A stretch of DNA of 64,000 nucleotides from Myxococcales bacterium (GTDB taxonomy: Bacteria > Myxococcota_A > Polyangia > Haliangiales > Haliangiaceae): assembly GCA_016708565.1 (NCBI GenBank), contig JADJFN010000001.1, positions 732,863-796,862 on the forward strand, read 5' to 3'. Below are positions 1-64,000 of the stretch, piece after piece (the stretch's first letter is position 1; every line of letters begins with the position of its first letter). The notes below the pieces were generated by a model. That model was not told the origin of the DNA. It ran no database searches and worked only from the letters and a program-made list of their open reading frames with translations. The position numbers and the translations under genes were made by a program.

Positions 1-8
1 CTTGTCGC

Positions 9-1073
9 ATGGCCCCACTCGCACGCGTTGCTCCGGCAGTGAGCGACGCGCTGGGCATATGCTCCAGCGTCATGGCACCGACGTTCCGAGTTCAGCTGAC
101 CGAGGCGCTGCGCGGTGCCCACGGACAGCTCCGCACCGAGGTCGGGAAGCAGTCGATCTATGGCTTCGTCGTCTACACGAGCGGCCAGGCGGAGTTCGAC
201 TACGTGTGCGCGTCGGCGAACACGGAGCAGGCGCTGGGCAAGGACGCGGCGCTGCGGTGGAGCGTGCCGGACTGGGAGCACCACGACTTCGCCAAGGCGG
301 TGCGCCAGCTCGCGGTCCCCGGCGACCGCGATGACGCCAAGCTCTACGGCGACATGGTCGCGGCGCTGGCCGCGCTCGACAAGGAGGGCCGGTTCGGCAA
401 GGGCGCCGCGCGGGCGAAGGTCATCCTCAACGTCGTGTGCGGCGACATGAGCGAGGAGTTCTTCGTTCGGGGGCTGAAGAAGCTCAACCCGGCGCCGGTG
501 GCCAAGCGATGGATCACCGAGAACACGCCCGGTCCCTACCTCGACGCGTTGGAGCAGAAGCTGCCGAAGGGCCAGCGCCTGGAGGCCCTGCTGGTGCTGC
601 GCGAGGCGTTGGCCCTCGACCGCGACACCCCCGCGGTGCGCGCGGCGCGGAGCCGGTACGTCACCCAGTACAACCTGGAGCCGCGCATCGCGCGCTTCGG
701 CAGCGTCGCGATCCCGGCGTTGATCGACGCGATCGAGCGCCACGGCTTCGCTCCGGCGTTCAACAAGCCGGGCTCGCCGGCGTGGAAGAAGCACGGCGCG
801 TTCACGGTGGCGAACCAGCTCGCCACCGGATCCGCATTCCTGATCGGCACGTGCGGCGTCCCCGACGAGGCGTCAGTCCAGCGACTGCTCGACATCGTGC
901 GGCGCAAGGTCGCGCTCGACAAGAAGGTCCGCGGCCACGTCTCGACGCTCGCCGAGAACATCGCGCGCGTTCTGCACCGGCAGTTCCCCGCGCGGCTCCC
1001 CGACACGCGCATGAGCGAGACGACCAACCACCTCCTCAACGCGGAGGACTACCTGGGCGCGCGCAGGGCGTAG
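9..1073 (+). CDS. hypothetical protein; the reading frame is open to the window edge, so the true start may lie upstream
   Basis: 354-aa ORF with protein-like composition and no repeats; first in-frame ATG is at 9. Confidence 0.55.
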   Translation: MAPLARVAPAVSDALGICSSVMAPTFRVQLTEALRGAHGQLRTEVGKQSIYGFVVYTSGQAEFDYVCASANTEQALGKDAALRWSVPDWEHHDFAKAVRQLAVPGDRDDAKLYGDMVAALAALDKEGRFGKGAARAKVILNVVCGDMSEEFFVRGLKKLNPAPVAKRWITENTPGPYLDALEQKLPKGQRLEALLVLREALALDRDTPAVRAARSRYVTQYNLEPRIARFGSVAIPALIDAIERHGFAPAFNKPGSPAWKKHGAFTVANQLATGSAFLIGTCGVPDEASVQRLLDIVRRKVALDKKVRGHVSTLAENIARVLHRQFPARLPDTRMSETTNHLLNAEDYLGARRA

Positions 1074-1126
1074 CGCGCCACGGCCGGGCCCCGCAGGTGC
1101 GGCGGCGCGCGGGCGATCCGCGCCCG

Positions 1127-2257
1127 TCAGGTCCGGCGGCCGGACAGCACGGTGAGCGCCGGCGCCGACGCCGGATCGGTGGCGTCGAAGCAGGCCTCGC
1201 AGACGCGGTTGACGCCGCGGAACGCGTCGAGCTCGATGCGCGGCGCGAGGTGTTCGGGCAGGGGCGGCTCGTCGCGCAGCAGATCGGTGGTCAGGTACTT
1301 CTTGTTCGAGTCGGGGAACACCGTGACCACGACCGCGGCGTCGCCGAGCTGCTCGCGCAGGCGCACCGCCGCGAGGAAGTTGGCGCCCGACGAGATGCCG
1401 ACGCCGAGGCCCTGGTGGGCGAGCGCCTGCGCCATGCGGATCGCGTCGCCGTCGTCGATCGCGATGACGGCGTCGAGGGCGTCGAGCTGCACGATCGGCG
1501 GGATGAACTCGTCGGAGATGCCCTGGATGCGGTGGCGGCCGACCTTGTGCCCGGTCGACAGCGTCGGCGAGTTGGCCGGCTCGACCGGGTGCACCTTGAT
1601 CCCGGGCACCTCGCGCTGCAGGTAGCGGCCGACGCCCATGATGGTGCCGCCGGTGCCGACGCCGGCGGTGAACGCGGTCGGGGCGAGTCCCTGCGAGCGG
1701 AGCTGCGCCAGCAACTCAGGGCCGGTGGAGATGGCGTGGGCCACCGGGTTCTCGTCGTTGGCGAACTGGCGGGGCAGGAACGCCCCCGGCGTCTGCGCGG
1801 CCAGCTCCTCGGCTAGCCGGATCGAGCCGAGGAAGCCGCCTTGCTCCTTCGACACCAGGTGGACCGCCGCGCCGAACGAGCGGATGAGCGCCTTGCGCTC
1901 CTCGCTCATCCAGTCGGGCATGAAGATCGCGACCGGGTGACCGAGCGCCCGGCCGATCGCGGCGAACGAGATGCCGGTGTTGCCGCTGGTCGCCTCGATG
2001 ATCAGCCCGCCCGGCCGCAGCGCGCCGGTCTCGATGGCGCGGCGCAGGATGTGCAACGCCATCCGGTCCTTGATCGATCCGGTGAGGTTGAGGTGCTCGG
2101 CCTTGGCGTAGACCGCGCGCAGCGGGCCGCCGTCGAGGCGGTACTCCACCGCGAGCAGCGGCGTGTTGCCGACCAGGACGCGCAGCCCGCGCAGGCGGTG
2201 GATGGTGCGATCTTCGAGCACGGGGCCTCCGCGGACAGCATACCGCCCCGGGGGCAT
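1127..2257 (-). CDS. cysK: cysteine synthase (PLP-dependent, CysK/CysM family) with a ~50-aa C-terminal extension containing a CxxC motif
   Basis: Carries the PLP-lysine motif [12 protein letters not shown] and GNTG and TSGNTG loops over about 310 aa, followed by an extension ending ...[13 protein letters not shown]. Confidence 0.8.
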
Positions 2258-2303
2258 CGCATCGACGGGCCGGGCTGTCTCGGCTGCGGGAGGCCGGGGC
2301 GGC

Positions 2304-3077
2304 CTACTTCGACGCGCCCGCGTCGGCGGCGCTGTCGTACTGCGCCTCGCAGCTGGCGGCGACCGTCGGGTTGGTGAGCTTGCACTGCTCGATGCCGAGC
2401 CGCCGCACCTGGGCTGGCGTGAACTGGTCGACGCAGAGCACGAGCTTGTCGCCCGACATCGAGCATGCGATCGCTGGCTTGGTCCAGGCGTCCTCCTTGC
2501 AGAGCCGTTCGATCAGCGCGGCGTCGGCGGCGGCCTGCTCCCTCACCCACGCGATCTCGGAGGCGCGCTCGTCCTTCAGGGCCAGCGCGGCGATCGCCTC
2601 GCAAGTGGGCTCGGGCCGCGGCTCGCCGGCGGCGGCGACGGCGCCGAGGACGCCGAGCATGGTCGAGCCGACGTCGACCATGTCGCCGAGGACGGCCTGT
2701 TGGCCCTCGCCGTAGGCCCGCTGCATCGCGGTGGCGACGTGGTCGCGCTGGGCGGCGGTGAGCATGGCCTGGCAGCGCGCGGGGGGGGCGCCCGGCTTGA
2801 CCGCGGCGATGCACGCGCGCAGCTCCGGTGACCATGCGTCGTCCTGACACACCTGGCGCAGGGCCGCCGCGACGCGTTCCCCGATCAGCGCGGCGTTGCG
2901 CTGCTGGCTGGCGGACATGTCCTTGGCGGCCTTGCCCTGGACCTTGACCTGACCAGCCTTGGCGGCGATCTCGTCGCAGCTCGCCGGCCTGGCGGCGCCG
3001 GCCGGGTCGTGCTTCTTGCAGCCCCCGGCGACCGCGCCGGTCAGGAGCCCCACGCTGAGTACCATCGAGAACTTCAT
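2304..3077 (-). CDS. lipoprotein, hypothetical
   Basis: Signal peptide [20 protein letters not shown] with a lipobox Cys; GGAGGAGG RBS just upstream of the ATG; the ORF-table start at 3254 was trimmed to the internal Met. Confidence 0.6.
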
Positions 3078-3331
3078 CCGCGCTCCTCCTCCGCCCTCGA
3101 CGTAGCCGCACGCGCCGCGGTGCATGCGAGGGCGACGCGCACCATCGCGGGTGCGGTCGACGAAGTCAACCGCGACGGTCGGGCGGCGTGAGGCCTGGGT
3201 GCGGCGCTCGCCGACGCCGGTCGGCGCGTCCGTCGGGGCGGTACGCGACCGCACGCGCGGTCTACGCCGGCGACGGTGCGATCATCGCGCACGAGGACTC
3301 CACCGAGCGCATACTCGCGTTGGGGAATCGC

Positions 3332-4447
3332 ATGGACCGGATCCGCGCCGCGCGACGACGCATGCTGACGGCGACCCTGGCGCTGGTCGTCGCGGCGGGC
3401 GCGCCGACGCCCGCGCCGTCGGGGGCTGACGAGCTTGCGCCGCGCGAGGCCCCCGTGAGCCCGGGCGCGCGGCCCGCGGACGAGCCGGCTCTGCCGCCCG
3501 TGACGCCGTCGCTGGCGCAGCCCGACGCGCCGATCCAGCTCGCGTTCGTCGGTGACGTCATGTTCGGTCGCTACGTCGGAGGGCGCCTGCAGCCGATCCC
3601 GGCGAGCCCGCGGCTGCTGACCGGCGCGCGGGGGCCGCTGACCGCGGCCGATCTGGCCATCGCCAACCTCGAGACGCCGATCGTCGAGGCGCCGCCGCGC
3701 CGCGGGCCGCGCGAGCGCCGGCGCTTCGTCGGCCGCGCCGCCCACGTCGCGCTGCTGGCGGCCGCGGGCATCGACGCGGTCAGCCTCGCCAACAACCACG
3801 CCGACGACATGGACGACGCCGGCGCCGCCGCCACGGTCGCGATCCTGGCGCGGCACGGCGTCACCGCGCTCGGCGCCGCGGTCGCGACGCCGCCCGCGGT
3901 CCGCGTCGAGACCCTCGCGGCCAGCGGGTGGCGCCTCGCGATCGTCGCGGTCACGACGGTGCGCAACCGCAGCCAGCGCGCGGGCGCGCTCGAGTTGCCG
4001 TACCTGGCGCCCGCCGACCTGGCCACCGTCGCCGCGCCGGTGATCGCGCGCGCCCGTCAGGACCACCACCGGGTGATCGTGCTGGTGCACTGGGGCGCCG
4101 AGGGGCGCCACCACCCCGCGCCGTGGCAGCGCCAGGCGGCCCACGCGCTGGTCGACGCCGGCGCCGACCTCGTGATCGGCAGCCACCCGCACGTGTTGCA
4201 GCCGATCGAGCGCTACCGCGACGGCGTCATCGCCTACTCGCTGGGCAACTTCGTCTTCGACAACCGCGCGCCGCGGCAGTCGCGCACCGCGGTGCTGACG
4301 ATCGGGCTCACGCCGGGCGAGCCCTGCGCCGCCGTGGGGGTCACGCCGATGGCGCTCGGGCCCGGCTACCGGCCGCGCCCCGCGGGGCGCGCCGACGCGC
4401 GGCTGGTGCGCGCGGCGCTGGGCACGGTCGCGCCGTGCGCCCGCTGA
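3332..4447 (+). CDS. CapA family metallophosphatase (poly-gamma-glutamate synthesis CapA/PgsA-like)
   Basis: Motifs LAFVGDVMFGR, SLANNHADD, VLVHWGAE, GADLVIGSHPHVLQP and YSLGNFVFD; N-terminal signal-like segment MDRIRAARRRMLTATLALVVAAGA. Confidence 0.8.
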   Translation: MDRIRAARRRMLTATLALVVAAGAPTPAPSGADELAPREAPVSPGARPADEPALPPVTPSLAQPDAPIQLAFVGDVMFGRYVGGRLQPIPASPRLLTGARGPLTAADLAIANLETPIVEAPPRRGPRERRRFVGRAAHVALLAAAGIDAVSLANNHADDMDDAGAAATVAILARHGVTALGAAVATPPAVRVETLAASGWRLAIVAVTTVRNRSQRAGALELPYLAPADLATVAAPVIARARQDHHRVIVLVHWGAEGRHHPAPWQRQAAHALVDAGADLVIGSHPHVLQPIERYRDGVIAYSLGNFVFDNRAPRQSRTAVLTIGLTPGEPCAAVGVTPMALGPGYRPRPAGRADARLVRAALGTVAPCAR

Positions 4448-4462
4448 TCCACGTCGGAGCGC

Positions 4463-4924
4463 CTACTCGACGCTGACGCTCACCTCGACGCCCTTGCACG
4501 GGACGGTCTCGGTGATCTGCAGGAACGAGCCGCCCTCCTGACCGGTGACGTCGAACACGATCGGCCCGCCGGCGACCTCGATGTCGCCCTTCATCTGGCC
4601 GTCGACCGCGCCGCCGCTGGCCTTCAGGTAGGCCGTGCCCAGGCCGGCGCCCTCGGGGCCGGTGCCGGTGATGATGATCTTGACCGGCTCGTCGGTCGGG
4701 ATGTCGAACTTGGCGTAGCCGGTGGCCCGGCACGGCGCGGTGAACGTGAAGGTGTCGCCCCGGTGATACAGCGGCGCGTCGGCCATGGTGTCGCCGATGC
4801 CCGACGCGGCCTCGCCGCCACCGCCGCCGCCCGCGGTCGCCTTCTTGCCGAGCATGCTGCAGCCCGTGGTCAGAGAGATCAGGAGAGCCCCGGCGGCCAG
4901 GGCGCGCTTCGCAGTGATGGTCAT
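4463..4924 (-). CDS. lipoprotein, hypothetical (Gly-rich)
   Basis: Signal plus lipobox MTITAKRALAAGALLISLTTGC; start trimmed from the ORF-table 5011. Confidence 0.55.
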   Translation of the reverse strand: MTITAKRALAAGALLISLTTGCSMLGKKATAGGGGGGEAASGIGDTMADAPLYHRGDTFTFTAPCRATGYAKFDIPTDEPVKIIITGTGPEGAGLGTAYLKASGGAVDGQMKGDIEVAGGPIVFDVTGQEGGSFLQITETVPCKGVEVSVSVE

Positions 4925-5044
4925 GCTCGGGTAGAGGATCGGCTGGCAGAAACGTGACGCGCGGGGCTGCCGATTTCGGTAAGCCGGGGCGGGCCGCCGG
5001 GGCTCTATCATCCGTCGCCTCGCGACGAGGCGCGGAGGTCAACC

Positions 5045-6553
5045 GTGAGGCATCGACGGAGTTGCGGTCGCGCCCGCTGGGCCCTGGCCGGCGCGCTCAC
5101 CGCGGCGGCGTGTGCGGGCCAGCCGACGTCGCTGGTGGCCCCCGCCACCGCGCCCGCCCCGCGGCCCGACGAGGCGCGCGCGGCCGGTGGGTTCATGCTG
5201 CTCACCGACGTGCCGGGCGTGGCGCCGGGCGGCATGTGGCCGATCGCGCTCGGCGGCGCGGGCTTCATCGCCGCGGGCGGCCGCCTGGCGACGGTGTCCG
5301 TGGGGCGCGTGGCGCTGGTGGAGCCGGCCCAGGCCGCGGACTGGATGTGCGTCGCCGCCGACGGCCAGCGCACGCTGGTCGTGGATCGCGAGGCGGTGCT
5401 GCAGGCGCCGCGGTTCGGTGCCCCGCTGGCGCGGCTGGGCGAGCTCCGCGATCTCGTCGGCGGCGACACCGTCATCTACGAGCAGGACGGCGTGGTGCAG
5501 ACCGCGACCTGCGCGGGCGAGCCTGCAGGGCCGGCGGAGATGCGCCCCGACCTGGTCGCCGCGCGCGCGGTCACCGCGACGTCGATCGTCGCGCCGGCCG
5601 CCGACAGCGACGGCGAGCTGATCGGCCTGGACCTCGGCGGGGCCGATCCGGCGGCGCGTCGCTGGACGCGGATCGGCCGCTATCACGGGTGCGCGCCGAT
5701 CGCCCTGCGCGCGGCGCTGTTCGAGTGCACGCGCGACGGCCGCGCCGTCGTGGTGCGGGTCGATCCCGACGGCGAGGCGCGCGAGGAGCGCGCGGTGGTG
5801 GAGGACCCCGCGCGCAACGACCTGCGGGCCGGCATCGACGTGGTGTCGCCGGAGGTGGCGATGAGCGGCGACGGCGGCGTCGCGGGCCTGGGCGGCTGCG
5901 ACGGGGCGCGGCGCCACGCCGCGTGCGTGCGCCAGCCCGACGGGACCTGGGCGACGGTCGCCGCCCCGGCCGCGCTGCGCGATGCGATGGTGCGGTTCCA
6001 CCCGTTCACGCCGGACTACGGCCCCCGCGGCGCCCCGCCGATGCTGCTGCCATCGCCGGCCGGTGAGCTGTTCGCGGTCTTCACGCCGCGCCGCGATCGC
6101 GACCAGCGGGTGATCGCGCGGGTCGGCGGGCGCGCCGCGGTCGCCGTGCGCGGGCTGCCCGACTGGTTCTTCGCCGACGGCGCGGCGACCGATCCGGCGA
6201 GCTGGACCACGAGCGCCGGCGGGCTCCGCGCCTGGCCGCTGGCCCGGGGCACCGGCGCGGCCGTCGCGACGTGCGGGATCGACATCGATCTGCGGGGGGC
6301 GGCCACGGCGGCGTGTCGGCCCGGGCCGGTGTGGGCCAGCGGCGCCGACGGCGTGCAGCGGCGGCCCGACGGCAGCTTCGTCGAGACCACCGACGCCGGC
6401 CGCACCTGGCAGCCGCTCACGCTGCCGCCCGGCTGGGACGCGGCCGGGGCACGCGTCGAGTGCTTCGCGCTGGGCTGCGCCTTCGGGATCTACCTGCGGT
6501 TGGGCTGGTCACCGCGCCGCGGGATCGTCGCCGCGCGCCGCGAGGGCGCGTAG
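5045..6553 (+). CDS. lipoprotein, hypothetical, with a BNR/sialidase-type repeat motif
   Basis: GTG start; signal RARWALAGALTAAAC with lipobox; C-terminal ETTDAGRTWQPL matches the BNR motif SxDxGxTW. Confidence 0.6.
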   Translation: MRHRRSCGRARWALAGALTAAACAGQPTSLVAPATAPAPRPDEARAAGGFMLLTDVPGVAPGGMWPIALGGAGFIAAGGRLATVSVGRVALVEPAQAADWMCVAADGQRTLVVDREAVLQAPRFGAPLARLGELRDLVGGDTVIYEQDGVVQTATCAGEPAGPAEMRPDLVAARAVTATSIVAPAADSDGELIGLDLGGADPAARRWTRIGRYHGCAPIALRAALFECTRDGRAVVVRVDPDGEAREERAVVEDPARNDLRAGIDVVSPEVAMSGDGGVAGLGGCDGARRHAACVRQPDGTWATVAAPAALRDAMVRFHPFTPDYGPRGAPPMLLPSPAGELFAVFTPRRDRDQRVIARVGGRAAVAVRGLPDWFFADGAATDPASWTTSAGGLRAWPLARGTGAAVATCGIDIDLRGAATAACRPGPVWASGADGVQRRPDGSFVETTDAGRTWQPLTLPPGWDAAGARVECFALGCAFGIYLRLGWSPRRGIVAARREGA

Positions 6554-6573
6554 CGCACGCGCTCGTCGTGGCC

Positions 6574-7056
6574 TCAGCCCGCGGCCTCGCCGGCGAGGTA
6601 CTCGGCCAGTTTGTCCATCGTGCCGTTGCCGATCTCGACCGCGCCGAAGCCGATCACCGCGTCGCGCCGCGCCTTGGTCGGGTGGAGCTGGCGCAGCGTC
6701 AGCACGGTCTTGCCGTTGCTCTGGGCGTCGAGCGTGATCGTCACGCGGAACACGTCGGGGGCGTCGTCCCGGTCGGCGCCGTGATCGAACACCAGCCGCG
6801 ACGGCGCGGTGATCTCGAGGAAGGTGATCCGGTTGTCGTAGATGACGCCGTTGTCGCCGACGAAGTCGAACCGCAGCGCGCCGCCGACGCGGATGTCGGC
6901 GTGGCGGATCCGGCAGTGGAAGCCGCGCGGCGCGAACCACGCGCCGACCCGCTCGGCCTCGGTCCACGCGCGGAACACGCGCTCGCGCGGCGCGTCGAGC
7001 ACGCGCGTGAGCACCACCTCGCGCGCCATGTCCCAGGTCGGATCGGGGGTCGTCAT
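6574..7056 (-). CDS. SRPBCC-superfamily protein (Aha1-like activator-of-Hsp90-ATPase domain)
   Basis: 160 aa beginning MTTPDPTWDMAREVVLTRVLDAPRERVFRAWTEAE; 4-nt ATGA overlap with the ArsR gene upstream. Confidence 0.75.
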   Translation of the reverse strand: MTTPDPTWDMAREVVLTRVLDAPRERVFRAWTEAERVGAWFAPRGFHCRIRHADIRVGGALRFDFVGDNGVIYDNRITFLEITAPSRLVFDHGADRDDAPDVFRVTITLDAQSNGKTVLTLRQLHPTKARRDAVIGFGAVEIGNGTMDKLAEYLAGEAAG

Positions 7057-7379
7057 GCGTCGGTCTCCTTGAGGTAGTCGGCCAGGCGATCGAGCCGCTC
7101 GTCCCACGCGCGGCGGGTGTGCTCGGCCCACCGGGTGACGTCGTCGAGCGCCGCGGCGCGCAGCGCGCACGGACGCTTCTTCGCGTCGCGGCTGCGCGTG
7201 ATCAGGCCCGCGCGCTCGAGCACCTTCAGGTGTCGCGAGATCGCCGGCAGGCTCATCGCGAACGGCGCCGCGAGCTCGGTCACCGACGCGTCGCCGCGCG
7301 CCAGCCGCGCGACGATCGCGCGGCGGGTCGGATCGGCCAGCGCCGCGAACGTGCGGTCGAGCGTGGGGTCGGATTGCAT
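7053..7379 (-). CDS. ArsR/SmtB family transcriptional regulator
   Basis: HTH segment DPTRRAIVARLARGDASVTELAAPFAMSLPAISRHLKVLERAGLI; ATG at MQSDP chosen over the TTG start in the ORF table. Confidence 0.8.
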   Translation of the reverse strand: MQSDPTLDRTFAALADPTRRAIVARLARGDASVTELAAPFAMSLPAISRHLKVLERAGLITRSRDAKKRPCALRAAALDDVTRWAEHTRRAWDERLDRLADYLKETDA

Positions 7380-7478
7380 CGCCTGAATTCCCTGTGTCTT
7401 CAAATCAGTTAACGCGATGGTTAAGTCATGTCAAGGACGATCTGGCCCCTGCGCGGCCCGGTGGCGCGCCGCGGCTCC

Positions 7479-8621
7479 TCAGCGGCTGACGACGATCAGC
7501 GTGGCGCCGTCGGCGGTCACGGCGGTGCACGCCTCGGGCGCGAGGCGCAGCTCGCCGAGGTCGTCGAGCCGGTCGGCGCTGGCGTCGCACACCAGCAGGC
7601 GCGGGCCGGCCAGCACGACGCGATGGCCGGGCGCGTAGTGGACCCGGCGCTCGTCGATGGCCGGGACCGCGTGGACGGCGGCGCTGACGGTGCGGCCGTC
7701 GCGCGGGTCGAGCCGGCGCGCGATCAGCACGAGCGGCGCGTCGCCGATCGCCGCGTCGAGCTGCGCCGCCAGCGCGGGCTCCTCCGCGCGCAGGTGCGCG
7801 AGCGCGTCGCCGGCGTCCTGAGTCAGCGCCGCGCGCTGCTCAAGACACGCGCTCGTGAGATCGCCCGTGGCCGCGTCGACGTGCGCCGCCAGCAGCGTGT
7901 TGGAGGCGAGCGGCTCGACGGCGCGGACCAGCGGTAGCGGAAAGCCGGGCGCCGCCGGACCCGCCGCGGCGCCGGCCCGGGTCCACGGCGTCGCGTCGTA
8001 GATGCGCACCTCGTAGGGCCAGGCCCAGACGCAGCCGAACGTCACCAGGCGCGCGCCATCGAGCGCGAGCCGGAAGTCGACGTGGCAGAAGTCGGTCGAC
8101 GTCTGCTCGTCGAACCGGCCCAGCACCTCGCCGCCCGCCGCGTCGAGCATGCGCACGCTCATGTAGCCGGGCGCCGCGACGAACAGCGCCTCGCGTCCGT
8201 CGGGGAGCACGTCGAAGCACGGCCGCGCGGTGCCGTAGCCTGCCTCGAGCTCGCTGACGATCCGCCCGCCGTCGAGATCGACCAGCCGGCCGTGGGCGCC
8301 GTCGACGAACGCGGAGCGCCCCGACGGCGAGGCGGTGAGCTCCGGCGCCTCGAGCGCCGGCGGGAGCGCGACGCGCGCCGCGCACCGCCAGCGATCGTCG
8401 CCGCGTTCCCAGCGCGCCACGACGCCGGCCGCGTCGAGCGCCACCAGCCCGCGCCGGGTCGCGGCGGCGGCGACGACGCCGGGCAGCTCGAGCGCCACCG
8501 CGGGCTCACCGCGGACGTCGACCACGCGCGCCCCGTCGCCCAGCAGCGCGACGAAGCCGTCGTCGAGCACCACCGGCGCGGCCGGCGGCCCGCCGCCCGA
8601 TCGTAGCTCCACGATCCGCAT
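7479..8621 (-). CDS. hypothetical protein
   Basis: 380-aa ORF with non-repetitive composition (FCHVDF, WAWPYEVRIYDATPW); no domain recognised. Confidence 0.45.
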   Translation of the reverse strand: MRIVELRSGGGPPAAPVVLDDGFVALLGDGARVVDVRGEPAVALELPGVVAAAATRRGLVALDAAGVVARWERGDDRWRCAARVALPPALEAPELTASPSGRSAFVDGAHGRLVDLDGGRIVSELEAGYGTARPCFDVLPDGREALFVAAPGYMSVRMLDAAGGEVLGRFDEQTSTDFCHVDFRLALDGARLVTFGCVWAWPYEVRIYDATPWTRAGAAAGPAAPGFPLPLVRAVEPLASNTLLAAHVDAATGDLTSACLEQRAALTQDAGDALAHLRAEEPALAAQLDAAIGDAPLVLIARRLDPRDGRTVSAAVHAVPAIDERRVHYAPGHRVVLAGPRLLVCDASADRLDDLGELRLAPEACTAVTADGATLIVVSR

Positions 8622-8681
8622 CGCCCTAGCTGACCATGCCAGCGCGCCGCGCGTCGACCGCGGCGCTGCGCGAGTCGACGA

Positions 8682-9611
8682 TCAGAAGTTGACGCCGGCG
8701 CCGGCGGTCACGAGCACGGGTCGCGCCACGACGTCGACCGAGACCGCGCCGACGTGGACCGACTCGTAGAGCGGGAACGCGGGGGTCCGCACGTGGATGT
8801 TGTCGACGCGCGCGGCGATGGCGTAGCCGCTGAGCGCCTTGACGTCGAGGGTGGCGTGGACGCGCCCGGCCACCCGCACGTCGAGGCCGAGCTGCCCCAC
8901 CGCCGAGACCGCGTCGTCGATCGCGAGGTGCGGCGTCGCGACCTCGGTCAAGATCGGGTTGGTGATCGTCGCGTCGTAGGCGTGGAAGTAGCTGACGCCG
9001 ACGCCGACGTAGGGGCGCACGCGGTGGCCGCGGCGTGCGCGGTACACGACCGTGACGATCGGCGGCAGCGCCTTGGTCCGGCCGAGCTCGGGGCCCAGCG
9101 GCGGGATGCCGGTGGGGACGGTGTCGAGCACCATCGGCGCGAGCGACTGCTCGGCGATGGTGCCCTTGGCCCGCAGCTCGAACGTCACCGGCGGCGCCAG
9201 CACGGTCTCGACGCCGAGCTCGCCCTCCCAGGCCGGGACGGCGTAGCCGACCAGCAGCGCCGGCGTGGTGATCGAGGTGAGGTCGGTGGACGAGCCCGCG
9301 ATCGGGCCGTTCTCGACGGCGAGGCTGGCGGGGCCGGCGACGCCGGACAGCACGACCGCCCCGCTCGAGGCGTGCGGCGTGACGTGCAGGATACCGGCGC
9401 GCAGGTGCCAGGTGCCCCGGCGGGGCGTGGGCCCAGCGCCGTGCCGGCGGCGGCGGGGGCCGGGGGCGGGCGCCGGTTCGGGCGGCCCGGCGTCGACCGC
9501 CGGCTGCCCATCCTCGTCCTCGAGGACGATATCGTCGAGGTCGATCGGCGCCTCGGCGAGCGCGGTCGCCGCGGTCGCCGCCAGCGCGACAAAGATGCCG
9601 GCGGCGCGCAT
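8682..9611 (-). CDS. outer-membrane beta-barrel protein, putative (OmpW/porin-like)
   Basis: Signal MRAAGIFVALAATAATALAEAP, alternating amphipathic strands and C-terminal ...AGVNF. Only the last 309 codons of the 1325-aa table ORF are used. ATGA overlap with the upstream gene. Confidence 0.6.
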   Translation of the reverse strand: MRAAGIFVALAATAATALAEAPIDLDDIVLEDEDGQPAVDAGPPEPAPAPGPRRRRHGAGPTPRRGTWHLRAGILHVTPHASSGAVVLSGVAGPASLAVENGPIAGSSTDLTSITTPALLVGYAVPAWEGELGVETVLAPPVTFELRAKGTIAEQSLAPMVLDTVPTGIPPLGPELGRTKALPPIVTVVYRARRGHRVRPYVGVGVSYFHAYDATITNPILTEVATPHLAIDDAVSAVGQLGLDVRVAGRVHATLDVKALSGYAIAARVDNIHVRTPAFPLYESVHVGAVSVDVVARPVLVTAGAGVNF

Positions 9612-12595
9612 CACCGGCCTCCCTTGGCCGCGTCGCCGACCAGCTGCATCTTCATCTCGCCGGCCGGGATCTCCATCGCGATCGTCCCGATGCCGATGCC
9701 GATGGCCGACAGCTCCACCGCGAGCGGCACCGCGGCGACGTTGGCCAGCGAGATCTGGATCCGGCCGTCGGCGGTGAAGGCGACCGGGCCGGCGACGTCG
9801 ACGGTGATGGGCTTGCTCGCCAGGTCGTGGCCGGCCAGCCCGGCGAGCAGCTTCATGCTGGGCGCGTCGAGGTACAGCGGCAGGCGGGCCCGCAGCGCGG
9901 CCTGGCCGTCGGCGCCGACGACGATGTGGCTCATCAGGGGTTGCCCGGCCGGCGTGCGCAGCCGCAACACCAGCTGCTGGGTGCGCTGGTCCGACAGCGT
10001 GCCGATCACCGCGACCGTCGCGTTCATGCTGAGCGACGTCCCGTACAAGATCTGCGGCGACAGCTCGACCGGGATGCAAGCGGCGACGGTGGCGCCGTCG
10101 ATCGTGCAGGCGTGCTGCAGCGTCCCCATCGTCACCGGCAGCGCGCCCGACAGGTACATGCAGGCCTCGCGGGCGGGCGTGCCCGGGACACAGTCGGGGC
10201 CGTTCAACGTCGCGCTGCGGACCATGCCGCTGGTGCCGACGATCCGCATCGCCGCGCGGTTGGTGCTGCTGGCCACCTCGCCCGCGTCGAGGACGCCGTT
10301 GCCGTTGCCGTCGGCGACCGGCCACGCGCGGGTGGTCATGGCGTAGCGATCGGCGCTGGCCGGCGCGGCGACGAACGGCAACACCAGGTCGGCGCCGCCG
10401 GCGTCGCCGCGGTCGGCCAGGCCGTCGAGGACGTCGCTGTTGAACGGCAGGCGGTTGCGCCCGCACAGCTCGCCGGCGTCGCAGTCGCCGTCGTCGCCGC
10501 CGTGGATCACGACCCGGTAGCGGGCGCCGGGCTCCCAGCCGCCGTCGGCGATGAAGCTCAGGCGGTCCTCGCCGACCACCAGCCGGCCGCGCGCCACGCC
10601 GGTGCAGGCGCCGCTCGGGTCCAGGCGCTCGACGCGCACGCTGCCGGTGCCGCACGCCGTGCCCAGCGTGACGGTGCCGCGATCGAGCGGCTGCTGGAAC
10701 GTGAGCTCGACCGGCAGGTCGGCCGCCAGCGCGAACGGCGCGTAGCGATCGTCGGACGACGCGCCGTCGCGGCACCGGCCGGGGCTGGTCGCGGTGGCGC
10801 CGTCGAGGGCGCACGGCACGCCGGGCCGCGCCGCGGCCAGCGCCAACGGCGCCGGGGCGCTGGTCGCCAGGTCGACGGTGCGGAAGCCGAGGCGGGTCGG
10901 CGCCGCGGCGGTGCCGGCCAGGTCGCGCACCATGCCGCTGACCTCGAGCGTGTAGGCGGCGCCGTACGCCAGCGGCTGGCGCGGCGTGACGATCAGCGTG
11001 CTGCCGTCGACCCGCACCCGCACCGGCACCGCGGCCGCGCCGGTCAGCGTGACCGCCCCGTCGCGCGTGGCCGCGGCGGCGTCGAGCCCCTCGGCGAACG
11101 TCACGCGCAGCGCGGCGTCGGCGGGGACGTCGCGAGCGCCGTCGGCCGGGAACGTCGACGTGACGCGCGGCGGGGCGTCGTCGCCCGGCGCGGCGCGCGC
11201 GGTGGTGGTGCTGAGCCGCAGCACCATGTTCGACGTCGCGCGATCGAGGCCGAGCAGGTCGAGGTCGAGGCCGCCGACGCTGTCGATCTCCAGTCCGCCG
11301 TCGTAGATGCGGGCCAGGCCGGTCGCCTGCACGCCGAGCACCTGCTGGTTCAGCGCGGCGTTGCCGACGGCGTCGGACGCGGTCACGACGACGTCGAACG
11401 CGAGGTAGGCCGCGACCGGCGCGAGTTCGTCGTCGGGGAGCCGCGCGGGATCGCGGAACGGGTTGCGCGCCAGATAGACGGTGGCGTCGGCGGCCATCTG
11501 GACCTGCAGCGGGCCGGTGGTGAGCGGCGTGGCGATCTCGCCGCCGAGCTTCACCGGCAAGGGTTGCATCGTCAGGCGTTGGCCCTTGCGCAGGGTCAGC
11601 GGGATGAGCGGCCCGAACCCGGCCGGGTTGGCCATCACCGCGGCGAGCGTGTTGTCGACCATCGCGATCGTTGCGTCGCCGATCAGCGGCGCGGTCAGCT
11701 CGACCTGGTTGATGAAGCCGCCGGCGGCGTACGACGGCTCGCGGCCGGGGATGCACGCCAGCACCTGCGCGAGCTCGCGGCCCCCGACCCGCGACGGCAG
11801 CGGCGCCAGCTCGAACGCCACCGGCGCCAGCGCGTCGCCGCTCAGATCGTGCAGCCCCGCGCCGAGCTCGAGCCGGTAGCGCGGGCTGTTGGTCAGGTCG
11901 GCGACCGGATCGATCGTGAGGTGCGGCCCCTGGGTCAGCAGCGCGGCCTCGACCAGCGCGCCGTCGGCGTCGACCAGCCGGACGGTGTCGCCGTAGACGG
12001 CGGTGGCGGGATCGAGCGGCTCGCTGAGCGCGACGCGGATCGTCGTGAAGTCGACGAACGGGAAGCGCGGCGTCGCGCCGCTGCCGGCGACGTACGCGGC
12101 CGGGTCGTCGCCGTTGACGGCGATCACCGTCGGGGCGCGGCCGCCCAGCGACGTCGGGTTGCCGGCGGTGAACCGCACGAGCGGCGCCGCCGCGTCGAGG
12201 TTCGTCGCCTTGCCCCACAGCACCGCCGGTCGGACGAACACCTCGTACGTCGCGCCAGCCTCCCAGGCCGCGCTCTCCAGGAGCACCACGTTGTCCTTGG
12301 GCCCGGCGACCAGCACCGGCGTCGCCACCAGGCCGCCCGGGCCACGGACGCAGAACGCACCGACGACGCCGCCGTCGGCGCCGAGCGAGCACCCCGCCGT
12401 CACCGCCGCCACGTCGACCGGGTCGGTGAAGCTCACGACCAGCCGGGCGCCCAGCGGGACGTCGCGCTGGCCGTCGTGGGGATAGCTGAAGATCACGCCC
12501 GGCTCGCTGGTCAGCGGCGGCGGGCCGTCCTCCCCGACCTCGCAGCCGGCGGTGGCGATCAGGACGGCAGGCCAGAGACGACGCCAGTGGACCAT
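9611..12595 (-). CDS. large surface lipoprotein with tandem bacterial Ig-like (SbsA-type) domains
   Basis: Signal plus lipobox MVHWRRLWPAVLIATAGC; repeated Ig-like modules (...RDVPLGARLVVSFTDPVDVAAV..., ...RDVPADAALRVTFAEGLD...); stop overlaps the start of the beta-barrel gene. Confidence 0.7.
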   Translation of the reverse strand: MVHWRRLWPAVLIATAGCEVGEDGPPPLTSEPGVIFSYPHDGQRDVPLGARLVVSFTDPVDVAAVTAGCSLGADGGVVGAFCVRGPGGLVATPVLVAGPKDNVVLLESAAWEAGATYEVFVRPAVLWGKATNLDAAAPLVRFTAGNPTSLGGRAPTVIAVNGDDPAAYVAGSGATPRFPFVDFTTIRVALSEPLDPATAVYGDTVRLVDADGALVEAALLTQGPHLTIDPVADLTNSPRYRLELGAGLHDLSGDALAPVAFELAPLPSRVGGRELAQVLACIPGREPSYAAGGFINQVELTAPLIGDATIAMVDNTLAAVMANPAGFGPLIPLTLRKGQRLTMQPLPVKLGGEIATPLTTGPLQVQMAADATVYLARNPFRDPARLPDDELAPVAAYLAFDVVVTASDAVGNAALNQQVLGVQATGLARIYDGGLEIDSVGGLDLDLLGLDRATSNMVLRLSTTTARAAPGDDAPPRVTSTFPADGARDVPADAALRVTFAEGLDAAAATRDGAVTLTGAAAVPVRVRVDGSTLIVTPRQPLAYGAAYTLEVSGMVRDLAGTAAAPTRLGFRTVDLATSAPAPLALAAARPGVPCALDGATATSPGRCRDGASSDDRYAPFALAADLPVELTFQQPLDRGTVTLGTACGTGSVRVERLDPSGACTGVARGRLVVGEDRLSFIADGGWEPGARYRVVIHGGDDGDCDAGELCGRNRLPFNSDVLDGLADRGDAGGADLVLPFVAAPASADRYAMTTRAWPVADGNGNGVLDAGEVASSTNRAAMRIVGTSGMVRSATLNGPDCVPGTPAREACMYLSGALPVTMGTLQHACTIDGATVAACIPVELSPQILYGTSLSMNATVAVIGTLSDQRTQQLVLRLRTPAGQPLMSHIVVGADGQAALRARLPLYLDAPSMKLLAGLAGHDLASKPITVDVAGPVAFTADGRIQISLANVAAVPLAVELSAIGIGIGTIAMEIPAGEMKMQLVGDAAKGGR

Positions 12596-12814
12596 GACGC
12601 TCCTCGAGGCAGACGCGCAGCGGCGCGACCGGATCGTCGCGAGGTGCCGCCGCCGCCACGGGCGGTCATTGCACGGCCCGATCCAGCCGACCGCAGGGCG
12701 CCGGCCGCCGTGTTCCAGGCGGTTGCGCGCGGTGGGAACTACCGTGCGGGGAGTGGCGTCCGGGCGCTGAGGACTTGGCCCCCCATGGCGTCAGTTGCCC
12801 CCAGCGTCGCGCGG

Positions 12815-13603
12815 TCAGCGCCGGGCGCCGCTGAGCCAGTCGCGGCACAGATCGATCGCGGCCTGGCCGGCGATCGCGCGCAGCAGCCGCGCGGCGCGGG
12901 GATCGGCGAGCCGACGGTAGATCGGGGTCGCGTGGTCACCCGGCGCCGACGGCGCGCGGCGCGCGCGCGCGACGCTCCGGTGGAGGCCTGCGTTCCAGGC
13001 CCGCACGCAGGCCGGTCGATCCCGCGCGTCGATCGGGTTCGGCGTTGGCTGCGCCGGCGCCCCAGGTTCGCCGGCGCGCGCGAACAGCGGCGCCGCTTCC
13101 GCCGCGTGCCCGAGCGCCACCAGCCGCGCGGCGAGCGCCGACGTCGCGTGCCGCGCCTCCTCGCCCCAGCTCGCTGCGCGCATGCGCTCGACGATGGCGA
13201 CCGCGCGCCGGGTCTGCGCCAGCGACAGCGCGCCGGCCACGTCGCAGAACGGGCCGGCGTCGTTGCCGGGCCCGAGCGGCGTCGGGATCAGCCGCTCGAA
13301 GGCGTCGATCGCCAGGTCGAGGACGCGCGCGCGCTCGGCGCGCGGGAGCCGCGGGGCCCACCACCCGAGGCGCCAGCCGGCGAAGTCGCTCGGGGTCGCC
13401 AGCTCGCGCGCGATCTCGGCCCGCGTCCACGCCGCGTCCCAGAGCCCCTCGGGGATCCACCCGCGCGGCACCGGCGCGAACAGCGCCATCGCACGCACGG
13501 CGCGGAGCTGTCGATCGAGCGCGTCCAGGCGGGCCCGCGCGCGCACGGCGCCCGCCAGGTCGCGCGACGCGCGGCGCAGTTCCTCGACGTGGGCGGCCGC
13601 CAC
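12815..13603 (-). CDS. hypothetical protein
   Basis: ORF 12815..13705 trimmed to a GTG (VAAAHVEEL...) that avoids overlap with the upstream gene; the start is uncertain. Confidence 0.4.
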   Translation of the reverse strand: MAAAHVEELRRASRDLAGAVRARARLDALDRQLRAVRAMALFAPVPRGWIPEGLWDAAWTRAEIARELATPSDFAGWRLGWWAPRLPRAERARVLDLAIDAFERLIPTPLGPGNDAGPFCDVAGALSLAQTRRAVAIVERMRAASWGEEARHATSALAARLVALGHAAEAAPLFARAGEPGAPAQPTPNPIDARDRPACVRAWNAGLHRSVARARRAPSAPGDHATPIYRRLADPRAARLLRAIAGQAAIDLCRDWLSGARR

Positions 13604-13610
13604 GGGGGAG

Positions 13611-14111
13611 TCAGTCGCTCTCGATGACGCCGAGGTAGCCGGCGCGGCTGTGGTCGACGACGGCGACCCCGCGCTGGAAGACGTGGGCAGGATCGCCGAG
13701 CCCAAGGCCGATGAAGCAGCGCGCCGACGGCGAGAACAGCGCCCGGAATTGCGTCCACAGCGACGCTGCGGTCGCCGGCGCGATCGTGTCGCGGGCGTGG
13801 CCCACGTCGGCGCCGCCGACCAGCATCGCGACCGCGTGCGCGGCGGCGGTGGCCTCGTCGACCTGGCAGTCGGCGCCGGGGTCGGCCGGGCGCTCGCTCG
13901 GTGGCGGCCAGGGTTGGTCGTCGAGCTGTTCGAACAGCCGGTCGAGGCGGGGCGCGTCGTCGACGCCGGCGACCGGGTCGGCGGCGATCAGCCGGGTCAG
14001 GTAGTAGCCGTGCATCCGTGGGGCCTGCGCGAGCAGCGCGCGGATCGCGGCGAGCGCAGGCGCGTCGAGCTCATCGAGGCGTGGGGCGGCGGTCGGCGCG
14101 TTGCGCGACAT
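13611..14111 (-). CDS. hypothetical protein
   Basis: 166 aa, non-repetitive, lying 6 nt downstream of the TetR gene on the same strand. Confidence 0.5.
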   Translation of the reverse strand: MSRNAPTAAPRLDELDAPALAAIRALLAQAPRMHGYYLTRLIAADPVAGVDDAPRLDRLFEQLDDQPWPPPSERPADPGADCQVDEATAAAHAVAMLVGGADVGHARDTIAPATAASLWTQFRALFSPSARCFIGLGLGDPAHVFQRGVAVVDHSRAGYLGVIESD

Positions 14112-14117
14112 GGCGTC

Positions 14118-14732
14118 CTACGGCGCCTCAGGGCCGATGCCGAGCGTCTGCACGACGCACCGGGACACCTGCGCGATCAGGCGGTCCTCGGGCGGCCCGA
14201 GATCGGGGAACATCAGCGACACCAGCACGGCGCCACGCACCGCCGCGAACGCGACGTAGACCCGCTCCTCGAGATCGGGCGGGCGGACCGGCAGGCTCCG
14301 CTCGAGGTAGCGGACGACCTCGCTCAGGATCTCGCGGTAGGCGGCCTCGGCGACGTCGCGCGACCACTCGAGCGGCACGTCGAAGGTGAGGCGGCGGCGA
14401 TGCGCGATCGGGAGCCGAGGCTCGGTGAGCACGACGCGGCAGATCTCGAGGGTCGCCTCGGCCACCGGCAGGTCCGGGCGGCTGGTGATCTCGCGGACCT
14501 GCCGCAGCAGCGTCCGGTACATCTCGCGCGAGACCTCGGCGAACAGCGCGGCCGTGGTCGGGAAGTAGCGGTGCAGCGAGGCGACGCCGACCCCCGCGCG
14601 CTCGGCGATCGCCGCCAGCGGCGTGTCGGGGCCCAGCTCGATCGCCGCGGCGATCACTGCCGACACGATCTGCTGCGAGTCGGACCGCCGGGGTGCGGGC
14701 GCGGGCGGGCGCTTGATCAACGAGCGAGCCAA
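14118..14732 (-). CDS. TetR/AcrR family transcriptional regulator
   Basis: N-terminal HTH LAAIAERAGVGVASLHRYFPTTAALFAEV. Confidence 0.8.
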   Translation of the reverse strand: MARSLIKRPPAPAPRRSDSQQIVSAVIAAAIELGPDTPLAAIAERAGVGVASLHRYFPTTAALFAEVSREMYRTLLRQVREITSRPDLPVAEATLEICRVVLTEPRLPIAHRRRLTFDVPLEWSRDVAEAAYREILSEVVRYLERSLPVRPPDLEERVYVAFAAVRGAVLVSLMFPDLGPPEDRLIAQVSRCVVQTLGIGPEAP

Positions 14733-14782
14733 CGCCCGACGCTATCATGGCGGGCGCGCGCGCCGCGTCGTCGCGCGCGACG

Positions 14783-16144
14783 CTACGGCGGCGGGGGACA
14801 GGTCGTGGCCTGATCGCCGACGTTGGCGACCGCGCCGATCGCGGTGACGGCTTCGTGGAACAGCGCGATCGGCGCGCTGGTCGCCAGGGTGGCCGCGGTC
14901 GCGGCCATCGTGGCGGGCGCTCGCGCCACCGTGAACGGCACGCCACAGGTCGCGGTGGCGTCCTCGCCGAGCGGGATCGCGCGCGCGCTGGTGCCCACGC
15001 GGCCGACCAGGTACGGCACCGCGTCGCCGAGCCCGAGCGGCAGCGGCGCGCGCAACGGCTGCGACGGCGTGAGCCCGGCGAGGTCGGTGCCGGTGACGCA
15101 GTCGCCGGCGAGGGTCGCGACGAACACGCCGGTGCCGGTCGCGCCGGCGAGCCAGGTGGTCGCGCCGCGACGGTCGACGCGGTGCAGCGGCCGGAGCGGC
15201 ACGCGCCACGACGCGTGGAGTTGCCCGACGCTGTCGAAGCGGAGCAAGACGCCGTCGGCGCCGGCGTTGCCGGCCACCCACAGGCTCTCGTCGAACCACG
15301 CCGCGTCGAACACCTCCATCGGCACCGTCACCGCCCAGCTCGCGTCGCCGTCCCCGGGCGCGCTGTCGATCCGCGCGACGAAGGCGGTCTCGGTGCCTCC
15401 GCCGACCTGGCCCACCACGAACGGCGCGAAGCTGTCGCCCGGCGCATCGACGACGCGCCGGGGCAACGGCCGGCCCCCGTCGATCGTGAAGCCGATCCCC
15501 GGCAGGTTGGTCGCGGCCGGGGCCAGCCGCGCGAGCAGGCCGTCGCCGTCGCCCGCCGTCCCCGCGAGCCACCACTCACCGGCGGTCGCGACGGCGACCG
15601 CGCGGATCTGGATCGCCATCCCCGCCCGCAACCGGCGGCTGGTCATCGCGCCGGCCGGGTCGATCCGGAGCAGCAGGCCCTCGTCGAGGCCCGAGGTCTG
15701 GAACGACCGGGTCACGCCGCCAGCCAGGAGCTCGGTGCCGGTGCTCGCGACCGCCCACAGTTGATCGTTCGCGTCGCCGCCGATGGAGCGCGTCGCCCAG
15801 GTCGCGCCGCTGGTGGCGGGCAACGCGATCGCCGCGAGCGCGCCGTCGGTGCCACGGCTGTCGTGCGTGCCGACCAGGAACACGCGGCTCCCGAACCTGG
15901 CCGCCCCGGCCACGCCCCGCGCGAACACGCCGTCGATCGCCGCGCTGCCGGCGACGTCCGCGGCGACGACGGGCTCGCACGCCTCCGCACCGTCGATCGG
16001 ATCGATCGACGCGTCGCCCTGCAGCGCGACCGGATCGAGCCCGAACGCCTGGTTGCACGCGCCGGCGAGCCACGCCGCGCAGGCGATCGCGACGCGCAGC
16101 GAGGAGCGAGGGGGCGGTGGCGTTTGGACGGTTGCGGCGACCAT
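14783..16144 (-). CDS. lipoprotein, hypothetical (beta-propeller-like)
   Basis: Signal plus lipobox LRVAIACAAWLAGAC; repeated ...LLAG/WVAG... strands. Confidence 0.55.
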   Translation of the reverse strand: MVAATVQTPPPPRSSLRVAIACAAWLAGACNQAFGLDPVALQGDASIDPIDGAEACEPVVAADVAGSAAIDGVFARGVAGAARFGSRVFLVGTHDSRGTDGALAAIALPATSGATWATRSIGGDANDQLWAVASTGTELLAGGVTRSFQTSGLDEGLLLRIDPAGAMTSRRLRAGMAIQIRAVAVATAGEWWLAGTAGDGDGLLARLAPAATNLPGIGFTIDGGRPLPRRVVDAPGDSFAPFVVGQVGGGTETAFVARIDSAPGDGDASWAVTVPMEVFDAAWFDESLWVAGNAGADGVLLRFDSVGQLHASWRVPLRPLHRVDRRGATTWLAGATGTGVFVATLAGDCVTGTDLAGLTPSQPLRAPLPLGLGDAVPYLVGRVGTSARAIPLGEDATATCGVPFTVARAPATMAATAATLATSAPIALFHEAVTAIGAVANVGDQATTCPPPP

Positions 16145-16333
16145 GGTGGCGGCGCCTCGCGCGGTGATCCGCGCGGTGGCCCGGCCCGCACGTTAGCCGC
16201 GCGGCCCGCGCCGCTCTACTCCTCTCGCCGAGCGCGCAACGCGCGAAGATCGTTGCCGTTGCGCAGCGTGGCCTCGTGCACGACTCCGCTGCCGCGCCGC
16301 GCCGATCAGCCGCGCCGCGGGATATCCTCGGGC

Positions 16334-17263
16334 GTGGCCAAGCCGCTCGCAGGGAAGGTCGCCGTCGTCGCCGGAGCCACCCGCGGCGCCGGGCGTGGCA
16401 TCGCCACCGCGCTCGGCGAGGCCGGCGCCACGGTCTATTGCACCGGGCGCAGCGTCGCCGGCGCGCCGGGCATGCAGGGCCGCCCCGAGACCATCGACGA
16501 GACCGCGGCGATCGTCACCGCCCGCGGCGGCCACGGCATCGCGGTGCGCGTGGATCACACGGTGCCGGCCGAAGCCGCCGGCCTGTTCGAGCGGGTCGGC
16601 GCGTTCGACATCCTGGTGAACGACATCTGGGGCGGCGACGACCTGGTCGAGTGGGGCAAGCGGCTGTGGGAGACCAAGCTCGACGACGGGCTCACGCTGA
16701 TCGATCGCGCGATCAAGAGCCACGTCATCACCAGCTACCACGGCCTGCCGCGGCTCCGGCGCGGCGGCGTGGTCTTCGAGATCACCGACGGCGACGCGTA
16801 CTTCTACCGCGGCCACTTCTTCTACGACCTCGTGAAGACGACGGTCATCCGCATGGCGTTCGCGCTGTCGCAGGAGCTGCAGGGGCGCGACGTCACGGCG
16901 CTCGCGGTGACGCCCGGCTTCCTGCGGTCGGAGTGGATGCTCGATCACTTCGGTGTCACCGAGGCCACCTGGCGCGACGCCGCGGTCAAGGTCCCGGAGT
17001 TCATCGCCTCGGAGACCCCGCTGTTCGTCGGGCGGTGCGTCGCCGCGCTGGCGGCCGATCCTGCGATCGCCGCCCGGAACGGCCGGGTCTACGCGTCGTG
17101 GGACCTCGCCGAGGAGTACGGGGTCGACGACGCCGACGGCTCGCGGCCGCACTTCGTGCGCTGGCTCCGCGAGCACATGCCCGCGGTCGCCGCCGGCTGG
17201 AAGAAGGCCGACGACGGCTTCTACGCCTACTGGGGCAAGATGCCGTACGCCACGCCGACGTAG
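16334..17263 (+). CDS. SDR family oxidoreductase
   Basis: GTG start; Rossmann motif GKVAVVAGATRGAGRGIATALGEAGATVYCTGR. Confidence 0.8.
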   Translation: MAKPLAGKVAVVAGATRGAGRGIATALGEAGATVYCTGRSVAGAPGMQGRPETIDETAAIVTARGGHGIAVRVDHTVPAEAAGLFERVGAFDILVNDIWGGDDLVEWGKRLWETKLDDGLTLIDRAIKSHVITSYHGLPRLRRGGVVFEITDGDAYFYRGHFFYDLVKTTVIRMAFALSQELQGRDVTALAVTPGFLRSEWMLDHFGVTEATWRDAAVKVPEFIASETPLFVGRCVAALAADPAIAARNGRVYASWDLAEEYGVDDADGSRPHFVRWLREHMPAVAAGWKKADDGFYAYWGKMPYATPT

Positions 17264-17293
17264 CCGCGCGCGCGACCGTCGACCGTCCGCGGC

Positions 17294-17503
17294 TCAGGCG
17301 ATCTTGACGACGTTCTCGGCGGCCGGCCCCTTGGCGCCCGACACGATGTCGAACTCGACGCGCTCACCCTCGGCCAGGCTCTTGAAGCCCGTCGCCTGGA
17401 TCGCCGAGTGGTGCACGAAGCAATCCTTCGAGCCGTCCTCCGGCGTGATGAACCCAAAGCCCTTGGTGTCGTTGAACCACTTCACTCGTCCGGTGGTGCG
17501 CAT
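17294..17503 (-). CDS. cold-shock protein (CspA family)
   Basis: 69 aa, [35 protein letters not shown], with RNP1 and RNP2 motifs. Confidence 0.9.
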
Positions 17504-17573
17504 GCCGTACTCTCGTCGCTCCGGCGGCGTTTGCCCAGCGCCCGCGGCACCAAGTCGACGCAGTCGCGCCGCG

Positions 17574-19799
17574 CTACCCGGCCGCGAGGTCGCCGGTGGC
17601 CCAGCCGGTGAAGACCCGCGCGCCGGCGGCGGCGAACGCGGGGTCGTCCGACGCGACGCCCGCCGCGGCCAGCTCGAGCCCGCGCAGGTACGGCGCCAGG
17701 CGTGCGGCGAGCCCGCCGTCGACCGTCGCGACCTGCGCGCGGGCCCACGGGCCGAAAGCCGCCGCGCGATCGGACAGCGCCAGGTAGAACACCAGCTGCC
17801 GCCAGGCGTACGCGGCGTTCTTGCGGCGGATCAACGCCTCGTGACGGGTCCGGGTCGGGATGCGCAGCTCGCGGACGATCCAGCGCCACGTCCGCTCGGC
17901 GAGCGCGCCGAGCTCCGGCGCCAGCGCCGCTCGCGCCGCCGGCTGCGCGAACACCAGCGCCAGGTTGTGGGTCGTGAGGATCTGGCTCTGCTCGATGATC
18001 GCGCCGTTGCCCGCGACGCCGCTGAGCGACGGCGCGATCCGCGCGGCGCGGTCGCGGCACAGCGCGGCAAACGCGTCGGCGAGGCGGCCCGAGGTCGGCA
18101 AGGTCGCGACCGCGCGCGCGTCGATCGCGAAGTAGCGCGCGTACAGCGTGCCGGTGAACACCTCCGCCGCCAGGCGGGCCGACTTCGCGAACTTCTCGGT
18201 GAACGAGCCCATGAAGATGTCGGCCGCCAGCTCTTCGACGAACGGCGGCCGGGTCGGCGCGGTGCCCGCGAGCGCGGCGAGCTCGACGATCAGCTTGTTG
18301 GGCATGATCGTGTGCGGGAAGCCGCGCACCGCCGCGGCGCCGACCTGGCTGAACACCGCGGTCGCGACGTCGTGGAGCGCCGCCGGCTCGCCCGCGCGTG
18401 CCACCAGGGTCGCGATCCACGGCACCTCCTCGAGCCGCACCTGGTGCTGGTAGTGCAGGAGCAGGAGCCCGCGGCGGGCCCGGAACGCGGCGTACAGCGC
18501 GGTGTAAAGCGCGCGCGCCGTCGGATCGGCGAACGCCACGGCGCGGACCTGCGCGGTCACCTGCTGGACGACCCGCGCGAGCTCCTCGGCCGACGGGATC
18601 ACGCCGCGATCGACCAGGGTATCGAGCGGCGCGTCCCAGCTCCGCGCGACCTTGGCGGCGAAGTAGCTCGGCAGCGCCGCGCCGGGCGGCACGCGGAAGC
18701 GCGCGGCCTCGGTGGCGTCGAGCGGGGCCATCACGTCCTCGAGCGCGAGCCCGCCGTCGCGGGGCAGGGCGCTCAGCCGGTCCACCAGCGCGCGGCGCAG
18801 CGTCTTGTGCAACGGCGCGGCCACCGCGCGGGCCTCGTCGGCGCGGCGCGCGGCCAGCGCCGCGCTCCCCGGGGCGCCGTGGGCGGTCACGTAGCAGGCC
18901 AGCGCCCGCCGGAGCGACGCGTCCGCGGCCAGCGCGTCGCGATCGTCCGCGCCGCGGGCCAGCCGGTCGACCACGCCGGCGACCTCGCGCGCCCGCCGCG
19001 TCGGCGGCGCGCCCGCGCGCCGGACCTCGGCCGCCAGCGCCGCTACCTCGGCGTCCCAGCCGGTGGGGCGTCGGCCGCCGAGCGCGGCGCCGTGGACCGC
19101 GCCGTCGACCAGCCGCGGCAGCGGGCCGTCGACGGTCGCGGCCAGGAGCGCCATGGCGCGATCGCGGAGCGGCGTCCACACCTGCAGCGCGGCGTGCTGG
19201 GCTTCGAGGCGGGTCTGGCGGCGCGCGACGTCGAGCCCGTCCACCGTCGGGCCGACGTCCTGCAACCGCACGCCGCGGGCCAGCGGGCGCGGGCCGTCGG
19301 CCGGGCGCGGATAGAACCGCAGCGCGTGCATCCACGGCGCGAGGATCGCCAGGAGCGGGCCGCTGCCGTCGAGCCCGTGGGCCCGCAGCCACGCCACGAC
19401 CAAGAGCGCGCCCTCCTCGGGCACGTCGATGCGATACGCGCCGCTGGCCAGGAGCTCGGCTGCGCGCCCCTCGAGGTGCGCCAGGTTGAGCGCGAGCCGG
19501 GTCGCCGGCACGCGCAGCGCGGCGGCCAGCGCGACCTCCCACGGCGCCAGCGGGCCGCCCGCGTGGTAGCCGCCGGTCGCGAAGCCGCCGGTGACGACCT
19601 CGAGCGTGACCCACGCCGGCGCCGCGGTCGGCGTGCGCGAGCCGACCGCGATCGACCCGTCGCGCATCCCGGCCAGCACCGCGCGCCAGCGCGCGACCTC
19701 GGCCGCGGCCCGGTCGCGCACCGCCGGATCGGCGTGCGCGCTGCTGGTCCGCTCGGCAGCGACCAGCTGACTCCATGCGTATTCGATGCTCACGTCCAT
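17574..19799 (-). CDS. hypothetical protein (741 aa)
   Basis: Long non-repetitive ORF; the overlapping 789-aa ORF in another frame is Arg/Gly-rich noise. Confidence 0.55.
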
Positions 19800-20135
19800 G
19801 ACAGGCCTCGACCTGGTGGCACGACTTGCACGTGCGCCCGCCCGGTATCAAGCCGGGTGCTCTGCTGCTGAGCTACACCAGGGCACGAGGCTGTGGCCTC
19901 GCGATCCGCGCGCGGTGGCTGCCCCGCAGCCACACCACGCACCGATGCACGCTAGCTAACACGACGCCCGGCGCGCACGCGAGCGAAATCGCCGCGCCGG
20001 TCGCCGGTGGCGCGTCGCGGCAGAAGGCGGCAGCGGTGGGCGCGGCGCGGGACGAACGGCCGGCCGGCACTCCATCCACGCGTCGACGGCGGGCCCGGGG
20101 AATGGACCTCGGGCCACGCCGCCTTGGAGCCACCC

Positions 20136-22037
20136 ATGCAACGCACCATCCTCCTCTCCGTGCTCGCCGCCGCCGCCACCGTCGGCGCCGCCGGCACCGC
20201 CCGCGCCCAGAGCGCGACCGTCGAGTGCTACTTCTCGCCCGCGAGCACGCTCGCCCCGCTGGCGACCGCTGGCGCCAACGGCTCGTTCGCCGCCAACGGC
20301 GGCGCGACGATCGCGGGCTACCAGCCGTACTACGAGACGACCTACGCGATCGACGTCGGCGTCTGGGTCGACGACGCGTTCCTCGCCACCACCCCCGACG
20401 CTGCGTCGCTGGCGCTGCGGTACTTCGAGCACGCCAACTGCGTGTTCGCCGCCGGCGCGAACCAGGACACCGGCGACGGCGTCAACGAGGCATCGCTGCG
20501 CCTGGCCGGCAACCGCATCCGCTACTACGCGCACACGACGCCCAACGCGCCCGGCTCGACCGCGCCGTGGGGCCAGCAGTACAACTGGGACTGGGCGCAG
20601 GCGATGAAGGGGATGAGCGGCATCCCCAAGGTCAACATCCTGTTCACGACCAACCTGGCCGCCGATGCCAACGCCGCCGGCGCCTACAACCGGCTGACCT
20701 GGGGCGGCGCGGCGAACGGCATCGGCCAGGGCAACGCGATCATCGCCGTCGATCCCGCCTGGTTCCAGAACGGCATGACCTCGGGCATCTTGCGCGACCT
20801 CGCCGAGGACTGGTGGGGGCTGATCGCCGCCCACGAGGCCGGGCACGCGCTCGGCGGCGTCCACCTGCCGACGCAGTACGACACGATGTGCTGCGACACC
20901 CCGGCCAACAACTACCCCGGCAGCGTCATGGGCACGACCCCGTCCGAGGACTTCACGGTGGCGCAGTCGACGTGGGACCTGATCACGGCGAACGACGCCA
21001 GCGACGTCGACAGCTACAGCGACCCGTACAAGACCACGGCCAACCCGGTGACCAACGTCACCTGGAGCTTCGACGACATCTCCGACTTCCTGTTCGATCG
21101 CGCCGGCGGTGACGTCTGGGTCGCGCCGTCGACCGGGGCGTCGTTCCTGGCGCGGACGCTGCGCCACGACTGGTTCTGCATCAACAGCGAGACCTGCCTG
21201 ACCGGCGACGTCAACGGCGACGGCCGCGCCGATCTGATCGCGTTCACCCGCGGCACCACCGGCGACGTCTACGTCGCGCTCGGCACCGCCAACGGCGGCT
21301 TCGCCGGCACCGGCATCAAGTGGCACGACTTCTTCGCGATCAACAGCGAGACGCCGCTCGTCGGCGACTGGAACGGCGACGGCAAGGACGACATCGCGGC
21401 GTTCACCGGCGGCACCACCGGCGACGTCTACGTCGCGCTGTCGACCGGCAGCTCGTTCAGCGGCACCGGCGTGGTGTGGCACACGTACTTCGCCCCCAAC
21501 GGCGAGGTGCCGCTGGCCGGCGACTGGAACGGCGACGGCAAGGACGACATCGCCGGGCTCACCCGCGGCACCACCGGCGACGTCTTCGTCGCGCTGTCGA
21601 GCGGCGCCGGCTTCGGCGCCCGCACCAAGTGGCACGAGTTCTTCAGCATCAACAGCGAGATGCCGCTGGCTGGCGACTGGAACGGCGACGGCAAGGACGA
21701 CCTCGCGACCTTGACCCGCGGCACCACCGGCGACGTCTACGTCACCTTCTCGACCGGCGCGGCCTTCAACGGCACCGGCCTCAAGTGGCATGACTTCTTC
21801 TGCATCAACGCCGAGGTGCCGTTCGCCGGCGACGTCAACCACGACGGCAAGGACGATCTGGTGTCGTTCGCCCGCGACGCCGGCGGTCACGTCTACGCCG
21901 CGCGCTCGAACGGCGCCGCCTTCGTCGGCACCAACTGGGTGTGGACCACCGGCCTGTGCATCGGCGACGACGTCTGCGGGCTGGCCGACGTCACCGGCGA
22001 CGGCCGCGCCGACGCCCTGGCGTTCGGCCGCAACTGA
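20136..22037 (+). CDS. secreted metzincin-type zinc metalloprotease with C-terminal FG-GAP repeats
   Basis: Signal MQRTILLSVLAAAATVGAAGTARA; zinc motif HEAGHALGGVH (HExxHxxGxxH); about six repeats of DWNGDGKDD...TTGDVYVA. Confidence 0.75.
   Translation: MQRTILLSVLAAAATVGAAGTARAQSATVECYFSPASTLAPLATAGANGSFAANGGATIAGYQPYYETTYAIDVGVWVDDAFLATTPDAASLALRYFEHANCVFAAGANQDTGDGVNEASLRLAGNRIRYYAHTTPNAPGSTAPWGQQYNWDWAQAMKGMSGIPKVNILFTTNLAADANAAGAYNRLTWGGAANGIGQGNAIIAVDPAWFQNGMTSGILRDLAEDWWGLIAAHEAGHALGGVHLPTQYDTMCCDTPANNYPGSVMGTTPSEDFTVAQSTWDLITANDASDVDSYSDPYKTTANPVTNVTWSFDDISDFLFDRAGGDVWVAPSTGASFLARTLRHDWFCINSETCLTGDVNGDGRADLIAFTRGTTGDVYVALGTANGGFAGTGIKWHDFFAINSETPLVGDWNGDGKDDIAAFTGGTTGDVYVALSTGSSFSGTGVVWHTYFAPNGEVPLAGDWNGDGKDDIAGLTRGTTGDVFVALSSGAGFGARTKWHEFFSINSEMPLAGDWNGDGKDDLATLTRGTTGDVYVTFSTGAAFNGTGLKWHDFFCINAEVPFAGDVNHDGKDDLVSFARDAGGHVYAARSNGAAFVGTNWVWTTGLCIGDDVCGLADVTGDGRADALAFGRN
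21170..22030 (+). repeat. about six tandem ~180-nt FG-GAP-encoding repeats inside the CDS
   Basis: GDWNGDGKDDIA...GTTGDVYVALS repeats in the protein and cognate nucleotide periodicity. Confidence 0.5.
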
Positions 22038-22187
22038 GTTCCTGGAGGGCGTGTCGCCACGCCCTCCCCCGTCGGGTCATGCCCCGACGGGGCCCCCTCC
22101 CAAGACGCGAAACGCCTGGCGCATGGGTCGGTGCTCGGCCGAAGGACTTACAGGCTCTGAATCTCAGGGGGCTGGTCGCCCACCCCC

Positions 22188-25100
22188 TCAGGCGCGGCGC
22201 AGCGCCTCGAGGTCGCGGATCAGCTCGGAGTAGGCGACCGGGTCGACGTCGCCGAAGGTCGCGCCGGCCGAGAGGTGGAGCTCGCCGAGCGTCTGGGGTC
22301 GCGCACCGTCGGCGAGGTCGGCGATCTCGAAGCCCGGCGACAGCTCGATGGTGGCCACGGCCACGCCGCCGCGGGTCGCGACGGTCCGCCGGTACGCGGC
22401 GACGCTGCCCGGGCTGCTGCGCTCGAACCCGCGCGCCTCCAGGACGCCGAGCAGCGTGACGGTCGGCACGCCGAGGCCGGCGAAGCGCGACGAGCGCGCG
22501 GCCGCCACCTCGGTCGGCGGGCACGCGTAGGTCTCGCGCGTCAGCTGGGCGAAGGGCTGGATGAGCTCGTAGTCGGCGAACACCCCGGCCCAGGCGCGCA
22601 CGTCGTCCGCGAGCTCGAGCGGATGCGCCACGCTGACCCGGCAGGCCGGCCCCAGCGTGAGCAGCGCGTCGTCGACGGTGGCGAACGTACCGTCCTCGGC
22701 GACGCGGTAGGTCGCGGCGCGGTCGCCATCGACGGCGCGCCACACCAGCGCGCGCGCGAGCGCGGCCAGCAGCGGATGCGCCACGACGCGCTGCTGGAAG
22801 TCCGGCAGGCTCCAGCGTCGGCCGCGCACCATCGCGTGCTCGAGGCGCCGGAGCTGGCGATCCGCGGTGGCGGCGGCGTCGGCCTTGAGCGCCTTGAGTC
22901 GCGCGAGCGCCGCGTCGGCCAGCGCCGGGTCGTCGTCCTTGGTCTTGCGCGGCAGGCCGCGGAGCGTGGTGCCGCGCTCGTCCTTGACGACCAGGGCGAG
23001 CCCGGCGTCCAGCGACGCCGTGAAGGTCCGCGCGCCGAACGACACCCGCAGGCGCCCGTCGCCATCGAGCCCGAGGTCGGGCACGGTGCGATCTTCCAGC
23101 GCGTCGCGGTCGAGCCCCCGCGCCGCGGCGGCTTCGTCGAGCAGCGCGTTGACCACGCCGCGCAGGTCGTGGAACCGCGACGTCGCGGCGATGTGGCCGA
23201 GGTGCATGATCGCCGCGTCGCTGGCCAGCGCGGCGAGCGCCACGCAGGCGCGCTCGGCCTTGGCCTTGTCGCGCCGCGCCCAGTCCCGCGCCAGGGCGGG
23301 CAGGCGTCGCTCGCTCTCGGGGCTGGGGAAGTAGACGACGGCGTGCAGCATCCACGCGTGGCGCCCGGGGCTGTCGGCCAGGAGCCACTGCTCGAGGAGG
23401 CCATGGGCGAACGCCCCGAGCGACGCCAGATCGAGCGCGGCGAGGCGCGCCAGCCCTGGATACGGCGCGTCGAGGGAAGAGATCGAGACCATCTCGACCA
23501 GCGCGGCGATCGCCGGCGCTGGCAGGGGTTCGCCGCTCGCCAGGCGCACGCGCGGCAGCCGCTCCAGCCGCAGGAACGCGGGCAGCTTGGGCGGCGCCAA
23601 GCGCACGCGCAGCGGATCGCGCTCGAGCAGCGCGTCGATGACGCCGGCCGCGTCGGCGCCGTAGCGCGCGGCGGCGGCGGTGACGACGGCGGCGTGCCCG
23701 GCGGTCGCGAGGAAGGCCAGCGCCGCCTCGGCGTCGTCGCGATCCGGCCCCAGCGCCCCCACCGCGGCGGGGATCAAGCCGAGCGCGGCGGTCTCGGCGT
23801 GCGCCGCCAGCCAGGCGCGCGCCGCGCGGCGGTGGGCCTTGCGCCGCGCCGCGATGCGCGCGAACAGCGGGGCCGCCCGCGGCGACACGAAGCTCACGAT
23901 GGCCGCCAGGAAGTCGTCGGCGCCTTCGTAGTCGAGGTTGCCGAGCCGGTCCTTGTGCAGGAAGCCAGGGAGGGCCGCCAGCCCGTGGCGTGCCACCCAG
24001 GCGACCGCCTCCGTGTCGAGCCACCCGCCCCCCTGGTTCCAGGTGTCGAGGCTGAGCCGGGCAGGGCGCGCGTCGTCGTCGCGCTCGTGGTCGTGGGCAG
24101 CGGGGGGCAGTTCGACGTGCTCCTCGAGGCCCGGCAACAGCGCGACACCCTCGAGCACGCGCCCCTTGGGGGGCGGCTGGCGCCACGGCCGCTCGCGCAG
24201 CACCGCTGGCAGCGCCACCTCGGGAGCCGGCGCCGTATCGTCACCGGCGGCGGCCGCGACGACGCGCTTGGCCAGCGCCTTGCCCTTGGGGCCGGTGGCC
24301 AGCGCCTCGGCCAGCTCGGGATGATCCTGGAAGTAGCCGGCGACGATCGCGTTGAGGATGGGGTGCCCCGCGTAGGCCGCGAGGATCCGCGCCGCGGCCT
24401 CGCTCGCGAAGCAGGTCAGCGCCGTCGCCAGGTCGCGTGGCGGGGTCTTTAGGACCGGGCCGTAGCCGGGCTTGGCGAGCGCCCCGGGGATCGCGGCGCC
24501 GAGGAGCGCCAGCGCGTCCGCCTCCGGCACGCTGACGGCGATCTCCGCGGCGTAGAGCCCCAGCGTGAATGGCGCGACGCTCCCGCCGAAGCGGCGTACC
24601 AGCGCGGGCTCGCGGCAACAGCTGAGCAGGAACTCGACGTCGCGCCGCGGGTCGTCGGGCGGCTCGCCGAGCCAGGCCGTCAGCGCCGCGTCGCCCCAAG
24701 GCTCGTCGGGGAACGCGTACGCCAGGTGCGCCGCGATCCACGGCGCGGCGCCGGCGCCGAGCGCGCGCGCGCGGTCCCGCGCGGCCGCGTAGTCCGCGTC
24801 GCGCGCTGCGCACACCGCGCTGCGGATCGGGCGCCACGCCTCGCCGACCCACGAGGCCTTCGTCGCGTCCTTGCGGAGGTAGATCTCCTGGGTCCAGTTG
24901 CCGGGCGAGTCGACGCTCAGGTCGAGCGCGAGGCGCGCCGCCTCGACCAGATCGGCGACGCCGCGGGCCTCTGCCAGCGCCGGCGCGATGGGCAGGTCGC
25001 GATCCAGCCGATGCGCCATGCACATGAACGCCGCCAGCGTCTCGAGGCTGGCGTCGGCCAGCCGCGCGCGCGTCAGGTCGTCGATCAGCGCATGGGCCGC

Positions 25101-25295
25101 GGCCCGCAGCGGCGCGAGCTCGGGCAGGTAGCTCGACTGGACGCCGCGCGCCAGCGCCGCGCGATACGTGAACCGCCCGTGCGTGAGCTTGGCGCGCAGC
25201 GCCTCGATCGGCTTGCGCGCGGGCGCGGCGATCGTCGCCGGGATGGCCCGGCGTGGCCTGAGCGAGCGCAGCACCGCGTCCGGAATCGTCTGCAT
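22188..25295 (-). CDS. DUF4132 domain-containing protein (MolR-like large protein)
   Basis: 1035 aa; the C-terminal region (DFQQRVVAHPLLAALARALVWRAV ... ATIELSPGF) is typical of DUF4132. Confidence 0.75.
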   Translation of the reverse strand: MQTIPDAVLRSLRPRRAIPATIAAPARKPIEALRAKLTHGRFTYRAALARGVQSSYLPELAPLRAAAHALIDDLTRARLADASLETLAAFMCMAHRLDRDLPIAPALAEARGVADLVEAARLALDLSVDSPGNWTQEIYLRKDATKASWVGEAWRPIRSAVCAARDADYAAARDRARALGAGAAPWIAAHLAYAFPDEPWGDAALTAWLGEPPDDPRRDVEFLLSCCREPALVRRFGGSVAPFTLGLYAAEIAVSVPEADALALLGAAIPGALAKPGYGPVLKTPPRDLATALTCFASEAAARILAAYAGHPILNAIVAGYFQDHPELAEALATGPKGKALAKRVVAAAAGDDTAPAPEVALPAVLRERPWRQPPPKGRVLEGVALLPGLEEHVELPPAAHDHERDDDARPARLSLDTWNQGGGWLDTEAVAWVARHGLAALPGFLHKDRLGNLDYEGADDFLAAIVSFVSPRAAPLFARIAARRKAHRRAARAWLAAHAETAALGLIPAAVGALGPDRDDAEAALAFLATAGHAAVVTAAAARYGADAAGVIDALLERDPLRVRLAPPKLPAFLRLERLPRVRLASGEPLPAPAIAALVEMVSISSLDAPYPGLARLAALDLASLGAFAHGLLEQWLLADSPGRHAWMLHAVVYFPSPESERRLPALARDWARRDKAKAERACVALAALASDAAIMHLGHIAATSRFHDLRGVVNALLDEAAAARGLDRDALEDRTVPDLGLDGDGRLRVSFGARTFTASLDAGLALVVKDERGTTLRGLPRKTKDDDPALADAALARLKALKADAAATADRQLRRLEHAMVRGRRWSLPDFQQRVVAHPLLAALARALVWRAVDGDRAATYRVAEDGTFATVDDALLTLGPACRVSVAHPLELADDVRAWAGVFADYELIQPFAQLTRETYACPPTEVAAARSSRFAGLGVPTVTLLGVLEARGFERSSPGSVAAYRRTVATRGGVAVATIELSPGFEIADLADGARPQTLGELHLSAGATFGDVDPVAYSELIRDLEALRRA

Positions 25296-25410
25296 GCCAG
25301 TCCGGACTCTCGCCCATCCGGCGGCGCCGCGGAAGCGCCGCCGCGCGTCCGACGGTGTCCAGCGACGGCGCGGCGCGACCGACGACGAGTTGGACCGCGC
25401 TCCCGGCGCC

Positions 25411-26454
25411 TCAGGCCGGCGCGAAGTTCAGCTGCGCGAGCAGCGCGGCCGTCGTCGCCGCGTCGATGGCGAGGATGACGTGGAGGTCCTGGCCGTGCGC
25501 GCCGAGCTGGAGGCCGCTCAGCAGCGGCGCGACGTCAGGGACCTCGTGCAGGCGCGCGAGCATCTGACGCAGCTGGGCCTCGAGCTTGGTCGCCTCCTCC
25601 GCCGACGCCATGGTGAAGACCGCGTCGAGCTGGACGTCGGTCCCGTGATCCAGCCACCCGTAGAATCGGACGTCCCCGCTGACCAAGCCGGCCGGCACGC
25701 CGACCTCGGCGAGCGTGGCGGCGGGGATGCGACCGGCGACCCACGCCGTGTGCGCGTGGTCGGCGCGACCGGCGAGCGCGACGAGGTCAGCGTCGACCTT
25801 GGGCGACGCGGGATCGAGCGCCGCGGCGATGGCGGCCTCGCTGGTCGCCAGCAACGGGACACCCGCCTTGGTCCATGTGGTCCAGCCGTTGTCGTCCACC
25901 GAGCCGACCGCGTAGTAGACCTTGCGGCCGGCGATCTTCTTGGTGGCGAGGTCGCCGCCCTTCGCCTTCAGGACCGCCTGCAGGCACGGGACCAAGCGCT
26001 GCTCGGTCAGCGTGCCGGTGCCGACGCCGACGATGCTGCCGTCGCCGACCGCCAGCGTGACGTCGCCGTAGTCCTTGGCCGCCAGCGTCTGACAGCCGGC
26101 CGGGAGCTTGGCGAGTTCGCCGAACAGGACGGCCTTGAACCGCTCGCCCATGACCGAGGCGCCGAGACGCGGAATGCTCAGGCCGATGAGGACGTCGGCC
26201 CCCGCGGGCAGGAGCTTGAGCGCGGCGGCGACGTGCGCGGCGGGCGTGCCAGCGGCGGGTGCCGGCGCGGTCGCGATCGGCGGCTGCGGCGGCTGCGGCT
26301 CGCGGCTCGGTGGGGCGGACGGCTCGGGCGCCGCAGGCGCGTCGGCCGTGGTCTCCGGCGCGGGTGCCGTGGGCGCCGTGGGTGGCGCTGGGGTCGAGGA
26401 CCGACACGCGAAGGCGGCTGACAGTGCCACGATGAAGAGCGAGCGTCGCTGCAT
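25411..26454 (-). CDS. lipoprotein with a Pro/Ala-rich linker, hypothetical
   Basis: Signal plus lipobox MQRRSLFIVALSAAFAC; start trimmed from the ORF-table 26655. Confidence 0.6.
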   Translation of the reverse strand: MQRRSLFIVALSAAFACRSSTPAPPTAPTAPAPETTADAPAAPEPSAPPSREPQPPQPPIATAPAPAAGTPAAHVAAALKLLPAGADVLIGLSIPRLGASVMGERFKAVLFGELAKLPAGCQTLAAKDYGDVTLAVGDGSIVGVGTGTLTEQRLVPCLQAVLKAKGGDLATKKIAGRKVYYAVGSVDDNGWTTWTKAGVPLLATSEAAIAAALDPASPKVDADLVALAGRADHAHTAWVAGRIPAATLAEVGVPAGLVSGDVRFYGWLDHGTDVQLDAVFTMASAEEATKLEAQLRQMLARLHEVPDVAPLLSGLQLGAHGQDLHVILAIDAATTAALLAQLNFAPA

Positions 26455-26638
26455 GTCGACGACGTACCACGCCTGTGCGCCGGGGCCCGCGACGACCGGG
26501 CGCCGCGGGCGGCGCTGTGCCGCGGCGCACTCCTGACGCCGCGCTCGACCATGACGTGGCCGGTCGGCCGGCGGCCACGGCTGTTCGCGGTGATCGAGGA
26601 TCGCAGGATGTCGCGGGAGAGCGCGCGGCGCTGTCGCG

Positions 26639-26941
26639 TCACGCGTGCTTGCCACGGCGAGCCTGAAGCGCCGCGACGAAGGCCGCGGCGTCGCTGTCGC
26701 TGACGTCTCCTTCCGCGGACGGGGTCACGACCCATGCGCTCGTGGCCGACGCGCGGCTGGCTTCGAACCCGAGCGGGATGCCCTCGAACTCCAGGCCCAG
26801 CGCGCGCTGCGCGGCGTGGTGGACATGCGCGCGGTGTGGACGTCCGGTGTGATCGTCGGCGCCGCACAGCAGCTGCCACCAGAAGCGCTGATGAATCACG
26901 AGCAAGATCGGCCGCTCGCCCGTGAAGACGTGTTCGCACAG
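26639..26941 (-). CDS. small hypothetical protein, possibly the frameshifted C-terminal part of the upstream gene
   Basis: MLCEHVFTGERPILLVIHQRFWWQLL...; overlaps the end of ORF 26964..27584 in another frame. Confidence 0.35.
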   Translation of the reverse strand: MCEHVFTGERPILLVIHQRFWWQLLCGADDHTGRPHRAHVHHAAQRALGLEFEGIPLGFEASRASATSAWVVTPSAEGDVSDSDAAAFVAALQARRGKHA

Positions 26942-26963
26942 CATGGCCACGCTGGGGAACGCG

Positions 26964-27584
26964 CTATCCATCGTGCCGCGCATCGTAGCCGCCTGCCGTG
27001 ACGCTTGGGAGGCCCTCGAACTCAGCGACCGGGCCAAAGCACCTGGACAGCGCGGCGATCATGCCAGCGAGGATCGGCTGGTTCAGCAGGTACAGCTCGT
27101 GGTTCGAGTCCCCGTGCAGGTTGCCGTCGATGAAGAGCGTGTGGTCGACCGTCAGCGCGATCGAAGGCGCGGCCCCAAGTGACACCCAGAGCTTCGCGCC
27201 CCGCTCGAGCCAGGCCAACGTCGGCGGCGCGCCGGCGGCGGACCGGTACCACACGCAGAGGTCGAGCTCGATGTCGAGGGTCTGCACGACCTGCGGCTGG
27301 GCCGCGATCGCGTCCGCGATGCGGGCGGCGGTCGGGGCCTCGAGCGCCCGGACGTCGAGCGAGGCGCCGGGCGGTCCCTCCAGCAGCGCTTGCCGCGCTC
27401 GCGCTGACGTTCGGAGTGCATCGAGGACGTTGGTGACGAAGCGCGCACTCCAAGCGTTCATCGCGCCGACGTCACGAGCGGCCGGCGGCGCCGTGGGGAT
27501 CCATGTCCAGCTGCCCGCGTACCTCCAGCGCCGCCACGAGTCGTGCAGCGGAACCGTGCATTCGAGGGGACTTGGCTCGGTCAT
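26964..27584 (-). CDS. hypothetical protein
   Basis: 206-aa non-repetitive ORF. Confidence 0.4.
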   Translation of the reverse strand: MTEPSPLECTVPLHDSWRRWRYAGSWTWIPTAPPAARDVGAMNAWSARFVTNVLDALRTSARARQALLEGPPGASLDVRALEAPTAARIADAIAAQPQVVQTLDIELDLCVWYRSAAGAPPTLAWLERGAKLWVSLGAAPSIALTVDHTLFIDGNLHGDSNHELYLLNQPILAGMIAALSRCFGPVAEFEGLPSVTAGGYDARHDG

Positions 27585-27615
27585 CGGCAGGTGGCGCTCG
27601 GTCCACGCGACGAGG

Positions 27616-28884
27616 CTAGCGGGCCAGGTGCTGCACCGGCGTGAACGTGGTGTCGGCGCGGGTCTGGCGGATGGCCTGCGGGAACTGCGTCGCGGCCAGG
27701 TGCTCGCCCCAGCGGACGTAGAGGCGGTTGACGAGCGGCACGCTGGCGCGCACCGCCTCGAGGCCGAGGCGCAGCGGCACCTGCGCGGGCCACAGGTACT
27801 TGGCGGCGGTGCGCGGCAGGCCCAGCGCGTCGCCGGCGCGATCGCCGAGCACGTAGCGGGTGTAGCCGATGCGCAGCGTACGCTCGAGCCGGGCCCCGCG
27901 CTGCCGCAGCCAGCCGTCGCCGGCGCGCTGCAGCGGCACGTCGGCCAGGGCCTGACCGAGCGCCCGGGTGTCGTCGTCGGCGGGCGGGATGGTCGCCGCC
28001 ATCAGGTACATGGCGCGGTTGGCGTCGTCCTCGCACGTGGGCAGGATGCGCTCGTCGACGCCGAGCAGGTAGCCGACGTAGCGCCACAGGTGCACGACGG
28101 CCTCGCGCTCGCGCTTGCTGAAGACGAAGCCGAGCGCGCGCAGGCCGAACAGGTAGATCGACGAGAACTCGAGGATCGTCGCCATCGAGTCGGCCTGGTT
28201 GAGCGGGTGGCCCCACGCGGGATCCCACTTGCCCGAGCGCAGCAGCATCGCGCGCACCTGCGCGTGCATGACGCGCACGCGCACCGCGCTCTGCCAGCCC
28301 GCGGCGAAGCGCTCGAGGCCGCCGGGCGTGGTCACGTCCAGCCAGAACTTGCCGGTCTCGACGAGGCGCCGCGGCGTCACCCGCTCGAGCTGGCCGGTGA
28401 AGACCAGCGGCTTGGCGGCCGCGGCCCCGAGGTAACCGCCCATGAGCGACAGGTTGCGCAGCGCCAGCTCGCCCCACGGGCCGACGCGGCGCGACACCTC
28501 GCACGCGAGCGCCAGCTTGTCGCGGTCGAGCCAGATCGGCTCGCGATCGAGCTGCGCGAACAGCGCGACCAGCGCCGCCGGGGCGTCGGCGACGGTCGCG
28601 ATGCCGTGGGCCAGCGCCTGATCGAGCAGCGCGCGGCCGTGGCCGTCGGTCCTGGCTTGCGCGACCACCGCGTCGGCCAGCGGGTCACCCATGACCAGGT
28701 AGCCCTTGAGCGCCTCGACCTGCGCGTCCGTCGGGTGCGGGTCGGAGCCGACGACCCAGCGGAACAGCTGGCGGTGCCACCGCAGCGTCGGGCGGTGGTG
28801 GTCGCCGACGCGGTCGAGCGCGGCGATCGCCGCGGCCTCGGACGGGGGCATCGGCGGGGGCATCGGGCGGGAGGCCGGGGGCAT
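27616..28884 (-). CDS. oxygenase MpaB family protein (DUF2236)
   Basis: Start MPPASRPMPPP; about 420 aa with LWRYVGYLLGV and RVMHAQVRAMLL segments typical of the family; divergent from the TetR gene. Confidence 0.7.
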   Translation of the reverse strand: MPPASRPMPPPMPPSEAAAIAALDRVGDHHRPTLRWHRQLFRWVVGSDPHPTDAQVEALKGYLVMGDPLADAVVAQARTDGHGRALLDQALAHGIATVADAPAALVALFAQLDREPIWLDRDKLALACEVSRRVGPWGELALRNLSLMGGYLGAAAAKPLVFTGQLERVTPRRLVETGKFWLDVTTPGGLERFAAGWQSAVRVRVMHAQVRAMLLRSGKWDPAWGHPLNQADSMATILEFSSIYLFGLRALGFVFSKREREAVVHLWRYVGYLLGVDERILPTCEDDANRAMYLMAATIPPADDDTRALGQALADVPLQRAGDGWLRQRGARLERTLRIGYTRYVLGDRAGDALGLPRTAAKYLWPAQVPLRLGLEAVRASVPLVNRLYVRWGEHLAATQFPQAIRQTRADTTFTPVQHLAR

Positions 28885-28933
28885 GCTACAACCATAATCC
28901 GAGCAAACGCTCGGTTCTACTCGGGTTCGGATC

Positions 28934-29626
28934 ATGGCCTCCAGACGCGCGATCCCGGAGCTGGCTCCTCGGAAGCGGCCCACGCAGGCGCGGGCGCAGC
29001 GGACCTACCGCGCGATCGTCGAGGCCGGGGCTCGGGTCCTGGAGCGCCACGGCTACGAGGCGCTGACCACCAACCGGGTCGCCGAGCTGGCCGGCGTCGG
29101 GATCGCGTCGCTGTACGAGTACTTCCCCAACAAGCACGCGCTGACCGCCGAGGTCGTGCGCCATGTCCTCGACGGCTTGCTCGCCGAGCTCGGCGCGAGC
29201 ACGCAGCTCATCACCGGCGCGCCGCCCGAGGACGCGATGCGGGCGTGGCTCGGGGCCATGTACGCCGCCGTCGCGAAGCGCCGCGCGGTGGTCCGGGTGA
29301 TCGTCCAGGAGGTGCCGTTCCTGTGGGCCATCCCGGCCGTCGATCAGGCGCGCGCGCTCCTGCTCGCCCTCGCGCGCTCGACCCGCGACCTCGACGCCCG
29401 CGCCCGCCGCGCGCCGCCGCTGTCCGACGCGACGGTCTACCTGCTCGCGACGATGACCGGCGCCGCCGTGCTCGAGGCCGTGCTGCGCCCGCCCGCCGAT
29501 CACACGCCTGACGAGCTGATCACCGCGCTGGCCGAGGTCATCCTGCGCGCCACGGGCCAGCCGCCCGCGCCGCGCCGCGCGCCGCCCCGGCGTGGTCCAC
29601 GGACGACGGGCGCGCGCCGCGCCTGA
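28934..29626 (+). CDS. TetR/AcrR family transcriptional regulator
   Basis: HTH LTTNRVAELAGVGIASLYEYFPNKHAL; divergently arranged with the MpaB-like gene. Confidence 0.8.
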   Translation: MASRRAIPELAPRKRPTQARAQRTYRAIVEAGARVLERHGYEALTTNRVAELAGVGIASLYEYFPNKHALTAEVVRHVLDGLLAELGASTQLITGAPPEDAMRAWLGAMYAAVAKRRAVVRVIVQEVPFLWAIPAVDQARALLLALARSTRDLDARARRAPPLSDATVYLLATMTGAAVLEAVLRPPADHTPDELITALAEVILRATGQPPAPRRAPPRRGPRTTGARRA

Positions 29627-29718
29627 GCCCCACGCCCGCGGCGAAGTTGGCGTCCCGCCCCGCCTCACGTGACGCCCGCGAATGGAAGCGCGGCAGCGGG
29701 CGTTCTGGTGAAGACGAG

Positions 29719-30525
29719 ATGCGAACAAGGACGAAGATGATGCAGGTACGTGCGACGTTGCTCGCGGTCGCGATGCTCGGTGGCTGCGAGGCCTCGCCGT
29801 CCCGATCGGAGCGAACGCCGGTGAACCGTCCGGCTCCCACCACCACGCCGAGCGTGACCGCTGACGGTGAGGACGGTGGCCGGGTCACGATCGAGCAGCG
29901 CCGGCTAGCCGCGGTGTTCGGGAGCCCGGACTTCCACGACGTCGAGTACGGCACCCGCGCGGCGGTCTCGACCGACGGCACGCTGGTCGCGGCGCTCGTC
30001 CACGAGATGCCGGACTTCCGGGACGTCACGATCGAGAGCGTGGTGGTCTGGCGTGTCGGGGACGGCCGTCGGGTCGGGGCCATCCCGAGCGCGACTCAAT
30101 ACGACGAGGACGACAGGCCCCTGATCGACGCGCGCGACGCGGCCGCGGCCGCGGCGGCGCTCGCCAGCCATGCCTGGGTCACGGTGACGTCCACACCCGC
30201 GGTCTCCAGGCTGGAGGACGGAGAGGGCGCGGACGTCGCGCTGCTCGACAACCGGGTCCTCCACTACGAGGGGCAGAGGTTCTCGCTGTCCGACGGTGGC
30301 ACGGTGACGCCTCCCTCGTTCCGCGCGCCTGGAGAGAACGACGCCCACCTTGGCGGTGGCGGCTGCGGCTCCATCTTCACGCTCGAGGTGCTGGCCAGCG
30401 GCGACGACTGGCTCCTGGTCGCCCCCGACTACGTCATGCTCGGTGGCGACAGCTGCAGGGGCCGCCTGTACGCTTCGCTGGCGCAGGTCATCAGGCTGTC
30501 GCCCGCCGCGCCGCGCGTCCCGTGA
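29719..30525 (+). CDS. lipoprotein, hypothetical
   Basis: MRTRTKMMQVRATLLAVAMLGGC lipobox; a paralog lies at 34527..35357. Confidence 0.55.
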   Translation: MRTRTKMMQVRATLLAVAMLGGCEASPSRSERTPVNRPAPTTTPSVTADGEDGGRVTIEQRRLAAVFGSPDFHDVEYGTRAAVSTDGTLVAALVHEMPDFRDVTIESVVVWRVGDGRRVGAIPSATQYDEDDRPLIDARDAAAAAAALASHAWVTVTSTPAVSRLEDGEGADVALLDNRVLHYEGQRFSLSDGGTVTPPSFRAPGENDAHLGGGGCGSIFTLEVLASGDDWLLVAPDYVMLGGDSCRGRLYASLAQVIRLSPAAPRVP

Positions 30526-30715
30526 GCGGCCTGGCGCTACCCGTGGCCGCCCAGGCTCACCGCCTCGATGGGATCCGGGACGTCCTGCGCGTCGTGCTCG
30601 AGCGCCAGCGCGAGCGCGTCGCCGCGCCGGTCACCGCGGGCGCGCAACCACGCCGCGTCGCGCGCGTGTCCGTCGCCGCCGTCGAGCGCGGCGGCGAGGC
30701 GGCACGGCGCGTGCT

Positions 30716-31057
30716 TCAATGGCGGCCATGAGGACCAGCATCCTGGTGATGGTGACGCTGCTGGCCAACGGCGCGTGCGCGTTGTACGGCGAGGATGGCG
30801 GCGACGATGGTGACAGCGGCAGCGGGCAGCTGTGCGGTGGCCTCACCGGCCGCGGCTGTCCGAGCGACGAGTTCTGCGACTACCCGGTCGAGCACGCGTG
30901 CGGCATCGCGGACGGCGGCGGCGCGTGTCGCACGCGCCCATCCGCCTGCCCCGAGAACTACGCCCCGGTGATCGGCAGCGACGGGCAACGCTACGACAAC
31001 GCGTGCTTCGCCCACGCGGCGGGCGCCGACGACTGCGAGCCCGCGCCGGCGCCTTGA
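30716..31057 (+). CDS. small secreted Cys-rich protein with an atypical Kazal-like domain
   Basis: Signal MAAMRTSILVMVTLLANGACA and 8 Cys; C-terminal CPENYAPVIGSDGQRYDNACFAHAAGADDC resembles the Kazal pattern C..Y.PVCGSDG.TY.N.C...C but has Ile where the third Cys would be. Confidence 0.55.
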   Translation, partial: SMAAMRTSILVMVTLLANGACALYGEDGGDDGDSGSGQLCGGLTGRGCPSDEFCDYPVEHACGIADGGGACRTRPSACPENYAPVIGSDGQRYDNACFAHAAGADDCEPAPAP

Positions 31058-31123
31058 CGGCGCGCGAGCCGCACCGAACCTGGCCGCGCGGCCAGATCGC
31101 CTCTTGTCCGCTACGCTCAGGCG

Positions 31124-32017
31124 ATGTCACTCGTCTCGTTGGTCAAGGGCCGCCGCGGCGCCAGCGGCTTCGGCTACGCGTCCACCGCCATGGAGGTCAC
31201 CGCCGGCCTGGATCTCACCGGCCGCAACCTGCTCGTCACCGGCGTCACGTCGGGGCTCGGGCTGGAGACGGCGCGGGTGCTGGCCCACCGGGGCGCGCGC
31301 ATCTTCGGGTGTGCGCGCGACCAGGGGCGCGCGGCCGCCGCGCTGGCGCCGCTCGGCGACGGTCACGTGCCGCTGGCGTGCGAGTTGGCCGACCCGGCGT
31401 CGGTGCGCGCGTGCGTCGACGCGCTGGCGCAGCGCGGCGACCGCCTCCATGGCCTGATCGCCAACGCGGGCATCATGGCGCTGCCAGCCCGCGAGGTCCG
31501 GCACGGTCACGAGCTGCAGTTCCTGACCAACCATCTCGGCCACGCCATCCTGGTGCTCGGCGCGGTCGGTCGCGACCTCCTCGCCGACGACGCGCGCGTG
31601 GTCATCTTGTCGAGCAGCGCCCACCGGCGGGCTCCCCGGCGCGGGATCGAGTTCGACGACCTGTCGCTCGAGCGCAGCTACACGCCCTGGGGCGCCTACG
31701 GCCAGTCCAAGCTGGCGAACCTGCTGTTCGCGCGGGCGCTCGCCCGCCGCTTCGCCGGCACCCGGCGGACCGCCAACGCGGTCCACCCCGGCGTCATCTT
31801 CACCAACCTCGGCCGCCACATGGGGTTGGCGGCGCGCGTGCTCGGCCCGGTGGCGGCCGCGATCGCGCTCAAGAGCGTCCACCAGGGCGCCGCCACGCAG
31901 TGCTACGTGGCCGTGCATCCGAGCGTCGCGACGCGCAACGGCGAGTACTTCGCCGACTGCGACGTCGCCACCTCCTCGGCGCTCGGCCGCGACCCGGCGC
32001 TCGCCGAGCGGCTGTAA
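31124..32017 (+). CDS. SDR family oxidoreductase (retinol-dehydrogenase-like)
   Basis: NLLVTGVTSGLGLETARVL and the active-site YGQSKLANLLF (YxxxK). Confidence 0.8.
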   Translation: MSLVSLVKGRRGASGFGYASTAMEVTAGLDLTGRNLLVTGVTSGLGLETARVLAHRGARIFGCARDQGRAAAALAPLGDGHVPLACELADPASVRACVDALAQRGDRLHGLIANAGIMALPAREVRHGHELQFLTNHLGHAILVLGAVGRDLLADDARVVILSSSAHRRAPRRGIEFDDLSLERSYTPWGAYGQSKLANLLFARALARRFAGTRRTANAVHPGVIFTNLGRHMGLAARVLGPVAAAIALKSVHQGAATQCYVAVHPSVATRNGEYFADCDVATSSALGRDPALAERL

Positions 32018-32128
32018 ACTGTCACCGAGACGCTGCTGCAGACGCTGCGGTGATGAGCCGCGCGGCCCGCGCTGATCGGAGGCGAACGCTGCGACCTGTT
32101 ACGGCGCGGCAGGGGCCGCGGGTCGGGG

Positions 32129-32295
32129 CGATGTCCGCCGCGGTCGCGAAGCGCCGCGCCGTGGTCACGGTGATCGTGCCCCCGACGCGCTGATCGCCGC
32201 GCTCGCGGAGATCGTCCTGCGCGCCACCGGCCAACCGCCCGCGCCGGGCCGCGCGCCGCCCCGGCGTGCCCGGACGCCGCGGACCCGAGATCGCG
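32129..32295 (+). pseudogene. internally deleted remnant of a TetR-family gene 3' end (paralog of 28934..29626)
   Basis: Nucleotide similarity to 29257..29310 and 29515..29600 (...gtcgcgaagcgccgcgc.gtggtc... and ...gtcctgcgcgccac.ggcca.ccgcccgcgccg.gccgcgcgccgccccggcgtg...) with no intact ORF. Confidence 0.5.
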
Positions 32296-32352
32296 TAATC
32301 CCCCTGTAATGGCCCGCGCGTGCGCCGTCGACGAAGCTCATCGCTGCGACAC

Positions 32353-33945
32353 ATGTCCGATGACACGTTCGACAAGCGCGCTTGGCACCCCGGGCGGGCG
32401 GACCACGTCGGTGCGTTCTTGGCCTGGGCCGCGGCCCGCGACCTGGCCCGGGGCGCGGTCGCCGAGCTGAGCGCCATCCATCGACCGCTGACCTTGGCCC
32501 TGGCGCGGCGCCTCGGCGCGGAGGTCGGCGGCGTGTTCGGCCACGACCTCACCGCGACCGGCGCGGCCTTCGCGGCCGCGTGCTACTCGCTCTACCTCGA
32601 GGGGTGCGAGGAGCTCTCGGTCGCCGGCGCGGCGCTACGTTCGGCCGGCGCGTTGCGCGACGTGGTCGCGTGGCTCGACGAGCTGTTCGCGGACTGGTCC
32701 GCGGCGGGGCGCCCCGCGACCGCGCCGGTCAGCAGCGAAGAGCGGCTCGTGGGCCTGTCGCCACCGCTGCCCGAGGCGACGCGCGTGGTCGGCACCATCG
32801 CCGAGTTGACCGCGCTGCTAGCGGCGCGCGACGTCGTCGCCGGCGGCGAGGACGCGACCGCCGATCAGCAGTGGCTCGCCGACGTCACGGCCGCCGCGGC
32901 CGCCCTGCGCCGGCACCCCGCGCTCGACGCGACGTTGCTGGGGTGCGTGGCCCACGGCGCGTGGCATCGCGCGGTGCCGGTGGCGCGATGCCTGCTAGCG
33001 CTTCGCCCAGCCGCGGGCGCCGCCATCGTGCGCGCGTTCGAAGCGCGACCGCCGGCGGACCTCCTCGGCGACGCCGGCGCGCTCACCGTGGAGCTGCGGC
33101 GCGCGTTCGGCGACGCCTGGGCCGCCAGCCTGGAGCAGGCCGCGTTCGCCGCGCTCGACGCCGGTCGGGTGCCGCACCAGGTGCTGTCGCTGGTCGCCGC
33201 GCGCTGCACCGGCGCCGAGCGGGACCGCATCGTGCGCGCGTGCGTGGACCGGGTCAGCGACGACCGCGCCCGACCGCAGCTGCTCGCCGAGCTGGTCGAA
33301 GCCTGGGCCCAAACGGACGTCGGCGCCGGCCAGCCGAGCGGGGCGCTCACGGACGACCAGGTCTGCCAGGCGCTCGCGGCGGGCGCGTCGCCGCGCCTGC
33401 TCGCCAGCATCCGGCTGATGACGGCCCTCGACGCCGACGCGACGATGAGCGCCGCGCGCGCACGGCGCGTGGCGGACGCGGTGGCGCGCGATCTGGCGCT
33501 GATCGCGACGATCCCGAGCCCGCGCCACCGGTACGAGGCCGCGCGCGAGCTCGCGGCCGAGGTCAGCGTCCTGGCGAAGGCCCCGGGCCTCGCCGACCTC
33601 CACCGACGTGCGGCCGCGATGCGCGACGAGCTCCAGCGGACCGTCGAGATCCGCAACGAGTTGCTGGCGGCCGCGCGGTCCGCGCACCCGATCCCGGCCG
33701 ACACGCTGCGCGCCGGCCGCGAGTGGCTCCACGCAGCCGCGAGCCCAGCGGACATCCAGAGGATCGTCGACACGACATCGCTGGCGCGCAACCCCGGCAA
33801 CGCCGCCGCGCTGTGGTCGCTGCTGGCCGCCTTCGAGCCCACCAACCGCGAGTACGTCGAGCACGCGGCCGCCGGGGTCGCGGCGGCCCGGGCTGCCGGC
33901 CACGAGGTGCCTGGCGTCCCGGGTGACCGCCCATCCGAGCGGTGA
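32353..33945 (+). CDS. hypothetical protein (~530 aa)
   Basis: MSDDTFDKRAWHPGRADHVGAFLAWAAARDL...; long non-repetitive ORF. Confidence 0.5.
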   Translation: MSDDTFDKRAWHPGRADHVGAFLAWAAARDLARGAVAELSAIHRPLTLALARRLGAEVGGVFGHDLTATGAAFAAACYSLYLEGCEELSVAGAALRSAGALRDVVAWLDELFADWSAAGRPATAPVSSEERLVGLSPPLPEATRVVGTIAELTALLAARDVVAGGEDATADQQWLADVTAAAAALRRHPALDATLLGCVAHGAWHRAVPVARCLLALRPAAGAAIVRAFEARPPADLLGDAGALTVELRRAFGDAWAASLEQAAFAALDAGRVPHQVLSLVAARCTGAERDRIVRACVDRVSDDRARPQLLAELVEAWAQTDVGAGQPSGALTDDQVCQALAAGASPRLLASIRLMTALDADATMSAARARRVADAVARDLALIATIPSPRHRYEAARELAAEVSVLAKAPGLADLHRRAAAMRDELQRTVEIRNELLAAARSAHPIPADTLRAGREWLHAAASPADIQRIVDTTSLARNPGNAAALWSLLAAFEPTNREYVEHAAAGVAAARAAGHEVPGVPGDRPSER

Positions 33946-33989
33946 CCGACGCGGCGTCGGCAGGGCTTGGCGGCGCAGCGAGCTCGAGC

Positions 33990-34316
33990 CCGGCACCGCG
34001 GTCGACGCTGCCGCCCAGGTGCGCCTCGCCGAAGATCGTCGCAGCGTACGAGTCGGGGGCGGGTGTCGCCGCCGTCGTAGCGCTCGCCATCGCTGCCGAG
34101 CAATGGGTCGTAGTTCTCCGGGCAGGCGGTCGGCCGCGACTGGCAGACCCCGGCACCATCGGCGATGCCGCACCTGAACTCTACCGGGTAATCGCAGAAC
34201 TCATCGCTGGGGCAGGTCCCGCCAGCGAGCCCACCGCATTGTTGTCCGCTGGCGTCGTCGTCGGCACTGTCCAGGTAGAAGTCACAGCCGCCGGCGCTCC
34301 ACAGCATCGCCACCAT
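33990..34316 (-). pseudogene. degenerate inverted paralog of the Kazal-like small protein gene; no in-frame stop
   Basis: MVAMLWSAGGC...SGQQCGGLAGGTCPSDEFCDYPVEFRCGIADGAGVCQSRPTACPENYDPLLGSDGERYDGG closely parallels 30716..31057, then diverges and reads through antisense into the neighbouring gene. Confidence 0.35.
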
Positions 34317-34373
34317 CGCAAGACGGGTCCGCACGGACCACTGCGCGAGCAGGAAGCGTGCCGAGCGCGCGGT

Positions 34374-34407
34374 GCGCCGCGACGCGCTGGCCGAGGTCAT
34401 CCTGCGC
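34374..34407 (+). repeat. 34-nt exact copy of the TetR 3' end (second remnant)
   Basis: gcgctggccgaggtcatcctgcgcgccacgggcc is identical to 29529..29562; the next ~100 nt also parallel the TetR-to-lipoprotein intergenic region. Confidence 0.5.
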
Positions 34408-34526
34408 GCCACGGGCCGGGCCGCCGCGTCGCGGTAATGGTTCGCGCCGGGGTCGTCGCGCAGGCTGCGTGGACGATGAGTTCAACCGCGAATGGACGCG
34501 CCGCACCGGGCGTTCTGGAGGCCAAG

Positions 34527-35357
34527 ATGTCAGCCAGGATGAAGATGCTGAAGGCCAGCACGACGTTGTGCGCGGTCGCGATGTTCGGTGGCTCGATGCT
34601 CGCCGCGTGCGCCGGTCCGCGCACGCCGCCGTCCGTCGGCGACGGCGCGGCCGCCTCCTCGCGCCTCGACGCCGCCGCGGCGCGGTCGAGCGGCGCCGCG
34701 CCCGACGGCGGCGTGGGTGGTGCCGGCGCCATCGACGGTGGCGGCGCGCCCGCGCTCGACGGACCCGCCATCGCGTGGTCGGGCGGCGTCCCCGCCGACG
34801 GTGGCGACTTCGTGGTGGTCGGGTTCCCCGCGGTGTCGCCCGACGGGGCCCGGGTGCTCGTGGCGCAAATCGGGGAGGACGGTGGCCGTGGCGCACCGAA
34901 CCTGGTCCTCGAGGTCCGCGGCCGCGACGATCGCACGGTCGCGCGACGGGTCGTGCTCGACGCCGACGACGTATTCGGACCTCCCCCGGCGGCGGCGCCG
35001 GATGTGGCCGCCGCCAACGCGTGGATCGCGACGCAAGGGCAGGGCGCCGCGTGGCGCTCGCTCGCCGCCGTCGAGGCCGAGGCCGCGTCGCTCGACGCCG
35101 GACCGTGGCGGTTCCGGCAGGGGGACGCCGAGCTGTCGGTCGACGGCGCGGCGCGGGTCCGCGTCCGGGTGGGGCAGCGCGCGGTCGTCAGCGCCGTGCG
35201 GCGCGGGTGGCTCAAGCCCAGCCCCGACTGCGTCCGCCCGCTGAAGGCCGACCGCGGGTTCGTCGATGCGGGGCTCCGGATCGCGGTGGTGGACGTCTGG
35301 TACCTGACCAGCGATCTGTGCGACGTCGACGGTGAGGCCCACGTGGTCGCGTGGTGA
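34527..35357 (+). CDS. lipoprotein, hypothetical (diverged paralog of 29719..30525)
   Basis: MSARMKMLKASTTLCAVAMFGGSMLAAC; the 5' region and upstream sequence are homologous to the 29.64..29.75 kb region. Confidence 0.5.
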   Translation: MSARMKMLKASTTLCAVAMFGGSMLAACAGPRTPPSVGDGAAASSRLDAAAARSSGAAPDGGVGGAGAIDGGGAPALDGPAIAWSGGVPADGGDFVVVGFPAVSPDGARVLVAQIGEDGGRGAPNLVLEVRGRDDRTVARRVVLDADDVFGPPPAAAPDVAAANAWIATQGQGAAWRSLAAVEAEAASLDAGPWRFRQGDAELSVDGAARVRVRVGQRAVVSAVRRGWLKPSPDCVRPLKADRGFVDAGLRIAVVDVWYLTSDLCDVDGEAHVVAW

Positions 35358-35367
35358 GGCGCGCGCG

Positions 35368-37278
35368 TCACGCCGACGCGCTGGCGGGGCCGTACTTGCG
35401 CGCGAAGAACGGGGCCATCGCCGCGAGGAGGCCGGGGACGTCGGCGTGCTCGGGCACCGAGATGCGGCAGATCTGGACGTTGTCCTTCTTCTGCGCGTTC
35501 TTGACCGCGGCCGACAGCGCGCCCTGGGTCGACTCCTCGGGGTTGATGACGTAGAAGACGTCGGGCTTGCCGCCACCGGTCGACTGGCCGTAGCTCACGC
35601 GGCTCTTCACCAGCGCGGGGGCCGCCGCCAGCAGGTGCGCGACGAACTCGTCGACCAGGTCGGCGTAGGTCGTCGGCGCGGGCGGCAGATAGAACGACAG
35701 CAGGCCGCTGGCGAGGCCGTCGGTGATCTGCTGTTCGGTGATCGCGTACAGCGTGATCGCGTGGCCGTAGGCGCCCAGCGCCGCGCGCAGGCCGTCGGCG
35801 AGCCGGGTGGTGTGCGCCGCGATGGTCGCCATGCGCGGGGCCAGATCGGCCAGCCCGGTCGCCAGCTCGGCGAGCTGCTCGGGGCGGGCGAACGAGTCGG
35901 CGTCGCGGCCCAGCTCTCGCGCGCGCTCGACGATGCGGCCGGCGAGCGCGTCGCTCGCGCACGCGACCACGCCGAGGGTCGCCTTGCCCTTGGTGAAGTA
36001 CTTGGACCCGCTCTTCACCAGGATGAACGGCCAGTCCTGCGCGAAGGCCTTGGCGAAGATGGGGTAGAGGGGCGCGAGGGTCGTGTCGACGAGCACCGGC
36101 ACGCGGTGGCCGGTGCGATCGGCGTAGGCCCGCAGCCCGGCGAGCAGCGCGGGGAAGTCGTGGGCCTGCAGCTCGGGGTTGGTCGGCGTCTCGAGGAACA
36201 CCACCGCCGGCCCGGTCTCGGAGGCGAGGCGGGCGACGATGCGGTCGACGATCGTCGCCGGTCGCCCGGCGGCGTCGGTGCCGAGCACCGGGAGCGGGGC
36301 CGGGCGGACGTTGGTCTGCGCGGGGAGCAGGTCGCCGATCAGCTGGCCGGTACCGCCGTAGCCGTTCTGCGCGTAGAACAGCGTCACCGGCGCGGGCCCG
36401 AGCACCTCCGCGGCGCCCGTGAACAGCGCGGCCTCGGCGGCCAGCCCGGTGCAGAAGTACAGGCTGTCGGTGACCTGCGGGAACAGGCTGGTCAGGCGCG
36501 CCTGGCAGGTCGCCGCGTCGGAGGTCGCGAGCACCGGCGGCGTCAGGCCGGCCGCGCGCGCCAGCTCGTGCTGGGCGTCGGCGGCGAGCAGCGCGGCGAC
36601 GGTGCGCTTGCGGATGACCTGGATCGGCCCCGGCGCGATGCGCGCGGTGTCGCGCAGGAGCAGCACCCCGCCCTGGTGCACCGGGTAGCAGATCGCGTCG
36701 GCGGCGCTGGCTTGGACGTCGCCCTCGAACCGGCCGCTGGCGACCCACACCGTCAGCACGTCCGGACGCGCGGGCGGGAGCTCGTGGGCGTGCTCGTGCA
36801 GCGTCACCCCGGCGGCGACCAGGTCGGCCTGCTTGCGCGCCGACAGCGGCAGCGCGCCCTCGGCGAACACCCGCACCGGCAGCGCTCGCCGCGGCGCCTC
36901 GATGACCGCGAGCCACGGCTTGGTCACCGACGCGAACGAGAGGCACCGCGCGGCGTTGGTGCGGACCTGCTCGGCGAGCTCGAACACCGTCGACAGTGGC
37001 TGCCCGAGCCGGGCGTAGTCGAACGGCAGGCCGCACGCCACGAGCCGCTCGCGGATGGCGGCGGCGCTGGTGATGTCCTCGGCGGCGATGCCGGCGACCG
37101 CGCGCTCGAAGCGCTCGGCGAACTTGTCGTCCGAGTCGAAGCGGAACAGATCGTACGTGGTCGCGCGGTGGTCCCAGTCATCGGGGAGCGCGCCCGGCTG
37201 ACTCAGGAGGCGCGGGAGCACCTGCGCGAGCTGTGCGGAGAAGCTGGAGCCCAGGACGATTCGGCCGTCGGCGGTCAT
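35368..37278 (-). CDS. PLP-dependent enzyme, putative (Cys/Met-metabolism family-like core with an extra ~200-aa N-terminal region)
   Basis: 636 aa; the segment LVKSGSKYFTKGKATLGVV resembles the PLP-lysine region of trans-sulfuration enzymes; the assignment is tentative. Confidence 0.5.
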   Translation of the reverse strand: MTADGRIVLGSSFSAQLAQVLPRLLSQPGALPDDWDHRATTYDLFRFDSDDKFAERFERAVAGIAAEDITSAAAIRERLVACGLPFDYARLGQPLSTVFELAEQVRTNAARCLSFASVTKPWLAVIEAPRRALPVRVFAEGALPLSARKQADLVAAGVTLHEHAHELPPARPDVLTVWVASGRFEGDVQASAADAICYPVHQGGVLLLRDTARIAPGPIQVIRKRTVAALLAADAQHELARAAGLTPPVLATSDAATCQARLTSLFPQVTDSLYFCTGLAAEAALFTGAAEVLGPAPVTLFYAQNGYGGTGQLIGDLLPAQTNVRPAPLPVLGTDAAGRPATIVDRIVARLASETGPAVVFLETPTNPELQAHDFPALLAGLRAYADRTGHRVPVLVDTTLAPLYPIFAKAFAQDWPFILVKSGSKYFTKGKATLGVVACASDALAGRIVERARELGRDADSFARPEQLAELATGLADLAPRMATIAAHTTRLADGLRAALGAYGHAITLYAITEQQITDGLASGLLSFYLPPAPTTYADLVDEFVAHLLAAAPALVKSRVSYGQSTGGGKPDVFYVINPEESTQGALSAAVKNAQKKDNVQICRISVPEHADVPGLLAAMAPFFARKYGPASASA

Positions 37279-37430
37279 GCGCGCGCAGCATATCCCGCGG
37301 GCCGACGTCCGCGAGGGCCCGTGCGCCGCGGGCTGGTCGGCCGCGCAACCCCGCGTGCCGGCGCGCGGTGACGCGGACGTCTCGAAGCGCGCGCGTCGAT
37401 CTCGCCGGCGGCGCCGCGCGCGACCGCACC

Positions 37431-38405
37431 GTGATAGATGGGCCCGTGGTCGAGCGCACTTGGTCGCACACCGTCCTGGCGGTGATCCTCGCGGTGGTGG
37501 CGTGTGGTGGCGAGCGCGCGCGGGATCCCGCGCCTCGGGCGGCGGCGCCTGCGACGCGCCCGGCGCCGGCGGTGGGCGAGGCCGCCGCCGAGCCGCCGCC
37601 GCGCTCGCCGCTCGCCCCGGCGTTCGCGCTGCTGCCGACGGCGATCGTCGCGGCCGAGCCGACGCCGATCGCGTGGCTCAACGATCAGCTCGTCGCCGCG
37701 GTGGCGCCGGTGTTCGACGCGGCGTGCTGGCGCGCGCTCGCCGCCACGATCGACGGCTACTACGCGATCGACCTGGTCGGCGCGCCCGAGCGGGTGGTGT
37801 TCCATCCGCACCTGATCCACGGCCAGGTCGAGCTCGCCGCGCTGCGGGCGTGTCGCGTGCCGGCGGCGCGGCGCCGCGAGGCGACGCACGCCCGCGTCCT
37901 CGTGGCGTCCGACGGCGGCTTCTTCCCGGTCGTGTTCGCCGACCTGGGCCACGGCTGGTTCCTGATGATCGACGGCGAGATCGCCCCGATCCTCGCCGCG
38001 GCCGAGGCGCTGGCCGCCGCCGCCCCCGCGACCGCCAACCCGCTGGCCGACCTGGTCGGCCGGTCCGCGACGCCCGGCTGGCGCGCGCTGGCGGGCGACG
38101 TGACCCGCGCGTCGCTCGGCGTCCCCGCGCTGGGCGCGCGCGCCGAGTTCACCCCGTTCACCGGCCTCGGCCCGCCCCCCGGACCGGTGACCGTCACCGT
38201 CTTCTTCGCCAGCGCCGCCGACGCGCAGCGCGCCCTGGCGGCCGCGACCGCGTCGGGCGGCTCGATCGACCGCGAGGCGGTGGGCGACGTCGTGGCCCTG
38301 GCCGGCACGCTCGGGGAGGTCCGCGTCGACGGCGCGACCGTCGTCTACCGCGGGCCGGTCTCCGCAGCGCTGTTCGACAGCCTGGGGCTGTTCCGGGTGC
38401 CGTGA
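37431..38405 (+). CDS. lipoprotein, hypothetical
   Basis: GTG start (alternative GTG at 37446); signal plus lipobox TWSHTVLAVILAVVACGG. The overlapping 765-aa minus-strand ORF is Arg-rich noise. Confidence 0.5.
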   Translation: MIDGPVVERTWSHTVLAVILAVVACGGERARDPAPRAAAPATRPAPAVGEAAAEPPPRSPLAPAFALLPTAIVAAEPTPIAWLNDQLVAAVAPVFDAACWRALAATIDGYYAIDLVGAPERVVFHPHLIHGQVELAALRACRVPAARRREATHARVLVASDGGFFPVVFADLGHGWFLMIDGEIAPILAAAEALAAAAPATANPLADLVGRSATPGWRALAGDVTRASLGVPALGARAEFTPFTGLGPPPGPVTVTVFFASAADAQRALAAATASGGSIDREAVGDVVALAGTLGEVRVDGATVVYRGPVSAALFDSLGLFRVP

Positions 38406-38482
38406 TCGCGGCGCCGCGGAAGGGCGGCGTTGGTGACCCGCCGCGCCGCGGCCCACGCCCGGCCGACCGAGCTGGGTGATCG

Positions 38483-41437
38483 TCAGTCGTCGGCGATCGC
38501 GGTGAGCGAGCGCTCGACGCCGCGCGCGAGGCCGACCGTCACGGTGGTGCCGGCGGGCACCTGGAGCAGGTCCCAGCCGAGCTCGAGGCGCAGGCCCTTC
38601 ACGTCGTGGCCGTCGACGGTGACGATGGTGTCGCCCGCGACGAGGCCGGCCTGCGCGGCGGGCCCAGGGCTCACTTCGCTGATCGTGAGCGCGCGCGTCC
38701 GCGGATCGGCGTCGGGCGCGGGCTGCACGAACGCCCAACCGAAGTCGCCCGGCCTGCCGTCGTCGCCGCCCCGGCGCTCGACCATGGGCACGTCGCCGAC
38801 GTCGTGCACGGGGCCGCCGGTGAGCTCGACGATCCAGCGGACCAAGGGCCACCGCGCTTCGCGCTCGGCGTTCAGGCCGACGACGTAGACGAGGCCCGCG
38901 GGCGCGTTCGGCACGGTGAAGCGGCCGCCGGCGTCGCTCAGCTCGGCGCCGTCGCCCCCCGCCGCGATGGACGGCACGCCGGCGCCCGCGCCGGCGGTCG
39001 GGGTGACGGTCGCGCGGACGCCGGGCACGGGCGCGCCCGTCGCGAGGTCGACGAACCGACCGGTCACGGTGCGCTTCGCCCCGAGGACGAGCGCGACGCC
39101 GGTCCGGTCCTCGCCGGCGGCGAGCGGCACCGTCGCCTGCACGCGGCCCGCGGCGCTGTCGACGGCGACGACGAACGCGCCGGCCGGCAGGTCGCGCACG
39201 ACGAACGCGCCGCCGGTGCGGGAGAAGCGCTCGCGCCGCTCGAAGCCGGTCTGCACGTCGGCGACGGCGAGCTCGAACGTTTCGGGCGCGCCGCTGCTCG
39301 CGACCGTGACGGTGCCGGCGATCGAGCCGGTGCTCAGGATCGTGAGCGTCGTGTCGCTGCCGGTCGCGACGTGCTCGACCGCGGCCTCGCCGCCGCCGCG
39401 CCGGTACGCGCGCACCGTGTGGCGCCCCCGGCCGAGGCCGCCGACGGTGAAGCGGCCATCGGTGCGGGTGAGCACCGGCCGATCGGTGCGGCCCCACGTC
39501 CAGCGGGTCTGGCGCACGCCGGCACCCGCCGCGACCCCCGGTCCGTCCGGCTCGCGCACGGCGACGACCCACGCGTCGCCCACCGGTTCGCCGCGCGCGT
39601 CGTTCACGACCCCGGTGATCGCGCCGTCCTGCGCCTCGACGACCAGCCGCACGGTCGCGGTCTGCCCCGCGACCACCGTGACCGGCTCGCCGCGGTCGTC
39701 GCCATCGGCCGCGCCCGGGCGTTGCACGGGCTCGAACCTGCCGCGCGACACGGTCACGCGGTGCGGGCCCGGCTCGACGCCGTCGATGCGGAACGTGCCG
39801 TCATCACCGGTCGCGACCCCGCCGTCGAGCATCCGGATCTCGGTCGAGACCCGCACGCCGGCCACCGGCTGGCCCGCCGGATCGACGACGATCCCGGCGA
39901 CGGCGCCGCTCGCCGGAAAGACGATGTCGGCGGTGGAGCCGCCGCCCGGCGCGACGGTCACCGTCAGGGGCGGCGCTGCGTCGACCTGACCGTTCACGCT
40001 AGCCTCGAGCTGGTAGGTCCCGCCTCGCAGGCCGGTCAGGCGATAGACGCCGTCGTCGCCCGAGCGCGCGAACGCGCCCGGGAAGAACTCGCCCGCGTCC
40101 GTGGCCCGCGCCGACACCCACGCGTCGCCGAACGGCGCGCCGGCGGCGGTCCTGACCGTGCCGGTGATGACGGCGCCCGGCGTCACCGTGAGGATCAGGT
40201 CCGCGTGGTCGGCGCCGGCGGCGACCTCGACGGGCGGGTACTTCTGCTGCGCGGCCTGGTCGTTGCACCTGACGCGCACCTCGTAGCGCCCCGGCACGAG
40301 TGACAGGATCGCGAAGGTCCCGTCGAGCTCGATCGAATCGGTCGCGCGTGCCCGCGATGCCGCATCGGCCAGCATCACGGCGCCGCGCGGACACGGCTCG
40401 ACCTTGCCCCCGCCGCGATCGATCACCACGGTGCCGCGCACGCGGCTCGCCGGGTGTACGACGACCACGACGCCGTCCACGTGCTGGCCCAGGCCGAGCA
40501 GCACGCTCTCGCCGGCTTCGCCGCGGTAGCCGTCGCCCGACGCGACCGGCTTGTAGCGCCCGGGGACCAGCCGCGTCAGACGGAAGCGGCCCTGCGCGTC
40601 GCTGCGCGTGCTCGCCCCCGGCTCGCCGTCGTCGTCGCCGGCGACGGCGACGATCGCGCCGTCGACCGGCCGCGCGTCGCCCGCCGTGACGACCGTGCCC
40701 GACAGGCTCGACTCCGGCGTCAGCAGGATCTGCGCGCGCGCGGTCGGCGCCGACACGTCGCTGTCGCCCGGGGCGTATCCGTCTGCGTGCGCGCCGAGGT
40801 GGGCCGGACCCGGCGCGGTCCACAAGGCAAAGCGTCCCTGTTCGTCGGTGCGAGTGGTCGCGGCGACACCGACCACGGTCCCCGCCGAGATCGCCACCAG
40901 CGCGCCGACGATCGGCCCCCCGCTCACGTCCTCGACGGTGCCGCTCACCTTCACGCCGCCGGGCGGCAGCGCGAAGTCCACGCCGGTGCGCACCTCGCCT
41001 GGCGCGAGTCGAAAGCTGTCGAGCTCGCCCAGCGCGTTGAGCCACGGCCGCGCGAGGTGCCCGGCGGCGCTCGCGGCGAGCGCGTGGCGCACCGGCAGGA
41101 GGTCCTCGAGCGCGTACGCGCCGGCGGCGTCGGTCGTCGCGCACGGCGGCGCGCGCCACTCGTCGGAGGCGAGGCCATCGGTCGCGAAGCGCGAGCACAC
41201 CTGCGCGCCGGCGATCGGTCCGCCGCCCGCCGTGCGTACCGTGCCGCGGACCGCGGCGCGCGGCTGCGTGCGTGGATCGTTCGGCGCGGTCTTCCCGGCC
41301 GCGCCGCGCGCGCGACCTCCCGCGACCTCGGCGCCGGCCGCGCCGCGCGGCTTCGACGAGCGAGCGCGATCGCGCCGCCACCACAGCGCGACCAGGACGA
41401 CGAGCAGGGCGACCACGATCGCGACGATCCGCTTCAC
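38483..41437 (-). CDS. membrane-anchored protein with about five carboxypeptidase-regulatory-like (transthyretin-fold) domains and a C-terminal PDZ domain
   Basis: N-terminal TM helix MKRIVAIVVALLVVLVALWW; repeats GTVEDVSGGPIVGALVAI, GTVVTAGDARPVDGAIVAV and GIVVDPAGQPVAGVRVS; PDZ segment LTISEVSPGPAAQAGLVAGDTIVTVDGHDV. Confidence 0.8.
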   Translation of the reverse strand: MKRIVAIVVALLVVLVALWWRRDRARSSKPRGAAGAEVAGGRARGAAGKTAPNDPRTQPRAAVRGTVRTAGGGPIAGAQVCSRFATDGLASDEWRAPPCATTDAAGAYALEDLLPVRHALAASAAGHLARPWLNALGELDSFRLAPGEVRTGVDFALPPGGVKVSGTVEDVSGGPIVGALVAISAGTVVGVAATTRTDEQGRFALWTAPGPAHLGAHADGYAPGDSDVSAPTARAQILLTPESSLSGTVVTAGDARPVDGAIVAVAGDDDGEPGASTRSDAQGRFRLTRLVPGRYKPVASGDGYRGEAGESVLLGLGQHVDGVVVVVHPASRVRGTVVIDRGGGKVEPCPRGAVMLADAASRARATDSIELDGTFAILSLVPGRYEVRVRCNDQAAQQKYPPVEVAAGADHADLILTVTPGAVITGTVRTAAGAPFGDAWVSARATDAGEFFPGAFARSGDDGVYRLTGLRGGTYQLEASVNGQVDAAPPLTVTVAPGGGSTADIVFPASGAVAGIVVDPAGQPVAGVRVSTEIRMLDGGVATGDDGTFRIDGVEPGPHRVTVSRGRFEPVQRPGAADGDDRGEPVTVVAGQTATVRLVVEAQDGAITGVVNDARGEPVGDAWVVAVREPDGPGVAAGAGVRQTRWTWGRTDRPVLTRTDGRFTVGGLGRGRHTVRAYRRGGGEAAVEHVATGSDTTLTILSTGSIAGTVTVASSGAPETFELAVADVQTGFERRERFSRTGGAFVVRDLPAGAFVVAVDSAAGRVQATVPLAAGEDRTGVALVLGAKRTVTGRFVDLATGAPVPGVRATVTPTAGAGAGVPSIAAGGDGAELSDAGGRFTVPNAPAGLVYVVGLNAEREARWPLVRWIVELTGGPVHDVGDVPMVERRGGDDGRPGDFGWAFVQPAPDADPRTRALTISEVSPGPAAQAGLVAGDTIVTVDGHDVKGLRLELGWDLLQVPAGTTVTVGLARGVERSLTAIADD

Positions 41438-41600
41438 CGGTCGACCCTAGCGCGGCTCGCGCGCGCGCCGGATCGCGAACGCCGCGACGCAGGGGGCGAC
41501 CGTGGATCGGTCACATCAGGCTCCCTTCCTACCGAGTGACAGCCGATCGGCGCGGCCGCGCCAGCGCGTCGCCGCGCCGGTCACCGCGCGCGCAACCACG

Positions 41601-41667
<67 letters not shown>

Positions 41668-42009
41668 GTGCGGGGGCGCGTTCGGGCGGCCTACCGCTCC
41701 GTCCAGCGGGCCCGCGGGGGCGGCGGAGCACCAGACCCCTACGCGACCATCACGCTCAATGGGACAGCGCTGGGGATGACGGCGGCCGCGCAGGACATCT
41801 TCAACCCGATCTGGAACATGGCGACGAGCCCGACGAACATCCCCGCGGGCAGCACACTCTTTGTGGATGCCTACGACGAAGACATCGCGGAGGACGACCC
41901 CATCATGCGTTGCCAGTTCGCTCCCCTCACGGCCGACTTGCTGCACGTCGGCGAAGGGGTCTGCTCCGGTGCGATCGGTACGCTGACCGTCCGCTTCTCG
42001 ACCAACTGA
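41668..42009 (+). CDS. N-terminally truncated C2-domain-like ORF immediately after the poly-G tract
   Basis: ...PDPYATITLNG...DIFNPIWNMA...LFVDAYDEDIAEDDPIMRCQFAP matches the C2 pattern DPYVK..L / NP.WNE / V.D.D....D..IG. In-frame GTG at 41668. A/T-ending codons are unusually frequent for this window. Confidence 0.4.
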   Translation: MRGRVRAAYRSVQRARGGGGAPDPYATITLNGTALGMTAAAQDIFNPIWNMATSPTNIPAGSTLFVDAYDEDIAEDDPIMRCQFAPLTADLLHVGEGVCSGAIGTLTVRFSTN

Positions 42010-42030
42010 CGCATCGTCGACGGTCGATCT

Positions 42031-42057
42031 GGACCCGCCCAGTCGCAGCCACCCGGA
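42031..42057 (+). repeat. left copy of an imperfect ~27-nt direct repeat flanking the nuclease-helicase gene
   Basis: ggacccgcccAGTCGCAGCCACCCGGAtcgg versus 45551..45576 ggtccgccgAGTCGCAGCCACCCGGAgggg; the 17-nt core is identical. Confidence 0.55.
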
Positions 42058-42095
42058 TCGGGGCTGATGCCGCGCGAGCCGGGCCGAGGGCGTCG

Positions 42096-45000
42096 TCAGC
42101 CCGGCGCCAGCAACGCGAACGCCTCGTAGAGGACGGCGGGCAGCGGCGCGTCGAGGTGCCAGGTGATGGCGATCGGTCGATCGCCGTCGTGGCTGCGGTA
42201 GGTCGCGCCGCCCAGGAAGACGTAGGGCTCGTCCTTCGCGGTCTGCACGAACAGGAAGAAGCGCCAGCCATTGGTCGCGCTGTCGAGGTACCGCCGCCCG
42301 GCGGCGCTGGCCACCCGGGTGCGACCTTGGGTCTCCCACAGGAACAGGTCGCGGCTGATCGCGCGATCGCGGTAGCTGGTGGTCGGTGAGAAGTTCCCGC
42401 TCGACTTGTCGAGCGTCACGAACAGGAGCTCACGGCGCGACGCGTCGAGCTTGAGGATGCCGGCCTGCGGCACGCTGATCTTGTCGCCGCTGGCGCGATC
42501 GCCGACCGCGGTGACGATCTCGTAGCGGCTGTAGCGCCGGTGCAGCGCCAGCGGCCAGTCGGCCTCGGGGTAGACGTCGCCCGCGAGCCCGGGCTTGTCC
42601 TCGAGCACGGCGGTCAGCTCGCGCAGCTCGGCCCGGACCGCCGGGCGCGCTCGGTACCAGTCGGCCACCTCCTCGGCCGCGCGCAGGACGCCGCGCTTCT
42701 GGAGCTGCGCGTCGAGCATGGCCAGGCGGCGCGCGTCGAGCGGCCCCGGGGGTGGCGCGCCGTCGTCGGTGAGCGCGCGGTAGCGGCGGAGCCGCGTCGG
42801 TTCGTCGACGTGGCACAGCCGGCCGAGCCCGCGGCTCGCGAGGTCGGCATCGACATCGGGGGCCGCGAGGCCGGCGGCGACCTGGACGTCGCGCCACCCG
42901 GCGTCGCCGGTGTACACGTCCTCGAGGGGGCGCCCGGTCTCGCGCAGGAACCGCGTCAGCGTGACCGGCGCGCCGTCCGGCTCGGCGGTCGCCCGCTCGT
43001 GCAGCTCGTGCAGCTCCCGCAGCTCGCGGCCGAGGCGCGCCACGCCTCGGCCCAGCGTGCGGCGCAGCGAGTCGAGCACCTGGTCGCGGGCCACTCGATC
43101 GAGCTCGAGCGCGCAGCCGCTGGGCAGGTGCGGGAAGCCGTGCTCGATGGCCTCGCGTAGCCGCGGCCGCGGCAGGCCGGTCAGCGTCGCCAGGATCGCG
43201 TCGTACCGGTACTCCTCGCGGTGCTGGCCGATGAAGTCGAGCACCAGGCACGCGGTCTTGCCCGGGAACAAGCGCAGGCCGCGGCCGAGCTGCTGCTGGA
43301 ACAAGGTCGCGCTGGCGGTCGGGCGGAGGAGCAACAGCACGTCGACGAACGGCAGGTCGACGCCCTCGTTGTACAGGTCGCACGTGAAGACCAGGTTCAC
43401 CTCGCGGTCACGGAGCCGGCGCCGCACGTCGTCGCGCAGCGCCGCGGGGCTGCCGCCATGGACCGCCACCGCCGGCACGCCGAGCGCGGTGGCCTGCGCG
43501 GCCATGTACTCGGCGTGCTCGACGCTCACGCAGAAGCCCAGCCCCCGCACCGCGCGCAGGTCGGCGACGCGGCGCGCGAGCTGCGCCACCACCAGGCGCG
43601 CCCGCGCCTCGTTGCCGGTGTAGAGCCCGGCCAGCGCCGCGGCGTCGTAGCCAGTGCGGGTCCAGCGCACGCGCCGCAGGTCGGTGCCGTCGGTCAGGCC
43701 GTAGTACTCGAACGGCGCGAGGAGCTGCTGCGCCAGCGCGTCGGGCAAGCGCAGCTCGGCGGCGATGCGATCGTCGAAGTCCGGCAGCAGCGACTGCCCG
43801 TCGCTGCGCTCGGGGGTGGCGGTGAGGCCGAGCAGCAGCTGCGGGCGCAGCGCCCGCAGGACCGCCTGGTACGAGGGCGCGGGCAGGTGATGGCACTCGT
43901 CGATCACCACGTAAGCGAAGTGCTCGGCGCCGAGCTGGTCGAGCAGGCGCCCCGCGCTCTGGATGGTCGCGAACACGTGGTCGCCGCGCGCGATCGTCGC
44001 GCCGCCGGCGATCAGCTCGCCGAACCCGCCATCGAGCAGGACCTCGCGGAACGTGTCGCGCGCCTGCTCGACGATCTCCACCCGGTGCGCCAGGTACAGG
44101 AGCCGCGGCGGCGCCGCGGGCGCCTGACGCGCGTAGTCGAACGCGGCGATGACGGTCTTGCCCGTACCGGTGGCGGCGACCACGAGGTTGCGCGTGTGGC
44201 CGCGCTCGACGCGCTCGGCGCGCAAGCGGTCGAGGATGATCTGCTGATACGGGTACGGCTGTGGCGCCAGGCGGCGCGGCGCGGGGCGCGGCGCGGCGTC
44301 GCGTTGGAGCGCGCCGGCCAGCTGGTCTCGGTGGGTCGGGTCCCGCGGATCGTAGCGCTGGAATTCCGGATCCTGCCAGAGGGTCTCGAAGGTGCCGGCG
44401 AAGTGGTCGATCACGTGCGGCAGGTCGCCGCTGGACACCTTCACCACCCACTCGTGGCCGGCGCCGAGCGCCGTCGCGGTGAGGTTGGCCGAACCGACGT
44501 ACGCCGTGGACAGGCCGTTGGCGCGGTGGAACAACCACGCCTTCGCGTGTAGCCGCGTCCGGCGCGTGTCGAACGACACCTTCACTTCGGCGCCGGGCAG
44601 CTCGGCCAGGCGGTGCACCGCCTCGACCTCGGTGGTGCCGGTGAAGGTCGTGGTCAGCACGCGCAGGCGGGTGCCGCTCGACGCCAGCGCCAGCTGTCCG
44701 AGCGCGTCGGCCAGCACGCGCACCCCGCCGATGGTGATGAACGCGACGATGACGTCGACCCGATCGGCGCTGGCGATCTCGCGGCGCAGCTCGGAGGCCA
44801 GCCCCGGCTCGAGCGGGCCGCGGGTGAACAGGGTCGAGGCGGTGAACGTCGAGTCGGGACGCAGCGGCCTCGGCCCCGTCCCCACGGCCCACAGCTGGCG
44901 CGGCGGTGGCAGCAGCCGCTGCGCGCGGATGGGCCCGGCGTCGCCATCGTCGAACGCCAGGGTCGTCGCGATCTCCGCCAGCACGCGCTCGACCAGCGCC

Positions 45001-45191
45001 GAGCTCGCCGCGACGCGCGCGTGCTCGTCGAGCGCCGCCAGCGCCCGTCGCACCTCGGTGGCGACCAGCCGCGCGACCTCGCCCGGCAGCTGATCGGGCC
45101 GCAGGTCGCGCAGCTCGGCCACGGACTCGCCGAGCGCCTCGGCGAGCGCCTCCGTCAGCGGATGCTCGTACAGCCCTGGCGCCAGCGGCAT
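42096..45191 (-). CDS. PLD-family nuclease + SF2 (ResIII/DEAD-like) helicase + DUF3427 fusion protein; putative restriction/defense-like enzyme
   Basis: HKD motif RLHAKAWLFHRANGLSTAYVGSANLT; Walker A VVAATGTGKT; DEAH-box VVIDECHHL; motif III LGLTATPER; C-terminal ~250 aa DUF3427-like (ISRDLFLWETQGRT...FVFLGGATY). Start at MPLAPGLYEHPL. Confidence 0.85.
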   Translation of the reverse strand: MPLAPGLYEHPLTEALAEALGESVAELRDLRPDQLPGEVARLVATEVRRALAALDEHARVAASSALVERVLAEIATTLAFDDGDAGPIRAQRLLPPPRQLWAVGTGPRPLRPDSTFTASTLFTRGPLEPGLASELRREIASADRVDVIVAFITIGGVRVLADALGQLALASSGTRLRVLTTTFTGTTEVEAVHRLAELPGAEVKVSFDTRRTRLHAKAWLFHRANGLSTAYVGSANLTATALGAGHEWVVKVSSGDLPHVIDHFAGTFETLWQDPEFQRYDPRDPTHRDQLAGALQRDAAPRPAPRRLAPQPYPYQQIILDRLRAERVERGHTRNLVVAATGTGKTVIAAFDYARQAPAAPPRLLYLAHRVEIVEQARDTFREVLLDGGFGELIAGGATIARGDHVFATIQSAGRLLDQLGAEHFAYVVIDECHHLPAPSYQAVLRALRPQLLLGLTATPERSDGQSLLPDFDDRIAAELRLPDALAQQLLAPFEYYGLTDGTDLRRVRWTRTGYDAAALAGLYTGNEARARLVVAQLARRVADLRAVRGLGFCVSVEHAEYMAAQATALGVPAVAVHGGSPAALRDDVRRRLRDREVNLVFTCDLYNEGVDLPFVDVLLLLRPTASATLFQQQLGRGLRLFPGKTACLVLDFIGQHREEYRYDAILATLTGLPRPRLREAIEHGFPHLPSGCALELDRVARDQVLDSLRRTLGRGVARLGRELRELHELHERATAEPDGAPVTLTRFLRETGRPLEDVYTGDAGWRDVQVAAGLAAPDVDADLASRGLGRLCHVDEPTRLRRYRALTDDGAPPPGPLDARRLAMLDAQLQKRGVLRAAEEVADWYRARPAVRAELRELTAVLEDKPGLAGDVYPEADWPLALHRRYSRYEIVTAVGDRASGDKISVPQAGILKLDASRRELLFVTLDKSSGNFSPTTSYRDRAISRDLFLWETQGRTRVASAAGRRYLDSATNGWRFFLFVQTAKDEPYVFLGGATYRSHDGDRPIAITWHLDAPLPAVLYEAFALLAPG

Positions 45192-45550
45192 CGCCCGATG
45201 ATAGGAGCTCGCGGCGCTGCCGTCAGGGGTCGGCGCGCCTGTTGGCGCAGCGTCTGCGGTGATGGACGCCGGCGGCGACAGGGCGCGCAGCCCTGGTTCC
45301 ACCCGGTCGGCCGCGGATTGTCGAAGCTCGCCGAGATGGTCGACGCGCTCAACCCCTGCGCCTTCACCGCCGGCGCCTTGGCGACGTAGTCGAAGATGTG
45401 CCCGGCGTCGTCGGACGCGCAGCCGTTCTTCTCGGTCCACGACCGGGTCCCGGCGTCGGTGCGTTGCCCGCCGCTCAGGTCGCGCTTGTCGACCGTCCGC
45501 GGCCGGTCCGGTCGGCCGTCGCCACCGCCGGCAGCAACGTGAGCGTGACC

Positions 45551-45576
45551 GGTCCGCCGAGTCGCAGCCACCCGGA
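45551..45576 (+). repeat. right copy of the direct repeat flanking the nuclease-helicase gene
   Basis: Same 17-nt core AGTCGCAGCCACCCGGA, about 3.5 kb from the left copy. Confidence 0.55.
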
Positions 45577-45601
45577 GGGGGCGCCGCCTACTCGCCCCTG
45601 G

Positions 45602-45928
45602 TCAGGCCGCGCCGCTGCGACGGTAGTCGAGGAGCGCAACCTCCAGCGCCGCGGCCAGCTCCTCGTCATCGCACTCCGAGATCGCGCTCTGGGAGAAGGT
45701 GGCGACGAGGTCGGCGGTGCCAGCGCGAAACACCGGGCCGTCCTCACGACGAAACAGGCACACGTCGAAGCGATGGTTGCCCGTGTCATCCACCAGCTGG
45801 AAGCGTTCGAGGAGGGGGCCGAACTCGGCGGGCTGTGCCCTCAGCTGGGCGAGGCGTGGGCCCAGCTGCGCTGCCAGCACGTCGTCGACCTCGCTCAGCG
45901 GCGGAAAGGGAACGGGGCGAAGTCGCAC
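45602..45928 (-). CDS. small hypothetical protein (~108 aa)
   Basis: GTG start; the C-terminal part of ORF 45602..46489 (...FQLVDDTGNHRFDVCLFRREDGPVFRAGTADLVATF...) is protein-like while the rest is Arg-rich noise. Confidence 0.35.
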   Translation of the reverse strand: MRLRPVPFPPLSEVDDVLAAQLGPRLAQLRAQPAEFGPLLERFQLVDDTGNHRFDVCLFRREDGPVFRAGTADLVATFSQSAISECDDEELAAALEVALLDYRRSGAA

Positions 45929-46098
45929 GGGGCGAGGATAGCCTCGCGGTCGAACGGGCGGTCCGATCGGGGCACCGGACGCGGCGGATCCGTCGGCGGC
46001 TGTTCCGGTGGCCGTGTTCCGGTGGGCCGCGACACGAGCCCCGTCGCCGCGCCCAGCGCCGGGCAGATCGAATCGGCCGGCGAGGCGTCGACACGGAC

Positions 46099-46530
46099 AT
46101 GCGGTGTTCGACGGTCCGGTTGCGTGCGCTCGGCCTCGCGCTCCTGGTCCTCGGCTGCCGGGCCACCAGCCCACCGTCGCGCGCGGGCCCCGCACCGGCG
46201 AGCGAGGCGGCCGTGGCGGTAGCCGGGGCACCGGCCGGGACGCCGGTCGATCCATGGCAGGCGTGCGCGGTCGACGACGACTGTGCCGTGGTGGAGATCG
46301 ACCGCGGCGCGTGCGACCTCTGCGCGAACACGTACGCGGTCGCGCGCGGGCGAGCCGACGAGGCGCGCGCGCGCGCCGCGCTGACAGAGCCGGTCGAGGT
46401 CTGCACGGATCGCGATCACTCGTGCCCGGCGGCGACCGCCGCCTGCGTCGACGGCGCCTGCGCGCTGCAGGTCCCCGCCGACCCGCCACGCGCGGCGCGC
46501 CGCTGGTTCAACCCGCTGCCGGCCCGCTGA
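46099..46530 (+). CDS. small Cys-rich lipoprotein, hypothetical
   Basis: MRCSTVRLRALGLALLVLGC lipobox; 10 Cys in about 143 aa. Confidence 0.5.
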   Translation: MRCSTVRLRALGLALLVLGCRATSPPSRAGPAPASEAAVAVAGAPAGTPVDPWQACAVDDDCAVVEIDRGACDLCANTYAVARGRADEARARAALTEPVEVCTDRDHSCPAATAACVDGACALQVPADPPRAARRWFNPLPAR

Positions 46531-46571
46531 CCTTCGGCTGGTCGCGGCCGCCGCTCGTGTACGATGGAGAG

Positions 46572-48407
46572 ATGCGTCCTCGCCGCGGCTCGACACGATC
46601 AGGCGCTGGCGCGCTCGCGGCCATGGCGGCCGCGACCGCGGTGGTGGCGTGCAGCGGCGGGGCGCCGAACACGCCGGACGGGGCTCCGGACACGGCGGCC
46701 GACGCGGTCGCGGGCAGCTGCGGCGACGGGGTGGTCGACCCGGGCGAGGCGTGCGACGACGGCCGCAACGACGCCCTGGGCGGTGGCTGCCTGCCGGGGT
46801 GCCAGGCGAGCGACGACAGCGACCAGGTGTTCGCCCGCCCGCTGGTCGAGGTGGCGCTGACCTTGCCGGCGTCCGAGTGGGAGCTGCTGCGCCACGAGCG
46901 CAAGCCCCGCCACGTCATCTTCGGCGGCGCTGACTGCCGCAACGTCAGCTTGCCGAGCCCGTACCAGTGGCACGCGGCCGAGGTCACGATCGACGGCGTC
47001 GCGCTCGGCGCGGTCGGCCTGCGCAAGAAGGGGCACATCGGGTCGCAGACCGACCTGCGGCCGGCTCTCAAGCTCGACTTCGATCGCGTCTCGCCGGGCG
47101 GCCGCTACCACGGCCTCGAGGGGGTGGCGCTCAACAACGACCGGAGCGACCCCTCGCATGCGCGTGCCTGCGTCAGCTACCAGGTGTTCCGCGCTGCCGG
47201 CGTCCCGGCGCCGCGCTGCACGCTGGCCCACGTGACGGTCAACGGCGAGGATCAGGGCGTGTACGGCCTGGTCGAGGAGATCGACGCGCACTTCCTGGCC
47301 CGGCAGTTCGCGCAACCAGGCGGCAACCTGTACGAGGGCACCGCCAACGACTTCCGGCCCGACGCCATCGGCGGGTTCGATCGCGAGACCAACCAAGGCG
47401 ACCCGTCGCGGGCCGACCTCGACGCCGTGCTGGCGGCGCTGGACGCGGCCGACGCCGAGGTCGAGGCGGCGCTGGCGGCGGTGATCGATCTCGATCAGTT
47501 CTACCGGTTCTGGGCGACCGAGATCGTGGTGTGGCACCGCGACGGCTACAGCGGCAACGCCAACAACTTCTACCTGTACGCCGACCCGGCCCGGGGCGGC
47601 CGGATGGTGTTCCTGCCGTGGGGCACCGACGCTGCCCTCTCGGTCGACAACCGACCCGAGGTGCCCGACTCGGTGCTGGCGTTCTCGGCGCTCAGCCGGC
47701 GCCTGATCCTGCTCGCCAGCGGACGCGCTCGGCTGAACGCCGAGGTCGACGCCGTGCTGACCGAGGCGTGGCGCCCGGCCGAGCTGATGGCGGACGTCGA
47801 TCGCATCGGCCAGGTCGCCGATCCGGTGCTGCTGCCGGCCCGCGCCGCCGAGCGCGCGAGCGTGGCCGCGCAGATCAAGGCGATGATCCTCGGTCGCGCC
47901 GACGCCATCACCGCCGCCCGCGCCGCGGGCGATGCGTGGAGCCTGCCGCTGCGTACCCTGCCGTGTCGCGTCGAGGCCGAGGCCATCACGGGCACAGTCA
48001 CCACCAGCTGGGACACCCTCGGGCAGACCACCTACGCCACCGGCGCGCTCACGCTGACGGTGGCCGGGCAGCCGGTCGTCGCCGTGCGGTCGGGCGCCCG
48101 GGCCGGCCTGGCCGGCGTGGACGGCCGGATCCTGGCCACCCTCGACAGCGCGACCCGGCGCTACGCCATCACCCTCAACTTCCCCGACCCCGAGTGGTTC
48201 GATCGCTTCGACGTCGTCGGCCCGCACGACATCGCCAGCCCGCCGTTGACGATCACGGTGATCGAGTCCGACCTGACCGTGACCCCCGCGGCCGTGCTGC
48301 GCCGGCTCGAGCTCGGCGGCGGGACCTGGACCTTCTCGGCCGCCAGCCGCATGGCAGGCGCGCCGATCGTCGCCAGCTTCACCAGCACGCTGTACCTCCC
48401 GCTGTGA
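46572..48407 (+). CDS. CotH kinase-family lipoprotein with an N-terminal Cys-rich module
   Basis: Signal plus lipobox AAMAAATAVVACSGG; GDGVVDPGEACDDG Cys-rich repeat; CotH-like core (VSYQVFRAAGVPAPRCTLAHVTVNGEDQGVYGLVEEID...NLYEG...NNFYLY). Confidence 0.75.
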   Translation: MRPRRGSTRSGAGALAAMAAATAVVACSGGAPNTPDGAPDTAADAVAGSCGDGVVDPGEACDDGRNDALGGGCLPGCQASDDSDQVFARPLVEVALTLPASEWELLRHERKPRHVIFGGADCRNVSLPSPYQWHAAEVTIDGVALGAVGLRKKGHIGSQTDLRPALKLDFDRVSPGGRYHGLEGVALNNDRSDPSHARACVSYQVFRAAGVPAPRCTLAHVTVNGEDQGVYGLVEEIDAHFLARQFAQPGGNLYEGTANDFRPDAIGGFDRETNQGDPSRADLDAVLAALDAADAEVEAALAAVIDLDQFYRFWATEIVVWHRDGYSGNANNFYLYADPARGGRMVFLPWGTDAALSVDNRPEVPDSVLAFSALSRRLILLASGRARLNAEVDAVLTEAWRPAELMADVDRIGQVADPVLLPARAAERASVAAQIKAMILGRADAITAARAAGDAWSLPLRTLPCRVEAEAITGTVTTSWDTLGQTTYATGALTLTVAGQPVVAVRSGARAGLAGVDGRILATLDSATRRYAITLNFPDPEWFDRFDVVGPHDIASPPLTITVIESDLTVTPAAVLRRLELGGGTWTFSAASRMAGAPIVASFTSTLYLPL

Positions 48408-48467
48408 TCTCCCGTGCGATGCAGACCGTTCGAACGAGCGGCGCGACGGGCAGTGGGGACGCGACGA

Positions 48468-50750
48468 TCATTGCAGGATGCCGCCGTCGTTGCGCGCGAC
48501 GCCGTAGTAGCCACCCCAGACGACCATCCACGCGCCCGTCCAGACCGCCGCGTGTTCAGCGCGGGCCGGTCCGCCGGCGAGAATCGGGATCCAGGCGCTC
48601 GTCAGCGGGGCGTAGCGACCGCCGTCGTCCGGGATGTCCCGGCCGCCCCAGACGATCATCTCCGTCCCGGTCCAGACCCCGGTGTGTTCCTCTCGGGCCA
48701 CTGGGCCCCCGCTCAGAATCGGGTTCCACTGCGCCGTCGACGGGCGGAAGCGGCCCCCATCGTTCAGCTTGACGCCGGTGCTCACTCCACCCCACACGAG
48801 CATCTCGGTCCCGGTCCACACCGCCGTATGACTATGACGAGCTGACGGGCCGGCGGCAGGCAGTGGGGTCCACTGCCCGGTCGCGGGATCGAAGCGAGCG
48901 CCGTCGTTGCGGTCCGCGCCGTCATGCCCGCCCCAGACGATCATCTCGGTCCCGGTCCACACCGCCGCGTGATTGACCCGCGCCGAAGGACCTCCACTCG
49001 AGATCAGGGTCCACTGCCCCGTCGCGGGGTCGTAGCGGCCCCCGTCGTCGTGGTTGCCCCCCGCCCCATAGCCGCCCCAGACGATCATCTCGGTGCCGGT
49101 CCACACGGCCGTGTGCCCGCTGCGCACCGACGGGCCGCCCGCAGGGATGAGGGTCCATTGGCCGGTCGCGGGATTGTAGCGCCCCCCGTTGTTGAGCTCG
49201 GCACCCCCGCCCCAGCCGCCCCAGACGATCATCTCGGTGCCGGTCCACACGGCCGTGTGCCCGTAGCGCGCCGAGGGGCCGCCGGCAGGAATCGGAATCC
49301 AGCGGCTGCAGTGACCGGCGTTGCAACCGATGGCACAGGTCTCGTCGGTGTGTGGATAGCTGCACGTTCCACCGGCGCAGCTGCCTGGGGTGGTCGACGT
49401 CCGCAGCGTGAACACGTTCACGCAGATCGGCGGCGGCGGCTGCGTACAACCCGTCGGCGCGCACGCCCCGGCAAACGCGGCCGTGACCGTCGTCGCCGTC
49501 GCCAGCGTGACGACGCAATCGCCGGTACCGGTGCAACCGCCGCCGCTCCAGCCGCCGAAGGCATCAGCGCCGGTCGGACTGGCCCGCAACGTGATGCTCG
49601 TGCCGCCCGGAAAGGGCCGACTGCACGCCGCGCCGCAGTCGATTCCCGCCGGTATCGACGTCACCGTGCCCGCTCCCGTCCCAACCTTGACCACCGTCAG
49701 GACGGGCGCCGTCATGCACGCGTTGGCGCTGCAGATCTGGTCGGCCCCGCACGCGACGGCGGGCCCCCACTCGGCGCAGGCGTCGGTGTCGAAATCGCCA
49801 CACAGCTGCTCGGCCCCTGTCCCCGCGCAGCGCGTTGCACCGCGCGTGCATTCGTCGGTGCACGCGCCGCCGAACGCGGCGGTCACCGTCGCCGCCGCCG
49901 ACATCGTCACAGCGCAGGTCCCGGTGCCGCTGCAGCCACCGCCGCTCCAGCCGTCGAACGTCGCGCCGGCCCCTGGCGTCGCGATCAGCTGCACGCTGGT
50001 CCCGGCCGGGTACGTCGCCGTGCAGTCTGCCCCGCAGCTGATGCCAGGCGGCGTCGACGTAACGAGCCCTCCCCCAGTGCCGGTCGTCACCACCGTCAAG
50101 GCATACGCCGCCGTGCACGCGCTCGCCGCACAGAGCTCGCCTGGGGGGCACGCCTCCGCCGCCCCCCACTCAAGGCACGGATCCGTGTCGTGATTCCCGC
50201 ACGTCCGCACCGCCTCGGCGCCTTCGCACACCGAGGCACCGGGCATGCAGTCGTCCGCACACGACGAGGCGCACGCGCCGCCGACGCAGAACGGCGCAGC
50301 GGCGGGGCAGGCCATCGCCATGCCCCACGCCGGGCACCCATCGGTCACGACGCACGTCTCGACGGCCTGGTCGGTGCACCGCGTCGCCCCCGGCTCGCAG
50401 CTCGCCGGACAATCCGTGCGCACCAGCGTCACCCGCGCGACCACCTCCTCACCGCGCACCGGGGTCACCTGCGTCCGGCCGTCCGCCACCGGCACGCCGA
50501 GCTGGAGCCCCGCCACGGTCAAGGCGTGCGCGTCCCCAGCCCAGGCGTCCGGCACCTGCAGCATCAACTCGGGACCAACCGCCCGCGTCACCGGGGCTGC
50601 GCCGTCGAGCGTCACGACGAGCGCGTCCACGTTCACGCCCGCCGCGATGGTGACCTCGAGCCGTATCGAGGTTGGGGCGGAACTACATGCCGCCGCCATC
50701 AGGCACAGCCACGGCAGGACGGTCGTTCGCAAACTCGCTCGCGGTCGCAT
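48468..50750 (-). CDS. lipoprotein with Cys-rich modules, two divergent InlB-B-type repeat domains and a six-bladed Kelch beta-propeller
   Basis: MRPRASLRTTVLPWLCLMAAAC lipobox; two TVVTTGTGGG...FDGWSGGGC...AAF domains; six GHTAVWTGTEMIVWGG Kelch repeats. Confidence 0.8.
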   Translation of the reverse strand: MRPRASLRTTVLPWLCLMAAACSSAPTSIRLEVTIAAGVNVDALVVTLDGAAPVTRAVGPELMLQVPDAWAGDAHALTVAGLQLGVPVADGRTQVTPVRGEEVVARVTLVRTDCPASCEPGATRCTDQAVETCVVTDGCPAWGMAMACPAAAPFCVGGACASSCADDCMPGASVCEGAEAVRTCGNHDTDPCLEWGAAEACPPGELCAASACTAAYALTVVTTGTGGGLVTSTPPGISCGADCTATYPAGTSVQLIATPGAGATFDGWSGGGCSGTGTCAVTMSAAATVTAAFGGACTDECTRGATRCAGTGAEQLCGDFDTDACAEWGPAVACGADQICSANACMTAPVLTVVKVGTGAGTVTSIPAGIDCGAACSRPFPGGTSITLRASPTGADAFGGWSGGGCTGTGDCVVTLATATTVTAAFAGACAPTGCTQPPPPICVNVFTLRTSTTPGSCAGGTCSYPHTDETCAIGCNAGHCSRWIPIPAGGPSARYGHTAVWTGTEMIVWGGWGGGAELNNGGRYNPATGQWTLIPAGGPSVRSGHTAVWTGTEMIVWGGYGAGGNHDDGGRYDPATGQWTLISSGGPSARVNHAAVWTGTEMIVWGGHDGADRNDGARFDPATGQWTPLPAAGPSARHSHTAVWTGTEMLVWGGVSTGVKLNDGGRFRPSTAQWNPILSGGPVAREEHTGVWTGTEMIVWGGRDIPDDGGRYAPLTSAWIPILAGGPARAEHAAVWTGAWMVVWGGYYGVARNDGGILQ
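48480..49320 (-). repeat. about six tandem ~141-nt Kelch-encoding repeats
   Basis: Recurring ...ccccagacgatcatctcggt.ccggtccacac.gccgtgtg... units. Confidence 0.55.
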
Positions 50751-51120
50751 GGCGCGGGAGGTTGGCAGCGGCCGGCCACGCGGGGAATGACGCCGCGCTT
50801 TCACCGACGTGTGCCGTCGCGCACATCGCGTCGTCCCGCCGAGATCTTCGACGTCGTGAATCACCGCCGTGGCGTGAGGTGCGCGAGTGCCTTGCGGATG
50901 GCCGTGCGGACCTCGCGGTCGGGCTCGAGCGCTCGCCGCCGCTTGAGCGCGGCGCGACTCGGCGCGGGGCCGAGGTCGATCATCGCGACGACCGTGGCGC
51001 ACCTGACGCGCTGGTCGGCGTGGTCGAGCAGCGCCTCCAGGGTGGCGCGGGCCGCGGCGCCGCCGCGGGCGCCGAGGGCCATCGCGGCGGCCTGGACCGT
51101 CGGCGCGTCGTTCTTGGGGC

Positions 51121-51158
51121 CCGGCGATCCGATCGGCGCCCGGCGATCCGATCGGCTG
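51121..51158 (+). repeat. tandem duplication of ccggcgatccgatcggcgc (x2), a member of the GATCGGATCG repeat family
   Basis: Seen directly in the sequence. Confidence 0.7.
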
Positions 51159-51174
51159 CGACTCGTCTCGCAGG

Positions 51175-51861
51175 GTGGCGGGCACTCGGTCGCCGACGGG
51201 CGGTGGCTTACCGATCGGGTGTGGGCCGTCGATCGAGGTCCGCCTCAGCCTGTGCGCGTCGGTCGCCGACCACGAGCTGGCGGTCGACCTGGCGACGGCG
51301 TTGGCGGAGCAAGCCGAACCGCTGATCGCCTGGGAGGACGACGCGGGGCCGATCTCGCCGGCGGCGCTCCAGGCGCGACGTGCGGCCTGGGTCGCCGAAC
51401 AGGCCGCGTGGGCGCCCGCGATCGCGGCGTCGATGGTCGATGCCGAGGGGCAGACCTCGCTGATGGCCGGCCCGCGCCGCGCGTTCGCGCTCGGCCCGCG
51501 GTTCCTGGCGGCGCTGCGCGCCAGCGGCGCGCCGCTCGAGGACGCGCTGCTGGCGGCGATGGTGACGCTGCAAGGCCTCGACGAGTACTACCCCGCGATG
51601 GCGCTCGGCCTCAGCGACGGCGCGACCACGACCACGCACGCGGTCTGGGGGCCGCGCAGCGCGTACTTGTTCCACCGCGTCGACACGCTGGTGCTGCGCG
51701 ACGACGACGAGCGGATCGTGATCCCGTGGGCGTGCGGCCCCGAGGTCGCCGGCGACGGCTGGTGCTGGCGCGACGAGGACCACGCGACGGTCGAACGCAT
51801 GGACGCCGATGGCTGGCGCGCTCGGCTGGCGCGCGCGCGCCGGGTGGCGCTGCCCGCGTGA
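51175..51861 (+). CDS. hypothetical protein
   Basis: 228-aa ORF whose C-terminal half is non-repetitive (…LQGLDEYYPAMALGLSDGATTTTHAVWGPRSAYLFHRVDTLV…); the start is uncertain. Confidence 0.35.
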   Translation: MAGTRSPTGGGLPIGCGPSIEVRLSLCASVADHELAVDLATALAEQAEPLIAWEDDAGPISPAALQARRAAWVAEQAAWAPAIAASMVDAEGQTSLMAGPRRAFALGPRFLAALRASGAPLEDALLAAMVTLQGLDEYYPAMALGLSDGATTTTHAVWGPRSAYLFHRVDTLVLRDDDERIVIPWACGPEVAGDGWCWRDEDHATVERMDADGWRARLARARRVALPA

Positions 51862-51879
51862 GCCGCGCGAGGCGCGTGG

Positions 51880-52239
51880 CTACCGGAACGCCAGGTCGAG
51901 CCCGGCGAACATGCGGATGTCATCAGCGGCTGAGCGTGCGTGCCCGCGGACGTGCCCCGAGGCATCGGTGAAGCCCGCGCGGATGATGTTCTCGTCGCCG
52001 GGGCTCACCTTGCCAAACAGCCTCGCCAGGTGGCCGAACCCGAGGATGGCGTTGCCGCGGACGTACTCGTCGCGGTGGCCGCTGAGCGCCACGCACATGC
52101 GATGCACAACCTCGTAGTCCGCTTCGTTGAGCGCGGCGGCGACGATGCCGGTCTGCAGGTACGCGACGTCGTCACGCGCGATGGCCGCCCAGAGCGCCTG
52201 CGGCCCGCCGTAGGGCGGGTCGTGGTAGGCGTCGGTCAT
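51880..52239 (-). CDS. small hypothetical protein (119 aa)
   Basis: MTDAYHDPPYGGPQALWAAIARDDVAYLQTGIVAAALNE...; only the C-terminal part of the 398-aa table ORF is protein-like. Confidence 0.45.
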   Translation of the reverse strand: MTDAYHDPPYGGPQALWAAIARDDVAYLQTGIVAAALNEADYEVVHRMCVALSGHRDEYVRGNAILGFGHLARLFGKVSPGDENIIRAGFTDASGHVRGHARSAADDIRMFAGLDLAFR

Positions 52240-52295
52240 GCGGCGTAGCCTAGCCTGGGGCCGCGGTGGCAGCCGATCGGATCGCCGGCTCCGCG

Positions 52296-53102
52296 TCAGC
52301 CGCCGGCCGCCCACGCGTCGTCGCCGACCGCCTCGCTCACCACAGCGATCGCCCGCGGCGCGCCCACCAGGCGCGGGGGGGCGCCGGTCACCGTGACGCG
52401 CAGGCCGGGCGCGGCGCCGAGCACGATGGCGCCGGCGGGGCCGAGCTCGTCGAGCACGTGGGCGTCGCGCTCGGGGGACGCCCCTTCCCAGCGGCAGACC
52501 AGCACGGGCGTCGTCAGGTGCGGGTGCCCCGCCGGTGCGGCCAGGGCGCAGCGCAACGTGAGCGTCGTGGCCCGGGCCTGTGGCAGCCGGCCCTCGGCGA
52601 GCGTCGGGCACACCACGGCGTCGGCTGTCACGTCGACCACGACCGCGTCGCCGTCGGCGCGCCAGCGCCCGGCGAACCCCGCCTGTTCCCGGAACTGGTC
52701 GTCGGTGTGGACCCGCGGCCCGTCGTTCGTCATCGCGTAGCGCCAGCCGCGACAGGCCTGCGCGGTGCCGTCGTCGGCCAGCGTCAGCGCCAGCGAGGCC
52801 GCGGAGGTCTCGCGCACGAGCTGGCGCGCGTGGGTGCCGCTGAGGTCGCGGTGGATCACGGTCGCGTAGCGGCCGGGGACGAACGGCACGCCCCGCAGCC
52901 CCGCGCCAAGCTCGATGGTCGCGCCGGTGGGCGTGGCGACCGGTGCTGCGTCGGCGGCCAGCGCTTGCGCGTTCGTGGTGCCAGGCGAAGGGCGCGCGGG
53001 TGGCATCTCGGGCGGCCTCCCGCACGCGGCGCTGCCGGCGAGCGCGGCCAGCACCGCGGCGGTTGGAGCAGCGCATCGCTCAGTCGGGGAACGCACTGAC
53101 AT
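52296..53102 (-). CDS. lipoprotein, hypothetical
   Basis: MSVRSPTERCAAPTAAVLAALAGSAAC lipobox; trimmed from the 466-aa table ORF. Confidence 0.5.
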   Translation of the reverse strand: MSVRSPTERCAAPTAAVLAALAGSAACGRPPEMPPARPSPGTTNAQALAADAAPVATPTGATIELGAGLRGVPFVPGRYATVIHRDLSGTHARQLVRETSAASLALTLADDGTAQACRGWRYAMTNDGPRVHTDDQFREQAGFAGRWRADGDAVVVDVTADAVVCPTLAEGRLPQARATTLTLRCALAAPAGHPHLTTPVLVCRWEGASPERDAHVLDELGPAGAIVLGAAPGLRVTVTGAPPRLVGAPRAIAVVSEAVGDDAWAAGG

Positions 53103-53418
53103 ATCGGTGGTCGAGGACGGTACCCCAATCGATCGGTGCGGCGGCGGGGCTCGGTCACCGGCGCAGCGCCTTGCGGGGCCGGGCTCCTCGTCGGGCGCGG
53201 CGACCGGCGAGCGGCGCCCACGCGAAAGGACGACGTGGCGATCGGCGGCGATGGCGATCGCGCCGCGCGGGCGACCCGCTCCTCCGGACCACCGCCAGGC
53301 GCGGCGCCCGACGCCGACCAGCGCTTCGCCCACCCGTCGCGCGAGCCCCGCCGATCGGATCGCGGTCCGCGGCCGCGCGCCGGCTGGACGCAGCCGCGAT
53401 CGTCGCAGGTGTCGCGCG

Positions 53419-54225
<807 letters not shown>

Positions 54226-54352
54226 CGATGCGCCTGATGCTACCCCGTCGGCGCGTACGCGCGCGGCACGCCGACGCTCCCCGGAGGCCGGGTGCAGCTC
54301 CGTCCGGTCAGGGTCGAGGGCGGAGCGCGTCCACGCGTGGCCTTCGACGCGC

Positions 54353-54634
54353 TCAGGTGCGCCGCGCGTCGCGCGCGTCGCGCGCGGCCCGGCGGCGGGC
54401 GTACCCGCGGTAGAGCCACAGGAGCAGCATCGCGCCCAGCACCGAGGCGAGGAAGCCCGACGTCTCGTTCGTGCGATACCAGCCGCCGGCGACGCCGATG
54501 AGGCGCGCGGTCGCCGCGCCGAGCACGCCGAGCAGCGACGTGAGCAACAGGCCAGCCGGACCACGTCCCGGCATCAGCAGGCGCGCGAACGCGCCCACGA
54601 TGAGACCGATGAACAGGACCCAGAGGATGGACAT
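54353..54634 (-). CDS. GlsB/YeaQ/YmgE family stress-response membrane protein
   Basis: 93 aa, MSILWVLFIGLIVGAFARLLMPGRGPAGLLLTSLLGVLGAATARLIGVAGGWYRTNETSGFLASVLGAMLLLWLY. Confidence 0.85.
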   Translation of the reverse strand: MSILWVLFIGLIVGAFARLLMPGRGPAGLLLTSLLGVLGAATARLIGVAGGWYRTNETSGFLASVLGAMLLLWLYRGYARRRAARDARDARRT

Positions 54635-54755
54635 GCGGCCTCTGTAGTCACGATCGTCAGGCCGCGCCAGTGGTGTCGCCGCGCACGGGGGGCGCGCGCT
54701 TACTCGCAGCGGGTGGCAGCGGTCGCAGCCGATCGTAGCGCCGCGTTCGCGATGC

Positions 54756-56600
54756 TCACGGCGCCGCGACGGGGAAGACGACCGGCGGCAGCGCGCGGCT
54801 GCCAACGTCGACGAACTGGGGGCCGAATGGTCCGTGGGGATCGGCGACGTAGATCTCGTCCAGGCCGCCTTCGCGCCGCGCCGTGAACACCGTCGCGGCG
54901 CCGTCGTCGATCCACTCGGTGATCGAGTACATGTCTTGAAACGTCCCGGGCGGGTTCAGCATCGTCGAGGTCCAGCTCGGGGCCTCGGCGTAGCCTAGGT
55001 CCCAGCGGGGCCACTCGCCGAGCGGCGTTGCCTGCAGGCGCACGCTGCGGCTCGCGAGGTTCCCCGCGATGCGGCGCCAGGTGCCGAGGTGCCAGTCGGG
55101 GCTCGCCGATTCAGGGACCGCGATGGGCGCCAGCGAAGGAAGCGCACGCCAGAACGTCGCCAGGTCGCCCGTGGTGGTCGTCGTCATCACGTAGGCGACC
55201 ACCTCGCCGTCGAGATCGAACCCGACGCCGAACACATCGGGATCGACGCCCGCGATCGCGGGCGAGTTCACGCGCACCGCTGGTCCTGGTACCGACCCGC
55301 TCACGTCGACCAGGTAGGCATCATCCCAGGGGTGGTCGAACTGTCCCGCGAACGCGACGAGCGTTCCCGCCGAGTTCATCGCCACCTGGGGCTGGGTCTG
55401 CAGTGTGAGCCCGGGCGGGATCAGCGAGATCGGTGGTAGCGGGACGCCGTCGTTGATCGCCACCCAGAGGACATCATGAAACGCCACGAACAGCATGCCG
55501 TGGCCGTCTGGGGTGAAGGGTGAGGTGTTGTTGGGTTCGAACCCCGGCGTGCCCAGATCCACCGGCGCGGACGTCGGCCGGCGTAGATCGAGGCCCCAGG
55601 CGTTGCTCGAGGTGAACAACGTCGGGCGACACGCGGCGAAGCTGCCGTCCGGGGCGATCCAAGCGCGCTCGCAGCTCCCGGTCGGATAGGGCGGGTTGAT
55701 CGCCCGGGTCGACGCGGTCCCGGCCGCGTCGAACGACGTGACGTAGCCGCCGCGGTTGGGGCCCAGCGCGACGAAGTGATCGCCGGCGGTGCTCCAGGCG
55801 CCGTAGACTGTATCGAAGGCCCCCGGCACATGGATCGGCGGCTGCGCCGGCGGGATCTGCGCGAGGTCGTACACCGCGACCCCAGGCGACGGGCTCTCCG
55901 TCGGCCAGGCCAGCCGCGGTCGGCTCGCCGCCATCCGCCACCCATCGGTGACCTGCGAGGTCTCGTCCGCGATCACGGTTGGCGGTGCAAGCGGGGAGGC
56001 CGTCAGGTCGGTTGCCATGAGCACGTGACGCTGGCCCGCCGACTGCGCGACGACGAGGTGTCGTCGATCCGGCGTCGGGCCGGCGTGCGACCAGAGGAGC
56101 GCATCGTGGATCACCCCGACGTGGACGGGAACCGCCGGACAGTATGCGGCGTCGAGCGAGACGACCATGGTCGACCGGACGGCCGTGACCTCTCGTTGAT
56201 ATGCCAGCCAGTAGCGGGGCGCACCACTGCAAGAGACGACGATCGGCGGCGTCGTGTCGCTCACCACGCCCGTCGCGCCGCTCCGCACCGTGCAGGTCTG
56301 TACCGGCGCGGTCGGCTGCGATGCCACGCTGACCGAGTAGCTCGCCCCCGCGGGGAGCGGGAACGTGAAGCGCCCGTCAGCGCCCGGCACGACGGTGGTC
56401 GTGCCGTCCGTCAGCGTCAGGCCCGAGCCGGCGAGGCACCGGACCTCGCCGGCGAGCATCGCCATCCCCGCGTCGACCGGCGTGTCGACGGGCGCGCCAT
56501 CGATGACCGCGTCGGGAGCATCGAGCGTCGGCGCCGCGTCGACGCCTGGGTCGCCGTGGCCGCCACAGGCCACGAGGCTCAGCGCCACAGTGCAGCGCAT
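54756..56600 (-). CDS. lipoprotein, hypothetical (large, beta-rich)
   Basis: MRCTVALSLVACGG lipobox; about 615 aa. Confidence 0.55.
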   Translation of the reverse strand: MRCTVALSLVACGGHGDPGVDAAPTLDAPDAVIDGAPVDTPVDAGMAMLAGEVRCLAGSGLTLTDGTTTVVPGADGRFTFPLPAGASYSVSVASQPTAPVQTCTVRSGATGVVSDTTPPIVVSCSGAPRYWLAYQREVTAVRSTMVVSLDAAYCPAVPVHVGVIHDALLWSHAGPTPDRRHLVVAQSAGQRHVLMATDLTASPLAPPTVIADETSQVTDGWRMAASRPRLAWPTESPSPGVAVYDLAQIPPAQPPIHVPGAFDTVYGAWSTAGDHFVALGPNRGGYVTSFDAAGTASTRAINPPYPTGSCERAWIAPDGSFAACRPTLFTSSNAWGLDLRRPTSAPVDLGTPGFEPNNTSPFTPDGHGMLFVAFHDVLWVAINDGVPLPPISLIPPGLTLQTQPQVAMNSAGTLVAFAGQFDHPWDDAYLVDVSGSVPGPAVRVNSPAIAGVDPDVFGVGFDLDGEVVAYVMTTTTTGDLATFWRALPSLAPIAVPESASPDWHLGTWRRIAGNLASRSVRLQATPLGEWPRWDLGYAEAPSWTSTMLNPPGTFQDMYSITEWIDDGAATVFTARREGGLDEIYVADPHGPFGPQFVDVGSRALPPVVFPVAAP

Positions 56601-56796
56601 GACGTAGTGAGTGAGATCCCGCGAGGCCACGGCGCGACTATCGCACGGTGCTGCCGCGTGGCGCTGCCGCTCGGTGGATCGCGAACTGGGATCTTCGATC
56701 GGTCGCGACTCGATGTGCTGATCGCGGCCGAGCGGATCGTGCCGGTCGACGCGCCCGGCCATGGCAGCCGCCGCTGCGGCGGTCTACGCTCGCGCC

Positions 56797-57759
56797 ATGA
56801 GGCTGCCCCACGTCGTCGCGTTTCTGCTCGCCGCGGTGAGCGTGGCGTGTCCCGGGCACCCGGCTCCGCCGATCGCGCCGGTCCGGACCGCGTTGGTCAC
56901 CCGCGCCGAGCCGGCGCCGGACGGGGGCCCGCCGGCCACCACGGGCGGCAGGTCCCCGGCGGAGAAGTTCGCCGCCGGCGAGCTCGTGTTCGGCGTCTAC
57001 ACCATCCACGACGTCGCGCACTGCGAGCTCGCGAGCTGGGACGCGACCGCGGCCGCGCTCGGCCTCGACGGCGCGCGCGTGCTCGATCGTGAGCTCACGA
57101 TCGGCGACACCGGCGTCGCGGTCGGCGCGATGGCCGACGGCGTCGTCGGCGATCTCACGCCCATCATGACCGCGCTGCGGGACGCCGGCGGCAGCGACAT
57201 CGACGGCCACCACGTCTGCGTCGTGCCCGCGACCGGGGTCGGCGTCGCCCTGTCGACGTCCAACGGCTTCATCGCGTTCGAGCCCGCGGCGATCATCCAG
57301 ATCAACGAGCTCGTGCCCGACGCGGAGCGCAGCATGTACAGCGTCGTCGTCGTGTTCGCGCACGAATTCGCGCACCAGCTCCAGTACTGGTACGGCAACC
57401 CGTTCGCGGGTGACAAGAGCATGCGGAGGACCGAGCTGGCGGCCGACTGCATGGGCTCGGCCTTCGTCGCGATGACCCAGCCCAGCGGGTGGATCATGGA
57501 ACAGGTCCACAAAGGTGTCGTCGGCGCGCTCCAAGCCTACGCCGATCTCAAGTTCAGGAGCGTCATGCATCACGGCACCCGCGTCGATCGCGCGCAGCTC
57601 GCCCACGCCGGCGTCGAGCTGGTGACGTCGCGGCGGGCCCAGCAGCAGCCGCTCGATCTCGCGACGATCAAGCGCACATGCGACGCCGCCGTCGAGGCCT
57701 GGGACGCGTCGCTGACGCTGACGCCGCCGGATCAGCTCTGGGGTGGCACCGAGCCGTGA
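56797..57759 (+). CDS. putative neutral zinc metallopeptidase lipoprotein (HExxH)
   Basis: MRLPHVVAFLLAAVSVAC lipobox; zinc motif VVFAHEFAHQLQYWYG. Confidence 0.65.
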   Translation: MRLPHVVAFLLAAVSVACPGHPAPPIAPVRTALVTRAEPAPDGGPPATTGGRSPAEKFAAGELVFGVYTIHDVAHCELASWDATAAALGLDGARVLDRELTIGDTGVAVGAMADGVVGDLTPIMTALRDAGGSDIDGHHVCVVPATGVGVALSTSNGFIAFEPAAIIQINELVPDAERSMYSVVVVFAHEFAHQLQYWYGNPFAGDKSMRRTELAADCMGSAFVAMTQPSGWIMEQVHKGVVGALQAYADLKFRSVMHHGTRVDRAQLAHAGVELVTSRRAQQQPLDLATIKRTCDAAVEAWDASLTLTPPDQLWGGTEP

Positions 57760-57903
57760 CCGGCCGGCGCCCCGGGAGCGAGAGGCGTCCGATCGGATCG
57801 CACGAGTCAGCGCGACGCTGACACCCGGCGGCGGTTGACTGGCCCGCGTGGCCCGCGCGAGGCCGACTCCGGCGAGGGCCCTGTCCTCATGCGGCGCCGT
57901 TAC

Positions 57904-58024
57904 CCAGTGGGTAGGCGTCAGTCAACGACGTCGAAGGGATGCGCGCAGGCCCGCTACCCAGTGGGTAGGCGCGCTCGCGCAAGGCCGCGATGTAACGCAG
58001 CCAAGGTTACCCACTGGGTACCGC
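57904..58024 (+). promoter_or_regulatory. array of three 13-bp near-palindromes TACCCA-N-TGGGTA, two direct and one inverted, about 52 bp apart (candidate operator sites)
   Basis: gTTACCCAGTGGGTAGGCG at ~57904, gcTACCCAGTGGGTAGGCG at ~57956, and ggTTACCCACTGGGTACC at ~58006 in inverted orientation. Confidence 0.4.
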
Positions 58025-58650
58025 CGCCGCAGTTGCCGGGGTCTGGCGCGAGCTCGCCGTCAGGACAGGCACAGCTGCTGGCCTGGACGTGGACACAGCA
58101 GAACAGCGGGGGGCCGACATCTGCAGCGGTGCGGGCAGGGCCATGGCATCGGCGCTCAGGGCCCACCGACTTCATGGACGTAGACGTCGACGCCGAACCC
58201 GTCGCTCGTCCCGTCGACCGTGCCGGCGATGCCGCGCAGCCGCGTGGCAGCCGATCGGATCGAGGGGCCGAGGCCGCGGCCACGGCCCGACGCGCGCTGT
58301 CCGCCGTGCTGGAGGCCGCGCGCGTCGACGTTGGCTTCTGCATCGAGGTGGCGCCTGAGCGTAGGGCGCCCTGACTGGGTCGACTTTGCCGCCGCCGCCC
58401 GGCGCGCGTGCTCGCCGCGCTGATCCAGAGGGTGGCCGACCAACGTGAGTCGAACATCGGATTCCTCGCCCTTCCGGGGTGAAGCGCGCCGGACGGGGGG
58501 CTGGCAGAAGCACTCCGATCCGCTTGGCTGCGAATCGAACCGGCGGGGCGAATCGAACCGGCGGCTTCAGTCGATCGGTCCGAGTTCTGCGCGCCGAGCG
58601 TCGGCGCCACGCAATCCGAGCGATGGCGTGCGCGTGTTACCATCGGCGCC

Positions 58651-59595
58651 GTGAAGCGCGCGTGGATCTGCGTGGTGGTCGTGGCCGGATGCGGGCATCG
58701 ATCGAGCGAGCGAGCCGGCGACGAAGATCGCCGCCCAGCCCCGGCCAAGCCGAGCTTCCCGCTCGTTGTGGCGCGCACCGCGTTGCGCACCGCGATCTAC
58801 GGTGACGCGGACCGCGCGCCCCCACCGGATCCCCCTGCTGGCGTCCTGGTCAAGACGCACTACCGCCGTGGCGGCGACGCGCTGGTCGCGTACGCGTCGC
58901 CGGTCGTCGAGGGCACGCGCCGGCCCGCCATCGTCTGGATCGCGGGTGGCTTCAGCTGGGGGATCGACGACAACTCCTGGACGCCGGGGCCGCCCGACAA
59001 CGATCAGTCCGCCACGACGCTGCGGCAGCCTGGCATCGTCTTGATGCGGCCCGCGCTGCGCGGGGCCAGCGGCAACCCGGGACGCCCGGAGTGCTTCCTC
59101 GGCGAGGTGGACGACATCATCGCCGCGGGCGACTACCTCGCCGCTCGTCCAGACGTGGATCCGTCGCGCATCTACCTCGGCGGGCACTCGACTGGCGGCA
59201 CGCTGGCGTTGCTCACCGCGGCGAGCACCGATCGCTTCCGCGCCATCTTCGCCTTCGGCCCGATCGCGGATCCACGGGATTACGGCCCTGATGGATGCCT
59301 GCCCGCCGACGTAGCGGACGCGGAGGTGCTGCCGCGCGCGCCGATGATCTGGATGGACGCGATCGTGACACCGACGTTCGTCATCGAAGGCGCAGGCGGC
59401 AACGTCGCGGCGTTTCCAGATCTCGCCCGCGACGCGAGCCAGGCGGTGTCGTTCCTGACGGTCCCAGGCGCTGACCACTTCGACGTGCTGCAGCCCGGGA
59501 GCCGTCACGTCGCGCGCGCCATCCTGGATGACCGCGGCCCGCGGCCCGCGATCCGGCTCGACGCCGCGGCGATCGCCGCCGAGGTCGCACGCTAA
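58651..59595 (+). CDS. alpha/beta-hydrolase lipoprotein (S9 / dienelactone-hydrolase-like)
   Basis: GTG start; MKRAWICVVVVAGC lipobox; nucleophile elbow IYLGGHSTGG (GxSxG); C-terminal ...GADHFDV. Confidence 0.75.
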   Translation: MKRAWICVVVVAGCGHRSSERAGDEDRRPAPAKPSFPLVVARTALRTAIYGDADRAPPPDPPAGVLVKTHYRRGGDALVAYASPVVEGTRRPAIVWIAGGFSWGIDDNSWTPGPPDNDQSATTLRQPGIVLMRPALRGASGNPGRPECFLGEVDDIIAAGDYLAARPDVDPSRIYLGGHSTGGTLALLTAASTDRFRAIFAFGPIADPRDYGPDGCLPADVADAEVLPRAPMIWMDAIVTPTFVIEGAGGNVAAFPDLARDASQAVSFLTVPGADHFDVLQPGSRHVARAILDDRGPRPAIRLDAAAIAAEVAR

Positions 59596-60042
59596 GCTGG
59601 CGATTCGGCGATTCGCGCCCTGTGCGATTCGCGCCCTGTGTGCCGGGTTGCGGCACTGGTCTTGATCCAAGGGCCGCGAGCTGCGCGCCGATGGCCCGTT
59701 GCGCCTCGGGGCTTGGCTGCCCGCCGCTGCCGACCCAGAGGTCGCGGACGCGCGCGGCGATATCGACCAGCGCGATCGTCCGCTCGGCCTCGGCGCGCAA
59801 GCGCATGATCGCCAACGCGTGGTTGCCGGCGGCGTGGATCTCGGGCGCGCCGCCGACGGCCTCGCCGGCGAAGCGATGCGGGCCGACCTCGGCCGCGGCG
59901 CGCGCGAGCACCGGCGTCATCGCCGCGGCGAGGTCGTGGCCGAGGCCGGCGTGCGGTTGCGTGGCGGCGGGAGATGCTGGCGCGGGTGCCCGCGTTGCGA
60001 AACCTTGACACGCTCGCGCCGCCGTCCATCATCGAGGTATCC

Positions 60043-60381
60043 ATGCGTGCCGCTGCCCCGTCTCCATCGAACGTCGCCGCGCCCGCCGAGGCCGCTCCGG
60101 CCGACGCCGCGCCCGCTGCGCTGGTGTCCGAGCCGATGACGTGGGCCGAGATCTGCGCGCTGTACCCCGACGAGTGGGTGTGCCTGGTGGCCATCGAGGG
60201 GCAGAACGAGACGGACTTCGAGTTCACGACCGCGCGGGTCGCGGGGCACGGGAAGACGCGCAAGGAGCCGCTCGTCCAGGCGCGACCTGCGCGGGCGCAG
60301 TACGGCGCGGTCGGGCACTACTACACAGGCCGCATCGTCGCGCCTGTAGATCGCCGGGATTGGTTTCCGACCCGGGAGTGA
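60043..60381 (+). CDS. small hypothetical protein upstream of the aspartic protease gene and likely co-transcribed with it
   Basis: MRAAAPSPS...MTWAEICALYPDEWVCLVAIEGQNETDFEFTTARVAGHGKTRKEP...; its stop lies 10 nt before the protease GTG. Confidence 0.4.
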   Translation: MRAAAPSPSNVAAPAEAAPADAAPAALVSEPMTWAEICALYPDEWVCLVAIEGQNETDFEFTTARVAGHGKTRKEPLVQARPARAQYGAVGHYYTGRIVAPVDRRDWFPTRE

Positions 60382-60390
60382 GGGGGCGGC

Positions 60391-60792
60391 GTGAAGGAGT
60401 CGAGGTTCGATCCGGCGGGCGACCTGATGATCGTCCATGCGCGCCTCTGGGGGCCGCGTGGCGGCGCACCATACTTGCTTCGTCTGGCCATCGACACCGG
60501 CGCGACGCACTCGCTCGTCCTGCCCGAGATCATCGACGAACTCGGGTACAGCCCGCGCGACGGTGACGCGATCACCACGGTGCGCGCGGCGCTGGGGAAG
60601 GAACAGGGCTACCTGCTACGCGTGAATCGGTTCGAGGCGCTCGGGTTCGCGCTCCCCGACTTCCCCATCCACGTGTTCGATCTGGCCGACGGCCTCGGCA
60701 TCGACGGCCTGCTCGGCCTGAGCTTCTTGCGCCAGTTCAACTACCTGGTGCGCTCGCGCGAAGGGCGGATGCTGGTCGAGCGCGCCGCGTAG
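60391..60792 (+). CDS. retropepsin-like (clan AA) aspartic protease
   Basis: GTG start preceded by GAGGGGG; catalytic LAIDTGATHSLVLPE (D-T-G-A); 133 aa; C-terminal GIDGLLGLSFL flap/dimer region. Confidence 0.75.
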   Translation: MKESRFDPAGDLMIVHARLWGPRGGAPYLLRLAIDTGATHSLVLPEIIDELGYSPRDGDAITTVRAALGKEQGYLLRVNRFEALGFALPDFPIHVFDLADGLGIDGLLGLSFLRQFNYLVRSREGRMLVERAA

Positions 60793-60875
60793 CTTGGGGG
60801 CGCCCCGGGGCGCGGCCAACAGCGCCATGCTGAGGCCTACGTGAACGCGACGACCGCGCTCGAGGGCCGGGGCGC

Positions 60876-60925
60876 CGCCGATCGGATCGAGGGCCGATCG
60901 GATCGAGGCGCCGCCGATCGAGGGG
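60876..60925 (+). repeat. cluster of GCCGATCGGATCG-family repeats (3 copies)
   Basis: gccgccgatcggatcgagggccgatcggatcgaggcgccgccgatcgagg. Confidence 0.7.
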
Positions 60926-60931
60926 CGCGGC

Positions 60932-61891
60932 CTACAGCGCCACGCTGAGGCCTAGCGTGAACGCGACGACCTCGCCCAGCTTCACGCGGAGTGGATCGAC
61001 CCAGCCGGGCGGGGGAGGCGGGGGCCCGCCCGTGGTGAACGGTGCGCCGAGGCGCGCGCTCACGATGACGCGCTGAAGCTGGTATTGCGCGCCCAGCGTC
61101 ATGAGGTGCAGGCGGTGCCGAGGCCCATCGGCCGTCAACCCCAACATCGAGTACTCGATCGTTGCGGAAGCGCAGCCGGCCCGCGCGCCGAGGGCCAAGT
61201 CGAGATGGTAGCTCGAGATGGCCTGGGGCGCGGCGCGATGGAGTGGCGCGTCCACGCCGGCGTCGAGGCGTGCCGACCACGCGCCGCGGACGAAGGTCGG
61301 CGCCACGGCCAAGCGCAGGTGGGGGACCGAGGAGAGCCACACCAGGTCCGACGGGCGGCGAGCGCGCACCAGGCTCCGCGCGCTGTCCTGGTCTCCGCTC
61401 GTGGGGGCTGACACGCCCAGGCGTCCGGTGATCGCGCCCCACGACCTGCGCAGCCGCTGGAACACACCAGCCTCAGCGCCCGCGAGCCCGGTGGTGCGGT
61501 CGTTGAAGGGTGGATGATAGTCCTCGTCGAATCCGCCGAGGCGTCCGTAGGCGCCGGCGCCGCGCGCGACGACGTACTGCGTGTCGATGTGTATCCCGTT
61601 GATGTCGATGTAGCTTCTATACGTCTCGATGTCGCCCGTAGTGAGCTCGACGTTGACCTCGGAACGAAGCCCATCGGGCGCGAGCGACGTGAAGCGTACC
61701 GGGGCGTGCGGCGAGGGGGCGTCGGCCTGCGCCCGGCCCGCGCCGAGCACGACCAGCGCAAGCGACAGCAGCAGCGTCGCCGAGACGCGGGCGCCGCGAA
61801 GCGCTCGCCGGCTGCGGCACCGAGGAGGTCGGCGGCTGCGGCTGTCGCCCACCGGTTGATGCGGGCGGGGCGACGGCGGCGATGCGGACAT
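60932..61891 (-). CDS. hypothetical secreted protein
   Basis: Hydrophobic signal-like segment ATLLLSLALVVLGAGRAQA about 40 aa from the first Met; the start is uncertain. Confidence 0.4.
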   Translation of the reverse strand: MSASPPSPRPHQPVGDSRSRRPPRCRSRRALRGARVSATLLLSLALVVLGAGRAQADAPSPHAPVRFTSLAPDGLRSEVNVELTTGDIETYRSYIDINGIHIDTQYVVARGAGAYGRLGGFDEDYHPPFNDRTTGLAGAEAGVFQRLRRSWGAITGRLGVSAPTSGDQDSARSLVRARRPSDLVWLSSVPHLRLAVAPTFVRGAWSARLDAGVDAPLHRAAPQAISSYHLDLALGARAGCASATIEYSMLGLTADGPRHRLHLMTLGAQYQLQRVIVSARLGAPFTTGGPPPPPPGWVDPLRVKLGEVVAFTLGLSVAL

Positions 61892-62004
61892 GGGCGGCGG
61901 CGATGTCATCGGAGTGCAGTCAGCGACAGTCATGGTGCCACGGCGTATCGGCCGCGTGCGGCCGCGGTTGCCGGTGATCTTCGTCCCGAGGGGCGCGGTC
62001 GTCC

Positions 62005-62060
62005 GGCGGCGCTTCCTCGAGGCCTACGCCACCTTCCGCGACCTCTACAAGCAAGCCTCC
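62005..62060 (+). repeat. about 56-nt segment duplicated at 63901..63958 (encodes RRFLEAYATFRDLYKQAS)
   Basis: ggcggcgcttcctcgaggcctacgc.ac.ttccgcgacct.tacaagca.gcctcc occurs at both sites, each followed by different sequence. Confidence 0.7.
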
Positions 62061-62125
62061 TGTGTGCCGGGTTGCGGCCTGTGTGCCGGGTTGCGGCCGA
62101 TCGGATCGCGGGCCGATCGGATCGC
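62061..62125 (+). repeat. tandem gtgtgccgggttgcggcc (x2) followed by gccgatcggatcgcggg (x2)
   Basis: Seen directly; gtgtgccgggttgcggc also occurs at ~59645. Confidence 0.7.
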
Positions 62126-62303
62126 GGGCGTCGAGGCTCAAGGTGTTGGCGTCGCGCGGCCAAGCGTCGGGCGTCGCGGTGGCCGGGGCGGTGCTCGGCG
62201 CCGCCTCGCGTGCTGGCACGGGGGCCGCGGCCGCTGGCGCAGGTGAGGCGGCCAAGCTGGCGAGGACGAAGTCACCTTGGGGCGACGAAGCCATTCTGTT
62301 TCG

Positions 62304-62825
62304 CTACGCGCCGTGGCGGGCCTCGGCCAGGCTTCGTAGCCGTGGTGGGACGGCGAGGTCGACGCGCGTGAGCGCGTCGACCAGCAGGCCCCAGGGTGCG
62401 CGGGCCTCGAAGTCCGGAAGCGCCCGCGCCATGGGGTAGTCGTGACGGGGGACGTGTGACGCGACGAGCGCCCCGCTGAAGGCCGCGGCCCGCACGCTGT
62501 CGTCCTCGTTGGGGTCGATGGCCTTGCTGACCAAGGTGGTCATCTCCTCGGCGGAGTACGCAAGGTAGCCGTAGCCGCCTAGACAGCTGGCGGCCACGGC
62601 ACGGACCTCCGGACTAGGGTCGTCGGTGAAGCGGGCGCGCGCCATGGCGCGGAAGTCAGGGAGCCTCCAGTAGAAGGCGACCGCGCGAAGCGCGGCGGCG
62701 CGCACGAAGTCGGTGGGATGGTCGAGGTGCGTGACGACCCATGGCAAGCGTTCGCGAAGCTGCTGCTTCCCCACATCGATGAGCTGGTCGTGGATGTCGT
62801 CGAGTGTCTCGGCTTCGGGGATCAT
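62304..62825 (-). CDS. HEAT-repeat protein (PBS-lyase-like HEAT repeats)
   Basis: Repeats FVRAAALRAVAFYW, EVRAVAASCLGGYG and SVRAAAFSGALV; ATGA overlap with a possible ~39-aa upstream ORF (62822..62941). Confidence 0.65.
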   Translation of the reverse strand: MIPEAETLDDIHDQLIDVGKQQLRERLPWVVTHLDHPTDFVRAAALRAVAFYWRLPDFRAMARARFTDDPSPEVRAVAASCLGGYGYLAYSAEEMTTLVSKAIDPNEDDSVRAAAFSGALVASHVPRHDYPMARALPDFEARAPWGLLVDALTRVDLAVPPRLRSLAEARHGA

Positions 62826-63102
62826 GGGAGTCTTCCGGCGGCGCTCTCGTAGGTATCGAGTAGCGCGGAGATGTCGTTGTTCCTTGCGCCTGTGTACTCT
62901 TCCAGGTGGTCGAACGGGGTTCCGTCGGTCTTGAGAATCATCTCGCCTCGTCGTTCCCGCAGGACCGCGGAGAGATCGTCGGGCGTCAGGTTCTTGCGGA
63001 TGGCGCGATCACGGCAGCGCGGCGCGGAGGTCGGCGTCGCCGCCGATGGTCGGTGCTCGCGGCGGCAGGCGAGCGGCGCGGTCAGCCAATCGGCACGTCG
63101 CG

Positions 63103-63131
63103 CCAGCCGGCGCCGCCGATCGGATCGGCGG
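63103..63131 (+). repeat. GCCGATCGGATCG-family repeat pair
   Basis: gccgccgatcggatcggcggccgatcggc. Confidence 0.7.
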
Positions 63132-63153
63132 CCGATCGGCGCGCCGTCGACCG

Positions 63154-63711
63154 TCACGGCAGCGCGGCGCGGAGGAAGCGGACCAGCAGATGGTCCGGCT
63201 CGTCGCGTTCGATCACGAGTTCGTGGGGCCACGCGGCTGCGGCGGCACGGGTCGAGGTGGCGACGCCCTCGAAGGAGACGCTGGCGCCGTAGATGCCGCC
63301 GTGGCGGCCGTCGGCGGGCAGGGCGGCGAGTGGCGTGCGCGCGTAGGCGGCGGCGACGCTCCCCGGGGCCTGCCGCGCGTAGAGCAGCCACGGCCGGCGC
63401 TCGATGATCGCGTAGTCGCGAGCGTCGCCGGGGAAGTGTTCGCCGCTGCCGGGTCGCGGCGCGTCGCCGAGCAGGTCGAGGTCGGCCAGGGTCAGGTGCG
63501 CGTAGCTGCGGCCCTCGCAGAAGTCTGCGACGAGCGTCTTCGCGGTGCCGAACCTCAACCCGCACATCCTGCGCAGGGCCGCCATGACCTTGAGGGGGCC
63601 ATGCCGCTCGCTCCGCAGCGCGCCCAGGACATCGTCGAGCGTCGCGCCGGCCTGGAGATCGGCGCGGATGCGCCGCGCGAGCTCTGCGATCTCTTCAAAG
63701 ACATCGGCCAC
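63154..63711 (-). CDS. hypothetical protein
   Basis: 185-aa non-repetitive ORF, MADVFEEIAELARRIRADLQAGATLDDVLGALRSERHGPLKVMAALRRM... Confidence 0.45.
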   Translation of the reverse strand: MADVFEEIAELARRIRADLQAGATLDDVLGALRSERHGPLKVMAALRRMCGLRFGTAKTLVADFCEGRSYAHLTLADLDLLGDAPRPGSGEHFPGDARDYAIIERRPWLLYARQAPGSVAAAYARTPLAALPADGRHGGIYGASVSFEGVATSTRAAAAAWPHELVIERDEPDHLLVRFLRAALP

Positions 63712-63900
63712 GGCGTGAGTGTACGGCGGAGCGGGCCAGGCCGCGGCGACCGCCTCTTGAAGAATGCTGGCCGGGAGCTCATGGTCGAGCCGTGGGCAAC
63801 GAGCGCGAGATCAAGGAGATGCTGAAGGAGGCCGTGGAAGCGCTCGAGCGCCCGGGCGTGGCCTTCGCCGACGTGCTCGCCACAGCGTCTGCGCCCGCAT

Positions 63901-63958
63901 CCGGCGGCGCTTCCTCGAGGCCTACGCGACGTTCCGCGACCTGTACAAGCAGGCCTCC
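63901..63958 (+). repeat. second copy of the 62005..62060 segment, heading an ORF that runs off the window end
   Basis: RRRFLEAYATFRDLYKQASDRLRHAKHATQLDI... continues to position 64000 without a stop. Confidence 0.6.
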
Positions 63959-64000
63959 GACCGGCTGCGCCACGCCAAGCACGCCACCCAGCTCGACATC

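Follow-up and report, generated by a model that had tools for sequence, protein, structure and literature searches.

A C2-domain gene fragment next to a poly-G run in a Haliangiaceae metagenome-assembled genome, and its intact counterpart, a predicted lipoprotein gene, in related assemblies

The truncated reading frame and its neighbours

The DNA analysed here (the window) is a 64-kb stretch with a GC content of 74.6%. It belongs to the metagenome-assembled genome (MAG) JADJFN000000000 (Bjer_18-Q3-R1-45_MAXAC.048), which was obtained from activated sludge, consists of 40 contigs totalling 10,173,296 bp and is classified as Haliangiaceae g__UBA2376 (Singleton et al. 2021, PMC8012365). Two minus-strand genes frame the feature under study. 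The left one (38483-41437), which is divergent to it, encodes 984 aa and is 98.4% identical to its 983-aa orthologue on contig L002 (GCA_943370995.1, a 149-kb NCBI contig), where Pfam identified CarboxypepD_reg repeats and a PDZ domain. The right one (42096-45191, 1031 aa, 99.4% identical to L002) is convergent and combines PLD-nuclease (PLDc_2), DEAD/ResIII helicase, Helicase_C and DUF3427 domains, as is typical of nuclease-helicases of the defence type. The interval between them contains the divergent intergenic region upstream of the 984-aa gene (41438-41602), a run of 64 consecutive G (41603-41666), 54 nt of corrupted sequence (41667-41720, plus strand) and a plus-strand coding segment that ends in a stop codon (41721-42009).

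Directly after the G run, positions 41668-42006 translate into 113 aa, with the stop codon at 42007-42009. The product reads VRGRVRAAYRSVQRARGGGGAPDPYATITLNG...FNPIWNMA...LFVDAYDEDIAEDDPIMRC...STN, and the translation of 41668-42009 has also been given as VRGRV...APDPYATITLNG...STN. A scan of this frame found no ATG between the G run and the PDPY motif; a GTG is located at 41668, and the earliest in-frame ATGs are those at 41776 and 41818. A mechanically called open reading frame, 41272-42009, crosses the entire run and reads it as poly-glycine. The first-pass annotation of this DNA had described a domain that lacks its first beta-strands and a frame that runs back into the poly-G without a start codon, and both descriptions were correct for these positions.

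Searched against the Pfam C2 profile (PF00168), the fragment scored 23.8 bits (E=5.5e-5, profile positions 18-87 of 104), a borderline value that lies above the cut-off of 22 bits. The segment 41721-42009 corresponds to codons 123-217 and the TGA stop of an intact 217-codon gene found in other assemblies, and is 100% identical to L002 6366-6654. It carries C2 strands 2-8, the aspartates D127, D174, D176 and D181, and the conserved cysteine pair C186/C203 (numbering of the intact product, P0151), while C2 strand 1 is absent from the window copy.

In the public (PGAP) annotation of the MAG, the 77-aa 'hypothetical protein' MBK7071314.1 (IPH44_03330) is identical to the window reading frame 41776-42006. 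It represents the longest stretch of the truncated C2 gene that can be read from an ATG, and its annotation is a by-product of the assembly error described below.

The intact locus and the origin of the poly-G run

A word-index protein search with the 113-aa fragment returned a single match, P0001 (103 aa, on contig L001), and the intact allele surfaced only in a profile search. That allele, P0151, has 217 aa. Its match to the window covers 98% of the query, corresponding to the C-terminal part common to both, and shows 100% identity. It is present on six independent contigs of the same species (L002-L007), each time with the same two neighbour genes. The true order of the locus is therefore taken from these contigs: the 984-aa CarboxypepD_reg/PDZ gene on the minus strand, about 585 bp of lower-GC intergenic sequence, the 217-aa gene on the plus strand, and the PLD-helicase-DUF3427 gene on the minus strand.

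Comparison by blastn located the boundaries of the damage. Window 36021-41603 corresponds to L002 1-5581 at 98.4% identity, and within this match the left intergenic flank (41438-41602) is 100% identical to L002 5416-5581. Agreement resumes at 41721, from which point the window corresponds to L002 6366-9876 up to position 45231 (99.4%) and matches L003-L007 at 99.4-100%. Where the window switches to G, the native sequence simply runs on in both L001 and L002. The missing stretch in L002 (5582-6365) amounts to 784 nt, and its counterpart in the window to 117 nt, namely the 64 G, one of which is common to the native flank, and the 54 nt that follow. This native stretch covers most of the lower-GC intergenic region and extends through the first 365 bases of the C2 gene.

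The 54 nt themselves are a collapsed copy of native gene positions ~272-365 (codons ~91-122). In a global alignment they fall in order onto L002 6272-6365, the last ~94 of the replaced bases, with two substitutions to G (T>G and C>G), approximately 43 nt deleted and a frameshift; the short deletions within the copy are mostly of A or T. The first 32 nt could also be matched to the native sequence by blastn, at 90.6% identity (E=4e-5). A C-x-x-AFGR motif that is conserved amongst the relatives is visible right after the G run in a frame different from that of APDPY, and a W-D that is invariant in the family alignment is lost from the window copy; both observations are explained by the 54 nt being a collapsed, frameshifted copy of the native sequence. 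Compared with its relatives in the Kofleriaceae and Haliangiales, the window copy thus lacks codons 1-90, and its codons ~91-122 have been corrupted by the assembly error.

Twelve related contigs that cover the position of the G run or the adjacent native sequence were compared, and the run was missing from all 12. At the same syntenic position, these assemblies hold coherent sequence of a different kind: six contigs carry the intact 784 nt, six more a clean deletion allele, and L013 the remnant open reading frame of that allele. The deletion allele is shared by L001 and L008-L012 and removes precisely 819 bp (native L002 5642-6460, approximately window 41604-41815), so that the C2 gene loses its promoter region and codons 1-153 and a remnant open reading frame of 63 aa is left; L013 has the same remnant. 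In L001 the stop codon has additionally changed from TGA to GGA, and the single word-index match, P0001, is the remnant of this allele. The whole locus is spanned by L002 and L005, and its deletion form by L001 and L008-L011. Because a precise deletion circulates in the same species, the C2 gene would be an accessory one, and the deletion allele is a ready-made comparison for studying the role of the gene. Intact and deleted alleles were both found amongst sequencing runs with adjacent accessions (SRR11674048/54 versus SRR11674051).

A second tract of the same kind (53751-53842) lies approximately 12 kb from the first, within an unrelated gene. Here, 46 nt that drift from A, C and T towards G are followed by 11 and 34 G (53797-53842), and together they replace 68 native nt of the independent metagenome contig L025, which matches both flanks at 97.8% and 99.1%. 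The minus-strand frame that crosses this tract acquires a false poly-proline stretch. In both tracts the G stands on the same strand of the contig, and a degraded copy of the native sequence adjoins each of them, collapsed at the first and graded at the second. Such a pair of same-strand tracts, each flanked by native sequence that decays into G, is characteristic of a failed consensus and not of mutation.

Given these observations, we consider it highly probable that a consensus error in this assembly destroyed the 5' part of an ordinary gene of 217 codons, which is itself intact, and that the fragment is the 3' part left undamaged. The G run would accordingly be an assembly or consensus artefact and not genomic, a status that was deduced from comparison with other assemblies rather than from raw reads. 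The first-pass annotation had left the choice between a genuine truncation or insertion and an assembly gap hiding the 5' part; with 784 native bases present in six other assemblies, the second alternative is the right one, and a genuine truncation or insertion in this genome is not supported.

A genuine pseudogene, in which the truncation, the poly-G (as an insertion or an expansion), the frameshift and the internal deletions are all real in this strain, was judged very unlikely. It draws some credit from the dispensability of the gene in nature, as seen in the 819-bp deletion of L001 and L008-L012 and the remnant in L013, and from the position of the locus next to a strain-variable segment of 9.1 kb. 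However, the breakpoints in the window (native 5581 and ~6272/6366) are unlike those of the natural deletion, and the native sequence beside the tract has not simply been removed but degraded base by base to G with scattered short deletions, mostly of A or T. The second tract behaves alike inside an unrelated gene 12 kb away, both tracts are G on one contig strand, and not even a short G run was seen at this position in any related contig. A homopolymer of 64 nt would, moreover, be highly unstable in vivo. A chimeric join, in which the poly-G glues two unrelated regions together and the left-hand neighbours are false, is barely credible: poly-G runs can form false bridges in assembly graphs, but both flanks are syntenic with single contigs of independent assemblies, in the full form as well as in the deletion form, and the join was rejected on these grounds.

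As for the technical cause, the MAGs of Singleton et al. (PMC8012365) were assembled from Nanopore reads with CANU; polishing went through Racon, then Medaka (two rounds) and finally Racon again, this time with HiSeq X reads. Local failures of this type could plausibly originate in such a pipeline, and the G run could have arisen through basecalling, through the Medaka/Racon consensus or because intact and deletion alleles were mixed in the sample. A 'dark cycle' of two-colour Illumina sequencing, in which the lack of signal is called as G, is unsupported as the origin, since the polishing reads came from the HiSeq X, an instrument with four-colour chemistry. The tracts resemble the homopolymer and low-complexity consensus artefacts of draft and long-read assemblies, which likewise show a single-base run, neighbouring bases drifting to that base, deletions and absence from independent assemblies; here the pattern occurs twice on the same strand. 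Poly-G runs in this MAG therefore flag wrong consensus, and open reading frames abutting them should not be read as biology, as applies to the 77-aa MBK7071314.1 and to the poly-proline frame at 53.8 kb.

To the right of the locus, window 45232-54347 (~9.1 kb) is absent from L002 and L003, in both of which the equivalent of 45231 is followed directly by sequence resembling 54348 onward (93%), and L001 tracks the window up to 46086. The segment looks like a strain-variable island that starts 40 bp upstream of the PLD-helicase-DUF3427 gene.

Architecture, fold and predicted function of the intact product

The N-terminus of P0151, MRAMGLCVFILVAAC|ASDGDD, which is absent from the window, has the appearance of a signal peptide with a lipobox when compared by eye with the consensus [LVI][ASTVI][GAS]C. 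The lipobox reads L-V-A-A-C15; A14 and C15 are invariant in close relatives, and C15 is at least 90% conserved in 41 relatives. Two four-cysteine repeats of the form CGDGxCxxxExxxxCxxDC follow at residues 25-43 and 50-68, and then a small four-cysteine, putatively disulfide-bonded hairpin (C73, C81, C87, C92). The C-terminal part, approximately residues 95-217, is a C2 beta-sandwich. No NCBIfam model matched P0151, and DUF7107 matches to the cysteine hairpin remained below threshold.

An AlphaFold2 (AF2) model of the intact protein, built on a 41-sequence alignment, reached a pLDDT of 86.5 overall and ~95 at residues 90-217, and its C-terminal part is an eight-stranded antiparallel beta-sandwich. 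The best 50 Foldseek matches listed for the PDB were all C2 domains with a probability of 1.00 and TM scores up to 0.77 (3w57), and amongst the other best matches were the C2 domains of PKC eta/epsilon, cPLA2, Itch and Munc13 (C2B). Searched against PDB sequences, the family profile recovered ferlins and synaptotagmins at E ~1e-13. Full-length P0151 scored 21.2 bits on the Pfam C2 profile, just under the cut-off of 22, and close relatives scored 33-35 bits; in an alignment of the window fragment with 21 relatives (A4), 20 of the 22 sequences matched Pfam C2. The fragment had originally been assigned to the Ca2+/lipid-binding C2 domains on the basis of a motif signature, together with proposals to search Pfam and to predict the structure. 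The Pfam match, the family profile and the fold predicted for intact P0151 agree in sustaining that assignment. The domain itself is real; the assembly defect has only altered how it appears here.

HMMER searches with the fragment produced 353 matches at E<=1e-3 in 1.84 billion representative sequences. Some of these are long canonical multi-C2 proteins, 25-34% identical to the fragment, in which Pfam recognised five to eight strong C2 copies; one such protein also has ankyrin repeats. The remaining matches are short proteins that make up a coherent set, each with a single C2 domain at the C-terminus and 37-57% identical to the fragment. Their common plan comprises, in order, a signal peptide with a lipobox cysteine, optional CGDGxC...DC repeats, the motif C.GETIC..G.C..AFGR.Y.I.V and the pattern WD..GGAPDPF...NG...T...DT..P.WN...IPAGS...D.YDEDv..dD...C..PLTA..L..G...C.G. 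All named relatives belong to Kofleriaceae, Haliangiales or Myxococcota MAGs. P0151, the intact allele of the window gene, is one of this uncharacterised set of C2 lipoproteins (others are, e.g., P0157 and P0167), whose members share 37-100% identity and have in common the lipobox, the CGDGxC...DC repeats, the C.GETIC..G.C..AFGR hairpin and the C-terminal C2 domain with its aspartates and cysteine pair. A literature search found no paper on these bacterial C2 lipoproteins.

A locus search with a close alignment (A5), which includes the N-terminal motifs absent from the window, yielded four relatives. No conserved gene neighbourhood was found amongst the relatives, which suggests that the gene acts alone, and no functional partner can be proposed. 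In one relative (L039), the C2 gene lies beside Qat/WYL/TatD-type (defence-type) genes.

The calcium-binding residues of known C2 domains can be followed into the family. An hhalign alignment to synaptotagmin-1 C2A paired D127 with D178, D174 with D230, D176 with D232 and D181 with D238. D120 falls outside this alignment, shifted by one position relative to synaptotagmin D172, and we infer that the two are equivalent with a one-residue offset. In 41 relatives D120, D127, D174 and D176 are invariant, and D181 is at least 90% conserved; these five residues would form a synaptotagmin-type aspartate cluster on two top loops. This pairing with synaptotagmin, together with the conservation in the relatives, makes it very probable that the C2 domain of P0151 binds calcium. 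The intact product is predicted to be a lipoprotein that would be exported across the inner membrane and lipidated, with a putative lipid-binding C2 domain stapled by a disulfide between C186 and C203. On these sequence features, the most likely function would be to attach, in a calcium-dependent manner, to an extracytoplasmic lipid surface.

With eukaryotic Ca2+/phospholipid-binding C2 domains, such as those of synaptotagmin-1 (C2A), ferlins, PKC epsilon/eta and cPLA2, P0151 shares the sandwich, the profile similarity (E ~1e-13) and the aligned aspartates of loops 1 and 3. Unlike these, it would be a single domain on a predicted bacterial exported lipoprotein and not part of a cytosolic protein, it is preceded by cysteine-rich repeats, and it contains the C186/C203 pair, which could form a disulfide. 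Its loop 1 is one residue longer than in eukaryotic C2 domains, and synaptotagmin C2A superposes poorly on the model (rmsd ~14 A). The strand order, the best structural matches (cPLA2, PKC epsilon/eta) and this poor superposition suggest a type II topology.

C2 domains have been described as 'typically not found in prokaryotes' (PMC12922734), which agrees with the earlier remark that the domain is rare in bacteria; yet NCBI already labels relatives of P0151 as 'C2 domain-containing protein'. A functional bacterial example is the Ca2+-sensitive C2 domain of the Synechococcus nitric oxide synthase (PMC12922734), also a calcium-responsive beta-sandwich. By its description that domain is set apart as the N-terminal regulatory module of a cytoplasmic multidomain enzyme, whereas P0151 is a stand-alone, predicted exported lipoprotein. 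The intact gene is a member of a small uncharacterised family of bacterial C2 lipoproteins. The interest of this family is modest and lies in the rarity of C2 domains amongst prokaryotes and in the retention of the calcium-binding residues. As a tentative wider reading, to which we give rather less than even weight, the Haliangiales and Kofleriaceae may possess a clade of extracytoplasmic, lipid-anchored, disulfide-stapled, calcium-binding C2 domains used for attachment to foreign or own membranes, encoded by an accessory gene of which a natural knock-out allele segregates in populations from wastewater. If true, they would join a very short list of Ca2+/lipid-binding C2 domains from bacteria, and might be the first exported ones.

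Base composition, possible gene transfer and repeated sequence at the locus

Atypical codon usage had been reported for the fragment from its many codons ending in A or T, and the counts confirm this: 13 of its 93 codons (14%) end in A or T, compared with 5.4% in one flanking gene and 4.5% in the other (Fisher p=9e-4), and none of 184 same-size windows inside those genes reaches 14%. For the full native gene the contrast is stronger (18.9% versus ~5%, p=9e-12). The GC content of the fragment, 64.2%, lies at the 0.2 percentile of 282-nt windows. The proposed comparison of GC3 and codon usage was therefore borne out for codons ending in A or T, whereas GC3 alone (0.85) is only modestly low, at the 22nd percentile of all windows.

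The full gene has a GC content of 65.6%, approximately 9 GC points under its own genome and similar to that of relatives in genomes of 67-70% GC. In those relatives, where the GC content of the gene is near that of the host, GC1 and GC2 (~0.55-0.60) are the same. Low GC1 and GC2 values common to all relatives imply that the anomaly stems in part from amino-acid composition. A myxobacterial relative of lower GC content as the donor would be compatible with the lower GC3.

Horizontal acquisition, which the first-pass annotation had suggested, is therefore only weakly supported. The form in which a eukaryotic C2 domain was recently acquired seems quite improbable. In its favour can be counted the GC deficit and the codon usage given above, the pairwise-detectable similarity to canonical multi-C2 proteins, the rarity of C2 domains in prokaryotes (PMC12922734), and the non-conserved neighbourhoods of the relatives, including that of L039 beside defence-type genes. 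However, the nearest relatives (37-88% identity) are bacterial in plan, with a lipoprotein signal, cysteine repeats and a disulfide-stapled C2 domain, identity to the multi-C2 proteins reaches only 25-34%, and the low GC1 and GC2 in all relatives reflect amino-acid composition. Composition and relatives together fit an old bacterial clade with, at most, an exchange within the Myxococcota, and nothing in them indicates a recent eukaryotic donor.

The last 46 nt of the left flank (41558-41603) begin a repeat that is also found at 30612-30700. Considered with its native continuation in L002 (5540-5792), this sequence and window 30612-30760 are a diverged duplicate at 84-91% identity. A TIGR02996-type domain had been entertained for a minus-strand open reading frame in the repeat (30537-30719) and was dropped, as NCBIfam gave no match. 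The copy at 30612-30760 spans the upstream region and first codons of a cysteine-rich lipoprotein gene at 30716, and the other copy lies upstream of the C2 gene.

Follow-up and report, generated by a model that had tools for sequence, protein, structure and literature searches.

A probable solitary SauUSI-family Type IV restriction gene in a Myxococcales bacterium, with flanking repeats that are unlikely to be cassette junctions

The locus described here is, with a probability of roughly 85%, a solitary chromosomal gene of the SauUSI family that has its own promoter and whose flanking short repeats are not the junctions of a cassette. It is located in a stretch of 64,000 nucleotides from a Myxococcales bacterium (assembly GCA_016708565.1, contig JADJFN010000001.1, positions 732,863 to 796,862), hereafter the window, and its features are listed in Table 1.

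Table 1. Features of the restriction locus and its surroundings (positions in the window).
Feature	Position	Strand	Description
Predicted SauUSI-family Type IV modification-dependent restriction endonuclease gene	42096..45191	-	1031 aa; ORF and translation
PLD/HKD nuclease domain	44376..44783	-	aa 137-272; PLDc_2 E 6.8e-09
SF2 DExH helicase-like ATPase	43212..44261	-	aa 311-660; ResIII E 4.8e-33, Helicase_C E 2.2e-09
DUF3427 / SRA-like target-recognition domain, C-terminal	42117..42560	-	aa 878-1025; DUF3427 E 1.8e-18
Candidate sigma-70-like promoter	45198..45226	-	CTGACG-17-TATCAT; ends 7 nt before the ATG
Downstream ('left') repeat copy	42031..42057	+	38 nt beyond the stop codon; within an 86-nt spacer that separates two convergent genes
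Upstream ('right') repeat copy	45551..45576	+	25 nt beyond the stop codon of the 92-aa ORF; haplotype A only
Haplotype-A-specific segment	45289..46040	.	752 nt; blastn block structure, sharp breakpoints
Small ORF	45602..45880	-	~92 aa; inside the haplotype-A segment; reading-frame GC pattern supports coding
Relic ORF	45260..45571	-	opens with the initial ~36 aa of an Endonuclea_NS_2 (PF13930) nuclease-toxin domain; remainder unrelated
C2-domain lipoprotein gene, 3' part	41677..42009	+	Pfam C2 E 5.4e-05; convergent with the restriction gene
Poly-G run	41603..41666	+	64 nt; probable artefact

The restriction gene is a single reading frame encoding 1031 aa and its start was assigned to the ATG at 45191, because similarity upstream to homologous loci begins only ~25 nt before this codon, residues Y8 and T13 of the N-terminus are invariant in 37 homologues, and an identical 1031-aa protein (MBK7071315.1, from a Myxococcales MAG) is present in GenBank. 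The promoter-like sequence is the sole match of its kind within 41400-46200, where 0.0 were expected. This segment is identical among the haplotypes A, B and C of the species and its -10 region is conserved in two loci of other lineages, L001 and L002. The gene appears to be transcribed from this short promoter of its own, possibly as a leaderless transcript.

The protein comprises an N-terminal PLD nuclease, a central SF2 ATPase and a C-terminal DUF3427 domain. The motifs named in the first-pass annotation (RLHAKAWLF...VGSANLT, GTGKT, DECHH and TATPER) were all identified in the translation, and an HMM search recovered the three domains above the Pfam curated cut-offs: PLDc_2 at aa 137-272, ResIII/DEAD at 311-462, Helicase_C at 550-640 and DUF3427 at 878-1025. 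The predicted catalytic residues H215, K217, N236 and E247 pair, in the alignment to SauUSI (PDB 7clg), with H119, K121, N139 and E150, which have been named as the catalytic residues of that enzyme (PMC3141236); all four are invariant in the 37 homologues. The ATPase contains motifs I (GTGKT, 342-346), II (DECHH, 431-435), III (TATPER, 457-462) and VI (QQLGRGLR, 633-640), whose residues are invariant in the homologue alignment with the exception of L635, conserved in at least 90% of the sequences.

The DUF3427 region aligns to residues 802-916 of SauUSI. F924, V925, D942 and W952 are conserved there and pair with F841, I842, D858 and W868, which belong to the 5mC pocket of SauUSI (PMC7913695). 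Exceptions are M829 and Y831 of SauUSI, not conserved and replaced by Q909 and G911 in the pairwise alignment; given these two substitutions, the recognized modification or its sequence context may be different from that of SauUSI. The structure model of the whole protein is of moderate confidence (mean pLDDT 69.9, pTM 0.43), the DUF3427 domain reaching a pLDDT of mostly ~85-92, lower around residues 930-941. The domains are oriented differently in the model and in 7clg, and the global TM-score is therefore low (0.25-0.29).

The single-polypeptide nuclease-helicase defense enzyme proposed in the first-pass annotation was borne out by these domains and by the match to the PADLOC profile mREase_IV PDLC03659 (698 bits, E 3.4e-210). 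This match is near full-length (aa 109-1022 against positions 14-936 of 945), yet the first 108 residues fall outside the profile and a substrate is not implied by it. The best PDB match by phmmer was SauUSI (7clg, 245 bits, E 1.2e-71), and 7clg_A was also the top match of Foldseek (E 1.5e-38, 936 columns) and the sole full-length structural one. By these comparisons the protein is assigned to the SauUSI-type Type IV restriction enzymes, a family already described; the first reading could not say whether a previously described family was involved.

SauUSI and the window protein share a single polypeptide with the same order, N-terminal PLD, SF2 DExH translocase, and coupler plus DUF3427/SRA-like domain, as well as the catalytic H-K-N-E, the ATPase motifs and four of the six modelled pocket residues, and neither gene has an adjacent methyltransferase. 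The differences are an identity of only ~22-30%, the residues equivalent to M829/Y831, the host (a Firmicute for SauUSI, a 75% GC Myxococcales bacterium for the window protein) and a helical N-terminal extension of ~90-110 residues; such an extension, of ~100 residues, is found in the clade of the window protein and is lacking in SauUSI and in the PADLOC profile. The activity, modification specificity and sequence context of the window protein are predictions from its homology to SauUSI. The McaZI and YenY4I groups (DUF3427-PD-(D/E)XK) and ScoA3IV (SRA-HNH) share with it a DUF3427 or SRA-type sensor of modified cytosine, and enzymes of these two architectures are often encoded by stand-alone genes (PMC6765204). 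Unlike the window protein, they have another nuclease fold and lack a helicase motor, and hence are not ATP-dependent.

If the protein functions as described for SauUSI (PMC7913695; bioRxiv 10.1101/2025.10.16.682607), it would dimerize through the N-terminal PLD nuclease domains. In incoming DNA, a cytosine carrying a modification (5mC or 5hmC) would be flipped into the hydrophobic pocket of the DUF3427/SRA-like domain, and recognition of the base would switch on the central SF2 ATPase, which would drive translocation of the enzyme along double-stranded DNA. The PLD dimer would then introduce double-strand breaks at a distance from the site of recognition, and the foreign DNA would be shredded over repeated cycles. 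The host would be protected by having no target modification in its own DNA, so that a partner methyltransferase would be unnecessary. Such an enzyme would be predicted to block Dcm-methylated plasmid DNA entering these uncultured or hard-to-transform Myxococcales. Beyond annotation the gene is of little importance. It is an ordinary, uncharacterized member of a known family; the current GenBank name of MBK7071315.1, "DUF3427 domain-containing protein", can be replaced by that of a SauUSI-type restriction enzyme.

The surroundings of the gene contain no partner. No methyltransferase, integrase or transposase domain was identified with Pfam in the ORFs tested over ~17.5-64 kb, and PADLOC gave no match in the immediate neighbors or in the haplotype-specific genes; a defense island, where according to the first-pass annotation such nuclease-helicases are found, is not visible in these domain and PADLOC searches. 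A shared partner gene was not found in the five lineages compared, which place the gene among different, partly housekeeping, neighbors. The only tRNA found in the window is at 19810-19882, with none near the restriction gene, and the GC content across the gene (0.70-0.78) is similar to that of the flanks, with no shift.

The direct repeats reported at both sides of the gene were recovered with the spacings originally described, 38 nt to the stop codon and 359 nt to the start codon. The 17-mer AGTCGCAGCCACCCGGA is exact and in the same strand at 42041-42057 and 45560-45576; the ungapped match reaches 25/28 (42035-42062 vs 45554-45581), while the 27/26-nt version first reported requires a 1-nt indel. 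The pair is not an assembly artefact, because both copies are present in L077 (Logan ERR1356702), an independent assembly with 98.9% identity along 4276 nt.

That the two copies (CCGGGTGGCTGCGACT) match purely by chance in DNA of 75% GC, with no common origin or function, is conceivable though doubtful. The pair is unremarkable window-wide, where 46 direct exact pairs of at least 17 nt were found and a third-order Markov model predicts ~10; at least 8 other direct exact pairs are spaced 2-6 kb. The 17-mer also occurs 63 times, as single matches, in unrelated genomes (596 Gb), hairpin folding is not significant for either copy (z-scores 0.15 to 1.31) and Rfam gave no match. Locally, however, the pair is unusual. 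When a 500-nt and a 300-nt segment 3.1 kb apart were slid along the window (600 placements), 17 nt was reached only by the three placements covering the locus, 16 by three and 15 by four, so that no comparable flank pair elsewhere in the window attains 17 nt. Also against chance are the extension of the match to 25/28, the position of both copies 25-38 nt after a stop codon in the same strand, and the similarity of the left copy to a motif family that is overrepresented in the window.

This family is a dispersed 18-nt intergenic motif, GATCCGATCGGCTGCSAC, with 13 matches in the window at up to 3 mismatches vs 0.59 expected, a number reached by none of 100 shuffles. The left copy matches it at 15/18, a result unfavorable to the role of cassette boundary first given to this copy, and the right copy at 13/18 (hand count). 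The two repeat copies are closer to each other (25/28) than either is to the motif. The downstream copy, present in 10 of 10 conspecific assemblies, is a fixed element of the spacer that follows the gene, and it is probably a diverged copy of the motif. REP-like extragenic elements resemble GATCCGATCGGCTGCSAC in being short, GC-rich and partly palindromic (CCGATCGG), and both are intergenic, frequently close behind a stop codon and arranged as tandem pairs; unlike REP-like elements, the two repeat copies show no significant hairpin, and the 13 motif matches are a count for the window.

Upstream of the promoter, strains carry one of three alternative segments, and the upstream copy is part of one of these. 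The haplotype-A segment has as its only similarity elsewhere a 22/23-nt repeat, and its place is occupied in the other haplotypes by 1487 nt, with a 435-aa gene (weak DUF6896 match), or by ~3.2 kb, with genes of 757 and 93 aa. The small ORF of haplotype A was also called in L077 and has no family match in Pfam or PADLOC. The relic ORF has a GC3 of 0.90-0.98 in the region 45250-45400; its homologues are P0253 (from L077), 99% identical, and P0254, a protein with a PF13930 domain and 89% identity across the first half.

The gene was found in unrelated flanks in four other lineages, of which two were aligned. The DNA shared between species ends at 45216 and 42056 in L001 and at 45216 and 42100 in L002, that is, ~25 nt upstream and 0-40 nt downstream of the gene. 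Lateral movement in some form, unmarked by the repeats, is plausible, because in other Myxococcales the gene, with up to 90% nucleotide identity, is set between flanks unrelated to those of the window. That the gene, its ~25-nt promoter and a ~40-nt 3' tail form a minimal unit without recombinase, moved by recombination at short GATC-containing intergenic motifs, is very unlikely; if so, the gene would be a fixed anchor with strain-variable DNA at both sides, namely three upstream haplotypes (including toxin-domain relics) and three downstream structures. In favor of such a unit, the downstream similarity limit of L001 is at the edge of a motif copy, and L001 presents CGCCGATCGCC at that point.

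The 3.5-kb mobile restriction or defense cassette of the first-pass annotation, moved by site-specific recombination or transposition and with the 27-nt repeats as att sites or target-site duplication, is highly improbable. In its favor, the repeat is real, locally unusual and reproduced in L077, other Myxococcales genomes have the gene between unrelated flanks, and similarity to L001 stops downstream at 42056, the edge of the left copy. However, in eight conspecific assemblies (L003-L008, L072 and L073) the gene occupies the same site and is accompanied by the downstream copy only; for L003-L008, identity to the window over the gene block is 99.2-99.8%. The upstream copy, taken as a cassette end, is inside the replaceable 752-nt segment, and the upstream limit of between-species similarity (45216) is 335 nt from it. 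The 17-mer is absent from the loci of other lineages (L001, L002, L074 and L076). No recombinase was found in the ORFs tested over ~17.5-64 kb, no tRNA is nearby, the GC content shows no shift at the gene, and typical target-site duplications are much shorter than 27 nt. An empty site was not found; the nearest CotH-gene relatives on contigs of sufficient length for comparison are at most 59% identical. In genomes of 75% GC, short repeats that seem to be "bracketing" a gene should be checked by population or synteny comparison before being read as att sites.

That the protein is a RadD-like or XPB-like helicase of DNA repair or housekeeping, instead of a restriction enzyme, is hardly credible: NCBIfam RadD matches the protein at E 2.1e-35 and RadD structures are second-best by sequence (103 bits in phmmer) and by fold, but the NCBIfam score is 122 bits against an equivalog cut-off of 720, the RadD matches (NCBIfam, best stretch aa 515-659; PDB; Foldseek) are restricted to the ATPase core, RadD lacks PLD nuclease and DUF3427 whereas SauUSI matches in full length, and the location of the gene varies between lineages. 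RadD, XPB-type SF2 helicases and Type I HsdR motors share the RecA-like ATPase core with the window protein; they lack both the PLD nuclease and DUF3427, and their scores are far under the family cut-offs.

On the downstream side of the solitary SauUSI-family gene, the C2-domain lipoprotein gene is complete in L007, with 217 aa. The poly-G tract noticed at first reading outside the left repeat was confirmed as a run of 64 nt. At this site L007 has ~785 nt instead, and the sequence is cleanly deleted in L003-L005, L073 and L077; poly-G is absent from all of them. The site varies between strains, and the run probably arose as an artefact of assembly or polishing; poly-G runs point to likely errors in the source assembly.

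The restriction gene encodes a protein of 1031 aa in which every motif quoted in the first-pass annotation is present, and the nuclease, helicase and DUF3427 domains proposed there were all recovered by Pfam (PLDc_2, ResIII/DEAD, Helicase_C and DUF3427), each exceeding its curated cut-off. The PADLOC model PDLC03659, which describes Type IV methyl-directed restriction, matched residues 109-1022 with an E-value of 3.4e-210 and covered profile positions 14-936 of 945. The best solved relative by sequence was SauUSI (crystal structure 7CLG, E 1.2e-71), followed by RadD and XPB, which matched in the ATPase core only. An AlphaFold2 model built from 37 homologues (mean pLDDT 69.9) was most confident in the PLD and C-terminal domains and in the coupler. 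With this model Foldseek returned 7clg_A as the top and sole full-length match (E 1.5e-38, 936 columns); differing domain orientations keep the global TM-score low.

In the alignment with 7CLG, residues H215, K217, N236 and E247 fall on the SauUSI catalytic H119, K121, N139 and E150, and F924, V925, D942 and W952 on F841, I842, D858 and W868 of its modelled 5-methylcytosine pocket. Within the clade these residues and ATPase motifs I, II, III and VI vary little or not at all. SauUSI differs in its pocket-region residues M829 and Y831, which are not conserved in the pairwise alignment, and the clade is extended at the N-terminus by about 100 helical residues, absent from both SauUSI and the PADLOC profile. 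All the features defining the SauUSI family that can be read from a sequence were found, the activity itself being predicted. On these grounds the product is assigned to the SauUSI family as a previously uncharacterised member, already deposited (MBK7071315.1, GenBank) and recognisable by standard defence-annotation models. The family is described as widespread (PMC7913695, PMC6765204), and over 7,000 proteins in the databases match at E <= 1e-20. As alternative identities, PLD_Helicase / phospholipase-D antiphage, DrmC, PbeA, ZacB and Type I HsdR gave partial, sub-threshold matches only, and RadD was rejected on the same basis, the protein failing its membership test.

The window has a GC content of 74.6%. 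The start codon of the restriction gene is supported by three observations: similarity to homologous loci elsewhere starts no more than about 25 nt ahead of the ATG, the N-terminal residues are invariant among 37 homologues, and the deposited protein (1031 aa, from a contig of 1.74 Mb) is 100% identical to that of the window. A sigma-70-like site lying 7 nt from the ATG is kept in all strain haplotypes, which suggests autonomous transcription of the gene from this predicted promoter, possibly as a leaderless or very short-leader mRNA. Some assemblies contain cluster members with a shortened restriction protein (P0246, of 709 aa, P0249 and P0250), perhaps because a contig ends there or the allele is inactivated.

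By homology to SauUSI, the protein would form a dimer joined through the PLD domains, and its C-terminal domain would recognise 5mC or 5hmC, switching on the SF2 motor. The motor would then drive the enzyme along double-stranded DNA, with cuts falling away from the recognition site and repeated cycles shredding the DNA, a methyltransferase partner presumably not being required (PMC3141236, PMC7913695, bioRxiv 10.1101/2025.10.16.682607). Methyltransferases, recombinases and defence families were absent by Pfam from about 29 neighbouring ORFs (~17.5-64 kb), and by PADLOC from the adjacent and haplotype-specific genes; the lack of a methyltransferase in the former set is consistent with the partner-free mechanism.

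Features of the restriction locus and its surroundings (window positions unless an assembly is named)
Feature	Position	Strand	Remarks
Restriction gene	42096..45191	-	1031 aa; start ATG at 45191
Sigma-70-like site CTGACG-17-TATCAT	45198-45226	-	ends 7 nt ahead of restriction gene ATG
17-nt repeat AGTCGCAGCCACCCGGA, exact	42041-42057; 45560-45576		
Upstream segment, haplotype A	45289..46040		752 nt; window and L077 alone
Alternative upstream segment	L003 3060-4546		1487 nt; 435-aa protein with weak DUF6896 match; 6 assemblies
Alternative upstream segment	L007 6744-9933		~3.2 kb; 757-aa and 93-aa proteins, remnants of 435-aa gene; 2 assemblies
Relic ORF	45260-45571	-	first ~36 aa match PF13930 (P0254, 89% identity), rest diverges
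C2-domain lipoprotein gene	41677-42009	+	convergent with restriction gene; poly-G-truncated in window
GATCCGATCGGCTGCSAC, exact copies	51145-51162; 52266-52283; 58244-58261		
GATCCGATCGGCTGCSAC, 2-3 mismatches	41536; 42042; 54722; 56721; 57782; 58517; 60871; 62090; 63109		
G runs	41603-41666; 53797-53807 and 53809-53842		64 nt; 11+34 nt
G runs	L002 9624-9649; 9806-9817		26 nt; 12 nt

The direct repeats reported on both sides of the gene are real, with an exact core of 17 nt and an ungapped match reaching 25/28. Both copies are present in L077, an independent short-read assembly of the same species that is 98.9% identical over 4276 nt. Exact direct 17-mer pairs are common in the window (46 seen against about 10 expected); among similarly placed flank pairs 17 nt is the maximum and is attained by the restriction locus alone, so that the pair is locally unusual. 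Read on the gene strand both copies are CCGGGTGGCTGCGACT and lie 38 and 25 nt past a stop codon. RNA folding at the repeats gave z-scores of 0.15 to 1.31 on both strands, neither copy beating shuffled sequence, and no terminator-like site or Rfam match was identified there. A scan of species-representative contigs, the source genome not being among them, found 63 single matches to the 17-mer in unrelated phyla.

The window also contains a dispersed 18-nt motif, GATCCGATCGGCTGCSAC, which includes the palindrome CCGATCGG and was matched 13 times with up to 3 mismatches against 0.59 expected, a count reached in none of 100 shuffles. It is mostly intergenic, often 17-45 nt past stop codons and often paired in tandem at a distance of about 20 nt, and could be a REP-like element or an operator. 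The left repeat copy is among the 13 matches (15/18), and the two copies may be diverged copies of this motif; the right copy is more diverged from it (13/18), and the likeness of the two may also be a coincidence.

The first-pass annotation had read the repeats as the possible ends of a candidate mobile cassette, a proposal that strain comparison overturned. Ten conspecific assemblies were recovered through protein-cluster members and the relic ORF. In eight of them (L003-L008, L072 and L073) the restriction gene and the downstream spacer with its left copy are in place and the upstream copy is missing; in L003-L008, where the block was aligned, its identity to the window is 99.2-99.8%. The upstream copy sits within the haplotype-A segment, one of three alternative strain segments that lie directly upstream of the restriction gene promoter with sharp breakpoints. 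Relatives therefore carry the gene without flanking repeats, the outcome that the annotation itself had named as refuting, and the repeats do not bound a mobile unit. A shorter shared motif upstream of the gene in the two other haplotypes, CCGGGTGGC, was discarded, a 9-mer being at chance level in DNA of this composition.

In other lineages the gene is found in different surroundings. The L001 homologue (91% amino acid and 90% nucleotide identity) has DNA in common with the window only over 42056..45216 and the L002 homologue only over 42100..45216, and the 17-mer is absent from both, as it is from L074 and L076, where the gene lies amid other neighbours, some of them housekeeping. That a minimal restriction-gene unit was moved by motif-mediated relocation and anchors a strain-variable region is highly improbable. 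A search for an empty site through the neighbouring CotH gene gave a sole close homologue (92%) on a contig of 2.9 kb, the next being at most 59% identical, and yielded no informative synteny from a sister species. The only Rfam match was one tRNA 22 kb away, none lying near the gene, and no shift of composition was seen around it. The locus did not qualify as an integrative cassette on the membership tests, and an att or target-site-duplication origin of the repeats is contradicted.

The haplotype-A segment contains a 92-aa ORF, and the remains of an Endonuclea_NS_2 (PF13930) nuclease-toxin domain directly follow the repeat. The relic ORF, with a homologue (P0253) in L077, shares its frame with the upstream 92-aa ORF, one TGA standing between them, and may be an orphan toxin/immunity remnant. 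On the other side of the gene, the C2-domain lipoprotein has 217 aa in L007 (13183-13836) and is reduced in L003 to a 63-aa remnant (7826-8017) after a deletion of 820 nt.

The G run at 41603 stands where L007 has about 785 nt and where L003-L005, L073 and L077 have a clean deletion. Poly-G is absent from the 10 conspecific assemblies and from L001 and L074-L076; among these loci long G runs are confined to two NCBI MAGs, the window and L002 (the latter with prefix JADJ), and probably arose as artefacts of assembly or polishing where strains vary. The 45 nt ahead of this run (41555-41602) are near-identical, with one indel, to 30605-30655; the two stretches lie upstream of different genes and have the appearance of a promoter or 5' region that was duplicated. 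Further exact direct repeats, spaced by 2-5 kb and perhaps representing the 5' ends of paralogues, were found at 29524/34383 (35 nt), 62002/63900 (28 nt) and 59635/62059/62078 (20 nt). Finally, a relative of the gene family at 63154-63810 adjoins the restriction-gene homologue in L001, where 13238-13345 resembles window 63772-63879 (81% over 109 nt).
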